Positions 1 through 42,068 of a DNA stretch of 42,068 nucleotides are shown piece by piece. Numbering within the stretch: position 1 is the first letter of the stretch; every line of letters begins with the position of its first letter. The translations under genes and the position numbers were made by a program. The notes beneath the pieces were generated by a model, which ran no database searches, was not told the DNA's origin, and saw only the letters and a program-made list of their open reading frames with translations. Where the stretch lies: contig JAVVGK010000001.1 in NCBI GenBank assembly GCA_032249175.1, forward strand, positions 1-42,068, given 5' to 3'. Source of the DNA: Candidatus Hydrothermia bacterium. Its GTDB lineage: Bacteria > Hydrothermota > Hydrothermia > LBFQ01 > DSFT01.

Positions 1-98
1 TCAACTCCTATTCCTTCAATAACCTCAAAAACTTCTTCTGGTATCTTATTTTCAATTAAATCCTCATAAGTATATATTTTTTCAGTAATCTGTTTCAT
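1..98 (-). CDS. Hypothetical protein, N-terminal 32 codons only (runs off the window); weak resemblance to Uma2/DUF820-type N-termini
   Basis: Hand translation of the minus strand from ATG (96-98) gives MKQITEKIYTYEDLIENKIPEEVFEVIEGIGV, open to the window edge. The CTTTAAAATTT promoter-like motif lies directly upstream (103-113). Confidence 0.45.
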   Translation of the reverse strand, partial: MKQITEKIYTYEDLIENKIPEEVFEVIEGIGV

Positions 99-123
99 CT
101 TTAAATTTTAAAGCATAAAAAGT

Positions 124-270
124 GCTTTGTCCAATAATTCTAAAATTACGATTATTTCTTATTTTCCCCACCCACCCTAAAAATAAGCCTTCCGCTTAAA
201 ACTTCGCCCCCCTTAAATTCCCCCCTAAAATAAATAATTTCCTAAAATTTTGATATTTATCAGACAAAGC
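124..270 (+). repeat. MITE-like repeat, copy 1 (internally deleted form)
   Basis: Starts GCTTTGTCCAATAATTC and ends TTATCAGACAAAGC (inverted repeat). Contains the CTTATTTT/AAAATAAG hairpin with a CCCCACCCACCCT loop and the AAGCC..GCTT hairpin. Homologous to 40771-40946. Confidence 0.8.
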
Positions 271-281
271 AAAAACTTCTT

Positions 282-445
282 GCCCTGTCCAATAATTCTG
301 AAATTAAGATTATTACTTTATCTTCTCACCTGCCCTGAGAATAAGCCTTCGCTTTATAAATACCCATATTTTACCGACCTTAAAATCAAGCCTAAATTTA
401 AACCCTACATAAAATCAATAATGCTAAATCATCCTTTAAAATTTT
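282..445 (+). repeat. MITE-like repeat, copy 2 (degenerate; right end not recognisable)
   Basis: GCCCTGTCCAATAATTCTGAAATT left end. The hairpin is retained with a changed stem (TTCTC..GAGAA), followed by AAGCCTTCGCTT. Lies in tandem with copy 1. Confidence 0.6.
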
Positions 446-448
446 GTA

Positions 449-817
449 ATGAATATCTCAAAAAAATTTTTTAACCTTTTATGGCAGGTAAGTGATGAGG
501 TTGAAGAGAGAGGCTACTTGCTAAATCCAGAGATATTCTTACAGCTTAGAGAGGAACTTGCTACTTTGCTACTGGAAAAAGTAAGGGAATTTTTTAGAGA
601 ATACTCAGGGAATGCTCATTTCATACTTTTTGTATCTGAGTCTATGGAATTCAGTAAAGATGGAATTTTAGAGTATGTTGATGGTGAGAATGAGGTTGAA
701 GTTACATTTAGATATTTCATAAGAGTTCTTCCTATTCAAAGGGGGGAAGAAATTTTAAGCATTTTTAAAAAACGATTTAATTTTATTATGCTTGGAGCTA
801 TAAGAATTTCAGATTGA
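449..817 (+). CDS. Hypothetical protein (122 aa, acidic), first gene of the lanthipeptide locus
   Basis: ORF track. ATG lies 3 nt after CTTTAAAATTTT (434-445). No family recognised. Confidence 0.6.
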   Translation: MNISKKFFNLLWQVSDEVEERGYLLNPEIFLQLREELATLLLEKVREFFREYSGNAHFILFVSESMEFSKDGILEYVDGENEVEVTFRYFIRVLPIQRGEEILSIFKKRFNFIMLGAIRISD

Positions 818-861
818 AACTTTTATACCCCTTTTTTCGTTAATTATATCCTATGGAATTA

Positions 862-938
862 TATGAGCCTTTTTTTCTTAAAAATTAAAAAAGGAGGTTG
901 AAGAAGATGGTAAATGTTCTATCACTACAAGCGATGAA
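862..938 (+). repeat. Direct repeat 1 of the precursor cassette (upstream region + RBS + leader codons 1-10)
   Basis: 77 nt identical to 1074-1150: TATGAGCCTTTTTTTCTTAAAAATTAAAAAAGGAGGTTGAAGAAGATGGTAAATGTTCTATCACTACAAGCGATGAA. Confidence 0.95.
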
Positions 939-1038
939 AGGGGAGAATATGAATAAGCCTGGTGGAGCAAGTACTATAAGTTGGAGCTTCTGTTCCACAC
1001 TGAGCTGGCATTGTGGGGGTGGAAATGAAAAAAGTTAG
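907..1038 (+). CDS. lanA: Class III lanthipeptide precursor A1 (43 aa): MVNVLSLQAMKGENMNKPGGASTISWSFCSTLSWHCGGGNEKS
   Basis: Hand-translated; too short for the ORF track. AAGGAGG lies 9 nt upstream of ATG. Leader has an LxLQ motif (VLSLQ). Core has S-T-I-S-W-S-F-C (S-x2-S-x3-C) and S-T-L-S-W-H-C (S-x2-S-x2-C). Sits immediately upstream of a LanKC gene. Confidence 0.8.
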   Translation: MVNVLSLQAMKGENMNKPGGASTISWSFCSTLSWHCGGGNEKS

Positions 1039-1045
1039 AGGAAAT

Positions 1046-1063
1046 AGGGGGTTTATCCCCCCT
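1046..1063 (+). terminator. Short GC hairpin (GGGGG-TTTAT-CCCCC) between the two precursor genes; possible attenuator or partial terminator
   Basis: G run 1047-1051 pairs with C run 1057-1062, 8 nt after the A1 stop codon. No T-tract follows. Confidence 0.3.
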
Positions 1064-1073
1064 GCTATAAAAT

Positions 1074-1150
1074 TATGAGCCTTTTTTTCTTAAAAATTAA
1101 AAAAGGAGGTTGAAGAAGATGGTAAATGTTCTATCACTACAAGCGATGAA
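1074..1150 (+). repeat. Direct repeat 2 of the precursor cassette
   Basis: Identical 77 nt to 862-938. Confidence 0.95.
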
Positions 1151-1292
1151 TGAGAATAATAGTAATGGTAATAGTGTCATAAGTGCCTCCTTTTGCTCAG
1201 CAATAAGTTTATTTGGTTGTAAAAAAGTAAAGAAAGACAATGATAGGAAATATTCTCTCAAATCCTCGCTTAGCTACGGCTGTAAATTATAA
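1119..1292 (+). CDS. lanA: Class III lanthipeptide precursor A2 (57 aa): MVNVLSLQAMNENNSNGNSVISASFCSAISLFGCKKVKKDNDRKYSLKSSLSYGCKL
   Basis: ORF track 1110..1292 (TTG). ATG 1119 is preferred because it matches A1 and sits 9 nt after AAGGAGG. Motifs: SVISASFC, SAISLFGC and SSLSYGC. The 3' end overlaps the lanKC start by 53 nt. Confidence 0.75.
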   Translation: MVNVLSLQAMNENNSNGNSVISASFCSAISLFGCKKVKKDNDRKYSLKSSLSYGCKL

Positions 1293-3723
1293 ATTTAAAT
1301 TATTAGCTAAAAAACTATTACCTTCTGATTGGAAAATGGAAGAAATGGATAATATTTGGATTGTTTGCTCTAATCCTAAAAATGATTTCCCAAAGCAAGG
1401 TTTTAAAATTCATATTAGTGCTACAATTTTAAATGCTAAGGAAATTCTAAAAACTTCAATTCCTATAATTGTTTCACACAATTCTAATTTCAAATTTTTA
1501 AAAGAATTAAAAAATTTACTATTCATGAATTCAAGAATGGCAAATAGAGGCAGTAGTGGAAAATTCATTACAATATATCCACCTAATGAAGAAGTTTTTA
1601 AAGCACTATTAGAAGAGCTTTATAAATCTTTAAAGCATTATGAAGGTCCTTATATTCTTTCCGATATGAGATATAAGGATTGTAAGGTTTTATATTATCG
1701 CTATGGTGGATTTTGGAAAATGGAAAGGATAAATGTAAAAGGTGAAAGGATTTATGTTATTGAAGCACCTGATGGAAGTTATTATGATGATATTAGACAT
1801 CCATTTTATACACTACCACCTTGGATAAAAGACCCATTTGGTAATGAAACAATAACGCCAAAAGAAGAGATTATTCTTAATGAAAGATATAAAGTAATTT
1901 CAGCAATTCAATTTTCAAATAATGGTGGAATTTATAATGCTTATGATTTATTAGAAAATAAAGAAGTAGTAATAAAGGAAGCAAGACCTTATGTAAGTAT
2001 GAGTTTAAATGGTATAGATGCTGTTTATTTATTAAAAAAGGAATATGAAATTTTAAAAATGTTAGAAAATGAAAATGTAGCACCAAAAGCTTATGAAATT
2101 TTTCAAGAATGGGAGCATTGGTTTTTAGTAGAAGAGAAATTAGAAGGGATAAATTTAAGAAATTTTGTAGCTATAAATGCCCCTATATTAAATCCATTAG
2201 CAAGCGAAAAGGATTTCCAGAATTATTTAGAGAAGTTTATTACTATTGCTGAAAACATAGCAAAACATCTTTCCATTCTTCATAAATATAATATTGTTTT
2301 TGGAGACTTTTCACCCAATAATATTATTATCAATCCTCAAACCCTTAATGTAAAATTTATAGACTTTGAGGGTGCTTATATAATAGGCAATAATAAATGG
2401 TATAATGTTTTTACACCTGGATTTTCTTCACCTCAATTGAGAAAAAATAAAAGACCTACTTTTGAAGATGACTATTATGCCTTTGGTGAAATTTTACAAG
2501 CCCTATTATTTACCAACAATACGCTATTTTTTATTGCTCCAACATTAAGAAAAAAATTCTTAAATAAACTTATAAAAGATTATCATTTTCCTAAAATTTT
2601 CAAAGAAGTTATTTTAAATTTAATAAAATATGAGCCAAAATCCCGCATAAAACCAATTGAAGCTGTAAATATATTAAAAACCAATAAAAGAATTGTCAAT
2701 TATAAAGAAAATGTTAAAATAATGGATTTAAGAACTTATATTGAAAAGACAAAAAAGGGAATTATAAAGATATTTCAAAAGAAAAAGGAAGGGAATTTAA
2801 ATTTCGCATTTGGGGATTTGGGAGTAATCTATGTTTTAAATCTTGTAGGCGAAAACTTTAAAGAATATTTAAAATCTCAAAGTTTAGAAAATTATCCACC
2901 TGGTTTATATGTAGGTTTAAGTGGAATAGCTTGGGCATTTTTAGATTTAAATTTAAATGATTTAGCAATAGAAGCATTAAATAAAGCAAAGAGAAGTCCA
3001 TTATTATATGAAAGTTTAGATATGTTTTATGGTATTTCTGGATATGGACTGACAAATTTAAAGTTTTATAAAAGGTTAAAAGACAAAACATTTTTAAATA
3101 ATGCTATTGAAGTTTATGAATTTATAAAAAATAGAGAATTGAAATTTCAGGAGATTGGATATGGTCATGGAGCAAGTGGAGTTGCATTATTTTTAATAAA
3201 ATTATATGAATTTTTAAGAAATGAAGATATAAAGAATTTAGCTATTTACTTATTAAAACAAGATTTAGAAAATGGAGTAAATACAAATGGATATTTAACA
3301 TTTCCACAAGAAGAGGATAGTTCCACAGTTTTGCCTTATGTAGAATATGGAAGTGCTGGTATAATAGGTGTTTTAGTAAGGTTTTATGAGATTTTAAAAG
3401 AAGAATGGATTTTAGAATATATAAAAAATATCTTACCTGATTTAGAGAGGACATTTACGATATTTCCATCACAAATAGATGGACTTGCAGGCTTGGGTGA
3501 AAGTTTATTAGATTTAGAATTGAAATTAAATTATAAAACAAAAATTTATAAAATTTTAGAAGGTTTAAGAATTTACGCTATTTTTAAAGATGGTTGTATA
3601 TTTTATCCAAGGAGTAATCTTGATAGTATTGGAATTCATTGGGCAGATGGCTCATCTGGTATATTAGACTTTCTACATCGCTTATATAATAAAAGAAACG
3701 AGAGAACACTATGGGATTTTTAA
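1240..3723 (+). CDS. lanKC: Class III lanthipeptide synthetase (LanKC: lyase - Ser/Thr kinase - zinc-ligand-less cyclase)
   Basis: N-terminal lyase motifs: GFKIHISA and GKFITIYP. Kinase motifs: VVIKEAR, FGDFSPNNIII and KFIDFEGA. C-terminal LanC-like Gly-rich repeats: GLSGIAWAF, GISGYGL, GYGHGASGVALF, YGSAGIIGVL, DGLAGLGESL and WADGSSGIL. No Cys/Cys/His zinc triad is present. Confidence 0.9.
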   Translation: MIGNILSNPRLATAVNYKFKLLAKKLLPSDWKMEEMDNIWIVCSNPKNDFPKQGFKIHISATILNAKEILKTSIPIIVSHNSNFKFLKELKNLLFMNSRMANRGSSGKFITIYPPNEEVFKALLEELYKSLKHYEGPYILSDMRYKDCKVLYYRYGGFWKMERINVKGERIYVIEAPDGSYYDDIRHPFYTLPPWIKDPFGNETITPKEEIILNERYKVISAIQFSNNGGIYNAYDLLENKEVVIKEARPYVSMSLNGIDAVYLLKKEYEILKMLENENVAPKAYEIFQEWEHWFLVEEKLEGINLRNFVAINAPILNPLASEKDFQNYLEKFITIAENIAKHLSILHKYNIVFGDFSPNNIIINPQTLNVKFIDFEGAYIIGNNKWYNVFTPGFSSPQLRKNKRPTFEDDYYAFGEILQALLFTNNTLFFIAPTLRKKFLNKLIKDYHFPKIFKEVILNLIKYEPKSRIKPIEAVNILKTNKRIVNYKENVKIMDLRTYIEKTKKGIIKIFQKKKEGNLNFAFGDLGVIYVLNLVGENFKEYLKSQSLENYPPGLYVGLSGIAWAFLDLNLNDLAIEALNKAKRSPLLYESLDMFYGISGYGLTNLKFYKRLKDKTFLNNAIEVYEFIKNRELKFQEIGYGHGASGVALFLIKLYEFLRNEDIKNLAIYLLKQDLENGVNTNGYLTFPQEEDSSTVLPYVEYGSAGIIGVLVRFYEILKEEWILEYIKNILPDLERTFTIFPSQIDGLAGLGESLLDLELKLNYKTKIYKILEGLRIYAIFKDGCIFYPRSNLDSIGIHWADGSSGILDFLHRLYNKRNERTLWDF

Positions 3724-5249
3724 AAGAAGTCATTTTTAAATTTAAATTCTTCATCCTTATAAAAATTCTTATTATATGCTTAATTTTTCCAATCCTTTCA
3801 TTCTTTGAGCCACTTTTGAATAAATACCTATTTGATTATGGTATTATGGCAGGTGATTTTAAGAAATTTGTAATTTTACTTTCTCTAATTACTATTTTTT
3901 CATTTATCTCTCTTTTGCTTGAATACATAATTCAAATTTACGATGGATTTTTAAAAAATAAAATTAGGGAATATGTAATAGAGGCATTTGTAGAAAAGTT
4001 TTATGAACTGCCATATTCAGAAGTAATAAAGAAAGATAAGGGATATTATATAAGTAGAATTTATGAAGAGCCAACATCTGCTATAATAAATAGCTTGGAT
4101 TTATTTATAAACACATTAAGCTATACTCTTAATACAACTGCCCGATTTATTGCTATGCTTATACTTTCACCTATCGCAGCCATTACCGCACTTCCACTTA
4201 TTATCATTTCATATTTTTTAAGCAAGAAATTTCAGCCTTCTATTCATGAGCTTACTCAAAAACAATTAGAATATGAAGCCTTATTAAGAAATAAAATAGG
4301 AAACTTCATATCATCTTATATTTTTGTAAATACAAACAAAACTCATAATGTAGTTAAAAATCAATTATCAGCAATTCTAAAAAACTTTTTAAGTACTATT
4401 TATAATCTCATAAAAAAGCAATCTAATTTTTCTTATGTTTCTCAAATTGCTTCTGTAATTGTTCAAATAGCATTTATTATAATAAACGCTTATCTTTTAT
4501 TTATAAAGAGAATTACATTTGGAGATTTTGTAGGATTTCTTAATGCCTTTTATCCATTTTATTGGAACATAAGAGTTTTATTTGAATCAATTCCACAAGT
4601 CTTTTCAAGCATTTCGCAACTTCAAAGAATAGAAGCATTTAAAAATCAAAAATTTGAGCCAAAACACATTATATTTTCAGATATTATAGAATTAAAAGAT
4701 ATAGAATTTTCTTATGATAATTATAAAGTTTTTCAGAATTTCTCATTAAGAATAAAAAGAGGTGAAAAGGTTTTAATTTTTGGAGCAAATGGAACGGGTA
4801 AAACGACATTACTTTATATTATATCAGGATTTTTAGAGCCTCAAAAAGGCACTATAAGAACGATAAAAGACATTTCCATTTCCACAATAAACCTTATAGA
4901 TATGCCTATCAAAGAGTATTTAAATATAATTGTTTTTCAAAGGGAAAAGCTTTTGAATATGTTAAATGAGCTAAATTTAGATTTAAATAAGAAACCATCC
5001 GAATTATCAACAGGACAATTGAAAAAACTTTCAGTAGCATTAGCCTTATCAAAACCTGCTGATGTTTATTTATTAGATGAGCCATTAGAAAGTGTAGATA
5101 TAGAGGACAAAAGAAAACTTATAGAAATGATATTAAATGAAACAAAACAAAAAACCCTTCTTTTAACAACCCATGACTTAATTATAAATGAATATATAAA
5201 ATTCTTTGACAAAATTATAGAACTGAAAAAGGAGGAGGTAAAGATATGA
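3711..5249 (+). CDS. ABC exporter, fused permease-ATPase half-transporter (no C39 peptidase domain)
   Basis: N-terminal TM helices. Walker A GANGTGKTT, signature LSTGQLKKL, Walker B VYLLDEP, H-loop TTHD. 13-nt overlap with lanKC. Confidence 0.85.
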   Translation: MGFLKEVIFKFKFFILIKILIICLIFPILSFFEPLLNKYLFDYGIMAGDFKKFVILLSLITIFSFISLLLEYIIQIYDGFLKNKIREYVIEAFVEKFYELPYSEVIKKDKGYYISRIYEEPTSAIINSLDLFINTLSYTLNTTARFIAMLILSPIAAITALPLIIISYFLSKKFQPSIHELTQKQLEYEALLRNKIGNFISSYIFVNTNKTHNVVKNQLSAILKNFLSTIYNLIKKQSNFSYVSQIASVIVQIAFIIINAYLLFIKRITFGDFVGFLNAFYPFYWNIRVLFESIPQVFSSISQLQRIEAFKNQKFEPKHIIFSDIIELKDIEFSYDNYKVFQNFSLRIKRGEKVLIFGANGTGKTTLLYIISGFLEPQKGTIRTIKDISISTINLIDMPIKEYLNIIVFQREKLLNMLNELNLDLNKKPSELSTGQLKKLSVALALSKPADVYLLDEPLESVDIEDKRKLIEMILNETKQKTLLLTTHDLIINEYIKFFDKIIELKKEEVKI

Positions 5250-7420
5250 TAAACTTTATTATTTCCCTTGTTATAAGTGGGAAGGTTTTAGATGAAACAA
5301 CATCTGAGCCTATGGGATATACTGCTATAATGCTATATAAAGATACAATTCTCATAACAGGAACATATACAGATGAAAAGGGAAATTTCATAATAAAGGA
5401 TATAAAGCCTGGTGAATACATTTTATATGCTCACTTTATAGGATATGAAAAGCAAAAGATAAATTTAACAATAAATAAAGATACAAGTATAACAATAACA
5501 TTAAAACCATCAGGAATAGAATTAAAAGAGCAAGAAGTAAAGGCAACTGCTCCAAGAGTAAGATATGAAGTAGATAGAAAAATTGTATCACCAAGTAATG
5601 ATATAATAGCAAGGAGTGGAAGTGCTGTTGATGTTTTAAGAAATGTACCAGGTGTATCAGTAAGTCCTGATGGGAATGTAAAAATAAAAAATAGTGATAG
5701 ATATATTGTTTTTGTAGATGGAAAACCTACTAATTTAAGTTTAAAAGATATACCAGCAAGTCAAATAGAATATATTGAAGTAATAACAAATCCGTCAGCA
5801 GAATTTGATGCAGAAGGAAATGCCATTATAAATGTCATATTAAAAAAACAAAAAGATTATGGATATAGTGTTAATGTAAATGTAAATATGGATAGTTATG
5901 GGACAATTAGTCCTAATATATTTTATGGTTTAAAAATGGGCAATTTATCTACCTATATAAAATTAAAAGGTGGAAAAACAATAAGTAAATCATATTATGA
6001 AGGGCAAAAGATATTTCAAAAAGATACTATATTTGAAGATGCTAATACTAAATTTTCCTCTCTTTCACTTATTCCTACTTTTGGCATTAGTTATAATAAT
6101 TTTAATTTTGAAACAGGTGGAAGAATTTCCAATAGAGAAGGAGAAAATCAATATAACCAAACAATTTCAGGTATAAATTATACTAGAAATTACAATTTTA
6201 ATGAGAATTTTCAATCCTTTTATTTAACATCTGATTACACATATAAGAACATTAAAATTTTAGGATATTATTCAAAAAATCACAAATTATATGATGAAAT
6301 AAAGGATTCATCATCTAATGGTGGTGTAAAAATTATTACTGAAAAACCAAGTGAGAAATTTTATGGTCAAATAGATATAAAGAAGGATAAATTTTCATTT
6401 GGATATAAGGGCAGTATAAGTAATTACTTTATTAGTTTTGACTTTAATACAATTTCAAATCCAAAATTTCCATATCTTCCAAGTTATTTTATATCCACAA
6501 AAAGAATTGTTAATGCTGGTTATTTGGAATTTTCCTCTAATTATAAGAATATTCAATATAAATTGGGTTTAAGAGTTGAAAATACACAAATAAGAGCAGA
6601 TACTATAAAAAGAGAATATACAAATATCTTTCCTTCCTTAAATTTCTCATATAACTTTTCAAATCATTCAATATATTTAGGATATAGAAATGGAATATGG
6701 AGACCTTCTGATTATCAATTATTGCCATTATATCACTATCAATCATTTGATGAGATGGAAAAAGGGAATCCAACACTTTTGCCTGAATATTCAAATAGTG
6801 CGTCAATTGGTTTAAATTTAAACTTTGAAAAAATCTCAATAACTCCTGAAATTTACTTTACAAGAACAATACAAATACTTGATGTTAATGAATATCCTTA
6901 TGATACATTTAATGTAAGTGTAAAGGAATATATAAATGTAAATGAAGGTAGAAATTTCGGCTTTTCATTAAATATAAATTATACTCCCATTCAGATATTA
7001 ACATTAAGTTTAAATTCAAGTGTTTATAATTATTCCTATGAAAACATTTCACTTACAACTTATGAAATCAATAGCTCAATTCAAGCTTTTCTCTTATTCT
7101 TTGCTCTTCAAGGGAATTTATATTATACTCCTCGTTATGATTATTATTGGGGAAGGATAGGAGAGCAAATTTATTCTCAATTAGCTCTTATGACCCAAAT
7201 AAAAAATTACACATTCTCCTTAGTGTTTAACGACCCATTCAAAATTTATAAATTCAATATTACCGTAAATAAAGATAATTACTATGCTTATAAATTTAAT
7301 AGAATTCCATATCCTTATATTGCTCTTCAAGTAAGTTATAATTTCAATAAAAAGTTTAAGAAAGTCAAAAAAGAAGAAAATTATGATGTAGAAAATACAG
7401 GTGAGAGGTTTTTAAGGTAA
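5246..7420 (+). CDS. Outer-membrane beta-barrel protein, TonB-dependent-receptor-like (CarboxypepD_reg-like domain + plug + barrel; resembles the OMP_b-brl_3 type)
   Basis: N-terminal GKVLDETTSEPMGYTAIML...TDEKGNFIIKDIKPGEYILYAHFIGYEK. Plug-like SAVDVLRNVPGVSVSPDGNVKIKN...FVDGKP. Y/F/N-rich alternating barrel sequence. Terminal ...QVSYNF followed by a K/E-rich tail. ATGA overlap with the ABC gene and an AAGGAGGAGGT RBS. Confidence 0.75.
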   Translation: MINFIISLVISGKVLDETTSEPMGYTAIMLYKDTILITGTYTDEKGNFIIKDIKPGEYILYAHFIGYEKQKINLTINKDTSITITLKPSGIELKEQEVKATAPRVRYEVDRKIVSPSNDIIARSGSAVDVLRNVPGVSVSPDGNVKIKNSDRYIVFVDGKPTNLSLKDIPASQIEYIEVITNPSAEFDAEGNAIINVILKKQKDYGYSVNVNVNMDSYGTISPNIFYGLKMGNLSTYIKLKGGKTISKSYYEGQKIFQKDTIFEDANTKFSSLSLIPTFGISYNNFNFETGGRISNREGENQYNQTISGINYTRNYNFNENFQSFYLTSDYTYKNIKILGYYSKNHKLYDEIKDSSSNGGVKIITEKPSEKFYGQIDIKKDKFSFGYKGSISNYFISFDFNTISNPKFPYLPSYFISTKRIVNAGYLEFSSNYKNIQYKLGLRVENTQIRADTIKREYTNIFPSLNFSYNFSNHSIYLGYRNGIWRPSDYQLLPLYHYQSFDEMEKGNPTLLPEYSNSASIGLNLNFEKISITPEIYFTRTIQILDVNEYPYDTFNVSVKEYINVNEGRNFGFSLNINYTPIQILTLSLNSSVYNYSYENISLTTYEINSSIQAFLLFFALQGNLYYTPRYDYYWGRIGEQIYSQLALMTQIKNYTFSLVFNDPFKIYKFNITVNKDNYYAYKFNRIPYPYIALQVSYNFNKKFKKVKKEENYDVENTGERFLR

Positions 7421-7455
7421 AAGCCCTAATTTAAGGGTGGGTTGGGAACAAAGCC
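7421..7455 (-). repeat. Remnant of the MITE-like repeat core (AAGGGTGGGTTGGGAA)
   Basis: AAGCCCTAATTTAAGGGTGGGTTGGGAACAAAGCC resembles the G-rich strand of the repeat core (compare 21961-22000). Confidence 0.4.
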
Positions 7456-7476
7456 TAAACTTTAAAATTTATTACT

Positions 7477-8175
7477 TTGAAAATTTTACATTTATACTAT
7501 GACCTAATGAATACTTATGGTGATAGGGGAAATGTAATCATTCTTTTTAAAATAGCAGAGCATTTAAAATTAAAACCAAAAATCATAAAATATAGAATTG
7601 GTGATAAAATAACTGAAAACGTTGATTTTATATTCATAGGAGGTGGTGAAGATTGGCAACAGGAAATTATTTATAATGATTTTAAAAATTTGAAAAACTA
7701 TATTTTTGAGCATGTTGAGGAAAATAAGCCTTTGCTTGCTATATGTGGAGGATATCAATTGTTGGGTAAATTTTATAAAACAAATGAAGGGAAAATTATT
7801 GAAGGTCTTGGAATATTTGACATTTGGACAATAGCAGGGAAAAAACGATTAGTAGGAAATTTAATTGTTGATAGTCCTTTTGGAAAAATTGTTGGTTTTG
7901 AGAATCATTCAGGTAGAACTTATATAAATGGCTCTCCACTTGGTAATGTCATAATGGGTAGTGGTAATAATGGAGAAGATAAAACGGAAGGTTATATTTA
8001 TAAAAAAGCTATTGGAACTTATATGCACGGACCTTTCCTGTCAAAAAATCCAGAAATTGTAAAATTCATATTTAGCTCAATTTTAAATGATGAAATAAAA
8101 TTTAATTTTGATTTAGAGCAAAAAGCTAAAATGAAAGCTTTAAGTTTTAAAAGATTAAATGAAGGAAGAATTTAA
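7477..8175 (+). CDS. CobB/CobQ-like glutamine amidotransferase (GatD-like)
   Basis: MKILHLYYDLMNTYGDRGN, LAICGGYQLLG (nucleophile Cys), GFENHSGRT and YMHGP motifs. TTG start. Confidence 0.7.
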   Translation: MKILHLYYDLMNTYGDRGNVIILFKIAEHLKLKPKIIKYRIGDKITENVDFIFIGGGEDWQQEIIYNDFKNLKNYIFEHVEENKPLLAICGGYQLLGKFYKTNEGKIIEGLGIFDIWTIAGKKRLVGNLIVDSPFGKIVGFENHSGRTYINGSPLGNVIMGSGNNGEDKTEGYIYKKAIGTYMHGPFLSKNPEIVKFIFSSILNDEIKFNFDLEQKAKMKALSFKRLNEGRI

Positions 8176-9137
8176 CTTTTTATAGGTGTCTTTTCAATAA
8201 TTTCTTTTAAAATTATTTCAGAAGTTATATTATCAGCTTCTGCTAAAAAGTTTAAAATAATTCTATGTCTTAAAACATCAAAGAAAATGTACTTTACATC
8301 CTCTGTTGTAGCAAAATCTTTTCCTTCAATAAATGCTTTTGCTTTTGCGCCAATAATCAAAAATTGGCTTGCTCTTGGTCCTGCTCCGAATTGAACATAT
8401 TTTTTAACAATTTCTAAATCAGTTTCAGAAGGTCTTGTTTTTCTTACAAGATTTATAGCATATTTAACAACATGATCACCTACGGGAATTTCTCTAACTT
8501 TCATTTGAATTGTTAAGATATCATCTTTATTTAAAACTTTTTGAACTTCATAATTTTGCTCAATAGTTGTTCTTTTAACTATTTCTATTTCATTTTCAAA
8601 TGTTGGATAATTTAAAATAATTTCCATCATAAATCTATCTATCTGTGCTTCTGCAAGTGGATAAGTTCCTTCTTGCTCTATTGGATTTTGTGTTGCTAAA
8701 ACAAAAAATGGCTCTTCAAGCTCATAAGTTTTACCAAGAACTGTAACTCTTCTTTCTTGCATAGCTTCAAGTAATGCTGATTGGGTTTTAGGTGGTGTTC
8801 TATTTATTTCATCTGCTAAAATAACATTAGCAAATATAGGTCCTTTTACAAATTGAAAAAATCTACCATTAGGACCTTCTTGAATAATTTCAGTTCCAAG
8901 AATATCCATAGGCATTAAATCAGGTGTAAATTGAATTCTACTAAATTTTAAATCAAGTGCTTGTGATAATGTTTTAACCATAAGTGTTTTAGCAAGTCCT
9001 GGAACACCAACAAGTAAAACATGACCTTTTGAAAACATACAAATTAAAATTTTATTTATTACATCTTCATAATTTACTATAATTTTTGAAATTTCTGATT
9101 TTAGCTTATTTATTTTTTCAATCATAATTAAATTCAA
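8172..9137 (-). CDS. MoxR-family AAA+ ATPase
   Basis: GVPGLAKT Walker A, LADEINR Walker B, ATQNPIEQEGTYPLAEAQIDRF. Confidence 0.9.
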   Translation of the reverse strand: MNLIMIEKINKLKSEISKIIVNYEDVINKILICMFSKGHVLLVGVPGLAKTLMVKTLSQALDLKFSRIQFTPDLMPMDILGTEIIQEGPNGRFFQFVKGPIFANVILADEINRTPPKTQSALLEAMQERRVTVLGKTYELEEPFFVLATQNPIEQEGTYPLAEAQIDRFMMEIILNYPTFENEIEIVKRTTIEQNYEVQKVLNKDDILTIQMKVREIPVGDHVVKYAINLVRKTRPSETDLEIVKKYVQFGAGPRASQFLIIGAKAKAFIEGKDFATTEDVKYIFFDVLRHRIILNFLAEADNITSEIILKEIIEKTPIKS

Positions 9138-10287
9138 AGTGCTTTAAAAATTTTGTTAAATAAGATAAAAATTTCTTTCCTTCAAAAATTTCATAAGGCA
9201 TAAAAACACCATAATTTTCATATTTCAAAATATCAATTTCCTTAATTATTCCAAGTGCTGAAATAACACAACCATAACCTGTCATTTTTTGCATAGCAGT
9301 CCATTTTTCATCATATAAAACAATTCCATTAAATTCCTTAGTTCTATTTCCTGAAATTCCAATAACTTTCATTAAAACCATATCTTCATTTGTTTTTGGA
9401 ATAATTTTTTCAAGCATTTCAATTGTTGTTCTTCTTAAACCTCTTGCTTCATCAAAAAATCCAAGATTATATAACATCTTAATAACATCATAATGACCTT
9501 TATATCTTATTGTTTTATATTCTAAATTTTTACAAGGGTAATCAAACGGCATAAGAGAGACACCATCAGATGTTATAAGAGCTTCTAAATCACAAATGTA
9601 ATAATGACCATTTTTATAATCTAATTTTTGAAAATTCTTTAATTTTTCATAAATTTCCAAACTTTTAAATTTTATTTCTATTTCCTCAATTTCCGTTAAA
9701 ATTCCTTGATTAAAAACAATTTTATTATCCTTTCTTGAAACTGATAAATCCGTATATTCTTGAATAAGGCCTTCAATTGACCAAGTCGTGGCATATCTTA
9801 GGGGTCCTCCAAGGTTTGAGTTTATTGGCAAGCCACCAGTATATAAATAAACATTTTCAATTCCTTCTTCAATAAATAGATTTCCTATTATATTTATAAT
9901 TCCAGGTGCTAATCCTGTTTCAGGAACAATAAGAATTTTTTTTGCTTTCGCAAGGCTATCATAGGACCTTTGTTTTAATGTAGTCCAAGTACTTTGACCT
10001 AAATCCACATAGTTTGAGCCAACCTCAATTGCTAATTGTGTATAATACAAATTATTATAAAATGTTGTAGCATTAACAATAATGTCAGGTTTCAATTTGT
10101 TTAGGGCATCATAAATAATCTCACTTAATTTACTTAAAGAATTTACATTTTCAAATTTCTTTATAACTTCTTCTTCCTTGGTTTTATTAATATCATAAAC
10201 AAAAATCTCAAAATTTTTAAATTCATTCAACTGCTCTAAAATTGCCAAGCCCATCCTTCCTAACCCAAAAATTACAATTTTTTTCAT
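9118..10287 (-). CDS. Saccharopine dehydrogenase-family NAD(P)-binding oxidoreductase
   Basis: N-terminal Rossmann MKKIVIFGLGRMG. Overall length and layout fit the Sacchrp_dh N+C arrangement. Confidence 0.55.
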   Translation of the reverse strand: MKKIVIFGLGRMGLAILEQLNEFKNFEIFVYDINKTKEEEVIKKFENVNSLSKLSEIIYDALNKLKPDIIVNATTFYNNLYYTQLAIEVGSNYVDLGQSTWTTLKQRSYDSLAKAKKILIVPETGLAPGIINIIGNLFIEEGIENVYLYTGGLPINSNLGGPLRYATTWSIEGLIQEYTDLSVSRKDNKIVFNQGILTEIEEIEIKFKSLEIYEKLKNFQKLDYKNGHYYICDLEALITSDGVSLMPFDYPCKNLEYKTIRYKGHYDVIKMLYNLGFFDEARGLRRTTIEMLEKIIPKTNEDMVLMKVIGISGNRTKEFNGIVLYDEKWTAMQKMTGYGCVISALGIIKEIDILKYENYGVFMPYEIFEGKKFLSYLTKFLKHFEFNYD

Positions 10288-10327
10288 AAGTATGAAAAGT
10301 TTAAAGCAATTGATTTCTGAGTTTTGA

Positions 10328-11017
10328 TTATATAAGTTTTGAATTTATTTCATCAACAATTTTTACTATTTCCTCAATATCATCTATTTCCCAATCTGCT
10401 CCTGAATTTATTGTACCAAAAGTATTTCCATACTTTGCGAAAATTGTTTTTATTCCAACCTTTTTAGCACCAACAATATCCCTTTCAGCCCAATCACCAA
10501 CCATTATAACTTCATTAGGCTTTAAGTTTAATTTTTCAAGTGCTTTTAAGAATGGTTCTGGATCTGGTTTTCTTTTTCCTGTATCATCAAATGTTATGAC
10601 TACATCAAATATATGATGTAAATTCATCTGAACAAGTCTTGTCCAAACCTGCAGTGCAGGTGCATCAGAAACAACAGCTAATTTTATACCCTTTTTAACT
10701 AAATTAAGAAGTGTTCTTGTGACATTTGGGTATAAAACTAATGAGCCTTCTTTTGCTCTTCTATAAGCTACAATACCACTTGCTAAAATTTTATAATCAA
10801 TATATCCCATTACTTCAATTAGAAAATCATCAAATACTCTTTGATATTCCCAACCCTTCTCCTCATATATTTGAAAAATTTTTTTATAAGCAGTTTCAGG
10901 GTCTATTTTTAATCCCGCATCTATCATTGATTCAATAGCACTCCTAATTGAATTCTCTTTAAATCTTGTAAAATCAACAAGGGTATTATCCAAATCAAAA
11001 ATAATACCTTTAATCAT
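10328..11017 (-). CDS. HAD-superfamily hydrolase (subfamily IA)
   Basis: FDLDNTLVD (motif I), VVSDAP (motif II), KRKPDPEPF, MVGDWAERDIVGA (motif IV). Confidence 0.85.
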   Translation of the reverse strand: MIKGIIFDLDNTLVDFTRFKENSIRSAIESMIDAGLKIDPETAYKKIFQIYEEKGWEYQRVFDDFLIEVMGYIDYKILASGIVAYRRAKEGSLVLYPNVTRTLLNLVKKGIKLAVVSDAPALQVWTRLVQMNLHHIFDVVITFDDTGKRKPDPEPFLKALEKLNLKPNEVIMVGDWAERDIVGAKKVGIKTIFAKYGNTFGTINSGADWEIDDIEEIVKIVDEINSKLI

Positions 11018-11057
11018 ATTGATAAGTTTAAAGTTAGTATAATAAGGCAGTTTTTTT

Positions 11058-11528
11058 ATGCTTTATAATTTTGGAATGTTATTTCTTTTAAATTTGGTTG
11101 AGGTTGAGGTCCATGGGCTATTGAACATAGGAGATGGCTATCTTATCGTTCTTTCTGACAAATCACAAATGAAATTCTTAACGATGACGATAGGCAAAAA
11201 TGAAGGTGAAGCAATTATTATTGCTAAGGAGAATATAGAAACACCAAGACCTTTAACTCATGAGCTAACAACTAATATAATAAAAAATCTTGATGGAAAT
11301 ATAGAATATATTGAAATTTATGATTTAAAAGAAGGTGTATATTATGCTAAAATTCATCTGACAAAGAAGTTTTTGTTTTTTAAAGATAAGAGAGTAATTG
11401 ATTCAAGACCTAGTGATGCTATTGCTCTTGCTTTAAGATTTAAATCAAAGATATATGTTAATGAAAAACTGCTTGAAAATATGGAAATTCCAAAGCCTAA
11501 AAAGAAGAAAAAATTTTTTGATATATAA
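11058..11528 (+). CDS. Bifunctional nuclease (BFN/DUF151) domain protein; exact start uncertain
   Basis: IGKNEGEAI, RPLTHEL and DSRPSDAIALALR motifs. Confidence 0.7.
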   Translation: MLYNFGMLFLLNLVEVEVHGLLNIGDGYLIVLSDKSQMKFLTMTIGKNEGEAIIIAKENIETPRPLTHELTTNIIKNLDGNIEYIEIYDLKEGVYYAKIHLTKKFLFFKDKRVIDSRPSDAIALALRFKSKIYVNEKLLENMEIPKPKKKKKFFDI

Positions 11529-11532
11529 GGCT

Positions 11533-12045
11533 TTATTCAATTTGTCTTAAAGATGCTAATATATTATCTTTATTTACTCTTAAAATATAAACTTGATATT
11601 CCTTACCAATATGAGAAAATAAACTTTCAGAAATTTTCTTAGGAATATGTGAGGGCGGTATAAATCCTTTTTGACCAAGAACAGAGATTTCAAATCCTCC
11701 ATTTATAACATTTAAAATTTTTGCTTTTATGGGAATATTATTCTTTTTAGATTTTTTAAGAATTTTAAAAATTTTCTTTTCGTTTATTTTTGAATTTGCA
11801 GGTTTAAGCTCAATTTTTTTTGTAAGATAGTTAGCACTTATAATAATTGCTTCAATTTCTTGATTAATTTCAAGTTTTTTCTTCGTTTTTAAGTAGCCAA
11901 CCAAATCTAAATTTTTTAATTTTACAACATAACCTTCTTTAACTTTCTTTTCCACTATTACACTAATAGGTTTTTGATTGTCATATAAATCAAAAATAAT
12001 TTCCCACTTTTTTGCTCTTTCAATTACTTGTTCAGGACTTAACAT
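11533..12045 (-). CDS. S1-like RNA-binding domain protein
   Basis: KAKILNVINGGFEISVLGQKGFIPPSHI is typical of the S1 fold. A second degenerate S1-like segment lies N-terminal. Confidence 0.55.
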   Translation of the reverse strand: MLSPEQVIERAKKWEIIFDLYDNQKPISVIVEKKVKEGYVVKLKNLDLVGYLKTKKKLEINQEIEAIIISANYLTKKIELKPANSKINEKKIFKILKKSKKNNIPIKAKILNVINGGFEISVLGQKGFIPPSHIPKKISESLFSHIGKEYQVYILRVNKDNILASLRQIE

Positions 12046-12069
12046 TTGAAAATTTTAAAGGATAAAAGA

Positions 12070-12777
12070 CTAACCAAATCCTTCAATTATTGTTTTACTA
12101 AAAACAAATAAATAATAAGATAATCTTTTTATTGGGTCTTCAATAGGCATTTTTTTATTTAAATCTCTGTAAATTAAATCAATTGGAATTTCTATCATTT
12201 TTGGTTTAAGAAATATAAATTTAGCCCATATTTCACAAGGAATAGCATAATCAGTAGTTTTTAAATTTAATTTTTCAACTAAGTGTTTTCTATATCCTCT
12301 AAATCCACAAAAACTATCAGTTATATTAAAATTTGTAATTTCATTTATAAGTTTTGTGAAAACCATATTAACAAACTTTCTATCTTTTGGAAAATCTGTT
12401 AAAATTCTTGATTTTGGATGATAACGAGAGCAATTTACAAAATCGTATTCTTCAAGAAGCTTTCTAATTTCATAAATATATCTTGGCTCATGCTGACCAT
12501 CAGCATCCATAGTGATTATGAAATTGTAATTATTTTTTATAGCATACTCAAAACCTACAATTAAAGAGCCTCCATATCCTAAGTTTTTCTGATTCCTTAT
12601 AATTTCTTTAAAAATTTTACTCTTTTTAGCAATTTCATAAGTTCTATCTTCTGAATTATCATCAATTAGTAAAAAATCAAAATCATTACAACAAATTTTA
12701 ATATCCTCAATTAAATAATAAAAATTTTTTTCCTCATTATAAGCTGGAATAATTACAATTGTTTTATCCATTTTCAA
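12070..12777 (-). CDS. Family 2 glycosyltransferase (polyprenyl-phosphate sugar transferase-like)
   Basis: VIIPAYNEE, LIDDNSEDRT, MDADGQHEP. Confidence 0.85.
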   Translation of the reverse strand: MKMDKTIVIIPAYNEEKNFYYLIEDIKICCNDFDFLLIDDNSEDRTYEIAKKSKIFKEIIRNQKNLGYGGSLIVGFEYAIKNNYNFIITMDADGQHEPRYIYEIRKLLEEYDFVNCSRYHPKSRILTDFPKDRKFVNMVFTKLINEITNFNITDSFCGFRGYRKHLVEKLNLKTTDYAIPCEIWAKFIFLKPKMIEIPIDLIYRDLNKKMPIEDPIKRLSYYLFVFSKTIIEGFG

Positions 12778-14707
12778 ATTGAAGTGTATAAAGATGATAA
12801 TAAAAGCCTCTCTTATTCATAAGCTCATCATGTTTGCCCTCTTCAATTTTTTCACCATAATATAAAACAACGATTTTATCTGCTGATTTAATTGTTGAAA
12901 GTCTATGAGCAATTATAATAGCGGTTCTATTTTCTAATAATTTTTCAAGAGATTTTTGAATAATATATTCTGTTTCTTGATCTACATTACTCGTTGCTTC
13001 ATCAAGTAATAGAATTTTTGGATTGTTAGCTAATGCTCTTACAAAGGAAATAATTTGCCTTTGACCTGATGAAAAACCTGCTCCTCTCTCATTTACAAAC
13101 TTATTTAAATCAATTAAATTTTCAACATTTAGATATTTAAAATAATTTTCAACTTTACCATTTTTTCTATATAAAAAAACATTATCTTCAATGTTTCCTG
13201 AAAATAAAAACACATCTTGAAGAACAAGAGAAAATTGACTTCTTAAAAACTTCAAATCCAAATCCTTTATATTTACTCCATCAAGCAAAATTTCACCTCT
13301 TTGAACATCCCAAAATCTTAATAATAAATTCATAATTGTAGTCTTACCACTGCCTGTTGGACCAACAATAGCAACCTTCTCACCAGGTTTAACCTCTAAA
13401 TTAAAGTTCTTTAAAACCCAATTTTCATTTTCATAAGCAAAATAAACATTCCTAAATTCAATATGTCCCTTAACTTCTTTTAAGATAATACCTTTACCTT
13501 TATCTTCCTCTTTTTCAGATAAAAGTAAAAATATCCTTTTTGAAGCAATAAAAGCTGATTGCATAGTATTGTACTTTTCTGCTAAATCTCTAATTGGATT
13601 GAATAACATTTCAATATAATTTATAAATGCTACTAATCCTCCGAATGTAAATCCTTGCCTTAATATATCAATGCCACCATAATATATTAAAAGTGCGATA
13701 GCAATAGATGAGCCAAGACTAACTAAGGGCATAAAAATACCAAAGACATAAATTAAATTTAAAAATGCTTTAAACAAATCATCATTTATTTTAAAGAATT
13801 TACTTTTCATATAGTTTTGCGCATTAAATGCTTGAATTATTGATATACCTACAATACTTTCATTTAAAAATGCATTTAATTCTCCAAGAATCCTTCTGAC
13901 ATTATCATAAGCCTTTCTTGCAAAATATCTAAATAAGGCACTTGCGACTAATAGAAATGGGATAATTGAAAGAATAATTAAAGTAATTTTTACATTCATT
14001 AAAAGCATAATTGAAATTATTCCAATTATAATTACAAAATCTTTTATTAAACTTACCAAAACAGAAGTATAAAATTCATTTATTGCATCAACATCATTTG
14101 CCACTCTTGTGACAAGTCTTCCTACTTTTTGCTTTTGAAGGAATGAAATAGGAAGTTTTAATAAATGCTCAAATAATTTAGTTCTAATTTCGTATATACT
14201 TTTTTGTCCAAGTAATGTTAAAATGATAATTTGAAAATAATTCAAAATGAAATCAATTATTAAAAGAATTAAATATAATCCCGAAAAAAGTAAAATGCCT
14301 TTTATATCATCCTTCCTTAAAACTATTGGATTTTTTAGATTTTTATAATCTTCAGCGGAAATTATAAATTTGTCTTTAAATTTTATAGAATTTTCAATTG
14401 AATCTGAAATTATGAAATACCTTTCACTTGATAAATATCCAAGCTTTTCAAGTTCCACTCTTAAATGATTGGGTAGCTCATAAATAAGAACATAATTATC
14501 ATAAAAAGCATTCGGATATTTGTTCTTCCATTCTGGGATTTTGTTTAGTTTAATTACTTGTGGTGTAATATGTCTATCTATGGTTAATTTAACAATATAA
14601 GGCATTGAAAGTTCAATAATAGCAGATAATAATACTACAATAATTGATATAATAAGAAATTTCTTATAAGGTAAAACAAATGATAGTAGTTTTCTAAATT
14701 CTCCCAA
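12764..14707 (-). CDS. ABC exporter, fused permease-ATPase, with an enlarged first extracytoplasmic loop
   Basis: GPTGSGKTT, FSSGQRQ, LLLDEATS, AHRLST. About 100 aa lie between TM1 and TM2. Confidence 0.9.
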   Translation of the reverse strand: MGEFRKLLSFVLPYKKFLIISIIVVLLSAIIELSMPYIVKLTIDRHITPQVIKLNKIPEWKNKYPNAFYDNYVLIYELPNHLRVELEKLGYLSSERYFIISDSIENSIKFKDKFIISAEDYKNLKNPIVLRKDDIKGILLFSGLYLILLIIDFILNYFQIIILTLLGQKSIYEIRTKLFEHLLKLPISFLQKQKVGRLVTRVANDVDAINEFYTSVLVSLIKDFVIIIGIISIMLLMNVKITLIILSIIPFLLVASALFRYFARKAYDNVRRILGELNAFLNESIVGISIIQAFNAQNYMKSKFFKINDDLFKAFLNLIYVFGIFMPLVSLGSSIAIALLIYYGGIDILRQGFTFGGLVAFINYIEMLFNPIRDLAEKYNTMQSAFIASKRIFLLLSEKEEDKGKGIILKEVKGHIEFRNVYFAYENENWVLKNFNLEVKPGEKVAIVGPTGSGKTTIMNLLLRFWDVQRGEILLDGVNIKDLDLKFLRSQFSLVLQDVFLFSGNIEDNVFLYRKNGKVENYFKYLNVENLIDLNKFVNERGAGFSSGQRQIISFVRALANNPKILLLDEATSNVDQETEYIIQKSLEKLLENRTAIIIAHRLSTIKSADKIVVLYYGEKIEEGKHDELMNKRGFYYHLYTLQFENG

Positions 14708-14708
14708 C

Positions 14709-15821
14709 TTATTCCTCTATTAACTCAACATTTGCTCTTGGAATAGATAAAATTTTACCATTAACCTGAACTTTTAAAATTCTTGTCTTTGATTCAGTTT
14801 CTATACTTACAGGCTCAATAGGAAGCTCAACAACTCTCCCTATAAGACCAAAATAAGGCGCTCTTATAATTCTGACAAGTTTTCCAATTTTTAACATTCC
14901 ATCATCTTGATAATCACTTTCTTTTCCTTCCTTTAATGGAACAATAATTTCAGGTCTTATAACACCTGCTCTAATTTGTGTTGCACCATTTATGGAAGCT
15001 TTAAAGCTATCTAAGGATTTTAATAAATCAAATGTTCTTCTTGCCATTGGTACTTTACCAAAACCTTCGGTTATAATTATCGTTGTAGGAATGTTTTCAT
15101 TTCCTGTAATAGCAACACCAATATCATATCCAAGAATTTCCTTTATTACATAATCATCAATACCTCCTACTACAATACCATAAGCACCTCTTTCCATAGC
15201 TGTTCTTATCGTTTTAACATCAACATATGAGCCACCTATAATAATATTTCCTTCTTCATTCTCTAATAAATGCTCAACTTTTAATTCCTCATCAGGACTA
15301 CTTACTGCTACTCTTATTTTTCCTATCTTTTCTCCTCCAATTCCAAATATACCTTGAATATATGCTCCATAAGTTTCAATTTCAACACCTTCATTCTCAA
15401 ATACCCTAACAACTTTACCATCAAAATAAGCATTTATTTGAACAGGAATAGGTGGTTCTCTTAAAATTACTTGTCCTGTTATTTCAGATATATTCTCAAT
15501 ATAACCATCTATTGGTGAAATAACTGGATTTTTAAGAAGTCCAAATAAAATTTTGCTAATTGCTATACTTTCTCCCTTTTTTATCGCCTCACCTTCGGAT
15601 TTTGTTAGATATTTCTTTATTTCATTTGGACTTATTCCAAGAACTCCAGCAACATTTAAAATTACAACATTTCCAGGAATTTCTGTTTTTGCTACTATAT
15701 CTTCCGCCTTTACAAATTGACCTTCCTTTACAAGAACAGAGCCTTTAATAGGTAATTTTCTTTCCTTTTTAATTAATGTCCATCTTGAAACCTTTAAGCC
15801 AGGTGTATAGGCATATGCCAT
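14709..15821 (-). CDS. Conserved hypothetical protein (370 aa)
   Basis: Long ORF with non-low-complexity sequence. N-terminal lipoyl/barrel-sandwich-like segment. Family not recognised. Confidence 0.6.
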   Translation of the reverse strand: MAYAYTPGLKVSRWTLIKKERKLPIKGSVLVKEGQFVKAEDIVAKTEIPGNVVILNVAGVLGISPNEIKKYLTKSEGEAIKKGESIAISKILFGLLKNPVISPIDGYIENISEITGQVILREPPIPVQINAYFDGKVVRVFENEGVEIETYGAYIQGIFGIGGEKIGKIRVAVSSPDEELKVEHLLENEEGNIIIGGSYVDVKTIRTAMERGAYGIVVGGIDDYVIKEILGYDIGVAITGNENIPTTIIITEGFGKVPMARRTFDLLKSLDSFKASINGATQIRAGVIRPEIIVPLKEGKESDYQDDGMLKIGKLVRIIRAPYFGLIGRVVELPIEPVSIETESKTRILKVQVNGKILSIPRANVELIEE

Positions 15822-15856
15822 AACAAAAAGTTTAAAATTTTAAAGGTTGTTTATAT

Positions 15857-15929
15857 GCTTTGTCCAATAATTCTAAAATTACGATTATTTCTTATTTTTC
15901 CCGCACACCCTGAAAATAAGGCTTTGCCT
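15857..15929 (+). repeat. MITE-like repeat, copy 3 (half element: one end plus both hairpins)
   Basis: GCTTTGTCCAATAATTCTAAAATTACGATTATTTCTTATTTTTCCCGCACACCCTGAAAATAAGGCTTTGCC. Confidence 0.8.
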
Positions 15930-15939
15930 ACCATAGCTT

Positions 15940-16251
15940 TCAAACAGCTTCCAAGATAAACCAGTTAAAAAAATAATCATATAAATTAATTTTCAGTTTA
16001 TCATTAAATTCCTCTTTTAGTATTGGCTCAACTATAATTTCAATTTCCAGAAGTTTTTGCTCCAAAATTATATTATCAAGTGCATCATAGTCCTTATAAC
16101 ATTCATATTCACTTATCAAAAATCCATTACTATCAAGGTAAATATAGCCTATGAATTTTTTATTCTTATATAAGTTGAATAGCGCAGGTTTTCTTGATAG
16201 AGCAAAAATTTGTAAAGTTTCCTCTAAGTTTATATTAACGAGCTTTATCAT
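15940..16251 (-). CDS. Hypothetical protein (103 aa; DUF4388-like impression)
   Basis: ORF track. TATAAT lies 7 nt upstream of ATG. Confidence 0.5.
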   Translation of the reverse strand: MIKLVNINLEETLQIFALSRKPALFNLYKNKKFIGYIYLDSNGFLISEYECYKDYDALDNIILEQKLLEIEIIVEPILKEEFNDKLKINLYDYFFNWFILEAV

Positions 16252-16330
16252 ACTTCAAATTATAATTTTTATTCTTAACAAGTTCTAAACAAATTGGACT
16301 TTTAAAACTTTTGCTTTAAAATTTTGAGCT

Positions 16331-17104
16331 ATGAATTATCAGAATATCCTTTTATCTTTTGAAAACGAAATAGCTATAATTAAACTAAATAGACCTAAGT
16401 TTTTAAATGCCTTAAATAGAGAGCTGATGAGAGAACTTGCTGATTGTATAGAAAAGCTTGAAAATGACAAAAATGTAAAAGTTATTATTATTACTGGTAA
16501 TGAAAGGGCTTTTGCAGCAGGAGCTGATTTAAATGAGTTTTATAATAAAACACCTAATGAAATGTTTGAAAATTATAGATTTTTAGAATGGGAAAGGGTT
16601 TATAAGTGTTTTAAACCTTTAATAGCAAGTGTAAGTGGTTATGCTCTTGGAGGTGGTTTTGAGCTTGCTATGATTTGTGATATGATTGTAGCTTCCGATA
16701 GTGCTATTTTTGGACAACCTGAAATAAATGTAGGGCTTATGCCAGGTGCTGGTGGAACTCAACGATTAACGAAAATTATTCAAAAGCAAAAAGCTATGGA
16801 ATATATTTTAAGTGGAAAGTATATAGATGTATGGACAGCTTATAAATTAGGAATTGTAAATAAAATTGTTCCAACGGAAATTTATCTTGAAATGACAATA
16901 AAATTCGCAAAAGCATTTTTAGATAAACCTCCAATATCTTTAAATATAGCAAAAGATAGTATAAAAATGAGTTATGAAATGAATCTTCAAGAAGGTCTTG
17001 AATATGAAAGAAGAATGTTTTATTATTTATTCTCTACAAAGGATTCAATGGAAGGTATTAGTGCTTTTCTTGAAAAAAGAAAACCTAACTTTAAAGGTGA
17101 ATGA
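16331..17104 (+). CDS. Enoyl-CoA hydratase/isomerase (crotonase) family protein
   Basis: FAAGADLNEF, GYALGGGFELAMICD and GLMPGAGGTQRL motifs. Confidence 0.9.
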   Translation: MNYQNILLSFENEIAIIKLNRPKFLNALNRELMRELADCIEKLENDKNVKVIIITGNERAFAAGADLNEFYNKTPNEMFENYRFLEWERVYKCFKPLIASVSGYALGGGFELAMICDMIVASDSAIFGQPEINVGLMPGAGGTQRLTKIIQKQKAMEYILSGKYIDVWTAYKLGIVNKIVPTEIYLEMTIKFAKAFLDKPPISLNIAKDSIKMSYEMNLQEGLEYERRMFYYLFSTKDSMEGISAFLEKRKPNFKGE

Positions 17105-17550
17105 AATTATTTATAGAAATTGAAGGTGAATTTATAGAAATTGAAAAAGTGAAAAATTTTGAAATTATTGAAATGGGAAAAAATTTTTATTTAGTTTTTA
17201 TAGAAAACAAACCTTATTTTTTTAGTTTAAAAGAATTAGAGAATGGGAAAATTTTTGATGATGGTAAAAATAAGTTTTTTGTTAGGATATTACATTCTTC
17301 ATTTGAAAAAAGAAAAACTATTCATAAAACTTATGAAATTTTATCACCTATACCAGGATTAATAGTTGATGTTTTAATATCTGAAAATCAATTTGTTAAA
17401 AAGGGTGAAACATTATTTATAATTGAAGCGATGAAAATGAGAAATCAAATTAAATCCCCAATTGATGGCATTGTTAAATCTATAAAAGTTCAAAAAGGAA
17501 AAAGTGTTAATATGAAGGAATTATTAGCAGTTATTGAAAGTCAAACATAA
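17101..17550 (+). CDS. Biotin carboxyl carrier (biotinyl domain) protein
   Basis: IIEAMKMRNQIKSPIDG biotinylation motif. ATGA overlap with the crotonase gene. Confidence 0.8.
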   Translation: MKLFIEIEGEFIEIEKVKNFEIIEMGKNFYLVFIENKPYFFSLKELENGKIFDDGKNKFFVRILHSSFEKRKTIHKTYEILSPIPGLIVDVLISENQFVKKGETLFIIEAMKMRNQIKSPIDGIVKSIKVQKGKSVNMKELLAVIESQT

Positions 17551-19859
17551 CTAATATAACTTCTATTATTTTTTCTTTCAAGATGAATTCTATGATAGCC
17601 CATTTGAGCAATTTCCTCTTCATGTGTTATTACAATAAGTTGATAGTCTTGATTATATTTTATGAAATTAGAGAATAATTCTCCTAAGCTTTCTATTCTT
17701 TCATCATCCATTCCATCTGTTGGCTCATCAAGGATAAATATCTTAAATTTTATATCAAGCATTTGAGCAATAGCTAATCTTATAGCTAAGGATAATGCAG
17801 TTTTTTCACCACCACTTAATGAATTTACATCAATATCATATCCACTCTCATTTTTTAAGAATATTTCCATGCTTTCATCCAAAAATTCAATCTCAATTGA
17901 TTTGTAATCTGACAAATTAAACTTATCAAAATAGTGCTGAACGAAAAATTTCAAATTTTCATAACTTCTTTTTCTTTCAAGTGTTATTAAATTCAATAAT
18001 CTATTATTTAAATCTTCATAAGTTTCTTTTTGAGATTTTTTCCTTTCATATTCATTCAATTCTTTTTCTATATCTTCCTTCCTCATTTTAAATTCATTAA
18101 TCATTCTCTCATTTGTCTTAATTTCTCCTCCCAATTTTCCAATTTCATTACTTATTCTTTCAATTTCTTTTTCAATATTCTCTATTTGAGCATCTATGCT
18201 TTCAAAATCAGTATCTTTGTAATTTTCAAGCTCTAATAGGATTTCCTTTTTTTTGCTAATTTCTTTTTCTAATTGGTTTTTTAAACTTAGTTTTGATAAA
18301 TAATTTTCATAGAATTTTCTATTCTCTTCTACGAAGTCTATAACCTCTTGGAAATTAAAATTATAATTCCATTCTTTTATTTTGCTTTCATATTCACTTT
18401 TTCTTTTTTCAAAAGCAAATTTTTGAGAATAAATTTTATAATCTTTTTCATACATTTTGTAATTTTTTACTTTTACCAATTTTTCCCAAATTTGTTTATT
18501 TTTATCAAAAATTTCTTTAAGTTTAATGTATTCTTCAAAAATAGGCTCAAATTTTAATTTTCTTTTGACTTCTGATAATTCTTTTTCTATATTTTCTGAT
18601 TCTTGTTTTAGTTGTTGTTTTTCCAAAAGCAGTTTATTTATTGATGTTTTTGCTTCTTGAATTAACATTTTTTTATGGTTTTCATCAAGTGGTCTTTTAC
18701 ATATTGGACAATTACCTAATACATTTTCTAATTCTTTTAAAATTTTTTGATTTTGAGATATTTCATTTTCAATTTCTCCAATCCTTAGAATAATTTTCTG
18801 CTTTCTTTCTGACAATTCTTTTTCTTTCTGTTTAAATTGATTTATTATCTCTTCATTTACTTCTCCAAATTCATTTTTAAGTTTTTCCTTTATTTCTTTT
18901 CCTCTTTTTACAATACTCTCAATTTCCTTAATTTTATCATCATTTAAATAATTTAAGTATTCTTGATATTTTTCATAACCTTCTTTGTGCTTTTCAATAT
19001 TTTCCAATTCCTTATTAACTTTTATAAGGTTTTCATAAGCGGATTTAACTTCAATTGCCTTCTTATAAATTTCGTTATATTTTTCATACTTTTCAAAAAC
19101 TTCTTTATCTTTTTCAAGCTCTTTCTCAATTTCTACATATTCTTTTTCAAAATTTTCAATATCTTTAAGCTTCTTATATAGCTCTTTTGCAGATTCTAAA
19201 AGTTTTTTTCTTTCTTTAAGCTCATTTAAAGTTTTTTCCAAATTTTCCTTACTTTTTATCTTTTCTTCATTTTCTTTTAAAATGTTATCTATTGCTTTTT
19301 CAATCTCCTCTAAATCATTTTTTTTCTTAAAATAATCAAATCCCTTTATATATATCTCGTAATCCCTAATAATTCTCTTATTTACATCTATAATTTTTTT
19401 CAGAATATCAATGCCTATTATTCTCTCAAATTCTTCCATTCTTCCCTTTGGTGATTTTCTTATAAATTCATCTATGCTTTTTTGCCTTATTAATAATGTG
19501 CTAACATATCTTTTATAATTTATATTGAAGTTTTTCAATAAATATCGTTGAAATGATTCTGAACCATCTATTCCATATAAGTTTGTTGAAAAGCTCCTGT
19601 ATCTTCTTTCAATTATAACATCCCTTTGATTATTACTCATAACCATTCTTATTAAAAAATCCCTTTTTCCATGTCTAATTAAATGTTCTCCACTTCCTTG
19701 ATATATTGCTTTTCCAAATAGAGAATAGCAAATTGCTTCAACTATTGAGCTTTTTCCACTTCCATTTTGCCCTGTAATGATATTTATCCCATCTACAAAA
19801 TCCACTACGCTATCCTCATGAACTAAAAAGTTTTTAAGCTCTATTGATTTTATTTTCAT
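17541..19859 (-). CDS. sbcC: SbcC/Rad50-family ATPase
   Basis: GQNGSGKSS Walker A, long K/E-rich coiled coil, CPICKRPL zinc hook, LSGGEKT signature, FILDEPT Walker B. Confidence 0.9.
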   Translation of the reverse strand: MKIKSIELKNFLVHEDSVVDFVDGINIITGQNGSGKSSIVEAICYSLFGKAIYQGSGEHLIRHGKRDFLIRMVMSNNQRDVIIERRYRSFSTNLYGIDGSESFQRYLLKNFNINYKRYVSTLLIRQKSIDEFIRKSPKGRMEEFERIIGIDILKKIIDVNKRIIRDYEIYIKGFDYFKKKNDLEEIEKAIDNILKENEEKIKSKENLEKTLNELKERKKLLESAKELYKKLKDIENFEKEYVEIEKELEKDKEVFEKYEKYNEIYKKAIEVKSAYENLIKVNKELENIEKHKEGYEKYQEYLNYLNDDKIKEIESIVKRGKEIKEKLKNEFGEVNEEIINQFKQKEKELSERKQKIILRIGEIENEISQNQKILKELENVLGNCPICKRPLDENHKKMLIQEAKTSINKLLLEKQQLKQESENIEKELSEVKRKLKFEPIFEEYIKLKEIFDKNKQIWEKLVKVKNYKMYEKDYKIYSQKFAFEKRKSEYESKIKEWNYNFNFQEVIDFVEENRKFYENYLSKLSLKNQLEKEISKKKEILLELENYKDTDFESIDAQIENIEKEIERISNEIGKLGGEIKTNERMINEFKMRKEDIEKELNEYERKKSQKETYEDLNNRLLNLITLERKRSYENLKFFVQHYFDKFNLSDYKSIEIEFLDESMEIFLKNESGYDIDVNSLSGGEKTALSLAIRLAIAQMLDIKFKIFILDEPTDGMDDERIESLGELFSNFIKYNQDYQLIVITHEEEIAQMGYHRIHLERKNNRSYISYV

Positions 19860-21000
19860 TTTCCAATCTCCTTAAAACATTTTCTATATCCTTTTCTATA
19901 TCTTCTTTTTTCTTTTCCACATCATTTAAGTTTATATTTTCAATAATTTCCATTACAATTTCATAATAATTTCCAAGAATTTCCTGCTTATAATTATCAT
20001 TAGTGATTTTGAAATTTTGTGATTGAAATTGCTTAAAGCTCGTTATTATTTTTTCAATATGGTAAAATTTTAAATTGTTTAAAAGTGAATTTAATTCAGG
20101 TATAATATCATAGCTTGCATTATTTATTTTCAAAATTAAAATTTTTTGACTATCTTGATAGTTTTTGAGTTTATTTTCAATTTCCCCAATTGTTGGGTCA
20201 TTAAATTCAATTTTAATATACTCTCTTGGTGTTTTTAGAAAAATTTCCTCTTTTTTTATATTATTTTTATCTAAAACTTCATAAAGAATTATTCTCTTTC
20301 TCGTTTTTTGTTTAATAAATCCATTTTCATCATATTCATACTCATCGTATTTTAGCGCCTCACTTGAGCCAACATAAGAAAACTTTTCTCTAATTTTTGG
20401 TGTATGAAAATGTCCAAGAAATATAAAATCAAAATCTTTCAATCTTTCAAAAGGAATATCAATAATACCTGATTTTTGTCTTGATGTTTCTTCATCTATT
20501 ATTTGATGTAAAACAAGAAAGTTAATTTCCGAAGTTTTTAAATCTTGTAAAATTTCAGAAATTGTATCTTTTAAAATTTGTCTGTTTGAGAAATATGGAA
20601 GTAAGTAAAAGTTAATGCCATTATATGAAAATTTCAATTCTTCAACATTTATCCTACCATCTTTGAAAATCCTCATCATTTCTACGACTTTTACATTTTC
20701 ATTTTCAAAAATGCTAATTGGTGATAATCCAATTCTTGCCTTAAAGTCATGATTTCCAGGTGTTATAAGAATTTTAAATTTTTTTGAAAGTTCAGAAAAT
20801 TTTTCAAAAGCAAATTTCAATGTTATGCTTTCGGGTCTATCTTTATCAAATAAGTCTCCACTATGAATTATAATATCAGGATTATAATCAAATGCCAATT
20901 GGAATATCTCTTCAAATACTCTTAAAAAATCATTATAAGTTTCATTCTTTCTATACTTTATAGCTCCAAGATGATTGTCAGAAATATGTAAAATTTTCAT
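19834..21000 (-). CDS. sbcD: SbcD/Mre11-family nuclease
   Basis: MKILHISDNHLG, HSGDLFD, GNHD and LGHFH phosphoesterase motifs. Confidence 0.9.
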   Translation of the reverse strand: MKILHISDNHLGAIKYRKNETYNDFLRVFEEIFQLAFDYNPDIIIHSGDLFDKDRPESITLKFAFEKFSELSKKFKILITPGNHDFKARIGLSPISIFENENVKVVEMMRIFKDGRINVEELKFSYNGINFYLLPYFSNRQILKDTISEILQDLKTSEINFLVLHQIIDEETSRQKSGIIDIPFERLKDFDFIFLGHFHTPKIREKFSYVGSSEALKYDEYEYDENGFIKQKTRKRIILYEVLDKNNIKKEEIFLKTPREYIKIEFNDPTIGEIENKLKNYQDSQKILILKINNASYDIIPELNSLLNNLKFYHIEKIITSFKQFQSQNFKITNDNYKQEILGNYYEIVMEIIENINLNDVEKKKEDIEKDIENVLRRLENENKINRA

Positions 21001-21602
21001 TGTAATGTTAATGCATATAAAACGATATTCATACCAAATTTTAAGGCAGTTTCTTGAACTTCTGGTGGGTCACCATGCCTATCAGTCCATCCATCAGATA
21101 TATTGCTCTCATAAGTATATAGTAAAACTAATCTATCTCCTATAAATATGCCATATGCTTTTGGAGGTTTTCCATCGTGTTGGTGAATTTTAGGTAATTT
21201 ATCAAATTTCCAATAGATATGAAAAATTGGATGACTTAAAGGAATTTCTTCAAGTTCTTTATCAGGAAAAACCTTTTTAATTTCTCTTCTAAAATGAATA
21301 TCAAGTCCATAATCATCATCTACATATAAAAACCCTCCCCTTTCAAGATATTCTCTTAAATTTTTAGCATCCATTTCAGAAAAATAGACATTTCCATGTC
21401 CTGTCATATAAATTATTGGATAATTGAAAATTTCTCTACTACTTGGTTTTACTATTGCTTGTCTTTCATCAAGGTCTATATTTATATATTTCTTTATAAA
21501 TTTTACGAGATTTGGAATAACCTCCGGGTCATTATACCAATCACCCCCACCCTCATATTGTAATCTTGCAATTTGAAATGACAATAAAAGAAATGACATC
21601 AA
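20997..21602 (-). CDS. DUF4159 domain protein (start TTG 21602 or ATG 21599)
   Basis: RLQYEGGGDWYNDPEVIPNL, YMTGHGNVYFSEMDAKNLREYLERGGFLYVDD. Confidence 0.7.
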   Translation of the reverse strand: MMSFLLLSFQIARLQYEGGGDWYNDPEVIPNLVKFIKKYINIDLDERQAIVKPSSREIFNYPIIYMTGHGNVYFSEMDAKNLREYLERGGFLYVDDDYGLDIHFRREIKKVFPDKELEEIPLSHPIFHIYWKFDKLPKIHQHDGKPPKAYGIFIGDRLVLLYTYESNISDGWTDRHGDPPEVQETALKFGMNIVLYALTLQ

Positions 21603-21647
21603 TTATTAAAATTTTAAGGCTACCCTAAAAACAAGCAACTTAATTTT

Positions 21648-21823
21648 GCTTTGTCCAATAAATAATGTTAAATAATTGATAATCAATAACTTATAAAAAT
21701 TTTAGGAAATTACTGAATTTATCGGAGGTTTATTTAAGGGGGCGAAAGTAAGGCAAAGCCTTATCTTCAGGGTGGGTGGTAAAATAAAGAAAAATAAATA
21801 GTTTTAGAATTATTAGACAATCC
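21648..21823 (-). repeat. MITE-like repeat, copy 4 (full length, G-rich strand on +)
   Basis: GCTTTGTCCAATAAATAATG ... GAATTATTAGACAATCC. Internal CAGGGTGGGTGG loop and AAGGCAAAGCCTT hairpin. Confidence 0.85.
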
Positions 21824-21834
21824 AAACAATATAT

Positions 21835-22035
21835 GCTTTGTCCAATAAATAGTGTTAAGTGATTAACTATCAATAACTTATGAAATCTTTAATGAAATTA
21901 TAGATTTTATAGGGGGATTATTAGGGGGCGGAAGCCCCCTGCCGAAAAATAGGGAACTTTAAAGCCGAAGGCTTATTTTTAGGGTGGGTGGGAAAAATAA
22001 GAAATAGTCGTAATTTTAGAATTATTGGACAATCC
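21835..22035 (-). repeat. MITE-like repeat, copy 5 (full length, with an extra AGGGGGC-GGAA-GCCCCCT hairpin)
   Basis: GCTTTGTCCAATAAATAGTG ... AGAATTATTGGACAATCC. In tandem with copy 4. Confidence 0.85.
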
Positions 22036-22070
22036 AACTCAATTTTATCCTTAACTTTAAAATTATCAAT

Positions 22071-23264
22071 ATGGAGATTATTACAAAAGAAGAAAATTAT
22101 ATTGAAATAAATGTTGGACCTCAACATCCTGCTACACATGGCGTTTTAAGAGTTATATTAACGCTTGATGGTGAAAGGATTGTAAAGGCAAAATGTAAAA
22201 TTGGATATTTACATAGAGGAACTGAAAAGCTTGGAGAAGAAAAAAACTACTATCAAATGTTAATTTACACAGATAGGTTAGACTATTTAGCACCTTTATC
22301 AAATAATTTTGCTTATGTCAGAGCAGTTGAAAAATTGTTAGGAATTGAGAATAAAATTCCAAAAAGAGCAGAATATTTAAGAGTTATATTAGCTGAATTA
22401 TCAAGGATAGCAAGTCATCTTGTTGGTGTTGGAACACATGTTATGGATATTGGTGCTTGGACATTTTTCTTACATGCATTTAGAGAAAGAGAAAAAATCT
22501 ATGATTTATTAGAGGAAATTTCTGGTCAAAGAATGAATAATACATTTTTTAGATTTGGTGGTGTTGCTGCTGATTGTCCTCCTAATTGGCTTGAAAAGGT
22601 TTATAAATGGGCTGATGAATTTGAAAAGAAAATTTGGCCAGAGCTTATGGACTTAATAGCTGAAAATCCTATATTTAAAGAAAGAACTGTTGGAATTGGT
22701 GTAATTCCAAAAGATTTAGCAATAAATCTATCTTTAACAGGACCATTATTAAGAGGAAGTGGTATTAAAAAAGATTTAAGAAAAGATGAGCCATATTCTG
22801 TTTATTCTGAATTTGATTTTGATATACCTGTAGGAAAAAATGGAGATACTTACGATAGATTCATCGTTAGAATGGAAGAAATGAGACAAAGTGCAAGAAT
22901 AATTAAACAAGCAATAGAAAAAATTCCTGATGGCGATGTTTTAATTAATGACTATAAAATTGTTCCACCACCCAAAAAAATTGTATATTCTCAAATAGAA
23001 TACTTAATTCATCATTTTAAAATTATGAGTGAAGGGTTTTTAGTTAAAGAAGGTGAAGTATATGCTGCTGTTGAAGGACCAAAAGGAGAAATAGGTTTTT
23101 ATATTGTTTCAGATGGCTCATCAAAGCCTTATAGATTTAGAATTAGACCTCCAAGCTTTATAAATTTACAAGCACTTGAAGAAATTGCTCCTGGTCATTT
23201 AATAGCAGATTTTATTGCTTTAATTGGAACAATTGATATTGTTCTTGGCGAAGTTGATAGATGA
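22071..23264 (+). CDS. nuoD: NADH-quinone oxidoreductase subunit D (49-kDa subunit family)
   Basis: NVGPQHPATHGVLR, GYLHRGTEK, DRLDYL and C-terminal IGTIDIVLGEVDR. Confidence 0.9.
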   Translation: MEIITKEENYIEINVGPQHPATHGVLRVILTLDGERIVKAKCKIGYLHRGTEKLGEEKNYYQMLIYTDRLDYLAPLSNNFAYVRAVEKLLGIENKIPKRAEYLRVILAELSRIASHLVGVGTHVMDIGAWTFFLHAFREREKIYDLLEEISGQRMNNTFFRFGGVAADCPPNWLEKVYKWADEFEKKIWPELMDLIAENPIFKERTVGIGVIPKDLAINLSLTGPLLRGSGIKKDLRKDEPYSVYSEFDFDIPVGKNGDTYDRFIVRMEEMRQSARIIKQAIEKIPDGDVLINDYKIVPPPKKIVYSQIEYLIHHFKIMSEGFLVKEGEVYAAVEGPKGEIGFYIVSDGSSKPYRFRIRPPSFINLQALEEIAPGHLIADFIALIGTIDIVLGEVDR

Positions 23265-24343
23265 TAATAATTGTATCTTTAAGTCTTGAAAATTTTTTAG
23301 CAAAATTATATGAAAACCCAAAATTAAAGTTTTTTGAAAATTACATAAGCTCTATAAATTTTTCAAAATGGGAATTTATAAACGCTTCAAAGTTTATGAT
23401 TGAATATAATGCTATGTTTGAAAATGGTTTTTTAAGTTTTGGATATGAAATAAGTCCTTCAATAATTTACGATTTTCGTCTAAATAAAGCTAATGCAGAT
23501 TTAAAAATTTATGAAGTAGTTAAGCAAAAGAATGAATTTATTTTTCAAGCAGTTTCAACTTACATAAAAGCACTTATTATTAAGAGTGAAATTGAAAATA
23601 AAGAGAAAATCATTTCAAATTATAAAAGAATTGCTGAAATTCTTGAAAATGAACATAAATTTAAAATTGAGCATCCCATAAATGAAATTATTTTAATTAA
23701 AAGTGAAATTTCAAACTTGGAAAGTGAAATAAACATTTTAAAAGAGCAATATAAAAGTCTATTAGCAGAATTAAATGCTTATGTTGAAATTGATAGTGTT
23801 GAAGAAATAAATGAAATTCCAAAAATTCAAAATCTAAATGCTAAAATGACAATAGATTTTAGAATTTTAGAGAAAAATAAGCAATTTTATAATGATAATT
23901 TGAAATTAAGTTATTTACAAGTTTTCCCATCAATAAAACCATCAATTTTAAGAAGAAATGATGGAACTTATGCTTTTATGATTGGTTTAGCATTTTCAAT
24001 TTTCCCATTAAACTCAATAAAACAAAATAAAATTTTAGTTAGTAGCTTTAATGAAAAATTCCTAAATTACTATGAAAATTATATAAATTCAAAAATTCTT
24101 CAAATTATAACAGATTATGAAAATGCCAAAAAACGATATGAGAATTACGAAAAATTAAGAAAAGATTATGAAAAAACACTAAAAACCTTAAAGAACGATT
24201 ATAAATTTTCAAATTTTGATTTGATTGATTATTACAAATTGGAAAATAAACTATTTGAAATTGAAATTGAACTCAAAAAATCTAAATATGAAACAATTTT
24301 AAAATCCTTTGAGTTGAATAAGTATATCATAAACATCCATTAG
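23261..24343 (+). CDS. Hypothetical coiled-coil protein, possibly a short TolC/OEP-like outer-membrane factor
   Basis: Repeated helical heptad-like segments. N-terminal LENFLAKLYENPKLK resembles OEP family starts. ATGA overlap with nuoD. Confidence 0.35.
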   Translation: MIIIVSLSLENFLAKLYENPKLKFFENYISSINFSKWEFINASKFMIEYNAMFENGFLSFGYEISPSIIYDFRLNKANADLKIYEVVKQKNEFIFQAVSTYIKALIIKSEIENKEKIISNYKRIAEILENEHKFKIEHPINEIILIKSEISNLESEINILKEQYKSLLAELNAYVEIDSVEEINEIPKIQNLNAKMTIDFRILEKNKQFYNDNLKLSYLQVFPSIKPSILRRNDGTYAFMIGLAFSIFPLNSIKQNKILVSSFNEKFLNYYENYINSKILQIITDYENAKKRYENYEKLRKDYEKTLKTLKNDYKFSNFDLIDYYKLENKLFEIEIELKKSKYETILKSFELNKYIINIH

Positions 24344-25219
24344 CCTTATGTTTTTATAACCCTTTTCAGTTAAGTAAATTATAATCATTTCAAGATTTTT
24401 TAATAAAAATTTACTATCATAAGGACTTAAATTTTCAATAACTTCAACATTATGAAACATTATATTTATGAAAATTTTTCTATCCTTGTATTTTCTTTCA
24501 TATTTTTCAATAGCAAATTTCATTTCTTCAAAATTGTAATTTGAAGGTCTTACCCATATATTTCCAAAGAATTTATTAAAAATTCTTCTAAAAAACCTAA
24601 AATTATATAGTTTTGAATTTCTAAAAATTTTATATAATTTTGGATTTCTTGAATAAACAGTTATTGGAACTTCAAGAATGCCATTTACAAAATAAGGATA
24701 ATCAGGTTTATCTGTATGGTCTATATCTGAAATTTTTGAGAAAGGAGCAACTGAGCTATCAACTTTGTAATTTAAAATTTTTAAGAATTTGTAAGTTCTA
24801 TTACTTATTGAAAAACGACCCGCTCTATAAGAAATTGGATTAAAGTGGAATGTTTTTATAAATAATTCTGTTAAATTTTTTAATTTTTCAAATTCAATTT
24901 CATCTTCATAATCACTTGTATATTCATTAGCATATTCAATATTTTCTTTTTTATTTGGCTCAATAAATTCTCCATGTAAATGTGTTCCAAGCTCAACATT
25001 CTTCTTTAATAAATCTTTAAAAATTAAGACTGACTTTTCATCATAAATAACTTCTGGACTTAAAAGATAAACTGCCCTTATATTGTATTTATCAAAAATT
25101 TTCTCTAAGATATTTACCCCTTCATAAACACCAATAAAACTTAAAGGTTTTATAACCTTCCAATTCTTATCCTTATCGCATTCTGTATCTATTGAAATAA
25201 TAAAAAACTTATTTAGCAT
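24299..25219 (-). CDS. Polysaccharide deacetylase-like (CE4-superfamily / WalW-like) protein
   Basis: FIISIDTECD, GTHLHGE, SYRAGRFS. Confidence 0.45.
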   Translation of the reverse strand: MLNKFFIISIDTECDKDKNWKVIKPLSFIGVYEGVNILEKIFDKYNIRAVYLLSPEVIYDEKSVLIFKDLLKKNVELGTHLHGEFIEPNKKENIEYANEYTSDYEDEIEFEKLKNLTELFIKTFHFNPISYRAGRFSISNRTYKFLKILNYKVDSSVAPFSKISDIDHTDKPDYPYFVNGILEVPITVYSRNPKLYKIFRNSKLYNFRFFRRIFNKFFGNIWVRPSNYNFEEMKFAIEKYERKYKDRKIFINIMFHNVEVIENLSPYDSKFLLKNLEMIIIYLTEKGYKNIRLMDVYDILIQLKGF

Positions 25220-26528
25220 TTATTTTTTCTTTTCTAATTAAAATTCTTTCACCATTTTCCTTTGTTCCATAAAAATAAACATTCAAACTATCTTTATAAA
25301 AATCCAAAATTACATATCCTCTATATTCAGCATTCATAAACTTTATATGTGGATTTTGTTTTAAAATTGTATCACTTATTGCTTTTAAACTACTTGGAGA
25401 GCTAACACCTGCTGTTATGATTTCATAAGCGATTGGTTTTTTATTATAAATAACTTCACCAAAATAAAATACATGTGTATCTCCCGTTGAAAAGATAACA
25501 TTCTTAATATCTTTTATATTTTTTAAAATTTCCATCTTTTCAAAATAATAACCATCCCATTGATCAACATTTAATGGTTTATTATCCTTAAATAAATCCA
25601 TAAACATAACATTATTTGCTATCAATTTCCAAATTGATTTTGAATTTTTTAGATTGTTTATTAGCCAATTTTTTTGCTCCTTTCCAAGTAATGTTCTACC
25701 TTCACTAAAAGCGACTTTATAACAATCACCTTTTGGATTGAAAGTTGGCCTACAAGCCATTTCATCACGATATTGCCTTCCATCAATTAAAAAAATATCA
25801 ATTAAATTTCCTACTTTAAAACTTCTATAAATTCTAAAACTATCATTATCTCTAATAGGAATGTATTCAAAAAAAGCTTTATAAGCGTCATATAATCTTT
25901 TAGGATTATAATATCTCATAACTTTACCTGCGTAATCATTCATTACTTCATGATCATCCCAAATGGCATATATTGGAATTCTTGATAGTGCCAACTTTAA
26001 AAATGTATCACTATGAGCAATTTTATATTTGCTTCTATATGTTTCTAAGTCTTGTGCAGGTAAAGTTGGATCTGCTCTTCTTGGATTTCTATAAACATTA
26101 AATTCATATATAAAATCTCCCAAAAATAAAATTATATCAACACTATCATCAGCTAAATACTTATATGCCCAAAAATAATTTTCCGAAAAATGTTGGCAAG
26201 ATAATAAGGCAATTCTAAAATGGTTAGTTTCCTTTGGCAATGTTTTTGTTTTTCCAATTGGACTATATTTATCTTTATATTTAAATCTATAAAAGTAAGT
26301 TTTTCCTGGTTCAAGTCCATCAATTAAAACCTTAATTGTCCAATCTCTTGAACTATCCGTTATAATTTTTCCGCTTTTTATTATTTTATTAAACAAACTA
26401 TCTTCTGAAATTTCATATATAACTTCTGCTTTTGAATAAGCATCTAATTTTGTCCATATTATAACTGAATTCGTATCTGCATCACCAGAGGCTACTGAAT
26501 AATTAAAATAAAAGAAAATAATTAGCAA
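25209..26528 (-). CDS. phoD: PhoD-like alkaline phosphatase/phosphodiesterase
   Basis: VASGDADTNSVIIWTK N-terminal domain. Metallophosphatase motifs GDFIYE, WDDHEV and STGDTH. TTG start; no Tat or signal sequence visible. Confidence 0.8.
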   Translation of the reverse strand: MLIIFFYFNYSVASGDADTNSVIIWTKLDAYSKAEVIYEISEDSLFNKIIKSGKIITDSSRDWTIKVLIDGLEPGKTYFYRFKYKDKYSPIGKTKTLPKETNHFRIALLSCQHFSENYFWAYKYLADDSVDIILFLGDFIYEFNVYRNPRRADPTLPAQDLETYRSKYKIAHSDTFLKLALSRIPIYAIWDDHEVMNDYAGKVMRYYNPKRLYDAYKAFFEYIPIRDNDSFRIYRSFKVGNLIDIFLIDGRQYRDEMACRPTFNPKGDCYKVAFSEGRTLLGKEQKNWLINNLKNSKSIWKLIANNVMFMDLFKDNKPLNVDQWDGYYFEKMEILKNIKDIKNVIFSTGDTHVFYFGEVIYNKKPIAYEIITAGVSSPSSLKAISDTILKQNPHIKFMNAEYRGYVILDFYKDSLNVYFYGTKENGERILIRKEKINAK

Positions 26529-26545
26529 GCTTTAAAATTTTAAAC
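26529..26545. promoter_or_regulatory. 17-bp divergent intergenic region consisting of a palindromic TTTAAAATTTTAAA element (putative bidirectional promoter)
   Basis: GCTTTAAAATTTTAAAC lies between the TTG of phoD (26526-26528, minus) and the TTG of lepB (26546). A TAAAAT reads out on both strands. Confidence 0.5.
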
Positions 26546-27205
26546 TTGAAAAAGAAAAGTTTGAGAGAAAAATTAGAAGGTTGGATTTGGACAATTATTA
26601 TTGTTTTAATTTTAAGAGAATCCGTCGTTCAAGCATATTTAATTCCTTCTGGCTCTATGGAAGATACATTACTACCTGGTGATTTTGTCCTTGCTACTAA
26701 ATTTGATTATGGACTTAAAATTCCATTTACTGATATTAAACTATTCTCTGGAAAATTACCAAAAAGAGGTGAAATTGTAATTTTTACATATCCAATTGAT
26801 AAAAATAAAGATTTTGTTAAAAGAGTTATTGCTCTTCCTGGCGATACTATTGAGATTAGGGATAAGGTTGTTTATATAAATAATAAGCCTTTGTTTGAGC
26901 CTTATGTAGTCTATAAAGATAGCTATTATTATAAATCTGTTAATATTGATAAGGAGAGTTTTCAAAAGCTTTGGTTAAATGGTGCTTTTGCGAGTGGTCA
27001 GAAATTTATTCGTGATAATTTTGGACCTGTTGTTGTTCCAAAAAATGCTGTTTTTGTTATGGGTGATAATAGGGATTATTCATTTGATTCAAGGTTTTGG
27101 GGTCCTTTGGATATAAAGTATCTAAAAGGAAAACCAAGAATAATATACTTTTCTTGGGGTGAAAAGGGTATAAGGTTTAATAGAATTCTTAAGATAATAG
27201 GATGA
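26546..27205 (+). CDS. lepB: Signal peptidase I
   Basis: PSGSMEDTL (catalytic Ser), VKRVIALPGD (catalytic Lys), GDNRDYSFDSRFWG. Confidence 0.95.
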   Translation: MKKKSLREKLEGWIWTIIIVLILRESVVQAYLIPSGSMEDTLLPGDFVLATKFDYGLKIPFTDIKLFSGKLPKRGEIVIFTYPIDKNKDFVKRVIALPGDTIEIRDKVVYINNKPLFEPYVVYKDSYYYKSVNIDKESFQKLWLNGAFASGQKFIRDNFGPVVVPKNAVFVMGDNRDYSFDSRFWGPLDIKYLKGKPRIIYFSWGEKGIRFNRILKIIG

Positions 27206-27396
27206 AAGTTGAAAAGGTGTTAGAGAATTTTCAAAAACAATTTCACATTTATTTAAAGGAAAGAAAAATTTCTAAAATTTATCAAAAAATTGGTGAATAT
27301 ATTTATGAAATTTACAAGTCAGGTGAAATTATTGATGATGAAAATTTATTAAAACTTTTAAAAAAGATAGATGAGATAAATAAAGATGAAAGGTAA
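27202..27396 (+). CDS. Small hypothetical protein (64 aa)
   Basis: ORF track. Overlaps both neighbours, consistent with operon coupling. Confidence 0.45.
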   Translation: MKVEKVLENFQKQFHIYLKERKISKIYQKIGEYIYEIYKSGEIIDDENLLKLLKKIDEINKDER

Positions 27397-27847
27397 ATTT
27401 CTGATTTTAATTTTGCTTTTTGGATGCTCGTTTATTCAAGAAAGAGTGAATGTGAAGAATTTAAAGTTTAGTTATAGAAGTGCTACAATTGAAGCCTTAA
27501 CGCTTGACAAAATTAACTTTATTGTTAATCTTGAAGCATATAATCCAAATCAAATAGATGCAGTCATAGATAAGCTTGATTATGTTATATATTTTGAAGG
27601 ATATAGGGCAATAAGTGGCTCTACAAATCAGGCATATGAAATTAAGGCTAATGGTAGAAAAATTATAACAGTAAATGGTTATATTTTATTTTCAGATTTG
27701 CCTGATTTGTTTAAAGCTATTAAATCTTCTTATGGTAAAAGTAGAGTTAGGATAACTGCTGAATTAAGACCAGAAGTTAAAACAATTATAGGAAAGTTTA
27801 GATATACTGTTAAGTTAGATGAATATATACCACTTAATTGGCGATGA
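27386..27847 (+). CDS. LEA_2 / WHy-domain-like lipoprotein
   Basis: Lipobox LLFGCS. LEAYNPNQIDAVIDKLDYVIYFEG is typical of the LEA14/WHy fold. Confidence 0.55.
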   Translation: MKGKFLILILLFGCSFIQERVNVKNLKFSYRSATIEALTLDKINFIVNLEAYNPNQIDAVIDKLDYVIYFEGYRAISGSTNQAYEIKANGRKIITVNGYILFSDLPDLFKAIKSSYGKSRVRITAELRPEVKTIIGKFRYTVKLDEYIPLNWR

Positions 27848-28329
27848 TGTTTTTAACTTTTCTTTTGGCAAAAAGTGATATTTTGAAAATTAGTGATGAA
27901 ATTGTTTATTCTATTGAAAATGGAGATTTTAAAGCAATTATGAAATATGGAGATAAAAGAGGTGTTATATTCTCAATAAATGCAGTTATTGATAGTTTTG
28001 ACCCTAAAATTCCACCCCAAAAATTAAAATTTATTTTAAATGACACTACAAAGTTATTTTGGGGATATGAAATTTCTTCAGGAAGAGAAGTTTATATGAC
28101 ATTTAATGAGTTTTATAGTAAGTTCTTGAAGAAAAATTATTTAAAAGGCAAAAAACTAATTAATAAAATTTCAGATAGGAAAGTTAAAACAAATATAAAT
28201 GAGATTTTTAAGGATGCTCAATTTGTTGAATATACAATAAAAACGAATGATTATGATTTTAATAGTTTAATTCTTGTTTTTTCAAAAGGAGCTTTATCTG
28301 CTATTCTTTTTAATAAATGGGCACCTTAA
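27838..28329 (+). CDS. Hypothetical protein (163 aa)
   Basis: ORF track; coupled to the upstream gene. Confidence 0.5.
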   Translation: MAMMFLTFLLAKSDILKISDEIVYSIENGDFKAIMKYGDKRGVIFSINAVIDSFDPKIPPQKLKFILNDTTKLFWGYEISSGREVYMTFNEFYSKFLKKNYLKGKKLINKISDRKVKTNINEIFKDAQFVEYTIKTNDYDFNSLILVFSKGALSAILFNKWAP

Positions 28330-28660
28330 TAACATTTTCAATTTTTTCTTGACTTCTTTTGGCATTTATCATTTTGCTATCAATATAAGCATCTACAATT
28401 GAAAACATTTTAACAGCAAAAAATGTTATAAAATATCCAATGCTTGACCAATAATAATTTTCTTGTTTTGTTGTATTGTACTTATAAGTGTTATATAAAA
28501 ATAGTGAAAAGGTTGAAATATCAGTTAAAGAAATTATTGAGCCTTTTAATGTTTTTCCATTATAAAATTGTCCTCCACCTGGAATAAATGTAGATAATAA
28601 AACTGCTTTTTTTGAAGATTTGTAATTTAAGGTATCCAAATTGAGGAAAATAATTAACAT
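28310..28660 (-). CDS. Small membrane protein (DUF5683-like PGGGQFYNGK motif)
   Basis: LLSTFIPGGGQFYNGKTLKG plus hydrophobic segments. Start overlaps the fumC stop (TAATG). Confidence 0.45.
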   Translation of the reverse strand: MLIIFLNLDTLNYKSSKKAVLLSTFIPGGGQFYNGKTLKGSIISLTDISTFSLFLYNTYKYNTTKQENYYWSSIGYFITFFAVKMFSIVDAYIDSKMINAKRSQEKIENVIKVPIY

Positions 28661-30045
28661 TATTGAGGATTTATCAGTTTATTTAAATCAAAAATTTTTT
28701 CAGCTTCTTCCTTCGTTAAATAACCCATTTCTACTACAATTTCCTTTACACTTCGTTTTTCTTTTAAGGCTCTTTTGACAACTTCTGCTGATTTGTCATA
28801 TCCTATAATTGGATTTAAAATTGTTGCGATAATTGGATTTCTATATAATAATTCTTCAACATGCTCTTTATTTACAATAAAATCTTTTATACATTTATCC
28901 GCTAAAACATAACAAGCATTTGTAAGAATTTCAATAGAATTTAAGATATTGTAAATCATAATTGGCATCATTACATTTAATTCAAATTCTCCAAGGCTAT
29001 TACTAATTGTAATTGATAAATCATTTGCTATTACTTGAACACCAACCATTCTAACTGCTTCTGGAATAACGGGATTAACTTTTCCTGGCATAATTGAAGA
29101 GCCAGGTTGTAATTCAGGAAGAATAATTTCAGAAAAACCTGCTATTGGACCACTATTCATAAGTCTTAAATCATTAGAAATTTTAATTAAATTTGTTGCT
29201 AAAATTTTTAATGCGGATGAAAGCTCTAATATACTATCTCTGCTTGATTGTGCTTCAAAATGATTATTTGCTTCAATAAAGTCTAAATTTAATAATTGTG
29301 ATAATTTTTCTGCTACTTTTTTACCAAAATTAGGATGTGTATTTATTCCTGTTCCAACAGCAGTTCCACCAATAGCAAGTTCTCTTAATCTTGTAAATGT
29401 TGATTCAATTCTATGTTTAGCATATAAAATTTGTGTTGCCCAACCACTTAGTTCTTGCTCAAAGCTTATTGGCATTGCATCCATTAAGTGAGTTCTACCT
29501 GTTTTAATAATACCTTTAAGTTCTAATGATTTTTTAACAATTGTTTGATATAAATGCTCAATTGAAGGAATTAATTTATATTTTGTTTCATAATAGGCAG
29601 AAACATTCATAGCAGTTGGTATTACATCATTTGATGATTGTCCCATATTTACATGGTCATTTGGATGAATTGGTTCTTTCGTTATTCTTTTTCCTGTTAA
29701 AATTTCATTTGCTCTTGTTGATATTACTTCATTTATATTCATATTGGTTGATGTTGCTGAGCCTGTTTGGAATATATCTAATGGAAATTGGTCATCAAAT
29801 TTTCCTTCTATAATTTCATTTATGGCTTGCTTTATAGCATTATAATAGTTTTGTGGTATTTTTCCAAGCTCATAATTTACTTCTAAACATGCTAATTTTA
29901 CATAAGCAAGAGCTTTTATAAAGCTTTTAGGAAACTTTAAATTACTTATTTGAAAATTCTCTAATGCTCTTTGAGTTTGCGCACCCCAATAAGCATTTTG
30001 AGGAACTCTAACCTCACCGAGTGTATCCTTTTCAATCCTTTCCAT
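28660..30045 (-). CDS. fumC: Class II fumarate hydratase
   Basis: YWGAQTQRALENF, GSSIMPGKVNP signature, length 461 aa. Confidence 0.93.
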   Translation of the reverse strand: MERIEKDTLGEVRVPQNAYWGAQTQRALENFQISNLKFPKSFIKALAYVKLACLEVNYELGKIPQNYYNAIKQAINEIIEGKFDDQFPLDIFQTGSATSTNMNINEVISTRANEILTGKRITKEPIHPNDHVNMGQSSNDVIPTAMNVSAYYETKYKLIPSIEHLYQTIVKKSLELKGIIKTGRTHLMDAMPISFEQELSGWATQILYAKHRIESTFTRLRELAIGGTAVGTGINTHPNFGKKVAEKLSQLLNLDFIEANNHFEAQSSRDSILELSSALKILATNLIKISNDLRLMNSGPIAGFSEIILPELQPGSSIMPGKVNPVIPEAVRMVGVQVIANDLSITISNSLGEFELNVMMPIMIYNILNSIEILTNACYVLADKCIKDFIVNKEHVEELLYRNPIIATILNPIIGYDKSAEVVKRALKEKRSVKEIVVEMGYLTKEEAEKIFDLNKLINPQ

Positions 30046-30298
30046 AATCTTCTCCTAAAATTTTTTTAAGTTCTTCTTGATTTTTTGACAAATATAAGGC
30101 ATATCCTTTAAGCAGATTTATATCAATTTTTCTTGGAATTTCCTTTATTGTTTTTCTTGAATACTTAATATAATCCGGACCAATAGCACTAATTTCCCTT
30201 ACTTCAATTTCAATTGGTTTTTTAATCAAAAGCAGTTTATTTATAATTTTCCTTATAAGAATGGAAGATAAAATATCCTTAAAAGGGTCAAAATTCAT
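30032..30298 (-). CDS. Hypothetical protein (start moved to ATG 30298)
   Basis: The ORF track begins at TTG 30319, but those codons spell the CTTTAAAATTTT promoter motif (30303-30314). ATG follows 4 nt after the motif. Confidence 0.5.
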   Translation of the reverse strand: MNFDPFKDILSSILIRKIINKLLLIKKPIEIEVREISAIGPDYIKYSRKTIKEIPRKIDINLLKGYALYLSKNQEELKKILGEDYGKD

Positions 30299-30350
30299 AT
30301 TTAAAATTTTAAAGGGCAAAGAAAAAATTTACCTTAAAATTTTATAAATT

Positions 30351-31253
30351 TTGAAAGCACTTATTATTAGACTTGGACAGCTTGGAGATGTTGTTCTTAC
30401 AACAAGTGTTATAGAGCATTTATATGAGCAAAATTACGAAATTCATTATTTAACAAGAAAACCATTTGATGAAATTTTTTTCCAAGATTATAGAGTTAAA
30501 AAAGTTTTTATTTATGGAAAGGTTAGTTTATTTGAGCTTTTGAAAGAAAATTATGATTTAGTTTTAGATTTACACTCAAAAATAAAAACAATTATTTTAT
30601 CAAGACTAATCTCACCTTTTCATTCAAAAACTTACAATAAGCGAATTATAGAAAGAAGATTAACATTAATTTTCAAAAAACCTTTTAACAAATTAAGAAT
30701 TTATGAAATGTATAATGAAGTTGTTAATTCTAATAAAAAGCCAAAAATTATAATAAATTCAGAGCCTATTATCAAAGGTGATTATATTGTTATAAATCCA
30801 ACAGCAAGGTATCCTTCAAGAATTTATAGACATTATGATAAATTAGATGAACTTTTAAATAAAATTGGAATAAAAAAAGTTTATATTGGAACAGAAAGTG
30901 ATTTACATTTCTTGAAAAATTTTAAATTTAGCGGAATAAATTTAATTGGAAAGACAACAATAAGAGAAATGCTTAATATTGTTAAATATGCTAAATTATT
31001 TATTGGAAATGATAGTGGCATTACTCATATAGCAAGTGCTTTTAATGTTCCTTCAATAGTCTTTTTTGGTCCTACGGTTTTAAGTTTTGGATTTGAGCCT
31101 TTTTGTGATAAATATTATGTATTTGAAATTAAAAATCTTCCTTGTCGTCCTTGCTCATTACATGGAGAAAAACCTTGTAAAAGAAAAGATTATGCTTGTT
31201 TAAGTTGGATAGAGCCTGAATTAGTTTTTGAGAAAATTTTAGAAATGCTTTAA
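30351..31253 (+). CDS. Family 9 glycosyltransferase (LPS heptosyltransferase-like)
   Basis: MKALIIRLGQLGDVVLT and GNDSGITHIASAFNVPSIVFFGPT. The TTG start gives a family-typical N-terminus. Confidence 0.85.
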   Translation: MKALIIRLGQLGDVVLTTSVIEHLYEQNYEIHYLTRKPFDEIFFQDYRVKKVFIYGKVSLFELLKENYDLVLDLHSKIKTIILSRLISPFHSKTYNKRIIERRLTLIFKKPFNKLRIYEMYNEVVNSNKKPKIIINSEPIIKGDYIVINPTARYPSRIYRHYDKLDELLNKIGIKKVYIGTESDLHFLKNFKFSGINLIGKTTIREMLNIVKYAKLFIGNDSGITHIASAFNVPSIVFFGPTVLSFGFEPFCDKYYVFEIKNLPCRPCSLHGEKPCKRKDYACLSWIEPELVFEKILEML

Positions 31254-31263
31254 AATTTCAATA

Positions 31264-32082
31264 GTGTCAAAAATTATCTATGACAAGATAAAGTACTTGG
31301 GTCTTCAAAGTTCATTTATTATATCTAATGCTTTTGAGCAATATCTTAAAAATATAGCATTTAATGGTTATATTATTTTCAATAGTAGAGATTTTTGCTA
31401 TATTTTAAGTGGTGAATTATTCGCAATTAAGAGAATTGATGATGTTAAGAGACCTTGGTTTGCAGATGTTTATGAGCTTAATCCAAAGTGTTTAGTTTTT
31501 TTTATGAATTTTAAAGATGGAAATTTAATTGAAAATTTGAAAATTAGTCCAAAAAGTTTGGATATTATAATAAAAAATACAATTGAAACAACAAGTTATT
31601 TTTGGATTGAAGTAAAACATAAGGATGACTTTTATGATATAATATACTTTTCATCTGAGATTTGTGGAATTTATAAAAATAGTCAAAAAGTTGAAAGAAT
31701 TTTTGAAAACGAATTTAGTGAAAAAATTGAGATAAAGGTTCTTGATTTTAAAAATTTATTTGAAACGAAAAAAACTGAAATGATAAGAATTCTATATTTA
31801 AAAAGATTTGAAAGCATATGGAATAAATACAAGGATTTGATTATTAGAGAATATGGTAGAGAAAAGGCTGAAATTGAATTTAGGAAAATTCAGAAAGAAC
31901 TTGCTAAAAAATTTCCCATTTTAGACCCTCTTGTTGGATTTATTGATTTGGATAAGGAATTAAATTTGAAAATTCAGTCTTTAAACGAAAATGAAATTAA
32001 TGCTATTGTTGAATTATTATTAGAATTTTACAAAAGAGCATTACCAAAAAAATATGATTTAATAAAAGAGGAAATTTTATGA
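31264..32082 (+). CDS. Hypothetical protein (272 aa)
   Basis: ORF track. GTG start 7 nt after TAAAAT (31251-31256), which overlaps the GT9 stop codon. Confidence 0.5.
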   Translation: MSKIIYDKIKYLGLQSSFIISNAFEQYLKNIAFNGYIIFNSRDFCYILSGELFAIKRIDDVKRPWFADVYELNPKCLVFFMNFKDGNLIENLKISPKSLDIIIKNTIETTSYFWIEVKHKDDFYDIIYFSSEICGIYKNSQKVERIFENEFSEKIEIKVLDFKNLFETKKTEMIRILYLKRFESIWNKYKDLIIREYGREKAEIEFRKIQKELAKKFPILDPLVGFIDLDKELNLKIQSLNENEINAIVELLLEFYKRALPKKYDLIKEEIL

Positions 32083-32795
32083 AGAGATTTAGTGATTTAA
32101 TTTATTCAAAGCTTTCAAATGCTTTAAAAATAACCTTCATTTTCATATTGATTGTAAATTTAATTTTGATTTTTTCAATATCAAAAGTATTTGAAAAAGG
32201 GAGTGATATTTCATTTTTGAGGGGACAACTTACCGAATTTTCACTTATGATATATGATATAGCATCAGGTATTCATTCAAAGGAATATGTAAAAGTTTCA
32301 CTTTTAGAGGATTTAAAAAGAACTCAACCCACTTTAAATAAATATAAAAATGAAATTTGGTCAAAGGATTTTTCGGATTTTCTCCAAAAATTTAACAAAT
32401 TTATAGAAAAACCAAATAAGAAATTAGCGGATGATATGTTTTTATTAGCAGAAGATTTAAACAGGAAATTGCTTGAAATTGATATTGAAAGTAGAAAATT
32501 TTCATCCATAGGTATAATTGTTATTGTTGTTTTAAATGTTATTTTTATTGGGGCTATTGGATTTTTCCTTATAAATTACGCTTATAAATTATCTCTTGAA
32601 TTTTCTAATCCACTTTTAGAAATTAGAAATATATTATCAAAAATAGCTTTTGGTAGTATAGAAACTCCTATTAACTATAAAGGTGAAATTGTTGAAGTTT
32701 TTGATATTTTTGAAAGTATTGAAACACTTAGAAAGGATTTATATGAAACAAAATTAAGAATACAGGAAATTTTAAGAAAATACAGAGAAGGTTGA
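32079..32795 (+). CDS. Membrane protein with two TM segments and a HAMP-like domain, no output domain
   Basis: TM1 at ITFIFILIVNLILIF and TM2 at IGIIVIVVLNVIFIGAIGFFLI. The following PLLEIRNILSKIAFGSIETPINYKGEIVEVFDIFESI fits the HAMP pattern. Confidence 0.5.
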   Translation: MKRFSDLIYSKLSNALKITFIFILIVNLILIFSISKVFEKGSDISFLRGQLTEFSLMIYDIASGIHSKEYVKVSLLEDLKRTQPTLNKYKNEIWSKDFSDFLQKFNKFIEKPNKKLADDMFLLAEDLNRKLLEIDIESRKFSSIGIIVIVVLNVIFIGAIGFFLINYAYKLSLEFSNPLLEIRNILSKIAFGSIETPINYKGEIVEVFDIFESIETLRKDLYETKLRIQEILRKYREG

Positions 32796-33479
32796 TTAAT
32801 CCTTAACCAAGACAAATTCAACATTTAATTTTTTCAATTTACTTTTTAATTTGTTTGAAATTTCCTTGCCAATTATAAGTGGAATAACTTTTTTCTTATA
32901 AACCTTCTCTAAAATCTCCTTTCTTCTTATAACCCTTTCAATATCATAATTTCCAATTTTATAAGAAATCTCAATAGCAACATAAACTTCCTCTTTTGTC
33001 CCTTTTAATATACCACTAACTATTAAATCTAATTCAATAACATCATTTTCTTCCTCCTCAGTTATTATTCCTTTTTCAACATATTCATCTAATTCTTCAA
33101 GTAATTCGCTCTTATCCTTAATTTTACATTTTCTAATTCCAATATAACTTCCTAAATATGAGCATATATTTATGAAAACTTTGTGTTCTAATTGCCACCC
33201 TTTTAGTTCTTGTATGCTTATTTCATGCCTTTTTAGAATTTCCTCCATCTTATCTTGTCTTTCTTTTATTTCCTCTTGACCTTTTTCTAATTTTTCAAGC
33301 CTCTTATCAACTTCTTCAAATTTTTGATTTACCTCTCTTCTAAATTCTTCAAACTTCACTGGCAGTTCCAATAGCTCCTTAGTTAAAATTAACATTCTTA
33401 ACTTTTCAAGATAATCAGGTCTTTCTCTTAACAAATTTAGCAAATCTTCAAATTCTTTTATGATATATTCTTTTTCCAT
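32796..33479 (-). CDS. Hypothetical protein: N-terminal coiled coil plus a C-terminal restriction-endonuclease-like (PD-(D/E)xK-like) module
   Basis: K/E-rich heptads in residues ~20-95. C-terminal ELDLIVSG...VYVAIEISYK pattern. Confidence 0.4.
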   Translation of the reverse strand: MEKEYIIKEFEDLLNLLRERPDYLEKLRMLILTKELLELPVKFEEFRREVNQKFEEVDKRLEKLEKGQEEIKERQDKMEEILKRHEISIQELKGWQLEHKVFINICSYLGSYIGIRKCKIKDKSELLEELDEYVEKGIITEEEENDVIELDLIVSGILKGTKEEVYVAIEISYKIGNYDIERVIRRKEILEKVYKKKVIPLIIGKEISNKLKSKLKKLNVEFVLVKD

Positions 33480-33503
33480 AGTTTTAAAAGTTTAAAGGAT
33501 ATA

Positions 33504-34772
33504 CTAAACTCTTAATTCCATTTCAAGCAATTGTAAAAATTCTTTATTTGAACTTGTTCTTTTCATTTTATTTATTAGAAATTCCATAGCATCAACAGGG
33601 TCTTTACTTGATATTGCTTTTCTTAATGCCCAAACCTTTTCAAGAACATCTTTTGGTAATAAAAATTCTTCTCTTCTTGTTCCACTTCTATTTAAATCAA
33701 TAGCAGGGAATATTCTTCTATCTGCTAATCTTCTATCTAAAACAATTTCCATATTACCTGTTCCTTTAAATTCCTCATATATAATATCATCCATTCTTGA
33801 ACCTGTTTCAATTAAAGCAGTCGCAATAATTGTTAAACTTCCACCTTCTTCAAGACTTCTTGCTGCTCCAAAGAATTTTTTGGGTTTTATTATAGCAGCA
33901 GCATCAAGTCCTCCTGTCATTGTTCTTCCAGAATGGGGAGCAATAACATTATGAGCCCTTGTTAATCTTGTTATAGAGTCAAGCAAAATTACTACATCCA
34001 TTCCCATTTCCGCAAGTCTTTTTGCTCTTTCAAGAACAATATCTGCTATATATACATGTTTTTCAGCTGGTTGGTCAAATGTGGAATAATATATTTCTGC
34101 TTCGGGAACAAGTCTTTTCATGTCTGTAACTTCTTCTGGTCTTTCATCAATTAAGAGAATTATTAAATATATTTCTGGGTGATTTATAACGATGCTTTGT
34201 GCGATTTTTTGAAGTAAAACTGTTTTTCCTGCTCTTGGTGGTGAAACAATAAGTCCTCTTTGTCCTTTTCCTATTGGTATAAATAAATCTATTATTCTTC
34301 TTGATAAATCCTCATCTCCCGGAATTTCAAGGTTTATTTTTTGTGTTGGATAAAATGGAGTTAATTTTTCAAAATCTCTTCTTTCAGTAATTTTATCAAC
34401 TTCAATATCATTAACTGTTTCAATTTTTACAAGTGAATGATATTTTTCACCTTCTTTTGGAGCTTTGACAAAACCAGCAATCATATCACCTTCTTTCAAT
34501 TTATATTTTCTTATAATCATAGGAGAAACATAAACATCATCCTGACTTGGTTGGAAATTCTGGTGAGGCATTCTTAAAAAGCCATAAAAGCCCTCTGGAA
34601 TAATATCAAGAAGTCCTTCTTTGAAAACAAGTCCATCTTCTGTTGTTGTTTTTTCTATAATTTTCTTTATAAGCTCCTCTTTTTTCATATTTTCATATCC
34701 TTCTATATTCATTTCCTTTGCCATTTCATATAATTCTGAAAGTTTCTTTTGTTTTAATTCTCTTATTAGCAT
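33504..34772 (-). CDS. rho: Transcription termination factor Rho (start moved to ATG 34772)
   Basis: Rho N-terminal MLIRELKQKKLSELYEMAK. GQRGLIVSPPRAGKT Walker A. LIDERPEEV. The GTG of the ORF track lies inside the AAGGAGGTG RBS, 8 nt upstream of ATG. Confidence 0.95.
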   Translation of the reverse strand: MLIRELKQKKLSELYEMAKEMNIEGYENMKKEELIKKIIEKTTTEDGLVFKEGLLDIIPEGFYGFLRMPHQNFQPSQDDVYVSPMIIRKYKLKEGDMIAGFVKAPKEGEKYHSLVKIETVNDIEVDKITERRDFEKLTPFYPTQKINLEIPGDEDLSRRIIDLFIPIGKGQRGLIVSPPRAGKTVLLQKIAQSIVINHPEIYLIILLIDERPEEVTDMKRLVPEAEIYYSTFDQPAEKHVYIADIVLERAKRLAEMGMDVVILLDSITRLTRAHNVIAPHSGRTMTGGLDAAAIIKPKKFFGAARSLEEGGSLTIIATALIETGSRMDDIIYEEFKGTGNMEIVLDRRLADRRIFPAIDLNRSGTRREEFLLPKDVLEKVWALRKAISSKDPVDAMEFLINKMKRTSSNKEFLQLLEMELRV

Positions 34773-34785
34773 AATTTCCACCTCC

Positions 34786-35445
34786 TTAAAGCATTTTTGT
34801 ATTATTTATATATAAATCAAATGAGCAATTTAAAACTTTCGCTGCTTTTTGAGCCATTATTGTTCTATCAAGGAAAATTTCAAAAAATTCAAGAACAGGA
34901 GCAATTTTTATATCTATATCAATTTTATAAGAAATTGTTCTCTTTTCTTTTGAGATAATTATTTCTCTATTTATTGAGGCGTAATTTACTCTATCGTGAA
35001 TATCAACATTTAAATTTTCTATTGTTCTTACTCTTGTTCTATGAACATCTGCTTTGTCTGCTAAGATAAGTGCTGCTGAAACTTCTGAAACTGGATATCC
35101 ACTTGCCTCATGATGTGTTCCAATAGCACTTATCACAATTCCTATTTCTTCATAACTCATACCCATTTCTTTTAAAATATCATAAGCAATCATAGCACCA
35201 CTAACTTCATGATTTAATCTGTTTATACTATTACCAATGTCATGTAAATAACCTGCAATTTCAGCTAACTGTGCAAGCCTTTCAGGATAACCAAGTTCTC
35301 TTAAAATCCTTCCCGCTTGATATGAAACCCATCCGACATGTCTGAAACCATGCTCCGTATATCCAAGTGATTCCAAACACTTATCAGCAAGTGTTATGTA
35401 ATATCTAACTTTTTCATTTTTCTTTAAGTCTTCTATTGTTATCAT
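34786..35445 (-). CDS. HD-domain metal-dependent phosphohydrolase
   Basis: HGFRHV ... GYLHDIGN ... GTHH. AAGGAGG RBS. Confidence 0.75.
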   Translation of the reverse strand: MITIEDLKKNEKVRYYITLADKCLESLGYTEHGFRHVGWVSYQAGRILRELGYPERLAQLAEIAGYLHDIGNSINRLNHEVSGAMIAYDILKEMGMSYEEIGIVISAIGTHHEASGYPVSEVSAALILADKADVHRTRVRTIENLNVDIHDRVNYASINREIIISKEKRTISYKIDIDIKIAPVLEFFEIFLDRTIMAQKAAKVLNCSFDLYINNTKML

Positions 35446-35457
35446 ATTTACCTCCTT

Positions 35458-36138
35458 TTATAATTCACTTATAAATTTTGGATTTTCTTCAATGTAATTT
35501 CCAATAACAACATAATCTGCTCCAAATTCAAAAATTTTTTCAATTGTTTGAATATCTCTTATTCCTCCTCCTACTATTAAAGGTAGATTTGTCCATTTTC
35601 TAATTTTTGATAAAATTTCAAAATTTATATAATTTTTACCGCCTGAGCCACTTTCTAAATATATTGCTGAAAATTTCATAATTTCACAAACTTTAATAAA
35701 AGATAAAATAATATCCTCATTTTCTGATATTTCATATGCTTTTGAAATTATAAATGAGCTTGTCCATTTACTTGAAAGTAAAAGATAACCGCAAATATAA
35801 ATATCCTTTTGAGATAGTAAAATAGCATTTTTTAGAATTTCCGTCCAAAAATAATTATAATCATAAGTATTTAGTGGAAATGGAATAAGAAATGCATCAA
35901 ATTGTTCGCTTATCTGATAAGAGCCACCACAAAATGAAATTATTGGTTTATTGATTTTCATTTTAAAATTAGATAGGAATTTATGAAAGTTAAAGTTCTT
36001 TATTATACTTCCTCCAAGAAATACAAAAGCTATGTTTTCATTATTATTTATATAATTAGAAATCATGTCTATGTCTTCCAATTTCCATTTATCAGGGTCA
36101 ATTAGAATTATTTTCTTTTTATGGTTTCTTACAAACAA
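35458..36138 (-). CDS. PcrB/GGGPS-family (hepta/geranylgeranyl)glyceryl phosphate synthase
   Basis: LIDPDK, FLGGS, FLIPFPLN, YLESGSGG, VGGGIRD and ADYVVIGN align with PcrB family motifs. TTG start 10 nt after the tRNA 3' end. Confidence 0.75.
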   Translation of the reverse strand: MFVRNHKKKIILIDPDKWKLEDIDMISNYINNNENIAFVFLGGSIIKNFNFHKFLSNFKMKINKPIISFCGGSYQISEQFDAFLIPFPLNTYDYNYFWTEILKNAILLSQKDIYICGYLLLSSKWTSSFIISKAYEISENEDIILSFIKVCEIMKFSAIYLESGSGGKNYINFEILSKIRKWTNLPLIVGGGIRDIQTIEKIFEFGADYVVIGNYIEENPKFISEL

Positions 36139-36148
36139 TTAATCTGAA

Positions 36149-36221
36149 TGGTGGCGGGCGGACTCGAACCGCCGACACGGGGCTTATGAGACCCCCGCTC
36201 TACCAGCTGAGCTACACCACC
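36149..36221 (-). tRNA. tRNA with CAT anticodon, elongator type (Met, or Ile2 if lysidinylated); no encoded CCA
   Basis: Hand-folded cloverleaf: GGTGGTG-TA-GCTC-AGCTGGTA-GAGC-G-GGGGT-CTCATAA-GCCCC-GTGTC-GGCGG-TTCGAGT-CCGCC-CGCCACC-A. G1-C72 is paired. Confidence 0.9.
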
Positions 36222-36223
36222 GA

Positions 36224-36297
36224 TAGCGGGGGAGGGATTTGAACCCTCGACCTCCGGGTTATGAGCCCGGCGAGCTACCTGGCTGCTCCACCCCGCG
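36224..36297 (-). tRNA. Initiator tRNA-fMet (CAT); no encoded CCA
   Basis: CGCGGGG-TG-GAGC-AGCCAGGTA-GCTC-G-CCGGG-CTCATAA-CCCGG-AGGTC-GAGGG-TTCAAAT-CCCTC-CCCCGCT-A. C1/U72 are mismatched and three G:C pairs close the anticodon loop. Near-identical in architecture to E. coli tRNA-fMet. Confidence 0.93.
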
Positions 36298-36309
36298 TTA
36301 GTAAGTCTT

Positions 36310-36337
36310 AAAATTTTAAAGCATAACTTTAAAATTT
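36310..36337. promoter_or_regulatory. Back-to-back CTTTAAAATTT(T) promoter-like motifs: the minus copy drives the tRNA genes, the plus copy drives the UbiA gene
   Basis: The minus-strand motif (36310-36321) lies 12 nt from tRNA-fMet position 1. The plus-strand motif (36327-36337) has TAAAAT 9 nt before ATG 36345. Confidence 0.55.
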
Positions 36338-36344
36338 ATTACTT

Positions 36345-37346
36345 ATGAATTTTTCCTTTTGGTTAAAGGCACTAAGAGTAATTCCAAGAATAGGTAAGGA
36401 AGAATGGAACAAATTGGATTTTGTTTCAAAGTGGCTCGTTTTATCAAGGTCAGCGGTTTTTATAATAACATTAATACCATCTTTTATTGTTGCTATTTTT
36501 GCTTATTTAAATAATAAATTTGATTTTTTAAATTGGCTTATGCTTACAATTGGTTTAATTTTTGCTCATGCCCTAAATAATATGTTAAATGACTTTACAG
36601 ATTATGTAAAAGGTGTTGATAAAGATAATTATTTTAGGGCTCAATATGGTCCTCACCCGCTTGAACATAATTTAATAAGTAAAAAGGAATTTTTTATTTA
36701 TGTTTTAATTACAGCAATAATTGCTTTAATTCCTGCTATTTATTTTATATATTTGAGAGGTATTAGTGCTTTGATTTTAGTTTTAATTGGTTCATTTTTT
36801 GTTTTGTTTTATACATATCCATTAAAATATATAGGTCTTGGTGAATTAAGTGTTTTAATTGTTTGGGGTCCTTTAATGATTGGTGGTGGATATTATGTTA
36901 TAACTAATGAATGGAATATAGATATAATTTTAATGAGTTTTATATATAGTCTTGGAGCAACAAGTGTTTTATTTGGAAAGCACATAGATAAATATGAAGA
37001 CGATAAATCAAAAGGAATAAGGACATTCCCCGTTATTATTGGTAAAAGAAATGCAAGGATTTTAAATATAATAATTATGGCTCTACAATATATTTTAACA
37101 ATTTATCTTGTCTTTATTGGATTTTTCAAATTTACTATGTTAGTAGTTCTAATTGGTCTTTATTGGTTTTTTAAGAATGTTTTGAAAGTTTATTTAAGTG
37201 AAAAACCAAAGGAAAGACCTTCCAATTATCCTGATAGTGTTTGGCCTCTTTGGTATGTCGCTTTTGCGTTTGACCATAATAAAAAGTTTGGATATTTATT
37301 TTTAATTGGTTTATTACTTGAAATGGTTTTAAGAAAGGTGATTTAA
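36345..37346 (+). CDS. UbiA-family prenyltransferase (MenA-like motifs)
   Basis: NNMLNDFTDYVKGVD (NDxxDxxxGxD) and KHIDKYEDDKSKGIRTFPV second Asp-rich motif. Multiple TM helices. Confidence 0.8.
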   Translation: MNFSFWLKALRVIPRIGKEEWNKLDFVSKWLVLSRSAVFIITLIPSFIVAIFAYLNNKFDFLNWLMLTIGLIFAHALNNMLNDFTDYVKGVDKDNYFRAQYGPHPLEHNLISKKEFFIYVLITAIIALIPAIYFIYLRGISALILVLIGSFFVLFYTYPLKYIGLGELSVLIVWGPLMIGGGYYVITNEWNIDIILMSFIYSLGATSVLFGKHIDKYEDDKSKGIRTFPVIIGKRNARILNIIIMALQYILTIYLVFIGFFKFTMLVVLIGLYWFFKNVLKVYLSEKPKERPSNYPDSVWPLWYVAFAFDHNKKFGYLFLIGLLLEMVLRKVI

Positions 37347-37384
37347 AATTTTAGTTATGATTTTTATAAGGTGATTTTCAGAGT

Positions 37385-38143
37385 TTGAAAATGCTTTATT
37401 CTCCTCATGGAGTAATATATTATGGTGAATATAAACTTCCCGATGAAATTGTAATTGAGAAGTCTCAATTTATGAATAGCCATCCTAACTATAAACAAAC
37501 TATCAAAGGTTCAATAAATGTTTCAAAGATAAATAATAATTACGAGGTATATAAATTAGAATTTACGAAACTTGTTGAATTAAATGGAAATAAAAAATTT
37601 TATCCATCTTATTTTTTAGTTTATGATGGAAAAATCATTTTGGAAAGCGATTATATAACTGATAGGAATTTAGATTTTAAGCTTATTTTTGAAGAAGATG
37701 TTTTAGTACCTTTTGATATTAGAGACAATTTAGAAGGAGAATTTAATTATAATGAAAATATAAAGTTAAAATATAAATGTAGTCCCCCTGATGAGCCTTC
37801 GCTTCCAAGATGCGGATTTAAAGTTTTATTTAAAAATATAAGGGATAGTATAATAGGAACTACAAATGGTATAATTAGAATTGGAACATATGATTTTGAT
37901 AACGATAAAATAGATGAAATTATTGTTCAAAGCGAAGGGGTATCTGATTATGGAATTTCAATCTATAAAATTTCATCTTCAAAATTAATAGAAATAGCAA
38001 GTTGGTCAGAAAAGGCTGCTTATAATTGCTCATATTATCCTATTGCTTTTAAGGTTAAAAATACTTTTTATGTTCTTTATAATGACTTATCAGATATTGT
38101 AAAAAATTATAATAAGTGTAGATACTTTCCAATTTCTAAATAA
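37385..38143 (+). CDS. Hypothetical protein (252 aa; start TTG 37385 or ATG 37391)
   Basis: ORF track. AAGGTGA lies upstream. Confidence 0.5.
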   Translation: MKMLYSPHGVIYYGEYKLPDEIVIEKSQFMNSHPNYKQTIKGSINVSKINNNYEVYKLEFTKLVELNGNKKFYPSYFLVYDGKIILESDYITDRNLDFKLIFEEDVLVPFDIRDNLEGEFNYNENIKLKYKCSPPDEPSLPRCGFKVLFKNIRDSIIGTTNGIIRIGTYDFDNDKIDEIIVQSEGVSDYGISIYKISSSKLIEIASWSEKAAYNCSYYPIAFKVKNTFYVLYNDLSDIVKNYNKCRYFPISK

Positions 38144-38927
38144 AAAGACTTAAAAAATCATCGGGAATAACATTTCTTATTACATTTAAAAGTTGTTTTG
38201 AAAATCTTCTAAAACTATTTGAAATAGCATAAGCTCTTGAAATTGATAAGTAGTAATTATAAAACCATTTATCTTTCAGTTTTTCAATGATAATTTTTAA
38301 ACTTTTTATATTGTTATATAAAATTTCAGGTGTTGCTTTTAATATGGCAAATTCCATAAATTGTGGAAATTTTGGCATTAAAAAAACTCTTGAATAACCA
38401 AATAATTCATAAAATTTATGATAATTTCCAAAATGCTCATCTTTATAAGCCATTACGATAATTGATGAATCATAAGGCTCATTTACAACTTCATAATTTT
38501 CTGATAAAAAATTTATAATTTCATAATCATTGGCATCATCAGGAATGTAAATTTTTATGCTATCAGGTGGGTTTATGAACTTCTTATAATCAATTGGATA
38601 GTCAATATAAATAACAAGTGTGCTATCTATGAACATTCTTAATAAAATATCCTTTTGAAATTTGTGATGAACGATAATTCTATCAACATAATTTAGAATT
38701 TCATATGCCTTTTCAAAACTATTATGCATTATAGCAATTTTACCAATTTTTTCATCTTTATATTCTTTAAAAATTTCAATATCTTTTTCATCCTCAATGT
38801 GAGCAATTAATATAAAAAAATCAAAATTATCCAAAAGGACATTTTCTTTTTGTAAATGAAATTTTAAATTTGAATTATAGTTTTTAAATTTTGGATTTTC
38901 AATTAAGTTGAGCTTTATTTTCAACAT
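38136..38927 (-). CDS. Hypothetical protein (263 aa)
   Basis: ORF track. Overlaps the ftsH 3' end by 29 nt. Confidence 0.5.
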   Translation of the reverse strand: MLKIKLNLIENPKFKNYNSNLKFHLQKENVLLDNFDFFILIAHIEDEKDIEIFKEYKDEKIGKIAIMHNSFEKAYEILNYVDRIIVHHKFQKDILLRMFIDSTLVIYIDYPIDYKKFINPPDSIKIYIPDDANDYEIINFLSENYEVVNEPYDSSIIVMAYKDEHFGNYHKFYELFGYSRVFLMPKFPQFMEFAILKATPEILYNNIKSLKIIIEKLKDKWFYNYYLSISRAYAISNSFRRFSKQLLNVIRNVIPDDFLSLFI

Positions 38928-40734
38928 GCTTTAAACCAAGAATTTCATCAAGTTCCTCACCTGTTATTGTTTCTTTCTCTAATAATAATTGAGCAACTTT
39001 ATTTAATTTGTCTAAATTTTCATTTAAAATTTTATAAGCGGTTTCTTCTGCTTCTTGTAATATATTCTTTATTTCTCTATCTACAATTTTTAGCAAGTCT
39101 TCGGAAGTTCCATTTCTTTTTACAAGTTCCTTTCCCAAAAATACTTCATCCCCTCTTGAAATAAAAATTGGACCAAGAATTTTGCTCATTCCCCATTCCA
39201 TAACCATTTTTCTTGCTATCTCCGTTGCTCTTTCTAAATCATTAGCAGCACCTGAGCTTACTTCATTAAATATAATTTTTTCAGCAACCCTTCCTCCCAT
39301 TAGAATTGCTAATTGATTTTTCAAATAGCTTTCTTCATAAAGATATTTATCTTTTTCAGGAAGAGAGACTGTAACTCCAAGAGCCATTCCCCTTGGAATA
39401 ATTGTGACTTTTTCTACTTTATCTGACTTGGATAATAATCTTGAAACAATAGCATGTCCTGCTTCATGATAAGCAACTCTTCTCTTTTCTTCATCTGATA
39501 AAATCATATTCTTTTTTGCTGAGCCCATAATGATTTTATCTCTTGCTTCTTCTAAATCTTTCATAGTTATTTTATCTCTTCCATTTCTTGCTGCTAATAA
39601 TGCTGCTTCATTTATAAGGTTTGCCAAATCTGCTCCTGAAAATCCTGGTGTCATTTGAGCAATTTTTTCAAGATCAACATCATCCGATAATGGTTTGCCT
39701 TTTGCATGAATTTTTAAAATTTCTAATCTTCCTTTAACATCAGGAAGACCAATATAAACTTTTCTATCAAATCTTCCTGGTCTTAATAAAGCAGGGTCTA
39801 ATATATCAGGTCTATTTGTTGCTGCTAAAATAACAATACCTTCTTTGCCTTCAAAACCATCCATTTCAACAAGTAATTGATTTAAGGTTTGTTCTCTTTC
39901 ATCATGTCCCCCTCCTATTCCACTTCCTCTCATCCTTCCAACTGCGTCAATTTCATCTATAAATATAATAGCTGGTGCTAATTGTCTTGCTTTCTGAAAT
40001 AAGTCTCTAACTCTTGCAGCTCCAACACCAACAAACATTTCAACAAAATCAGAACCTGATATTGATAAAAACGGAACACCTGCTTCGCCTGCTACTGCTT
40101 TTGCCAATAATGTCTTTCCAACACCTGGAGGTCCTACTAATAATATACCTTTTGGTATTTTAGCACCAAGCTTTATATATTTTTCTCTGTTTTTTAGAAA
40201 TTCTACAACTTCTTTTAAGTCTTCTTTTGCTTCTTCACAATCTGCTACATCGTCAAACCTAACATTTGGTTTATTATCTATGTAAATTTTTGCTCTACTT
40301 TGGGAAAATTCAAAAGCTTTACTTGTTCCATTAGTTATACTTCTAAAAAATATAAACCAAAACAATAAAAATAAAATAATCCAAGGAATGTAGCTTATAA
40401 ATATATCCCAAAACATATTTCTGTTCTTCGTTTTTATAATTACTCCCTTATCAATCATTTCTCTCATAAGTTGCTCATCTTTATAAGGTAGAATAGTCTT
40501 AAAAAATCTAATTTCTCTGTTTTGTATTTTTAAAGGCTCTCTAAATTCACCTTCAACTTCATTATCAGTAATAGTAATTGAAGAGACTTTGTTATCTCTT
40601 ATAAATTGAATAAATTGATTATATGTTATTTCAATTTTTGAAGCATTATTTGGATTGAAAATTGTAAAAAGTATAAAGAACGAGCTTATTATAATTAACC
40701 AAACAAAAAGTATTTGAAATAAATTTTTAGACAT
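38899..40734 (-). CDS. ftsH: ATP-dependent zinc metalloprotease FtsH (start moved to ATG 40734)
   Basis: [17 protein letters not shown], the SRH region and HEAGHA zinc motif. The first 33 codons of the ORF track run through the promoter motif and a repeat copy. [16 protein letters not shown] gives a typical TM1. Confidence 0.95.
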
Positions 40735-40770
40735 ATCTAAAATTTTAAAGTTGAAGATGTAAAAGAATAT

Positions 40771-40946
40771 GCGTTGTCTAGTAATTCTAAAATATAGATT
40801 ATTTCTTATTTTTCCTACCCACCCTGAAATCAAGCCTTCGGCTTATGAACTTCGCCCCCTTAAATTCCCCCATAAAATAAATAATTTCCTAAAATTTTCA
40901 TAAGTTATTGATTATCAAGAACTTAACATTATTTATTAGACAAAGC
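40771..40946 (+). repeat. MITE-like repeat, copy 6 (full length)
   Basis: GCGTTGTCTAGTAATTC ... TTATTTATTAGACAAAGC. Internal hairpins as in the other copies. Confidence 0.85.
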
Positions 40947-40957
40947 AAAATTATCTT

Positions 40958-41048
40958 GGATTGTCTAGGAATTCTGAAATTGCTATTATTTCTTATTTTT
41001 CCCCACACACCCTAAAAATAAGCCTTTGGCTTAAAATTTAGACAAGGC
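40958..41048 (+). repeat. MITE-like repeat, copy 7 (short form: both ends plus hairpins, central segment absent)
   Basis: GGATTGTCTAGGAATTCTGAAATT ... CTTATTTTTCCCCACACACCCTAAAAATAAGCCTTTGGCTT ... TTTAGACAAGGC. Confidence 0.8.
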
Positions 41049-41078
41049 AAAAAGATAAAGTTTTTGTTAATACTATAA

Positions 41079-41495
41079 AATTTCAACACTATCAAAGTAG
41101 AATTAGAGCTTGAAGTTCAATATCGTGATTTAGACCCACTTGGTCATGTTAATAATGCTGTTTATTTAAGTTATTTTGAGCAAGCAAGAGTTAAAATGTT
41201 TGAAAATTTATATAAAAATAATCCCAATTACAATTTTGTAATAGCACATGCAGAAATTGATTATTTGAAACCTTTATATCTTGAAAAAATAAAAATTGTT
41301 TGTTGGGTTAGCAATATAGGAAAAACAAGTTTTAAAATTGATTATGAAATATATAATTCAAAAAATGAAATCTGTGCTAAAGGCTCAACAATCCAAGTTA
41401 TGTTTGACCCCATTAAAAAGCAAAAAATTGAAATTGATGAAAAATTCAAAAATTACTTAACTTCATTTTTTTATAACCCTCATAAATCCTCCTAA
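41079..41495 (+). CDS. 4HBT/YbgC-type hotdog-fold acyl-CoA thioesterase; start codon unresolved (possible pseudogene or non-canonical start)
   Basis: The frame is open from 41079 and encodes ..ELEVQYRDLDPLGHVNNAVYLSYFEQARVKMFE.., the conserved catalytic N-terminal region. The first ATG/GTG/TTG in frame is 41196, downstream of that region. Confidence 0.6.
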   Translation, partial: NFNTIKVELELEVQYRDLDPLGHVNNAVYLSYFEQARVKMFENLYKNNPNYNFVIAHAEIDYLKPLYLEKIKIVCWVSNIGKTSFKIDYEIYNSKNEICAKGSTIQVMFDPIKKQKIEIDEKFKNYLTSFFYNPHKSS

Positions 41496-42018
41496 TAATT
41501 GTTATATAAATTAAAATTGAAAAAACAACAAGGAAGAAAAAGATGAATTTTATAAAAATTGTCATCAGTGCTATAAAAAAAATTCTTTCAGCTCTTTCCA
41601 TAGGACCTGCCTTTATAAGAACACCCAAAGATTCACCTCTCGCTCTTATATAACTAATTAAAAATGAGCCAAAAGCACAAATTATTAAAAGTATTTGAAT
41701 TAAAAAATTTTCTTTAAAAGCTACAATAAGTGATAAAAAAATTAAAGCTTCTGATATTCTATCAAAATTTGAATCTAAAAATGCTCCTAATTTTGAAGTT
41801 TGATTAGTCATTCTTGCTAATTCACCATCCATAGCATCAAATAAGTTTATAAGAATTAAACTAATTGCACCCAATAAAAAATTTTTGTTTAAATAAAAAT
41901 AAAATGGAACTAAATTTAAAATAAGCGTTATCGTTGTTAATAAATTAGGCTTAACATTTAATTTAACAAAAAACTTTATAATAGGCAATAAAAAAATAAC
42001 TCTTAACTTCTCTTTCAA
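41446..42018 (-). CDS. CDP-alcohol phosphatidyltransferase family protein (start moved to TTG 42018)
   Basis: DAMDGELARMTNQTSKLGAFLDSNFDRISE matches D-G-x2-A-R-x8-G-x3-D-x3-D. The ORF-track start (42057) lies inside the repeat terminal inverted repeat and upstream of the promoter motif (42025-42035). Confidence 0.8.
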   Translation of the reverse strand: MKEKLRVIFLLPIIKFFVKLNVKPNLLTTITLILNLVPFYFYLNKNFLLGAISLILINLFDAMDGELARMTNQTSKLGAFLDSNFDRISEALIFLSLIVAFKENFLIQILLIICAFGSFLISYIRARGESLGVLIKAGPMERAERIFFIALMTIFIKFIFFFLVVFSILIYITIIRRIYEGYKKMKLSNF

Positions 42019-42046
42019 GATTTGAAATTTTAAAGTGCTTAATAAA

Positions 42047-42068
42047 GCTTTGTCCAATAATTCTGAAA
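42047..42068 (+). repeat. MITE-like repeat, copy 8 (cut by the window end)
   Basis: GCTTTGTCCAATAATTCTGAAA is identical in type to the starts of copies 1-3. Confidence 0.7.

Follow-up and report, generated by a model that had tools for sequence, protein, structure and literature searches.

Gene organization and host

The domains, class, motifs, gene coupling, conservation and selection described for this locus were directly established. In the window, i.e. the whole stretch of 42,068 nucleotides analysed here, the following ORFs lie at 449–7420:

449..817, + strand: orf122, a 122-aa ORF directly upstream, of unknown function and uncertain cluster membership
907..1038, + strand: lanA1, 43-aa class III precursor MVNVLSLQAMKGENMNKPGGASTISWSFCSTLSWHCGGGNEKS
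1119..1292, + strand: lanA2, 57-aa class III precursor MVNVLSLQAMNENNSNGNSVISASFCSAISLFGCKKVKKDNDRKYSLKSSLSYGCKL
1240..3723, + strand: lanKC, 827-aa class III lanthionine synthetase (NF038151, 646 bits; cutoff 575)
3711..5249, + strand: lanT, 512-aa ABC half-transporter with transmembrane and ATPase domains (ABC_tran 6.9e-20, ABC_membrane 4e-4)
5246..7420, + strand: 724-aa Oar-type TonB-dependent transporter (TBDT)

An earlier note on this DNA began its span at 449, taking in orf122 without discussing it. This ORF gave no Pfam or NCBIfam match, is confined to near-identical strains (L024, L029-31) and is absent from more distant loci carrying the LanKC-ABC-TBDT triad; its AlphaFold2 single-sequence model (pLDDT 43) was unusable.

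Judged from its genes, the host is a diderm member of candidate division WOR-3. The FtsH encoded in the window is 80–83% identical to proteins of "candidate division WOR-3 bacterium", a GT9 heptosyltransferase and an OEP gene are also encoded, and the GC content is 21–32%, all in agreement with the diderm, AT-rich host proposed in the earlier note. Its further remark that such a host is atypical for characterised class III systems holds for characterised systems only, since LanKC is already annotated in diderm MAGs (Acidobacteriota, Elusimicrobiales, Gemmatimonadales and Lysobacteraceae). Genes for TonB/ExbBD, for a membrane-fusion protein and for a leader protease were not found within the 42-kb window, the last as previously stated, and the only OEP/TolC-like gene in it (23261–24343) lies 16 kb from the locus.

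Precursor peptides

Both precursors share the leader MVNVLSLQAM (VLSLQ). Their starts are likely to be the ATGs at 907 and 1119, each preceded at 9 nt by AGGAGG, the upstream TTGs being less probable; JGI gene calls made independently for identical contigs gave the same lengths (43 and 57 aa). The lanA1 core contains S22-x2-S25-x3-C29 (970–993) and S30-x2-S33-x2-C36 (994–1014), and that of lanA2 S19-x2-S22-x3-C26 (1173–1196) and S27-x2-S30-x3-C34 (1197–1220), followed after a Lys-rich linker by a third motif, S49-x2-S52-x2-C55 (1263–1283; KSSLSYGC), which lies inside the overlap with lanKC. The LxLQ leaders and S-x2-S-x2-3-C cores had been correctly recognised in the two small ORFs, but their starts are revised here and the third lanA2 motif had been overlooked. 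Sx2Sx3C is the characteristic class III motif and gives lanthionine or labionin (PMC7268733).

Against the family models A1 scored 29.5 bits with NCBIfam lanthi_III_b (E 5e-7; below the cutoff of 30), 21.9 bits with lanthi_III_a (cutoff 22) and E 0.0023 with Pfam RamS, while A2 reached 20.8 bits with lanthi_III_b (E 2.8e-4; again below 30). A1-type orthologues occur in the related loci L001, L025 and L027, in which the A2-type tail motif KSSLS-x1-2-C is invariant; the third motif is kept in relatives whose LanKC is ~50% identical. In a precursor alignment of four lineages (LanKC 49–52% identical) M1, L5, L7, Q8, S22, S25, C29, S30 and S33 were invariant. The precursor set is nevertheless unstable, since no precursor gene was found upstream of the 86% identical LanKC of lineage L020-22 and lanA1 is missing from strains L024 and L034.

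The following non-coding or partly coding features accompany the two genes:

862..954, + strand: direct repeat copy 1, comprising the 5' region, ribosome-binding site and leader-coding part of lanA1
1046..1063, + strand: G/C-rich hairpin AGGGGGGUUUAUCCCCCCU between lanA1 and lanA2, with no U-run after it
1074..1166, + strand: direct repeat copy 2, comprising the same parts of lanA2

The two 93-nt repeat copies are 94% identical, and copy 1 holds AAGGAGG with an ATG 9 nt on. A hairpin of different sequence occurs at the matching position after A1 in L001 and L025. As the folding z-score (-0.57) is not significant by itself, we infer the function of the hairpin, possibly that of a transcript attenuator or stabiliser.

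Transport genes

LanT lacks a C39 peptidase domain; the NCBIfam model that fits it best, a peptide exporter with a peptidase, aligns only from its position 148 onward. The gene is kept beside LanKC in L001, L015, L020-28 and L055.

The last gene, described in the earlier note as a barrel, does specify an outer-membrane protein, but one with the full architecture of an Oar-type TonB-dependent transporter: a CarboxypepD_reg N-terminal domain (aa 10–96), a TonB-box-like stretch at about aa 94–102, a plug (aa 124–186) and a beta-barrel (aa 258–698). The matches were to OMP_b-brl_3 (2.2e-42), CarbopepD_reg_2 (2.5e-16) and TonB_dep_Rec_b-barrel (2.2e-14); the Plug score of 22.2 bits is under the cutoff of 23.9, and Plug is an unmarked match in the orthologues.

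The usual direction of transport through a TBDT is import. That this transporter re-imports or senses the mature lanthipeptide, as a metallophore or a signal, instead of exporting it is a possible though rather unlikely alternative; the arrangement would then resemble that of the MbnT receptor in methanobactin operons. Plug, barrel and TonB-box-like stretch together make up the architecture of an importer, every named relative is annotated as a TonB-dependent or iron-uptake receptor, and the products of at least one class III-type system are peptides that bind copper (PMC10206099). Against this, the operon encodes neither a periplasmic binding protein nor an import permease, its sole inner-membrane component has an exporter-type architecture and matches peptide exporters, and the cores display no evident metal-binding residue pattern except one His in A1. 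Furthermore, in the Oar/PopC system a TBDT that likewise has an N-terminal CarboxypepD_reg extension has been shown to act in secretion (PMC6434023).

Operon coupling, conservation and selection

Three observations support the proposal that A1-A2-KC-ABC-OMP forms one unit: the reading frames overlap, relatives have the genes in the same order, and purifying selection is of similar strength in the three large genes. The final 53 nt of lanA2 overlap lanKC. The two downstream overlaps are as the earlier note gave them: 13 nt between lanKC and the ABC gene (ATG at 3711, lanKC stop at 3721–3723) and 4 nt between the ABC and TBDT genes (ATGA at 5246–5249). The TBDT gene has a strong AGGAGG ahead of it.

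The LanKC-ABC-TBDT triad was found in at least four lineages, with transporter identity as low as 35%. Its order is kept in L020-23 (OMP identity 85–98%), in L001 and L025/26 (about 40%) and in L055 (35%, 46% GC, different precursors), while in L033 ABC-TBDT lies at the cut end of the contig. The order is constant across 26% to 46% GC, with unrelated precursors and with flanking genes which differ between lineages. The dN/dS values are 0.23 for lanKC (vs L020), 0.24 for lanT and 0.20 for the TBDT gene, and all three genes are under purifying selection.

These data also bear on whether the ABC and/or TBDT genes are mere neighbours with an unrelated role, e.g. nutrient uptake, the lanthipeptide system being A1-A2-LanKC only. 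Relatives from the short TBDT subfamily (28–38% identity; L051-L054) do occur with neither LanKC nor ABC beside them, in L027/28 LanKC-ABC is not joined by this TBDT, and acidobacterial LanKC loci have neither this ABC type nor this TBDT. The frame overlaps, the ribosome-binding site before the TBDT gene, the constancy of the triad, the equal dN/dS of its members and the best matches of the ABC protein, which are bacteriocin and peptide exporters, make such an accidental association improbable. It is still harder to regard the locus as a decaying remnant whose product is no longer made: the loss of precursors in some relatives and the variable flanks would fit decay, but none of the five ORFs is disrupted, dN/dS is about 0.2, the catalytic residues of LanKC are conserved, 19 contigs from several metagenomes encode the identical LanKC protein, and the A1/A2 pair is retained at about 50% LanKC identity.

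The LanKC synthetase

The tripartite nature of the 827-aa protein was borne out by HMM search, with scores far beyond chance for three domains:

1306..1851, + strand: lyase domain (aa 23–204), Pfam RamC_N 5.9e-59
1921..2667, + strand: Ser/Thr kinase domain (aa 228–476), Pfam Pkinase 4e-17
2893..3714, + strand: zinc-free LanC-like cyclase domain (aa 552–825), Pfam LANC_like 2e-21

The six motifs quoted in the earlier note are present, GFKIHISA at aa 54, GKFITIYP at 107, VVIKEAR at 243, FGDFSPNNIII at 354, IDFEGA at 374 and KDGCIFYP at 783. Seven of the eight lyase residues listed for ThurKC (PMC10604976) are identical (K56, H58, K85, K108, D142, R154 and R186), R99 aligning with ThurKC K108, and the kinase has VVIKEAR, GDFSPNN and the DFE variant of DFG, as in ThurKC. 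Only three Cys are present (43, 148 and 786). Cys786, in KDGCIFYP, is alone in the C-terminal 300 aa, exactly as had been claimed, so that a Cys/Cys/His zinc site is impossible; the NisC zinc-ligand sites, ThurKC S726/F770/D771, align to E702/I746/D747. The full-length structure matches were to metal-independent ThurKC (8sao/8sam, 1e-72) and to TherKC (9wj0, 2e-70).

At the sequence level the equivalog scores (NF038151 above its cutoff; class IV model NF038150 463 bits, cutoff 650), the shortage of Cys and the metal-independent matches support the original assignment to class III. A class IV (LanL) enzyme, with a zinc-dependent cyclase making only lanthionine, would share the domain order and account for the 463 bits, but is refuted by the scores, Cys count and zinc-ligand positions and has next to no probability.

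LanKC has 1957 homologues at E<=1e-5, most of them longer by about 40–70 aa. As NCBIfam and Pfam (RamC_N) already cover the enzyme family and its genes are annotated in many diderm MAGs, the locus represents no new class.

Proposed pathway

We assign a probability of about 85% to the reading of the locus as a chromosomal class III lanthipeptide operon from an uncultured, diderm WOR-3 bacterium, the peptides of which would be exported via the ABC protein and the Oar-type TBDT. Chemistry, ring type, direction of transport and bioactivity are all predictions. LanKC would bind the common leader of A1 and A2 through the hydrophobic-x-x-L-Q motif recognised by class III synthetases. Its kinase domain would then phosphorylate Ser in the S-x2-S-x2-3-C motifs, the lyase domain would eliminate the phosphate to leave dehydroalanine, and the zinc-free cyclase domain would direct the addition of Cys, closing rings of the lanthionine or labionin type. 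A1 is expected to have two ring systems and A2 three, the last of them beyond the Lys-rich linker. The peptidase-less half-transporter would carry the modified peptide over the inner membrane, and the translationally coupled TBDT, by which we infer that the peptide crosses the outer membrane, would handle it there, most likely in export and possibly in re-uptake. The leader would be cut off by a protease encoded elsewhere, which is the norm in class III, the protease being usually missing from such clusters (PMC7268733).

Relationship to characterised systems

The locus is a real class III lanthipeptide cluster of a fairly ordinary sort, its single unusual trait being the conserved and tightly linked TonB-type outer-membrane transporter. 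The labyrinthopeptin (lab) cluster of Actinomadura namibiensis consists of labKC, labA1, labA2, labT1 and labT2; its host is a high-GC monoderm actinomycete, and it has two ABC genes, no known outer-membrane component and two motifs per precursor. In both clusters one LanKC serves two different precursors, whose tandem S-x2-S-x2-5-C core motifs could yield labionin; both include an ABC exporter, and neither is known to include a protease, an immunity gene or a regulator. Here, unlike in lab, a cationic linker in A2 leads to a third motif and the precursors precede lanKC, A2 overlapping it. The SapB system of Streptomyces (RamS-RamC; ramCSAB) resembles the locus in its RamC_N lyase and in having ABC genes in the operon, and the precursors match the RamS and SapB/AmfS models weakly, with scores under the cutoffs; host and envelope differ, and a part in morphogenesis cannot be inferred for this locus.

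Oar of Myxococcus xanthus, required for PopC secretion (PMC6434023), was compared with the TBDT by shared domains alone, namely the CarboxypepD_reg extension, the plug with TonB box and the barrel. Oar differs in that it carries a protease where a RiPP would be the cargo here, and its gene shares no operon with an ABC exporter or modifying enzyme. The transmembrane and ATPase parts of lanT are best matched by PCAT/AMS bacteriocin exporters (LanT with C39 peptidase) and by type I secretion (ABC, membrane-fusion protein, TolC); unlike the former, lanT has no peptidase domain and measures 512 aa, and unlike the latter, the locus has no membrane-fusion protein.

The best full-length matches of solved structure, ThurKC of the andalusicin system (Bacillus thuringiensis; PDB 8SAM/8SAO/8SAP, class III-a) and TherKC (9WJ0, class III-c), are only remotely similar to this LanKC, although lyase, kinase and metal-free cyclase residues correspond and the leaders are of the hydrophobic VLxLQ type. 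Their substrates are Thr-rich with one STxSNxC motif, whereas the precursors here carry dual or triple SxxSxxxC-type motifs, which the paper on those Thr-rich substrates linked with subclasses III-b and III-d. Position 770, Phe in ThurKC, is Ile in this LanKC.

Organisation of the locus

Six ORFs, all on the plus strand, lie within nucleotides 449–7420 of the window:

449–817, plus strand, orf122, a 122-aa ORF
907–1038, plus strand, lanA1, precursor A1 (43 aa)
1119–1292, plus strand, lanA2, precursor A2 (57 aa)
1240–3723, plus strand, lanKC, an 827-aa ORF
3711–5249, plus strand, ABC transporter gene (lanT), a 512-aa ORF
5246–7420, plus strand, TonB-dependent transporter (TBDT) gene, a 724-aa ORF

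The precursor lengths are counted from the likely ATG starts at 907 and 1119, each of which has AGGAGG 9 nt before it, and are the same in independent JGI gene calls on contigs with an identical locus. The gene overlaps described in the earlier note (13 nt, then ATGA) were both verified. As that note also stated, nothing in the locus is recognisable as a leader protease, regulator or immunity gene; class III clusters are ordinarily without a protease (PMC7268733). A role for orf122 as an immunity protein or regulator was rejected, since its product has no Pfam or NCBIfam match and no homologue at the more distant loci encoding LanKC, ABC protein and TBDT (the triad), and its AlphaFold2 model has a pLDDT of 43. 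A CobB/CobQ-like glutamine amidotransferase gene (232 aa, 7477–8175, same strand) begins 56 nt 3' of the TBDT gene; it was taken as lying outside the cluster because it is not kept beside the triad in other lineages.

The LanKC synthetase

The HMM search proposed earlier for 1240–3723 matched all three expected Pfam domains: a RamC_N lyase domain (PF25816; 5.9e-59, aa 23–204), a Pkinase domain (PF00069; 4e-17, aa 228–476) and a LANC_like cyclase domain (PF05147; 2e-21, aa 552–825). The 827-aa ORF and every motif quoted for it were found at the expected residues, among them GFKIHIS, in which lyase K56 and H58 sit, and the kinase motifs VVIKEAR, GDFSPNN and DFE. The protein scores 646.2 bits against the class III equivalog NF038151 (NCBIfam, cutoff 575) and 463 bits against the class IV LanL equivalog NF038150, below the cutoff of 650. 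It has three cysteines (43, 148 and 786), only the last of which falls in the final 300 residues, as had been noticed from the sequence, and with this single Cys in the cyclase domain a Cys/Cys/His zinc site is impossible. The assignment to class III and not class IV is borne out on each of these points.

Residues examined in ThurKC (PMC10604976) were transferred to LanKC through a HMMER alignment. Of the eight ThurKC lyase residues LanKC shares seven (K56, H58, K85, K108, D142, R154 and R186) and has a Lys-to-Arg change at the eighth, and the zinc-ligand sites C284/C330/H331 of NisC correspond to S726/F770/D771 in ThurKC and E702/I746/D747 in LanKC. Alignments to the ThurKC and TherKC structures extend through the cyclase, to aa 809–818.

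Best matches of LanKC among solved structures (name and accession, subclass, E-value, extent)
ThurKC (8SAM/8SAO/8SAP), III-a, 1e-72, query aa 38–809
TherKC (9WJ0), III-c, 2e-70, query aa 34–818
PneKC (8WGO), III-b, 8.7e-49, confined to the lyase-kinase half
CurKC kinase domain (7WJ6), III-d, 2.8e-24, kinase region only, aa 217–403

By all criteria testable on sequence the enzyme is a class III LanKC, and it is predicted to carry out NTP-dependent dehydration and cyclisation of its cognate LanA. The enzyme family is already catalogued in NCBIfam and Pfam, and MAGs of Acidobacteriota, Elusimicrobiales, Gemmatimonadales and Lysobacteraceae already carry LanKC annotations. The exact protein occurs on 19 metagenome contigs, and the sources that name it call it only "serine/threonine protein kinase".

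Precursor peptides

A1 reads MVNVLSLQAMKGENMNKPGGA-STISWSFC-STLSWHC-GGGNEKS and A2 reads MVNVLSLQAMNENNSNGN-SVISASFC-SAISLFGC-KKVKKDNDRKYSLK-SSLSYGC-KL. The two small upstream ORFs had been credited with LxLQ-type leaders and S-x2-S-x2-3-C repeats, and both features are present: each leader contains VLSLQ (hydrophobic-x-x-L-Q), of which L5, L7 and Q8 do not vary across seven peptides of four lineages, and the motif is repeated in tandem in both cores. It occurs twice in A1 and three times in A2, the third A2 copy (S49-x2-S52-x2-C55, in the tail) having been overlooked in the earlier note. Both peptides conform to the class III core definition S-x2-S-x2-5-C, and the motifs are kept in relatives; Sx2Sx3C is the characteristic class III motif and yields lanthionine or labionin (Walker et al., PMC7268733). 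Of the NCBIfam precursor models compared at their curated cutoffs (NF038159, NF038154 and NF033212), lanthi_III_b gave A1 29.5 bits (cutoff 30, E 5e-7) and A2 20.8 bits, and a second model gave 21.9 and 19.1 bits, respectively (cutoff 22); A1 falls just short of both cutoffs. The A1 core contains up to 9 Ser/Thr; each labionin formed would use up two dehydroalanines, each lanthionine one.

The third A2 motif falls within a 53-nt overlap with lanKC, and the A2 tail could be taken for read-through. This was rejected, as KSSLS-x1-2-C does not vary among A2-type peptides in three other lineages, namely L001 (a WOR-3 MAG) and the related loci L025/26 and L027/28, whose LanKC proteins are only 49–52% identical to that of the window. 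In L001 the motif lies upstream of the lanKC start. Since the motif is conserved and the first 17 residues of LanKC vary between lineages, the A2 frame is the constrained one in the overlap.

Each of these three lineages also has an A1-type peptide, which makes the A1/A2 pair ancestral. In the window a 93-nt repeat gives lanA1 and lanA2 the same 5' region and leader, and hints at a recent tandem duplication. This was rejected as the origin of the pair on account of the distinct A1 and A2 cores paired in the other lineages; homogenisation more likely explains the identical 5' parts. Near-identical strains (LanKC or TBDT 97–98% identical) differ in whether they have lanA1, which is missing from L024 and L034. 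These two independent assemblies hold lanA2 alone, with a diverged spacer copy 5' of it (L024 655–700, L034 about 1500–1545; window 862–1073).

A G/C-rich hairpin stands at the same position 3' of A1 in the window, L001 and L025, with a different sequence in each. Its identification as an intrinsic terminator was rejected, as it has no U-run and a z-score of only -0.57. An Rfam search of 1–1300 returned no family (best E 0.27).

The ABC exporter and the TonB-dependent transporter

The 512-aa ABC protein consists of a transmembrane domain and an ATPase domain, and its best matches are peptide/bacteriocin exporters. Unlike the PCAT/AMS exporters (LanT with protease), which carry an N-terminal C39 peptidase domain, it has no Peptidase_C39 match in Pfam or NCBIfam and aligns to the peptidase-containing exporter NF045998 only from model position 148. 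The locus also differs from type I secretion, in which a membrane-fusion protein and a TolC-family channel are encoded with the ABC protein, whereas here there are only the ABC protein and the TBDT; the OEP gene of the window is 16 kb from the locus.

The 724-aa product of the last gene, described earlier as an outer-membrane barrel, does contain the barrel (PF14905, 2.2e-42; PF00593, 2.2e-14) but exceeds it. There is an N-terminal CarboxypepD_reg domain (PF13715, 2.5e-16; PF13620, 7.7e-12), a plug match (22.2 bits against a cutoff of 23.9, and recorded as an unmarked hit in orthologues) and a TonB-box-like stretch, recognised by eye only, KEQEVKATA (KEVVVEAK in L001), in which KE..V is invariant between lineages. 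All named relatives are called "TonB-dependent receptor". As judged from its domains, the protein has the architecture of the Oar subclass (CarboxypepD_reg extension plus beta-barrel), and a role in PopC secretion has been demonstrated for Oar (PMC6434023). No tonB or exbBD gene was recognised within the 42-kb window. An exhaustive search found 13,922 TBDT relatives, among which a short subfamily of 724–755 aa has only about a dozen representatives; a metagenome scan with the alignment of the protein added few full-length relatives. A charged C-terminal extension past the last barrel strand is shared by generic family members, and was rejected as a special feature.

Only about nine residues precede the first TBDT domain and no signal peptide was seen; in the exhaustive search, alignments with generic relatives start at residues 25–45 and those with the short subfamily at residues 3–14. 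This too was rejected as a peculiarity of the TBDT, as other envelope proteins of the window have equally short, uncharged, hydrophobic N-termini, and it looks like a trait of the host. Classical signal peptides carry a basic n-region. The envelope-protein N-termini are as follows, and could reflect either a host-wide signal-peptide peculiarity or systematic miscalling of start codons:

5246, plus strand, MINFIISLV
23261, plus strand, MIIIVSLSL
26528, minus strand, LLIIFFYF
21602, minus strand, MSFLLLSF
28660, minus strand, MLIIFLNL

Conservation of the triad

The gene order LanKC-ABC-TBDT recurs in distant relatives, including one of 46% GC.

Related loci (identity to the window protein, arrangement)
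L023/L024, LanKC 98%, complete triad in L023; L024 contig stops before the TBDT gene
L020–22, LanKC 86%, flanking genes differ
L001 and L025/26, TBDT about 40%, same LanKC-ABC-TBDT order
L055, TBDT 35%, 46% GC, same LanKC-ABC-TBDT order
L033, TBDT 34%, ABC-TBDT at a cut contig end

The precursors of L055 have a single motif (MKRILSLQKL...SAQSSFNRCC and MMKRIVLALQ...SVSSSWQRCC). There are also counter-examples: L051–L054 (TBDT 28–38% identical) have the transporter alone, in L027/28 LanKC-ABC is preceded by a DUF5916-like protein instead, and the acidobacterial LanKC loci have neither the ABC type nor the TBDT of the window. Between the window and L020, dN/dS is 0.23 for LanKC, 0.24 for the ABC protein and 0.20 for the TBDT. 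We therefore regard the TBDT as a genuine member of the predicted operon in this clade, kept by selection.

Several of these loci vary upstream. In L020 (6786–8000), and likewise in L021 and L022, no precursor gene precedes the 86% identical LanKC-ABC-TBDT; only a hairpin/spacer remnant is left, and it is fused to lanKC at the called start. Further upstream are restriction-modification genes and a 333-aa gene of, by impression, higher GC, and the flanking genes are unlike those of the window on both sides; either the module was relocated or its precursors were displaced. L027 (5547–8000, GCA_964426895.1) has an A1 of 60 aa and an A2 of 81 aa in which a long linker leads up to WKSSLSYCYC; its DUF5916-like protein (659 aa) is inserted between A2 and lanKC-ABC, the TBDT is absent downstream, and the inserted protein is a possible substitute partner at the outer membrane. 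Next to the stand-alone TBDT relative of L051 there is also a CBM9+DUF5916 gene.

Upstream of the precursors, L001 (330–956) and L055 (3797–4414) encode a Cys-rich protein of 205–208 aa (CQCEKSTCSGIFCKCNSDGTCWAI...; 27% identity, E 4e-21) of which the window has no homologue, and whose C-terminal strand region resembles, by eye only, a T9SS sorting domain. A small protein with an extremely Cys-rich tail (...PGCCVCSDRTVCCPGGGECMGCSTCGVCCKLP) is encoded two genes 5' of lanA1/lanA2 in the WOR-3 relatives (L001 1114–1623, L025 35–409); it could be a further modified peptide or a metal-binding protein.

Direction of transport and significance

Together, LanKC, the ABC protein and the TBDT may form a dedicated two-step route for a class III lanthipeptide across the diderm envelope, with the Oar-type TBDT at the outer membrane. 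We put the probability of such a route, in which the TBDT either exports the peptide or takes it back up for use as a metallophore or signal, at roughly one in three. Export is the preferred direction, because the TBDT has a single partner at the inner membrane, an exporter, and neither an import permease nor a binding protein accompanies it; re-uptake by the TBDT is its serious rival.

Should the two-step route prove true, the system would be the first functional one of class III from a diderm candidate phylum, its TBDT the first to be dedicated to a lanthipeptide, and its A2 product unusual in having three ring systems and a cationic linker. The class III lanthipeptides characterised so far are all from Actinobacteria and Firmicutes (PMC7268733). 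Our literature search found no paper tying class III lanthipeptides to WOR-3, or a lanthipeptide to an operon-encoded TonB-dependent transporter, and the A2 type (three Ser/Ser/Cys motifs and a Lys-rich linker) is not among the class III precursors in the literature covered. For the exit of such peptides from cells with an outer membrane, the locus supplies a conserved candidate, within a compact test case of five genes (about 6.5 kb) that comes from an uncultured phylum. It joins a standard class III core to a TBDT partner that is conserved and to a precursor with three motifs: real, clean and testable, and unsurprising to a specialist. The classification of lanthipeptide synthetases is unchanged by it, and its practical value is modest, namely two new core peptides for heterologous production and a hypothesis on diderm RiPP traffic.

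Host and wider window

Outside the locus, the window is made up of chromosomal housekeeping genes (Rho, FtsH, signal peptidase, fumarase and NADH dehydrogenase subunit D), together with a GT9 heptosyltransferase and the OEP gene. FtsH is 80–83% identical to proteins named "candidate division WOR-3 bacterium", and the GC content is 21–32% across the window with no shift at the locus.

A dispersed intergenic repeat of about 80 nt (core TGTCCAATAATTCTAAAATTACGATTATT...CCCACCCACCC...AATAAGCCTTCGGCTT) is present in five copies against 0.08 expected by chance:

123–201, plus strand
281–359, plus strand
about 15855–15938, plus strand
about 21742–21825, minus strand
21954–22037, minus strand

Two copies lie just 5' of the lanthipeptide locus, and L020 has a shortened one 5' of lanKC (7835–7885). 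A small hairpin, in which one C-G/G-C change is compensatory, closes the repeat; a REP/MITE-like element and a small RNA are both possible identities.

Elsewhere in the window, near one another, are a PcrB-family gene (GGGP-synthase-like; 35458–36138, minus strand), a UbiA prenyltransferase gene (36345–37346, plus strand) and a CDP-alcohol phosphatidyltransferase gene (41446–42057, minus strand), the first two separated by two tandem tRNA-Met genes (36149–36297). The grouping is reminiscent of the archaeal-type ether-lipid gene sets reported for some FCB-group bacteria.

Follow-up and report, generated by a model that had tools for sequence, protein, structure and literature searches.

A class III lanthipeptide operon whose two old precursor genes share a 77-nt 5′ block, probably through gene conversion

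Genes of the operon

The window, that is, the whole 42,068-nt stretch of DNA analysed here (contig JAVVGK010000001.1 from a Candidatus Hydrothermia bacterium), carries an operon on its forward strand in the order lanA1, hairpin, lanA2, lanKC, ABC exporter and TonB-receptor-like outer-membrane barrel. The host is an outer-membrane bacterium that is uncultured and very rich in A+T (26% GC). Its closest relative at the genome level is a MAG of candidate division WOR-3 (Caldifarciminota), a placement taken from one 51%-identical LanKC match and gene order, not from marker genes. lanA1 (907–1038, + strand) encodes 43 aa comprising a leader helix (MVNVLSLQAM), a spacer (KGENMNKPGGA), two predicted rings, STISWSFC (SxxSxxxC) and STLSWHC (SxxSxxC), and a tail (GGGNEKS). 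lanA2 (1119–1292, + strand, 57 aa) repeats the leader helix and continues with the spacer NENNSNGN, the predicted rings SVISASFC and SAISLFGC, a basic linker (KKVKKDNDRKY) and a third motif (S-LK-SSLSYGC), ending in KL. An earlier note, made from the letters of this DNA, had proposed tandem precursor-peptide genes, a reading that the present analysis supports, and its peptide translations were exact; it had not named the family, class III lanthipeptide/LanKC.

From their sequence features, lanA1 and lanA2 are class III lanthipeptide precursors with predicted products. VLSLQ occupies residues 4–8 of both peptides and has the form of the hydrophobic (I/V/L)-L-x-L-Q helix of class III leaders; an 11-peptide alignment of related peptides revealed M1, L5, L7 and Q8 to be invariant. 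In LabA2 the N-terminal ILELQ is essential and the remaining leader is merely a spacer (PMC8341899), and in the ThurKC structure the first ~9 leader residues, Met(−22) to Lys(−14), are bound as a helix, for which the LELQL motif is required (PMC10604976). The cores carry the S-x-x-S-x-x(-x)-C motif (defined as Sx2Sx3C in PMC7268733), twice in A1 and three times in A2, the last time as SSLSYGC. NCBIfam SapB/AmfS and class III lanthipeptide models (NF038159, NF038154 and NF033212) matched both peptides with E-values of 5e-7 to 1.5e-3 throughout; against the class III models A1 fell just short of the cutoffs (29.5 bits for a cutoff of 30 and 21.9 bits for a cutoff of 22), and A2, of which only residues 1–34 aligned, scored 20.8 and 19.1 bits, respectively. 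Within the 42 kb, the leader-plus-ring pattern occurs in these two ORFs only.

Public assemblies call a 43-aa gene at the lanA1 site and a 57-aa gene at the lanA2 site. The ORF listing gives both from a TTG codon abutting the ribosome-binding site (898–1038, 46 aa; 1110–1292, 60 aa), so the earlier note was right that A2 is listed from TTG 1110 but mistaken in regarding A1 as absent; a 60-aa threshold would show A2 only, which explains the omission. The TTG codons at 898 and 1110 were rejected as starts because they leave no spacing to the ribosome-binding site; they are also disfavoured by a relative (L011) that has an in-frame TAA two codons upstream of the homologous ATG.

The class III lanthionine synthetase gene, lanKC (1240–3723, + strand), starts within lanA2, the two genes overlapping by 53 nt in the +1 frame, and no start codon other than that at 1240 precedes the conserved N-terminal helix; lanA1 lies on the same strand, 202 nt upstream of this start. 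Its 827-aa product has lyase/RamC_N, kinase and LanC-like cyclase domains in the order expected for class III (PF25816 at residues 23–204, PF00069 at 228–476 and PF05147 at 552–825; Pfam), and scored 646.2 bits with the class III model NF038151 (cutoff 575) and 463 bits with the class IV (LanL) model NF038150, below the cutoff of 650. Its best solved relative is ThurKC (8sao, E = 1e-72). Alignment to ThurKC places PYVEYGSAG and SQIDGLAG opposite GGSIG and LFDG and reveals a cyclase domain that lacks the Cys-Cys-His zinc ligands, with no Cys or His at the positions aligned to the metal-free cyclase site, which in ThurKC includes Ser726, Phe770 and Asp771 (PMC10604976).

The ABC exporter gene (3711–5249, + strand) overlaps lanKC by 13 nt and encodes 512 aa with membrane and ATPase domains but no peptidase domain. 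It overlaps by 4 nt the gene for the outer-membrane beta-barrel (5246–7420, + strand, 724 aa), a TonB-dependent-receptor-like protein with CarboxypepD_reg, weak Plug and OMP_b-brl_3 domains. An ABC gene downstream of lanKC, followed by the same barrel gene, is also found in L011, L047, L051 and L054. A scan of 38 of the 42 window ORFs of at least 90 aa (all except 30032–30319, 38136–38927, 41196–41495 and 41446–42057) detected no M16, S9 or M1-type leader protease, the only peptidases found being signal peptidase S26 and FtsH; the ThurKC cluster is likewise described without a protease gene (PMC10604976). A 122-aa ORF at 449–817 was rejected as a cluster member, since it has no Pfam or NCBIfam match and is unlike the ORF upstream of the L011 cluster; a sister lineage of the window strain, lineage B, has a NUDIX gene in its place. 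For lanKC, lineage B has a candidate start in an ATG equivalent in position to 1276.

Between lanA1 and lanA2 lies a G+C-rich stem-loop (1045–1064, + strand; UAGGGGG-UUUAUC-CCCCCUG) that folds at −12 kcal/mol and is followed by a TATAAAAT box. Hairpins of other sequence occupy the equivalent place in L011, L030, L033, L051 and L053. The stem-loop probably terminates transcription in part, stabilises the RNA or marks where a second promoter begins or ends. A terminator scan flagged it on the minus strand only, a sigma-70 scan returned no plus-strand promoter within 400–1500, and Rfam at gathering thresholds gave no match within 1–1300, its only hits in the window being two tRNAs. TATA-like boxes just 5′ of each copy of the repeat described below are a visual lead only.

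The 77-nt repeat and the two precursor types

The two precursor genes begin within a perfect direct repeat of 77 nt (862–938 and 1074–1150, both on the + strand), found by repeat search with base-by-base extension. The identity, which the earlier note had pointed out, was borne out by three repeat comparisons, and an exact/near-exact search gave two matches in the window against none expected in 100 shuffles. Each copy of this cassette spans 45 nt of A/T-rich 5′ region with a T-rich stretch, the ribosome-binding site AAGGAGG (891–897 and 1103–1109), a 9-nt spacer and, from the ATG (907 and 1119), codons 1–10 (MVNVLSLQAM). The first mismatch is at 939/1151, and leftward extension is impossible without a gap, although a 2-nt indel permits ~13 nt of weaker homology (CTATGGAATTA[TA]TGAGCC versus CTATAAAATTA--TGAGCC). 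Identity stops where the sequence-tolerant spacer begins, in agreement with the earlier suggestion that it covers the enzyme-recognition end of the leader together with the translation signals.

Downstream of the cassette, a naive ungapped nucleotide alignment beyond base 938 gave 51% identity and was uninformative, so that a codon-aware comparison was required. In the ring region this comparison revealed 9 of 15 residues to be identical between A1 and A2, with every ring-forming Ser and Cys conserved, at a nucleotide identity of 58%, and five of the nine conserved residues use different codons. The cores are thus not 'fully diverged', as had been proposed, but share a ring scaffold.

Word-index protein searches with A1 and A2 returned only two and three near-identical clusters, respectively, and more distant precursors were reached via LanKC loci. 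Relatives with LanKC proteins ~50% identical to that of the window, a candidate-division WOR-3 genome among them, likewise have a pair of an A1-type and an A2-type gene, but with different leaders, in genomes of 30% to 53% GC (53% for L053). A1-type orthologues were found in L011, L051 and L053, and A2-type orthologues with the same linker and third motif in these three and L054; both peptide types also occur in L051/L052, and their co-occurrence is conserved in four lineages. Over residues 11 to the end, A1 aligned to L011-A1 with a score of 56 and A2 to L011-A2 with a score of 84, whereas A1 against A2 in the window scored 26. As the same pair occurs with different leaders in distant relatives, the duplication is old, contrary to the 'recent duplication' of the earlier note; its 'diversifying' cores are likewise contradicted, each core type being conserved across these relatives. 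Checking homologous loci also revealed that leader identity does not recur: in L011, L051 and L053 the two paralogues have different leaders and different DNA upstream of them. Conserved co-occurrence is compatible with a two-component lantibiotic but is not evidence of synergy.

Origin of the shared block

Given an old duplication, a recent gene-conversion tract is the best explanation for the identity over 77 nt, an alternative that the earlier note had also raised. The two copies in the window differ at 0 of 77 positions, whereas the ring region shows 42% nucleotide divergence. Lineage B is 92–93% identical to the window in the lanKC, ABC and barrel genes, and its cassette differs from that of the window at 5 of ~62 comparable sites, close to the background rate (7–8% divergence). 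Because the cassette differs between the lineages, its sites are free to change. Inside the tract the paralogues are therefore closer than the orthologues (0/77 versus 5/~62), whereas outside it A1–A1′ and A2–A2′ scores are far above A1–A2 scores. Within a lineage, both copies share lineage-specific states, TCTT, CTA and GCG in lineage A (that of the window) and TTGT, TTA and GCT in lineage B, an argument for concerted evolution made on few sites (two synonymous sites in the leader and two upstream). The upstream TTGT occurs in both cassettes of a single contig (L030), as does TCTT in both window copies; the leader-site states (TTA and GCT versus CTA and GCG) are shared across contigs only, no lineage-B contig having both genes intact. 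In lineage B the argument is partly confounded, since the contigs with A2 only could be products of crossover between cassettes or of loop-skipping by the assembler. A metagenome scan with a degenerate leader DNA pattern returned only ten stretches, four of which were chance matches in unrelated DNA (43–52% GC), and no divergent-lineage contig with both genes.

The shared VLSLQAM agrees with leaders of the A2 type (VLSLQAM in L053, VLSLQAL in L011) and is unlike the A1-type leaders VLALQTL and ILGLQSM, with A1-type sequence resuming at K11; this resemblance points to A2 as the donor. Taken together, we consider it likely that this is a class III operon with two old paralogues in which a recent conversion copied an A2-type ribosome-binding site and helix onto lanA1. 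The direction of conversion and any adaptive value are inferred; selection for equal translation and enzyme recognition could help to keep the identity once it had arisen.

Other origins of the repeat fit the data less well. Strong purifying selection on all 77 nt, as a translation or regulatory RNA element joined to the recognition helix, would dispense with conversion: the block holds a ribosome-binding site, a start codon and what may be the LanKC-binding helix, and identical ribosome-binding sites would equalise the output of both peptides. We regard this as unlikely, since the block differs between the sister lineages at about the genome-wide rate, including at synonymous leader sites and upstream bases, and the L011, L051 and L053 systems are intact despite plainly different paralogous leaders and upstream regions. 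A tandem duplication of one precursor in the recent past, followed by very fast diversifying change after codon 10, would produce a perfect repeat with a sharp edge, and near-identical tandem precursors are known in other LanKC loci, such as L024. It is nevertheless very improbable here, as beyond codon 10 each copy is much nearer to its counterpart in the ~50%-LanKC relatives than to its neighbour, conserved core residues have different codons (including Ser AGC versus TCC), and L011, L051, L053 and L054 retain the basic linker and third motif that are specific to A2. That an assembler created the repeat or the tandem arrangement can practically be dismissed. Contigs L007, L008 and L032 do end inside the cassette, as contigs do at repeats, but such breakage means that the repeat is present in the reads. 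Eight independent contigs (L001–L006, L009 and L010; JGI and ENA) carry both copies with 0–1 differences over 441–1400, which argues against an artefact, and the same arrangement comes from different pipelines and samples, JGI and ENA (MEGAHIT k141). L007 (JGI) and L008 (Logan), which begin inside the second copy, match the window exactly in their overlap.

Strain variation bears on a further reading, that the peptide genes are relics of a cluster decaying in this population and that the ORFs no longer yield products. In its favour, among close relatives L033–L036 and L038 have lost A1, L030/L031 have lost A2 together with lanKC and the greater part of the ABC gene, and L047 has lost both precursors; in L039 the lanKC ATG has become ATA. 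Against it, none of the five genes is disrupted in the window strain and their coupling is tight, the ten contigs above retain both precursor genes or match wherever they overlap, leader variation is synonymous, and of four substitutions in the stretch common to lanA2 and lanKC, two leave the A2 translation unchanged and none does so for lanKC. We consider this reading improbable. The variants (A2 only, A1 only or none) show that the region recombines readily, and the same 77-nt repeat would make the locus prone to deletion. Loss of precursors or synthetase in close relatives (L030 and L047) suggests a dispensable system, which may be undergoing decay.

Known systems, proposed pathway and implications

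The locus neatly illustrates a kind of system that is already known and does not define a new kind. As in labA1-labA2-labKC of Actinomadura namibiensis and SapB/AmfS (RamS/RamC), one LanKC serves tandem small precursors in which an xLxLQ helix precedes a spacer and SxxSxx(x)C ring motifs, with ABC export genes after them (PMC8341899). Unlike those systems, it belongs to a low-GC outer-membrane host from an uncultured phylum, couples a barrel gene to the exporter, adds a basic linker and third ring motif in A2, overlaps lanA2 with lanKC and has a base-perfect shared 5′ block. The andalusicin locus of Bacillus thuringiensis (thurA1–A7/ThurKC) similarly combines several precursors and one leader with one class III enzyme; however, the ThurA copies are 'nearly sequence identical' throughout, as recent whole-gene copies, whereas here identity is confined to the first 77 nt and everything beyond diverged anciently, and the window has no methyltransferase. 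Class II prochlorosins (ProcM) and the two-peptide roseocin also retain a leader for a single enzyme and vary in their cores (PMC13500794), but their enzyme is a LanM and their leader similarity is read as conservation, in contrast to the homogenisation to which the evidence points here between two old paralogues, whose cores are conserved types and not hypervariable. The proposed process resembles gene conversion within PKS/NRPS clusters, in which homologous segments are copy-pasted as sharp-edged identity tracts; that review describes conversion for megasynthase modules and not for RiPP precursors (PMC13500794), and the present tract is only 77 nt long and consists of a translation signal and a recognition helix.

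In the pathway that we propose, lanA1 and lanA2 would be translated from identical ribosome-binding sites, and the common N-terminal helix (V-L-S-L-Q) would dock both peptides on the one LanKC. The enzyme would phosphorylate core serines, eliminate the phosphates and close lanthionine or labionin rings onto the SxxSxx(x)C cysteines, modifying the predicted ring motifs of both peptides. The ABC protein, and probably also the outer-membrane barrel, would move the products, and the leader would be removed by a protease encoded elsewhere. Two bolder and doubtful readings, to which we attach only a small chance, are that the lanKC–ABC–barrel clade with its conserved A2-type peptides forms a distinct class III subfamily confined to bacteria with an outer membrane, and that the cassette is a natural recombination handle. 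In the first, the product would pass through a dedicated TonB-receptor-like barrel, either being exported or being taken up again as a signal or metal carrier; in the second, cores would be gained, lost or reassorted among co-existing strains via the 77-nt cassette.

Our literature searches found no described lanthipeptide from this phylum (searched as WOR-3 lanthipeptides), and nothing specific on TonB receptors in lanthipeptide clusters or on gene conversion of lanthipeptide leaders. Current understanding is not overturned by the locus; what it contributes is a class III lanthipeptide operon, compact and complete, of a phylum without cultured producers. Gene conversion has up to now been treated chiefly in connection with PKS/NRPS modules, and the likely event described here would extend it to the precursor genes of RiPPs. 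The homogenised tract, ending at the border between enzyme-binding helix and tolerant spacer, is a natural illustration of the leader model. One leader with two cores, together with the strain variants, offers a test set for LanKC substrate tolerance, and the conserved, predicted three-ring A2 peptide and its coupled barrel are candidates for heterologous study.

The tandem cassette, its precursor genes and their synthetase

A repeat search with base-by-base extension confirmed the 77-nt identity of 862–938 and 1074–1150 described in the earlier note: the direct repeat contains no mismatch, its leftward extension requires a gap and its rightward extension breaks at 939/1151. To the left lie ~13 nt of weaker homology with one 2-nt indel. 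A search with a 48-nt core of the repeat gave exactly two hits in 42 kb, even with three mismatches permitted, and none in 100 shuffles. An identical LanKC is encoded on ten contigs, which come from independent samples and pipelines; eight hold both copies of the cassette and differ at no more than one position across 441–1400, and the other two begin within the second copy. Because it was recovered independently, the tandem arrangement is real. Three contigs (L007, L008 and L032) stop inside the second cassette (window-equivalent ~1096–1121), a typical repeat-caused assembly break, so lanA1 may often be missing from short-read bins of this organism.

Each cassette comprises a T-rich stretch, AAGGAGG, a 9-nt spacer and ATG with nine more codons, which open lanA1 (907–1038, + strand; MVNVLSLQAM-KGENMNKPGGASTISWSFCSTLSWHCGGGNEKS) and lanA2 (1119–1292, + strand; MVNVLSLQAM-NENNSNGNSVISASFCSAISLFGCKKVKKDNDRKYSLKSSLSYGCKL). 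A1 had been thought absent from the ORF track; in fact both ORFs are listed, from TTG at 898 and 1110, each abutting the ribosome-binding site. ATG is the credible start over TTG, because the ribosome-binding-site spacing is right and a related locus has an in-frame stop immediately 5′ of the homologous precursor ATG. Three NCBIfam class III precursor models match A1 and A2 (A1 is ≤0.5 bit short of two cutoffs), and both peptides contain SxxSxx(x)C motifs, the defining feature of class III cores (PMC7268733). Within the window, the leader-plus-ring pattern is confined to these two ORFs. The proposal of tandem precursor genes thus holds: judged by these matches and by adjacency to the LanKC gene, A1 and A2 are class III lanthipeptide precursor genes ahead of their LanKC, and their products are predicted lanthipeptides.

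The synthetase gene (1240–3723, + strand) encodes 827 aa with RamC_N lyase, protein kinase and LanC-like domains, scoring 646 bits on the NCBIfam class III equivalog (cutoff 575) and 463 bits on the class IV model, below the cutoff of 650. Its best solved relative is the class III enzyme ThurKC (8sao; E = 1e-72), whose GGSIG and LFDG are metal-free cyclase motifs (PMC10604976); YGSAG and IDG of the window LanKC align opposite them, with neither Cys nor His there. Further 3′, each joined by a stop/start overlap, lie genes for a 512-aa ABC exporter without a peptidase domain (3711–5249) and a 724-aa TonB-receptor-like outer-membrane barrel (5246–7420). No obvious leader protease was found elsewhere in the window (38 of the 42 ORFs of ≥90 aa scanned), and class III clusters are usually without one (PMC7268733, PMC10604976). 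Elsewhere the window carries ordinary chromosomal genes (for Rho, FtsH, NADH dehydrogenase, signal peptidase, a heptosyltransferase and a TolC-like protein).

For LabKC to act on LabA2, the N-terminal ILELQ is indispensable, and the remaining leader is only a spacer that tolerates sequence changes (PMC8341899); in ThurKC, the leader segment from Met(−22) to Lys(−14) is bound as a helix, and an LELQL motif is required (PMC10604976). Residues 4–8 of A1 and A2 read VLSLQ. M1, L5, L7 and Q8 are unchanged in all of 11 related peptides that were aligned; the stretch of 8–20 residues after the helix differs in sequence and length. We infer from this succession of invariant helix and variable spacer that the 77-nt block consists of translation signals plus the recognition helix, with divergence starting in the spacer.

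Ages of the paralogues and of the shared block

The earlier note offered recent duplication or gene conversion of the leader module, next to fully diverged cores. The cores are less divergent than that: all ring-forming residues of A1 and A2 can be aligned, 9/15 ring positions are identical, and in the 11 peptides S22, S25, C29, S30 and C36 are invariant and S27, F28 and S33 nearly so. Nucleotide identity of the ring region is 58%, and five of the nine identical residues differ in codon, including AGC versus TCC for Ser. A1 and A2 are, on this evidence, old paralogues sharing one scaffold. L011, a candidate-division WOR-3 MAG (LanKC 51% identical, 31% GC), has the gene order of the window: A1′, a hairpin (as at 1045–1064 in the window), A2′, lanKC, an ABC gene of 512 aa and a barrel gene (CarboxypepD_reg, Plug, OMP_b-brl_3). 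The same precursor pair lies 5′ of lanKC in loci L051/L052 (52% identical, 30% GC) and L053 (49%, 53% GC); in L054 (41%), one A2-type gene lies between the ABC and barrel genes, not 5′ of lanKC. Aligned from residue 11 to the end, A1 scores 56 against L011-A1′ and A2 scores 84 against L011-A2′, versus 26 for A1 against A2 within the window and 16 for A2 against L011-A1′. Since relatives share the pair and cross-genome scores exceed the within-window score, these alignments place the A1 and A2 types before the split of the window organism, L011, L051/L052 and L053 lineages, excluding recent duplication.

Leader identity does not recur in these relatives. The two precursors of L011, L051 and L053 have unlike leaders (MSSVLALQTL vs MFLVLSLQAL; MRNILGLQSM vs MLWVLSLQAM), and their upstream DNA is also unlike. 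In lanKC, the ABC gene and the barrel gene, lineage B, a sister population (L030–L032, L037, L039, L043, L045 and L050), matches the window at 91–94% identity, and its cassette differs at 5 of ~62 comparable positions, among them synonymous leader sites (CTA to TTA, GCG to GCT, CTA to CTC) and upstream TCTT to TTGT. Because the cassette differs in this way between lineages, synonymous sites included, the sequences argue that the block is not unusually constrained. Zero differences in 77 nt would have P ~0.004 at 7% divergence and ~5e-19 at ring-region divergence. In L030, the A1 cassette and a remnant second cassette both carry TTGT, the lineage-B state; both window copies carry TCTT. The shared window leader is A2-type (VLSLQAM, as in L053-A2), and from K11 onwards A1 is of A1 type again. 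These patterns are best read as a short gene-conversion tract, A2 being the putative donor and A1 the recipient; identity between copies (0/77) versus change between lineages (5/~62) fits the suggested conversion of the leader module. The weaker left homology with its indel is as expected for a fresh tract inside an old duplication.

A2-type peptides have two adjacent predicted rings, a Lys/Arg-rich linker and a third SS(L/A)SxxC motif, a design kept from 26% to 53% GC (window 1119–1292, L011 2410–2604, L051 1193–1381, L053 437–622, L054 5374–5553). The NCBIfam class III models reach just the first two rings.

Gene overlap and strain variation

By its sequence, lanKC must start at ATG 1240, because this is the first start in frame and the next ATG comes only after the conserved N-terminal helix, YKFKLLAKKLLPSDWK, which the NCBIfam model aligns from residue 18. 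The gene thus begins 53 nt inside lanA2 (1240–1292) in the +1 frame, and the last 17 lanA2 codons overlap it. That the A2 tail is a by-product of this overlap was rejected: the linker and SSLSxxC are kept in L011, L051 and L053, with overlaps of just 19–22 nt and the motif outside in L011 and L051, and no overlap in L053. Of four overlap substitutions among strain variants, two leave the A2 peptide unchanged and all four alter LanKC. In lineage B (L037, L039, L043 and L050 compared), a C-to-T change creates an in-frame ATG at the equivalent of 1276, and L039 has ATA in place of the ATG at 1240; strains may therefore begin the synthetase at different codons.

The precursor genes, and even the synthetase, show presence/absence polymorphism in close relatives, with the barrel gene retained throughout. 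In lineage A, the window's own population, L033–L036 and L038 are without lanA1 and its cassette but keep a post-A1 hairpin remnant and lanA2. In lineage B, four contigs (L037, L039, L043 and L045) have lanA2 immediately 3′ of A1-type upstream sequence, as a cassette crossover would leave it, or as may alternatively result from an assembler skipping the loop; in L030/L031, A1 remains but A2, lanKC and most of the ABC gene are gone, and the A1 peptide is minus one ring serine (STLNWCC). Lineage C (L047–L049; LanKC 86% identical) keeps lanKC, ABC and barrel genes with no precursor upstream.

An ~85-nt dispersed intergenic repeat has four copies in the window, at 123–201 (+), 281–359 (+), ~15856–15935 (+) and ~21955–22036 (−). 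Its core, TGCTTTGTCCAATAATTCTAAAATTACGATTATT...CCCACCCACCCTAAAAATAAGCCTTCGGCTT, finishes in a small AAGCC-TTCG-GCTT hairpin and has no match in Rfam; the sole Rfam matches in the window are two neighbouring tRNA genes at 36149–36297 (−). A truncated copy lies at L047 2846–2900, upstream of the orphan lanKC.

The outer-membrane barrel and the cluster as a whole

In all members examined of the window's LanKC clade, the barrel gene (CarboxypepD_reg, Plug, OMP_b-brl_3) lies directly 3′ of the ABC exporter (window 5246–7420, L011 6667–8913, also L047, L051 and L054). The listed LanKC loci of Acidobacteriota, Gemmatimonadota and other soil MAGs differ in ORF layout after lanKC (ORFs without family assignment). 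In the literature searched, we found no description of a TonB-dependent-receptor-like barrel gene in lanthipeptide clusters.

Together, the sequence comparisons indicate two class III precursor genes before their LanKC, with a recently homogenised block of ribosome-binding site and recognition helix. The lanthipeptide family and the principle of a common leader with different cores are already known. New are the host lineage, the outer-membrane barrel coupled to the cluster, the conserved three-motif A2 type of predicted precursor and, as far as the sequences indicate, a clear instance of gene conversion between RiPP precursor genes.

Follow-up and report, generated by a model that had tools for sequence, protein, structure and literature searches.

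A TonB-dependent-transporter-like barrel closes a class III lanthipeptide operon of WOR-3 bacteria and is a candidate exit route across the outer membrane

How modified peptides pass the outer membrane of diderm bacteria is largely unknown beyond ABC-adaptor-TolC systems, and nearly all lanthipeptide biology comes from single-membrane producers. The window (the whole 42,068-nucleotide stretch analyzed, from a WOR-3 bacterium of hot springs, G+C content 26.5%) raises this question because its + strand, on which the operon features described below lie, carries a class III lanthipeptide operon that closes with a plugged barrel, co-inherited with the exporter over deep divergence: two precursor genes are followed by genes for LanKC (1240–3723), an ABC transporter (3711–5249), and a 724-residue barrel protein (5246–7420). 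The operon encodes no periplasmic adaptor or TolC. Among three possible roles of the barrel, i.e. exit route, re-uptake or sensing, and self-protection, we prefer export as the best supported, with re-uptake as the main rival and self-protection the least supported; we give a probability of about 45% to the barrel carrying the peptide across the outer membrane, in an envelope-crossing module of two genes whose other half is the ABC transporter.

Pfam searches, an AlphaFold2 model, and Foldseek assign the 724-residue protein to the PF14905 subfamily with a TonB-dependent-transporter fold. The model (pLDDT 88.9, pTM 0.78) comprises an N-terminal CarboxypepD_reg-type β-sandwich extension (residues 8–86; 5267–5503) with DSSP strands from 8–16 to 81–86, a plug domain of mixed α/β structure (residues 105–199; 5558–5842), and a β-barrel (residues 206–703; 5861–7354) built of long antiparallel strands, for the most part at pLDDT above 90. 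Matches above the gathering cut-offs were obtained for the extension with PF13715 (residues 10–96, E 2.5e-16, 59.9 bits, cut-off 32.2) and PF13620 (45.8 bits, cut-off 32.3), and for the barrel with PF14905 (residues 379–698, 146 bits, cut-off 27); PF00593 was also assigned to the barrel. The plug family PF07715 scored 22.2 bits on residues 124–186, slightly below its cut-off of 23.9, and is present in the homologues P0005–P0010. The top 50 Foldseek matches listed against the PDB are all TonB-dependent transporters (E 1.6e-21 to 8.6e-19), the best being PfeA, PhuR, FyuA, ChuA, Cir, BtuB, and OprC (TM 0.53–0.69), and the alignments to whole transporters extend over 634–824 alignment columns; a sequence search of the PDB gave no match at E 0.01, so only the fold search was informative. 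DSSP splits the barrel wall into ~24 segments, the barrel of TonB-dependent transporters being nominally 22-stranded. The modeled protein has both the large barrel and the N-terminal plug of this transporter class, in agreement with the CarboxypepD_reg/plug/OMP_b-brl_3 order read by the initial annotation, which would have given up its proposal had the ORF not folded as a plugged barrel.

Extension and plug are joined by a disordered linker (residues 91–99, IELKEQEVK; 5516–5542; pLDDT below 50) that contains, by alignment, a TonB-box-like motif. At the motif level only, this reads EEVVVEA in most members of the clade and L.EVEV.AE in the wider family; the window protein has KEQEVKATA, likewise recognizable at the motif level only and partly degenerate, which counts against export. 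No TonB-ExbB-ExbD genes were found among the window genes searched against Pfam (all but about a dozen ORFs). The protein ends in a disordered tail (residues 708–724; 7367–7417), basic then acidic and terminating in ENTGERFLR, which is a clade-specific form of the tail typical of the PF14905 family.

Only seven residues (MINFIIS) precede the first strand of the extension, and 11 residues, none of them basic (MINFIISLVIS), precede the anchor glycine of that strand, whereas across 63 other family members the median is 36. A longer N-terminus from an upstream start was rejected, as a stop lies in frame 12 codons ahead of the ATG and no alternative start codon falls between them. Homologues of the clade from independent assemblies all share this start, and so the short N-terminus is conserved. 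Similarly short, uncharged N-termini are found in the TolC-like OEP, PhoD, and DUF4159 proteins of the window and in a DUF5916 protein of locus L006. Thus, the initial annotation was right that a basic n-region is lacking, but the puzzle is not specific to this gene: short N-termini are conserved in the clade and common to other exported proteins of the lineage, so that targeting is a question about the lineage and not about the barrel gene. The N-terminus is not a canonical signal peptide, so that the barrel is only presumed to lie in the outer membrane, a point that counts against the export reading.

The genes of the operon are closely coupled. Those for LanKC and the ABC transporter overlap by 13 nt, and the ABC and barrel ORFs share the ATGA at 5246–5249, its ATG starting the barrel gene and its TGA ending the ABC gene; the overlap had been noted in the initial annotation, and its claim of translational coupling between the barrel and the ABC exporter of a class III locus is upheld by it. 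Fusion of the two proteins by frameshifting was considered and rejected, since other lineages have gaps of 3–36 nt, or a precursor gene, between both genes. The Shine-Dalgarno sequence of the barrel gene, AGGAGGAGGT (5231–5240), lies within the 3′ end of the ABC gene and ends 5 nt ahead of the barrel ATG. It had been described as among the strongest in the window, and its duplex with the 16S 3′ end (−13.3 kcal/mol) indeed ranks third among 42 genes, only the two precursors being stronger (−13.9 kcal/mol each). Within the operon, strong ribosome binding sites occur only at the precursors and the barrel, which counts for export; a high barrel translation signal would suit an abundant receptor equally well.

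Downstream, homology with relatives stops at 7420, and the operon end is marked by a promoter-like CTTTAAAATTT box (7460–7470), ~15 nt ahead of the TTG (7477) that starts the following gene, for a GatD-like amidotransferase. The only ORF upstream (449–817) matches no family in Pfam or NCBIfam. A promoter and terminator consensus scan of 1–8400 gave no excess over shuffled controls (63 versus 55.5 promoter-like and 4 versus 2.7 terminator-like sites) and was uninformative because of the 26% G+C. An Rfam search of the whole window matched two tRNAs only, so that the dispersed repeat does not correspond to any known RNA family. The cassette is a compact 6 kb and offers a defined construct for heterologous tests.

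Precursor A1, MVNVLSLQAMKGENMNKPGGASTISWSFCSTLSWHCGGGNEKS (907–1038), pairs an LSLQ leader with two S-x-x-S-x-x(x)-C motifs; A2 (1119–1292) has an A1-type leader, the ring motifs SVISASFC, SAISLFGC, and SSLSYGC, a basic linker, and a 3′ end overlapping the LanKC start. Judged from sequence alone, both combine the LxLQ-type leader and S-x-x-S-x-x(x)-C core of class III precursors. A repeat search located a 93-nt duplication (94% identity), the first copy of which (862–954) covers the ribosome binding site and leader-coding start of A1, and the second of which lies at 1074–1166. Homologous A1/A2 pairs occur in L009, L015, and L098, while A1-like precursors are also found in L046, and A2-type precursors in L025, L046, and L022. 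Directly past the A1 stop, a G+C-rich hairpin (GGGGG-TTTAT-CCCCC, 1037–1063) was read in the sequence, the terminator scan reporting the same stem on the minus strand only; it may act as an attenuating terminator placed between the genes for precursor and enzyme. The core peptides look hydrophobic and aromatic, or amphipathic, and a search of them for a conserved His, Asp, or Glu pattern or for metal-binding residues found none, which argues against a metallophore requiring re-uptake; that idea was dropped.

LanKC contains the RamC_N, Pkinase, and LANC_like domains of a class III synthetase, and scores 646 bits with NF038151 (cut-off 575) versus 463 bits with the class IV (LanL) model, under the cut-off of 650. 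The ABC protein is a half-transporter with a six-helix membrane domain (PF00664) and an ATPase domain (PF00005) but no C39 peptidase. In NCBIfam it aligns best with the membrane and ATPase portions of exporters for bacteriocins and type I secretion, and ABC transporters related to that of L018 follow LanKC in many other loci (30–45% identity), including many that have no barrel; this counts for an exporter role, and we regard the protein as exporter-like on these grounds. The class III clusters of Actinobacteria and Firmicutes, such as SapB ram and labyrinthopeptin, likewise combine LanKC, LxLQ-type leaders, S-x-x-S-x-x-x-C cores, and protease-less ABC half-transporters (PMC7268733), but belong to single-membrane producers and have no outer-membrane component, whereas the window operon ends in the barrel gene. 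The ABC transporter is also of the kind employed in type I and bacteriocin export through an ABC protein, a membrane-fusion protein, and TolC (e.g. CvaAB-TolC). In contrast to these systems, no membrane-fusion protein was found in the cassette and the putative outer-membrane partner is a plugged barrel; the only TolC-like OEP found in the window lies at 23261–24343, ~16 kb away.

The LanKC-ABC-barrel triad is present in four deep subclades of WOR-3, namely the window clade, L009/L015, L175, and L025/L046, and again in the distant locus L165, with barrel identities of ~31–41% between the WOR-3 subclades and 19–25% to L165; the closest match from a named genome is to Ca. Caldipriscus T1.2 (68% identity). 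In G+C content, however, the window (26.5%) is nearer to Ca. Thermoproauctor (27.4%) than to Caldipriscus (~44%), which points to the former as the probable source. Three subclades share the 4-nt ABC/barrel overlap, which is identical in L001 and L175 and was identified by ORF coordinates in L005. Trees of the barrel, ABC, and LanKC proteins are congruent (distance correlations 0.80, 0.92, and 0.96), and in one MAG (JALWYV01) with two paralogous ABC-barrel pairs, L013 and L017, each groups with the matching partner clade. Nucleotide homology with relatives of 93% and 87% identity runs from 1091/1284 to 7420, ending at the barrel stop codon, past which the close relatives present at least three different flanks (GatD; leuS with a 140-residue ORF; restriction-modification genes with ClpB). 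L005, at 70% identity, adds a fourth context: its homology reaches to 7418, and beyond this lies a MutS gene.

LanKC, ABC transporter, and barrel are therefore inherited as one unit, and their joint inheritance across the lineage suggests that the barrel moves the peptide over the outer membrane. The initial annotation had allowed that the adjacency might be due to chance; orthologous barrels were instead found repeatedly beside LanKC and ABC genes. In the survey of LanKC loci that it proposed, the triad was recovered in the WOR-3 subclades and L165; among the 80 nearest LanKC loci in metagenomes a PF14905 barrel was found beyond the window clade only in L165. No LanKC was found near about 60 Bacteroidota members of the barrel family.

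Comparison of the loci implies that the conserved core, and the most constant part, is the ABC-barrel pair and not a LanKC-barrel pair. The pair occurs without LanKC in L013 and L018, and L013/L014/L020 and L017/L018 have neither LanKC nor a precursor gene. It also accompanies a different peptide class: in L024 a conserved Cys-rich 57-residue peptide is encoded between the ABC transporter and the barrel, and in L023 the genes run ABC, Cys-rich peptide, barrel, and then radical-SAM enzyme and a second ABC transporter. An A2-type precursor gene occupies the same position, between ABC and barrel, in L025 and L046. Intact barrels stand alone in six lineages (L004/L021, L006, L012, L026, L171, and L173, the last adjoining a pho regulon), with no adjacent ABC or LanKC gene, indicating that the barrel can work, or at least persist, alone; L022 keeps the barrel and an A2-type precursor, with 4.7 kb containing the A1-type precursor, LanKC, and ABC genes absent. 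Both observations count against export. Class III precursor-like ORFs were sought in the orphan ABC-barrel and stand-alone barrel loci, and none were found.

In the proposed export route, LanKC would modify both precursors in the cytoplasm, the ABC exporter would transfer the modified precursors to the periplasm, and the barrel would pass the peptides across the outer membrane, probably driven via its TonB-box-like segment, as with Oar and PopC in Myxococcus. The reading draws on the fold, the operon overlaps, the cassette edge, the recurrence, the congruent trees, the modular reuse, the interleaved precursor, and the exporter-like ABC transporter, as well as on the Oar/PopC system (PMC6434023) and on the PF14905 barrels of graspetide loci, for which export was predicted (PMC8939145). 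That WOR-3 bacteria have two membranes (PMC12285271) is also in its favor.

Oar of Myxococcus xanthus, the TonB-dependent transporter that this bacterium needs to secrete the protease PopC (PMC6434023), has a CarboxypepD_reg-type extension, a TonB box with plug, and a barrel in the order seen in the window protein, where the TonB box is a candidate at the motif level; the use proposed for the window barrel is likewise the outward passage of a cargo that is already periplasmic, without adaptor or TolC. However, the Oar cargo is a folded protein and not a small modified peptide, the Oar gene is not beside an ABC exporter or biosynthetic enzyme, the window protein matches PF14905 and has no Oar-specific family among its Pfam matches, and Oar has a normal signal peptide. 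In Bacteroidetes, loci for graspetides (ATP-grasp RiPPs) contain PF14905/TonB-linked outer-membrane proteins predicted by the authors to act in export, an association that is statistical, given in a table (31 loci) and one sentence, with no co-inheritance analysis or experiment (PMC8939145). These loci resemble the window in combining PF14905, the FCB group, RiPP biosynthesis, and ABC transporter genes, but concern graspetides and another phylum. The itf RiPP cluster of Bacteroides thetaiotaomicron has adjacent genes for an ABC/C39 transporter, ItfE, and a TonB-dependent transporter, ItfF (reviewed in PMC11002830), and is another FCB-group diderm RiPP cluster with an ABC exporter and a TonB-dependent-type barrel; it differs in its radical SAM and YcaO chemistry and in the C39 peptidase domain of ItfE, which the window ABC transporter does not have. 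Hence PF14905 or TonB-type barrels had been listed before in RiPP clusters of Bacteroidota, and the idea itself is not new (PMC8939145, PMC11002830). In the literature we found no report that connects TonB-type barrels to class III lanthipeptide loci, and neither TonB nor lanthipeptides come up in the WOR-3 genomics paper.

The main rival, that the barrel is a receptor that takes in the mature lanthipeptide or binds it on the cell surface while the ABC transporter only exports, is in our judgment unlikely, although it has an analogy in siderophore and methanobactin clusters, where the cognate receptor is encoded in the same cluster. To our knowledge, all characterized TonB-dependent transporters apart from Oar import, and the only RiPP cluster in which we know such a transporter to have been characterized is that of methanobactin, where MbnT acts in re-uptake; both points count against export. 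MbnT takes up the copper-loaded peptide, assisted by a periplasmic binding protein, and export is handled by a separate transporter. Like the window barrel, MbnT is encoded inside a RiPP biosynthetic operon, but the window peptides have no metal-binding signature, and neither a binding protein nor an inner-membrane importer was found in the cassette by Pfam and NCBIfam searches. Import is the default for the fold, as the Foldseek neighbors illustrate, and PF14905 members in other settings look nutrient-linked: phosphate depletion induces Fjoh_0545, whose gene belongs to a PhoBR operon (PMC8115612), and P0014 adjoins phoBR-pstSCAB-phoU. Persistence of barrels without LanKC or ABC is likewise expected where non-producers keep a receptor. 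Against this, the extension is of the CarboxypepD_reg type and not the STN domain of signaling transporters (PMC6434023), the cores are hydrophobic and aromatic without conserved metal ligands, and the trees of ABC transporter and barrel match even where one genome has paralogues. Loci without LanKC usually retain both ABC and barrel (L013, L018, L024), whereas a pure receptor needs no ABC transporter. On the receptor reading, these hot-spring streamer bacteria would recover class III lanthipeptides from outside, with a signaling or shared-good role that would be new for this class.

Self-protection, in which the ABC transporter and barrel would clear a membrane-active peptide of the cell or of a relative and the LanKC-less pairs would be orphan immunity modules, seems improbable. 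Orphan immunity genes are common for bacteriocins, pairs with neither LanKC nor precursor gene do exist (L013/L014/L020, L017/L018), and the cores look amphipathic or hydrophobic. However, lanthipeptide immunity ABC transporters (LanFEG) have ATPase and permease as separate subunits, unlike the fused half-transporter of the window with its bacteriocin and type I secretion exporter alignments; this is the only transporter of the cassette and must therefore also export the product, and we know of no plugged barrel that confers immunity.

Equally hard to sustain is a functionally unrelated barrel, an ordinary nutrient transporter captured beside lanthipeptide genes and carried along by linkage, for while many family members, including the Bacteroidota loci, have no LanKC nearby, stand-alone WOR-3 paralogues exist, and L022 and L046 have the barrel at the same chromosomal site without and with LanKC-ABC, the triad is kept in four deep subclades and L165 with three congruent trees, the start/stop overlap recurs, the barrel stop codon forms the exact edge of the cassette in at least three contexts, a precursor gene lies between ABC and barrel in L025 and L046, and the same barrel clade adjoins a different peptide with a radical-SAM enzyme.

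Returning to export, we suggest more tentatively that WOR-3 bacteria, and possibly other FCB diderms, may use a two-step secretion of RiPPs, by an ABC transporter and then a co-evolving, reverse-working barrel without adaptor or TolC, the module being swapped among class III lanthipeptides, radical-SAM peptides, and perhaps graspetides and itf peptides. If true, this would widen the single Oar/PopC case to a general export function of the fold. Should the peptide indeed leave through the barrel, small peptides would have in TonB-dependent-type barrels a second general means of export across the outer membrane, and genome-mining tools should count such barrels as cluster components. Some further LanKC-ABC loci continue with large proteins of other kinds: a 739-residue protein follows the ABC transporter in L132, L133, and L136 (a weak CBM9 match of 21.5 bits, below cut-off, in L136 and no family match in L132), and a 654-residue protein without assigned family follows LanKC-ABC in L123. 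The proteins of L132/L136 and L123 have similarly short hydrophobic N-termini, which counts for the export reading.

The closely packed gene run at 860–7420 on the + strand includes two precursor genes, A1 (907–1038, +) and A2 (1119–1292, +), which encode identical leaders (MVNVLSLQAM...) and carry, respectively, two S-x-x-S-x-x(x)-C motifs and three such motifs with a basic linker. The 3′ end of A2 runs in a different frame into the start of the LanKC synthetase gene (1240–3723, +), the product of which scores 646 bits with NCBIfam model NF038151 (cut-off 575) and falls under the class IV synthetase model's own cut-off; this is a genuine class III lanthipeptide cluster. LanKC overlaps by 13 nt the gene for an ABC half-transporter (3711–5249, +) that combines membrane and ATPase domains and in which Pfam and NCBIfam profiles identify no C39 peptidase. 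The coupling of the ABC gene to the following 724-aa ORF (5246–7420, +), noted in the initial annotation, is confirmed by an ATGA overlap at 5246–5249; there is no alternative start upstream, where the frame is closed 12 codons 5′. The two precursor types, the A1 type short with two ring motifs and the A2 type with the basic linker and, at the C-terminus, a third ring motif (...KSSLSxxC), are retained as a pair despite LanKC divergence of about 40–50% (window and, among related loci in other MAGs and metagenome contigs, designated by L-numbers, L009 998–1381, L015 2212–2604 and L098 1409–1810), which suggests a two-peptide product. In the metagenome contigs L095 and L096 the cassette is missing about 280 nt within LanKC, equivalent to window 2769–3043, which could reflect either a naturally occurring deletion that preserves the reading frame or an error of assembly.

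Pfam analysis of the 724-aa protein identified, in the expected order, CarbopepD_reg_2 (residues 10–96, E 2.5e-16), Plug (124–186, 22.2 bits, just under the 23.9 cut-off), TonB_dep_Rec_b-barrel (258–610) and OMP_b-brl_3 (PF14905; 379–698, 146 bits). An AlphaFold2 model, calculated from an alignment of 78 sequences (mean pLDDT 88.9, pTM 0.78), comprises a β-sandwich (residues 8–86), a disordered linker (91–99), a plug (105–199), a barrel (206–703) and a disordered tail (708–724). A PDB search by sequence alone returned no match, and the top 50 Foldseek matches of the model in the PDB are all TonB-dependent transporters (PfeA, PhuR, FyuA, ChuA, Cir, BtuB, OprC and others; E-values 1.6e-21 to 8.6e-19). 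The linker contains a TonB-box-like motif conserved in the clade of close WOR-3 relatives (EEVVVEA in most members, KEQEVKATA in the window protein). By predicted fold, plug and profile matches, the protein belongs to the PF14905 branch of the TonB-dependent-transporter superfamily, and the proposal that the ORF encodes a plugged barrel is upheld by the model.

For 42 genes, Shine-Dalgarno potential was scored as pairing of the preceding 25 nt with the 3′ end of the 16S rRNA. The barrel gene was expected to have one of the strongest ribosome-binding sites in the window, and at −13.3 kcal/mol it does rank third of 42, exceeded only by the two precursors (−13.9); strong sites are otherwise present only at the gene at 34786–35445. 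LanKC (−2.7 kcal/mol) and the ABC gene (−3.0 kcal/mol) have virtually no Shine-Dalgarno sequence, and presumably each is translated by coupling to the gene before it. About 13 of 41 genes, lacking a Shine-Dalgarno sequence, have a TTTAAAATTT-type box beginning 13–18 nt 5′ of the start codon, e.g. on the + strand at 7460–7470 and 5′ of the genes starting at 449, 16331, 26546, 31264 and 36345, and at the minus-strand genes 11533–12045, 14709–15821, 20997–21602 and 25209–26528. The box resembles a promoter from which leaderless mRNAs would be made, suggesting that these are widespread in the organism. Since the GatD-like gene (start 7477) has its own box, that at 7460–7470, the operon ends with the barrel gene.

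Comparison with related contigs supports inheritance of the cassette (LanKC, ABC and barrel genes) as a unit. Nucleotide homology extends over window 1091–7420 for the 93%-identical contigs L091 and L093, and over 1284–7420 for the 87%-identical L001 and L094, with the edge at the barrel stop codon in both cases. The flanking genes are an ORF of no assigned family and GatD in the window, leuS and a 140-aa ORF in L091, and restriction-modification genes and ClpB in L001; a fourth context is provided by the 70%-identical L005, where homology to 7418 is followed by a MutS gene. In these contigs the cassette moves as a block. Full triads are also present at L009 and L015 (barrel identity to the window 39%), L175 (about 35%, the figure for its protein P0008), L025 and L046 (30–31%), and the distant L165 (43% G+C), the barrel of which lacks the N-terminal extension and gives its best tblastn match, at 24.5%, with the L018 barrel. 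The 4-nt ABC/barrel overlap of the window is shared by L175 and L001 and, by ORF coordinates, by L005. Trees of the barrel, ABC and LanKC proteins group the loci identically, with pairwise-distance correlations of 0.80 for barrel-ABC (55 pairs), 0.92 for barrel-LanKC and 0.96 for ABC-LanKC. The two ABC-barrel pairs of MAG JALWYV01 (L013 and L017) are paralogues, and each matches its partner clade, so the agreement of the trees is not just a reflection of species phylogeny.

The contexts of 19 informative barrel lineages were tallied, with L005 counted apart to give 20 rows. Eight lineages have the full triad (window, L001, L009, L015, L175, L025, L046 and L165), with L005, where the contig ends within the ABC gene, a probable further case; two have ABC and barrel without LanKC (L013/L014/L020; L017/L018), two have ABC and barrel with a different peptide (L023; L024), one has the barrel with a precursor gene only (L022), and six have a stand-alone barrel (L004/L021; L006; L012; L026; L171; L173). 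No LanKC was found near the approximately 60 Bacteroidota family members examined. The association of the barrel with LanKC loci made in the initial annotation therefore holds in that the triad recurs, but the constant unit is the ABC-barrel pair, which also occurs without LanKC (L013, L018), and which the locus comparisons indicate to be a modular conserved core.

Several loci are consistent with this modularity. In L023 (2608–2781) and L024 (9744–9917), a conserved Cys-rich 57-aa ORF (MRILHKPAQTDTTLVDTTSIHCPALFCKDKYS...) lies between the ABC gene and the barrel homologue, directly 5′ of the latter, and seems to belong to another RiPP chemistry. The L023 run continues with genes for a radical-SAM enzyme and a second ABC (5267–8235) and resembles a radical-SAM RiPP cluster of an uncharacterised kind that shares the window's barrel clade. 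L025 and L046 each have an A2-type lanthipeptide precursor gene between ABC and barrel. The WOR-3 MAG loci L022 and L046 are 92–95% identical in DNA apart from a clean 4.7-kb indel (L022 1961–1971 versus L046 5046–9724): the A1-type precursor, LanKC and ABC are missing from L022, where the A2-type precursor remains together with an intact barrel (97% protein identity). Given the orphan A2-type precursor, deletion in L022 is the simpler account.

A survey from the LanKC side covered the 80 closest metagenomic LanKC loci. Many loci with a LanKC 30–39% identical to that of the window have an ABC 30–45% identical to the L018 ABC, implying that the ABC is an ordinary class III exporter; a PF14905 barrel outside the window's own clade is present among the 80 only at L165. 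Other large proteins occur at loci from lower-G+C sediment metagenomes: a 739-aa protein following the ABC in L132 (14190–16409, no family match) and L136 (5124–7343, a weak CBM9 match of 21.5 bits, below cut-off), a 654-aa protein of no family following LanKC-ABC in L123 (5884–7848), and a protein with a weak DUF5916 match preceding the cluster in L141 (7107–9308, −). Those of L132, L136 and L123 have short hydrophobic N-termini, and all four may be alternative outer-membrane partners.

With respect to function, we prefer, at a rough probability of 0.45, a role in export, in which the ABC would take the modified peptides into the periplasm and the barrel would then convey them over the outer membrane. 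Export is favoured because the sole transporter in the cassette is exporter-like, with no adaptor protein, binding protein or importer encoded; because the ABC has been inherited and duplicated together with the barrel, as a pair that is reused with a different peptide class; because a precursor gene can stand between them; and because the peptide cores lack a metal-binding signature. There is also precedent in Myxococcus xanthus Oar, a TonB-dependent transporter with a domain order like that of the window barrel, which is required, in a TonB-box-dependent manner, for PopC secretion (PMC6434023). Against export, import is the rule for the TonB-dependent-transporter fold, stand-alone barrels persist in six lineages, and one relative lies beside a pho regulon: the WOR-3 family barrel P0014 at L173 is divergent from phoBR-pstSCAB-phoU (816–7426, −; 8001–10256, +), recalling Fjoh_0545 of Flavobacterium, a PF14905 protein that is encoded within a PhoBR operon and induced when phosphate is depleted (PMC8115612). 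These same observations leave a receptor for re-uptake or sensing of the peptide as the leading alternative, albeit an unlikely one. A function in immunity or clearance is distinctly improbable. That the barrel is an unrelated passenger retained through linkage is no more credible, since triad recurrence, block movement and tree agreement argue that its adjacency to LanKC is not due to chance.

The proposed export route differs from type I secretion: the cassette is not an ABC-adaptor-TolC system, because the membrane-fusion protein of such systems is absent. The idea of barrels in RiPP clusters is not unprecedented. [quoted passage not shown] In the literature we found no report tying PF14905/TonB-type barrels to lanthipeptides or to WOR-3. 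New here are the peptide class (class III lanthipeptide) and phylum for a RiPP-linked barrel, the evidence for inheritance of synthetase, exporter and barrel as one unit, and the cases of natural indel and module swap; the cassette offers a compact, testable system for studying how RiPPs pass the outer membrane.

The N-terminus of the barrel had been considered odd in lacking a basic n-region; this is so, and is conserved in the clade (MINFIISLVISGKV, MISVIVGLTISGRV and the like), but is not peculiar to the barrel gene. In clade members the anchor Gly of strand 1 is preceded by 10–11 residues, versus a median of 36 in 63 other family members, most of which have a classic MKK...AQ signal peptide; only residues 1–7 lie outside the β-sandwich domain in the AlphaFold2 model. 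Exported proteins of the lineage likewise have just about 10–13 uncharged hydrophobic residues ahead of the first domain, as in PhoD (25209–26528, −; MLIIFFYFNYSVASGD, Pfam domain from residue 11), a DUF4159 protein (20997–21602, −; MMSFLLLSFQIARLQ, domain from residue 10), the TolC-like OEP (23261–24343, +; MIIIVSLSLENF), a DUF5916 protein of L006 (12494–14602, −; MVILYALTGF) and a 647-aa protein of L046 (3112–5055). We infer that the lineage may use unusually short signal sequences, which would make barrel targeting a lineage-level puzzle; a normal lipoprotein signal (MKGKFLILILLFGC) is also present in the window.

The closest genome matches are candidate division WOR-3 MAGs, among them Ca. 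Caldipriscus T1.2 at 68% barrel identity; the G+C content of the window is 26.5%, versus 27.4% for Ca. Thermoproauctor and about 44% for Caldipriscus, and so suggests Thermoproauctor as the better fit. The first WOR-3 strain brought into culture is diderm, with an inner and an outer membrane (PMC12285271), and the window encodes a heptosyltransferase, the TolC-like OEP and signal peptidase I (26546–27205). The minus-strand region 12764–15821, which has no relation to the lanthipeptide cassette, encodes a second ABC exporter (647 aa) beside a family 2 glycosyltransferase and a 370-aa protein without a Pfam family. An intergenic repeat, about 70–190 nt long (core TGCTTTGTCCAATAATTCTAAAATTA...CCCTAAAAATAAGCCTT) and with no match in Rfam, is dispersed in both orientations in the window (103–413, 15825–15924, 21647–22037, 40759–41036 and 42026–42068) and in its relatives (L001 2086–2452 and 5857–5943; L091 11–234; L094 2154–2240). 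Copies lie just 5′ of the lanthipeptide cassette in both the window and L001, and the repeat might be involved in cassette movement.

Follow-up and report, generated by a model that had tools for sequence, protein, structure and literature searches.

Correia/NEMIS elements of Neisseria are bacterial MITEs, and a preference for particular targets and for one orientation has been reported for IS903. Tn7 and the CRISPR-associated transposons recognise a sequence and insert at a set distance from it, always the same way round; they are large, multi-gene elements with 5-bp duplications, and the type V-K systems find their targets via Cas12k, which is derived from TnpB. MITEAba12 of Acinetobacter is also a bacterial MITE (PMC6382973), and IS903B generates a 9-bp duplication (PMC10569121). 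The PATEs of Haloquadratum are gene-less derivatives that greatly outnumber the TnpB elements (PMC3119063). Standalone guide-RNA elements are known, and inverted terminal repeats occur in the DDE-linked branches of TnpB, where solo TnpBs with matching ends are presumed to depend on mobilisation in trans (PMC10691335).

The repeats described here were found in the genome (1.64 Mb, 27% GC) of an uncultured hot-spring WOR-3 bacterium. They very probably form a MITE family, a non-autonomous DNA transposon that has colonised the promoters of one hot-spring WOR-3 lineage. This agrees with the preliminary description of the family as MITE-like: the repeats are small and non-coding, with inverted ends and 9-bp duplications, they are dispersed and patchy in the genus, and a longer element has the same ends.

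The repeat family and the gene-start motif

The genome-wide search proposed in the preliminary description was done with nhmmer and gave about 290 matches at 217 loci (153 single, 55 double and 9 triple), spread over more than 100 of the 179 contigs. Contig ends often fall within repeat copies throughout the assembly. Copy numbers and ages taken from this assembly, a metagenome bin, are biased, because near-identical repeats get lost when such bins are assembled. In the window (the whole stretch of DNA that was analysed, 42,068 nucleotides), the 11-mer TTGTCCAATAA, with at most one mismatch, occurred 14 times against 2.6 expected, and 14 occurrences were reached in 0 of 100 shuffles.

Full copies measure 170 or about 195-205 bp between their ends, which are 15-bp terminal inverted repeats (TGCTTTGTCCAATAA...TTATTGGACAAnGCA; also denoted GCTTTGTC-type ends) conserved to at least 90% in 81 long copies. 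Target-site duplications had escaped detection by eye and are present, both genome-wide and around a pair of copies in the window (21638-21646 and 22037-22045). Of 86 full copies, 63% had matching flanks (score of at least 8); among controls that combined mismatched left and right flanks the figure was 14%. The duplication ends 3-4 nt before TTGTCC and begins 0-4 nt after GGACAA, and is therefore a 9-10 bp duplication directly outside TGC...GCA.

The motif CTTTAAAATTT has 2044 sites in the genome, against about 440 in shuffles, and ORF starts peak 4-9 nt downstream of it. Free right ends (...TTATTGGACAAnGCA) face this motif in 87 of 102 cases (85%), with the motif pointing away, at a distance of 22-24 nt in 52 and of 13-17 nt in 29. 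A motif accompanies only 16 of the 71 free left ends, and the distances there show no peak. The placement of right ends was seen again in a sister species (G003), where 37 of 47 face the motif and the distance is 22-24 nt for 31 of them. The duplicated 9 bp lie about 10 nt upstream of the motif in the main register and about 0-3 nt upstream in the second. Insertion is thus specific for site and orientation relative to the gene-start motif. A MITE was found within 25 nt of 130 of the 516 gene-start motifs; roughly one in four leaderless-type promoters in this organism is occupied, and the family therefore likely shapes transcription and genome rearrangement in the lineage.

No conserved sequence was detected upstream of the motif at unoccupied promoters, and the 9-bp target and 10-nt linker showed only mild A-richness; the 9-bp targets vary from site to site. 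Because nothing else upstream of these promoters is conserved, the target would be recognised via the motif itself or a protein bound to it. Selection against insertion elsewhere in the very short intergenic spaces could also contribute to the precise placement. Upstream of nuoD, the motif is present in all four congeners, and three of them (G001, G002 and G004) lack a MITE there; from this comparison the motif is judged to predate the insertion.

The precise, oriented placement beside promoters had been overlooked in the preliminary description. One tRNA in the window is also preceded by the motif.

Copies in the window and tandem arrays

All eight copies and the remnant of the preliminary description were recovered within 1-2 nt of the positions given there, with exact limits drawn so that the ends read TGC...GCA. 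The copies are intergenic, as described. No ORF of at least 80 aa lies inside a copy, save a TTG-start ORF (38899-40833) that overlaps one because the mechanical TTG start extends it too far. The window was confirmed to be without a transposase.

The pair upstream of nuoD consists of copy c (21647-21824, plus strand; TGCTTTGTCCAATAAATA...TTATTAGACAATCCA; nhmmer E=4e-42), a short form of 178 bp distal to the promoter, and copy d (21834-22036, plus strand; nhmmer E=1e-46), a promoter-proximal long form of 203 bp that contains the hairpin GGGGGC-GGAA-GCCCCC. By sequence reading, the pair is flanked by target-site duplications on the left (ACTTAATTT, 21638-21646) and on the right (ACTCAATTT, 22037-22045), which are identical at 8 of 9 positions, and the 9-nt spacer between the copies (AACAATATA, 21825-21833) is the middle copy of this target site and has diverged. 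The promoter-like gene-start motif of nuoD (CTTTAAAATTA, 22055-22065, plus strand) sits 22 nt past the GGACAA of copy d, and the nuoD ATG is at 22071. Since copy d is closer to a copy on another contig (C13; 91% identity) than to its neighbour c (69-71%), it is an independent insertion.

At the start of the window, copy a (123-271, minus strand; sequence reading and nhmmer) is reduced to 149 bp by an internal deletion and lies proximal to a promoter motif (103-113) whose gene starts at 98 on the minus strand. The distal member, copy b (281 to about 445, minus strand; nhmmer 278-453), is degenerate, about 60% identical, and has lost its left end. The third pair is formed by copy e (40770-40947, minus strand; 178 bp), which is promoter-proximal and the best nhmmer match (E=1e-48), and the distal copy f (40957-41049, minus strand), internally deleted to 93 bp with both ends kept. 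A motif in reverse complement was read 23 nt from the GGACAA of copy e (40740-40750), and the flanks of this array are AAAAGAATA (40761-40769), AAATTATCT (40948-40956) and AAAAGATAA (41050-41058). A right-half copy (15856-15929, minus strand; sequence reading and nhmmer) lies 14 nt from a reverse-complement motif (15835-15845) of a gene starting at 15821 on the minus strand. The start of a further copy (42046-42068, minus strand), cut by the contig end, is likewise 14 nt from a reverse-complement motif (42025-42035). In the remnant (7421-7455, plus strand; sequence reading), GGGTGGGTTGGGAA and CAAAGC are kept and the motif CTTTAAAATTT follows.

The three head-to-tail pairs were found as first reported, and the shorter copies are, as proposed, internal deletions (149 and 93 bp) and a half form (15856-15929). 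With TGC...GCA ends the spacer within pairs measures 9 nt and not 11 as stated, the larger figure having been counted from GC to GC.

Across the genome, tandem arrays have the form X-A-X-B-X, of which GGTTAATGAT on contig C127 is a clean example. One orientation is common to all copies in 59 of 64 multi-copy arrays. The promoter-proximal copy is the more intact, scoring above the distal one in 38 of the 41 arrays compared (Wilcoxon p=7e-10) and in 23 of 30 in G003 (p=0.002). The tandem pairs are probably repeated insertions into one 9-bp target, as opposed to duplications. In the proposed history, each duplication would recreate the 9-bp target beside the promoter, so that the same site would be open to further insertion. 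As insertions recur, head-to-tail arrays would form with the newest copy adjoining the promoter, while older copies would be displaced away from it and then decay; the promoter would be left intact throughout.

Distribution in the genus is patchy, with many copies in this genome and in G003 and two in G002; G001 and G004 gave none, or short matches at chance level only. Empty sites, which the preliminary description had advised looking for in sister strains, were found between sister species at four loci: four MITE blocks of G003 correspond to uninterrupted sequence in this genome. These pairs differ from clean single-copy excisions because the filled G003 sites hold arrays with decayed members. 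Among the window loci, only the nuoD promoter could be compared between congeners, the flanking genes at 15.9 kb and 40.8 kb being non-syntenic.

The longer relative and competing explanations

A longer element with matching ends, also suggested as a target for searching, was found; it is 1.5 kb long, and its gene is TnpB-like, without a recognised transposase. This element (G000:C87:3787-5317, G000 being the present genome) has the same ends as the MITE and the duplication AGCCTTAAA, and a motif is located 23 nt from its left end, in the same register as the MITE. A second copy in the genome has the duplication GAATTGAAG. The 1.5-kb element is the full-length relative of the MITE family. It contains a single gene, whose promoter lies just within one end and whose stop codon belongs to the other, and any omega RNA scaffold would overlap coding sequence because the ORF reaches the element end. 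Both assembled copies are defective: one has no start codon and carries deletions, and the other is frameshifted. Derivation of the MITE from this element by internal deletion was considered and rejected, since similarity in local alignment was limited to about 18 nt at the ends.

The protein matched TIGR01766 (8e-16) and guided_TnpB NF040570 (7e-15; a partial match, under the cut-off). Across 33 homologues, residues D246, E309, D376 and D378 do not vary; the RuvC D-E-D triad is intact, and is kept even in homologues with 48% identity. A Cys4 motif is missing, as no cysteines are conserved between RuvC-II and RuvC-III in the 33 homologues, and the match to the TNB model is limited to its first 28 positions. 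An AlphaFold model was compared with structures using Foldseek and matched Cas12f, Cas12g, Cas12k, TnpB and Fanzor2 (E 6e-10 to 1e-5) with probability 1.00 and TM-scores of only about 0.3; a search of solved structures by protein sequence gave nothing relevant. From its sequence and model, the protein is classed as TnpB/Cas12-like and zinc-finger-less. Its family is precomputed as SSO2105_N, and a literature search returned no papers on SSO2105 or ISC1217/ISA1214. Related elements in other hot-spring genomes (WOR-3, Aquificae and other lineages) have inverted ends (GCTTTGTCGCAAT and GGCTGTTCTAAAAATC) and 9-11 bp duplications. The complete genome of Thermocrinis ruber holds six intact related elements that share 86-89% identity with the query copy, together with a mini-derivative that has a duplication.

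There are two possibilities, that a TnpB-type RuvC protein is itself able to insert DNA or that a DDE partner has gone undetected, and either answer informs the spread of TnpB genes among transposon types and programmable insertion tools. An unseen IS5/IS903-type DDE transposase is a slightly more likely candidate than the TnpB-like protein, because the ends resemble those of IS903 and the duplication is also 9 bp. Taken as a full account, that all the elements, the TnpB-like one included, are passengers moved in trans by an IS5-family (IS903-group) DDE transposase outside the assemblies has a not quite even chance. The transposase would be unbinned, carried on a plasmid or virus, or lost, and the TnpB-like protein would only aid retention, as in IS200/IS605. 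Aligned in the same register, the end TGCTTTGTCCAATAAATA and the inverted repeat of IS903B (GGCTTTGTTGAATAAATC) agree at 14 of 18 positions; IS903B was picked for the comparison among many IS families, and the agreement may reflect chance. The duplication has the length of that of IS903B, the ends GCTTTGTCGCAAT and GGCTGTTCTAAAAATC of the relatives can be read as the same general pattern, and the genus is known from fragmented bins only, in which insertion sequences are often missing.

The searches for such an enzyme count against this account. Six transposase or recombinase families, four of them DDE, were tested (PF01609, PF00665, PF01797, PF00872, PF00239 and PF13358), and none matched in this genome or in the complete T. 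ruber genome, so that the six intact T. ruber elements reside there without PF01609, PF00665, PF00872 or PF13358, and Y1 TnpA (PF01797) was found in neither genome. PF00872, PF00239 and PF13358 had no match in G003 either. PF01609 and PF13737 (the latter searched in the genus only) were absent from the five genus genomes, and none of 30 class-wide PF01609 loci carries MITE-type ends. A weak resemblance to these ends at one locus of the class (L009) came from a high-GC IS5-type element whose ends are different. In T. ruber, no other gene was found between such ends. When 185,579 species genomes were scanned for the exact 18-mer end, paired ends occurred only in a WOR-3 bin; matches in Bacteroidota and other phyla were single and unpaired. 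No protein known for 9-bp staggered insertion was found by these family searches.

It is possible, though rather unlikely, that the zinc-finger-less TnpB-like protein itself inserts the elements, acting as a RuvC-fold transposase or RNA-guided integrase with the motif as a TAM-like anchor. The gene fills the element from end to end, the usual layout of a transposase gene, its D-E-D residues are maintained down to 48% identity, and the protein family is accompanied by inverted ends and 9-11 bp duplications in WOR-3 and Aquificae as well as in further hot-spring lineages; the six families tested are absent from a complete genome with six intact copies. A 9-nt stagger that starts some 10 nt away from a T-rich motif is similar to the way in which Cas12 and TnpB enzymes cut. 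However, no TnpB relative is known to join DNA, G003 is the richest in MITEs yet has no assembled copy of the gene, and the ends, being similar to those of IS903, point towards a DDE enzyme. Recent movement in T. ruber lacks support because the copies there are only 86-89% identical to the query. The usual flank-derived TnpB guide RNA cannot explain site choice, because the 9-bp targets vary between sites. In a more specific form, which we regard as a shade less probable still, a protein of the SSO2105_N family would move the elements, reading the motif as a fixed anchor and cutting or joining about 10 and 19 nt away. If the TnpB-like protein does move the elements, a TnpB relative would serve as a site-specific transposase or integrase instead of a homing nuclease.

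It is improbable that the repeats are structured small-RNA genes or REP-like regulatory modules (terminators or insulators) selected upstream of promoters. GC-rich hairpins are conspicuous in a 27% GC genome, and the hairpin AAGCC-GAA-GGCTT is followed by a T-run, terminator-like towards the promoter. Its variants keep the pairing (AAGGC..GCCTT, about 17 copies; AAGCT..AGCTT, 4 copies), which would fit a selected RNA, although each may go back to one event that a subfamily then inherited, and the loops switch between GAA and TTC/TTT, as expected of hairpin inversion at the DNA level and unlike a selected RNA loop. Folding was better than that of shuffles on both strands (z-scores of -3.9 and -4.5), and an internal promoter-like motif was found in 44 of 166 copies. 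RNAalifold, run on the 81 long copies, was non-discriminating because it gave nothing beyond the end pairing and two hairpins, in either orientation. A known structured RNA family, named in the preliminary description as an alternative, found no match: in Rfam 15 only two tRNAs in the window reached the gathering score, and the best sub-threshold matches of 21600-22100 had E values of 0.17 and 0.7. Locus-specific 9-bp duplications, inverted ends, patchiness, empty sites and a coding relative with the same ends all demonstrate mobility. A regulatory side-effect may exist as well, but would not replace the transposon explanation.

A local segmental duplication confined to the region of the window, likewise considered at the outset in view of eight copies within 42 kb that include three tandem pairs, has practically no chance and was ruled out by the nhmmer search of the whole genome, as the 290 matches lie on more than 100 of 179 contigs and tandem partners are 69-71% identical to each other and up to 91% identical to copies elsewhere.

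Comparison with known systems

As a MITE family, the repeats resemble Correia/NEMIS elements and MITEAba12 in being short and non-coding, with inverted repeats, target-site duplications and many intergenic copies, often near promoters. Like bacterial MITEs, they descend from an insertion sequence or have ends in common with one. Unlike in Correia/NEMIS and MITEAba12, placement here is exact to 1-2 nt and oriented to one promoter motif, one target is used repeatedly to give ordered arrays, and the partner element encodes a TnpB-like protein, without a recognised transposase.

The resemblance to IS903 and IS903B, which may be due to chance, extends to 14 of 18 end positions and to the 9-bp duplication (PMC10569121), whereas no IS5-type DDE gene was found in the genome, in the genus, or between such ends where searched. 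As in IS200/IS605, a full-length relative with a TnpB-superfamily gene is far outnumbered by gene-less miniatures. IS200/IS605 elements have subterminal hairpins, insert 3' to a short, fixed word, lack inverted ends and a duplication, and need a Y1 TnpA; here, in contrast, the elements have inverted ends as well as duplications, and the search for a Y1 gene was negative. A TnpB-family gene inside symmetrical inverted ends is shared with the TnpB branches DDE-1 to DDE-6 of Altae-Tran et al. 2023 (PMC10691335), at least some members of which have a DDE gene beside them; none was present at the loci read here.

With Tn7 and the CRISPR-associated transposons the elements share insertion at a set distance and in one orientation, and Cas12k of the type V-K systems is among the structural matches of the TnpB-like protein model. 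Unlike those transposons, the longest element here is 1.5 kb, with one gene and a 9-bp duplication. MITEs as such are common. A limited literature search found no bacterial element that combines age-ordered arrays with oriented placement to within 1-2 nt of a set position next to a promoter motif.

Distribution and structure of the repeat family

The region 21648-22035, upstream of nuoD, consists of two repeat copies arranged head-to-tail (c, distal; d, promoter-proximal), each of which starts TGCTTTGTCCAATAAATA and finishes TTATT(A/G)GACAATCCA. With the ends taken as TGC...GCA, the copies in the window lie at 123-271 (-), 281 to about 445 (-), 15856-15929 (-), 21647-21824 (+), 21834-22036 (+), 40770-40947 (-), 40957-41049 (-) and 42046 to the window end (-), with a remnant at 7421-7455; every copy listed in the preliminary description was confirmed. 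The copies are intergenic without exception, and the end 11-mer occurs 14 times in the window (2.6 expected). Rfam returned two tRNAs and nothing else for the whole window, and no credible match for the region 21648-22035 alone. A separate 93-nt direct repeat (862-954 and 1074-1166, 94% identical) spans the ribosome-binding site and initial codons of two small adjacent genes.

The source genome (G000; 1.64 Mb, 179 contigs, 27.2% GC; the window is contig C1) was searched with an HMM built on seven window copies. The 290 hits, many of them at contig ends, fell at 217 loci (153 single, 55 double and 9 triple), and orientation was uniform at 59 of the 64 multi-copy loci; the MITE-like family proposed from the window alone is a real MITE family. 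In an exact-match scan covering a single genome for each species, the genome rich in MITE-end hits was a bin named 'candidate division WOR-3 bacterium'. Within the genus, the MITE is abundant in G000 and in the sister species G003 and is represented by two copies in G002; G001 and G004 gave no matches beyond chance-level short ones. Identity to the nearest neighbour among full G000 copies (median 88.6%, maximum 99%) exceeds that of best matches between G000 and G003 (median 82.5%, maximum 87.9%), which probably places most of the amplification after the split of the two species.

Full copies, measured from TTGTCC (left) to GGACAA (right), form two size classes of about 170 and about 195 bp, the longer of which has a GGGGGGC-loop-GCCCCCC hairpin. 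The stem of this hairpin is constant and its loop alternates between GAA and TTC/TTT, as would be expected from hairpin inversion at the DNA level. A hairpin AAGCC-GAA-GGCTT, with loops of GNA form and followed by a T-run, keeps its pairing in the variants AAGGC..GCCTT (about 17 copies) and AAGCT..AGCTT (4 copies). Folding was better than that of shuffled sequences on both strands (z-scores -3.9 and -4.5), conservation was uniform over the MITE length, and 44 of 166 copies carry an internal promoter-like motif facing the left end. A regulatory or RNA role is possible.

Target-site duplications and tandem arrays

The flanks of full copies were printed, and direct repeats that differ from locus to locus were found directly outside TGC...GCA (e.g. 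TTTAGAAATT, ATTTTAATAA, GAATTACTTT). A flank match score of 8 or more was obtained for 63% of 86 copies, against 14% in a control in which left and right flanks were paired across different copies. The duplicated stretch ends 3-4 nt before TTGTCC and begins 0-4 nt after GGACAA, which sets the target-site duplication at 9 bp (at most 10 bp). Four sites that are uninterrupted in G000 (C22:9632, C77:6110, C94:5028 and C13:19580) hold a MITE block in G003. Filled and empty sites thus occur between these sister species; the filled sites are arrays that include decayed members and hence not clean single insertions.

Arrays follow the pattern X-A-X-B-X, the same 9-10 nt recurring on every side (e.g. 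GGTTAATGAT on contig C127); at nuoD, the outer flanks are ACTTAATTT and ACTCAATTT and the spacer between copies is AACAATATA. The two members nevertheless differ (at nuoD, 69-71% identity between c and d, 91% between d and a copy on C13). Common flanks around unlike members fit renewed insertion at a restored target rather than tandem duplication. Among arrays of uniform orientation, the promoter-proximal copy outscored the distal one with the HMM in 38 of 41 in G000 (mean 121 vs 71 bits; Wilcoxon p=7e-10) and in 23 of 30 in G003 (p=0.002); we therefore infer that the newest copies enter beside the promoter, and that older ones are displaced and then decay. In the window, the distal members of the arrays at 123-445 and 40770-41049 are degenerate or internally deleted. 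Such ordering by age is one of three unusual features of the family.

At two different G003 loci (L065 and L111), the same MITE copy was found along with the 9-nt spacer next to it, AATTTAATC; this reflects either joint movement of two neighbouring copies or recombinational exchange of segments between arrays. At another G003 locus (L123, C2:14905-18730; compared with window 21617 and 42047), a MITE block connects the gene left of the MITE pair at 21647 with the inverted window-end gene. This junction suggests a rearrangement of about 20 kb with both breakpoints at oppositely oriented MITE copies. Further synteny breaks at MITE sites lie at 15.9 kb and 40.8 kb of the window.

A promoter-like motif beside the insertions

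The motif CTTTAAAATTT (up to one mismatch) has 2044 sites in G000, against about 440 in shuffled sequences; examples in the window lie within 22055-22073, 36298-36344, 103-113 and 40740-50. An ORF start (60 aa or more) follows within 40 nt at 750 sites, with a sharp peak at 4-9 nt. A window tRNA is preceded by the motif at about 13 nt, and the motif is therefore a transcription rather than a translation signal; by inference, its spacing is compatible with a -10-like TAAAAT and leaderless or near-leaderless mRNAs. The form sCTTTAAAATTTTC lies 4-9 nt upstream of the start codons of about 516 G000 genes, with no conserved -35 region upstream of it in that genome; widespread leaderless or near-leaderless transcription is suggested for this WOR-3 lineage.

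In G000, 87 of 102 right ends without a following copy face an outward-pointing motif, as do only 16 of 71 free left ends, the latter at no favoured distance. GGACAA and the motif are separated by 22-24 nt at 52 right ends and by 13-17 nt at 29, so the layout of the main register is 4 nt (nGCA), the 9-nt duplication, about 10 nt, and the motif. The motif is faced by 37 of 47 right ends in G003 (31 of these at 22-24 nt). It belongs to the host: upstream of nuoD it is common to all five genus genomes, three of which have no MITE there, and G003 carries at nuoD a four-member array with a duplication unlike that of G000. A MITE lies within 25 nt of 130 of the 516 gene-start motifs (25%). Because nothing upstream of the motif is conserved in unoccupied promoters, and the 9-bp target shows no more than a mild A-richness, recognition is probably of the motif itself or of a motif-bound protein. 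Insertion anchored to a promoter motif, and oriented with respect to it, is an unusual feature of the family.

A longer element and candidate enzymes of transposition

Sorting of all end-like sites on downstream sequence located a 1531-bp element (G000:C87:3787-5317; ends GCCTTGTCCAATAA...TTACTGGACAAGGC, duplication AGCCTTAAA), with a host motif exactly 23 nt from its left end. A second copy (duplication GAATTGAAG) is represented by its two ends on contig ends C16 and C134, and was found assembled on one metagenome contig. Sequence in common with the MITE is restricted to about 18 nt at the ends. The element has one ORF, with its own motif-type promoter just within the left end and its stop codon inside the right inverted repeat. 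The C87 copy has lost its start codon (ATG to ACG) and has three deletions; the second is frameshifted.

The product is TnpB-like (TIGR01766, 8e-16; guided_TnpB, 7e-15, partial), and its AlphaFold model (pLDDT 76) matched Cas12f, Cas12g, Cas12k, TnpB and Fanzor2. Hot-spring metagenomes and Thermocrinis ruber contain many homologues of 500-525 aa. Among 33 homologues, the RuvC residues D246, E309, D376 and D378 are invariant and a Cys4 zinc finger is absent; a large zinc-finger-less TnpB branch is known (PMC10691335).

Close metagenome relatives have the same ends, with 9-bp duplications; in a subfamily at 48% identity the ends read GCyTyGTCGCAAT and the duplications are of 10 bp. Six intact related elements (ends GAGGCTGTTCTAAAAATCC, duplications of about 10 bp) occur in the complete T. 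ruber genome, five being 86-89% identical to the query copy. A miniature of about 300 bp (L153, 336777-337079) with its own 10-bp duplication keeps both ends, 39 codons from the start of the gene and 40 from its end, and shows how gene-less copies can arise via internal deletion. Two TnpB-like elements (L136, metagenome contig Ga0599197_00035; L147, T. ruber) lack exactly the left inverted repeat and retain the right end, both duplication copies and an intact gene; they are one-ended copies, probably immobile. An IS5-type element in an AT-rich same-class relative (L009, G058:C42:1-1260; about 50% GC, ends GAGACCTTTGCRCG) is unrelated to the MITE and was rejected as its partner; it appears to be either recently acquired foreign DNA or a contaminant introduced by binning.

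Models for Y1 TnpA, rve, DDE_Tnp_1, mutator-type, serine recombinase and DDE_3 gave no hits in G000 or in the complete T. ruber genome, and a TnpB-like partner without a recognised transposase is an unusual feature of the family. IS200/IS605 elements have neither inverted ends nor duplications (PMC3119063). Inverted terminal repeats are carried by TnpB branches tied to DDE transposases (Altae-Tran et al. 2023, PMC10691335), and solo TnpBs with those same ends are presumed to be moved in trans (PMC10691335). An unseen IS5-type enzyme may mobilise the present elements in the same way; the bolder reading, that the TnpB-like protein itself catalyses movement, seems unlikely. Mobilisation in trans is the conservative reading because of this precedent and because of the likeness to IS903B, whose repeat resembles the MITE ends at 14 of 18 positions and whose duplication is likewise 9 bp (PMC10569121).
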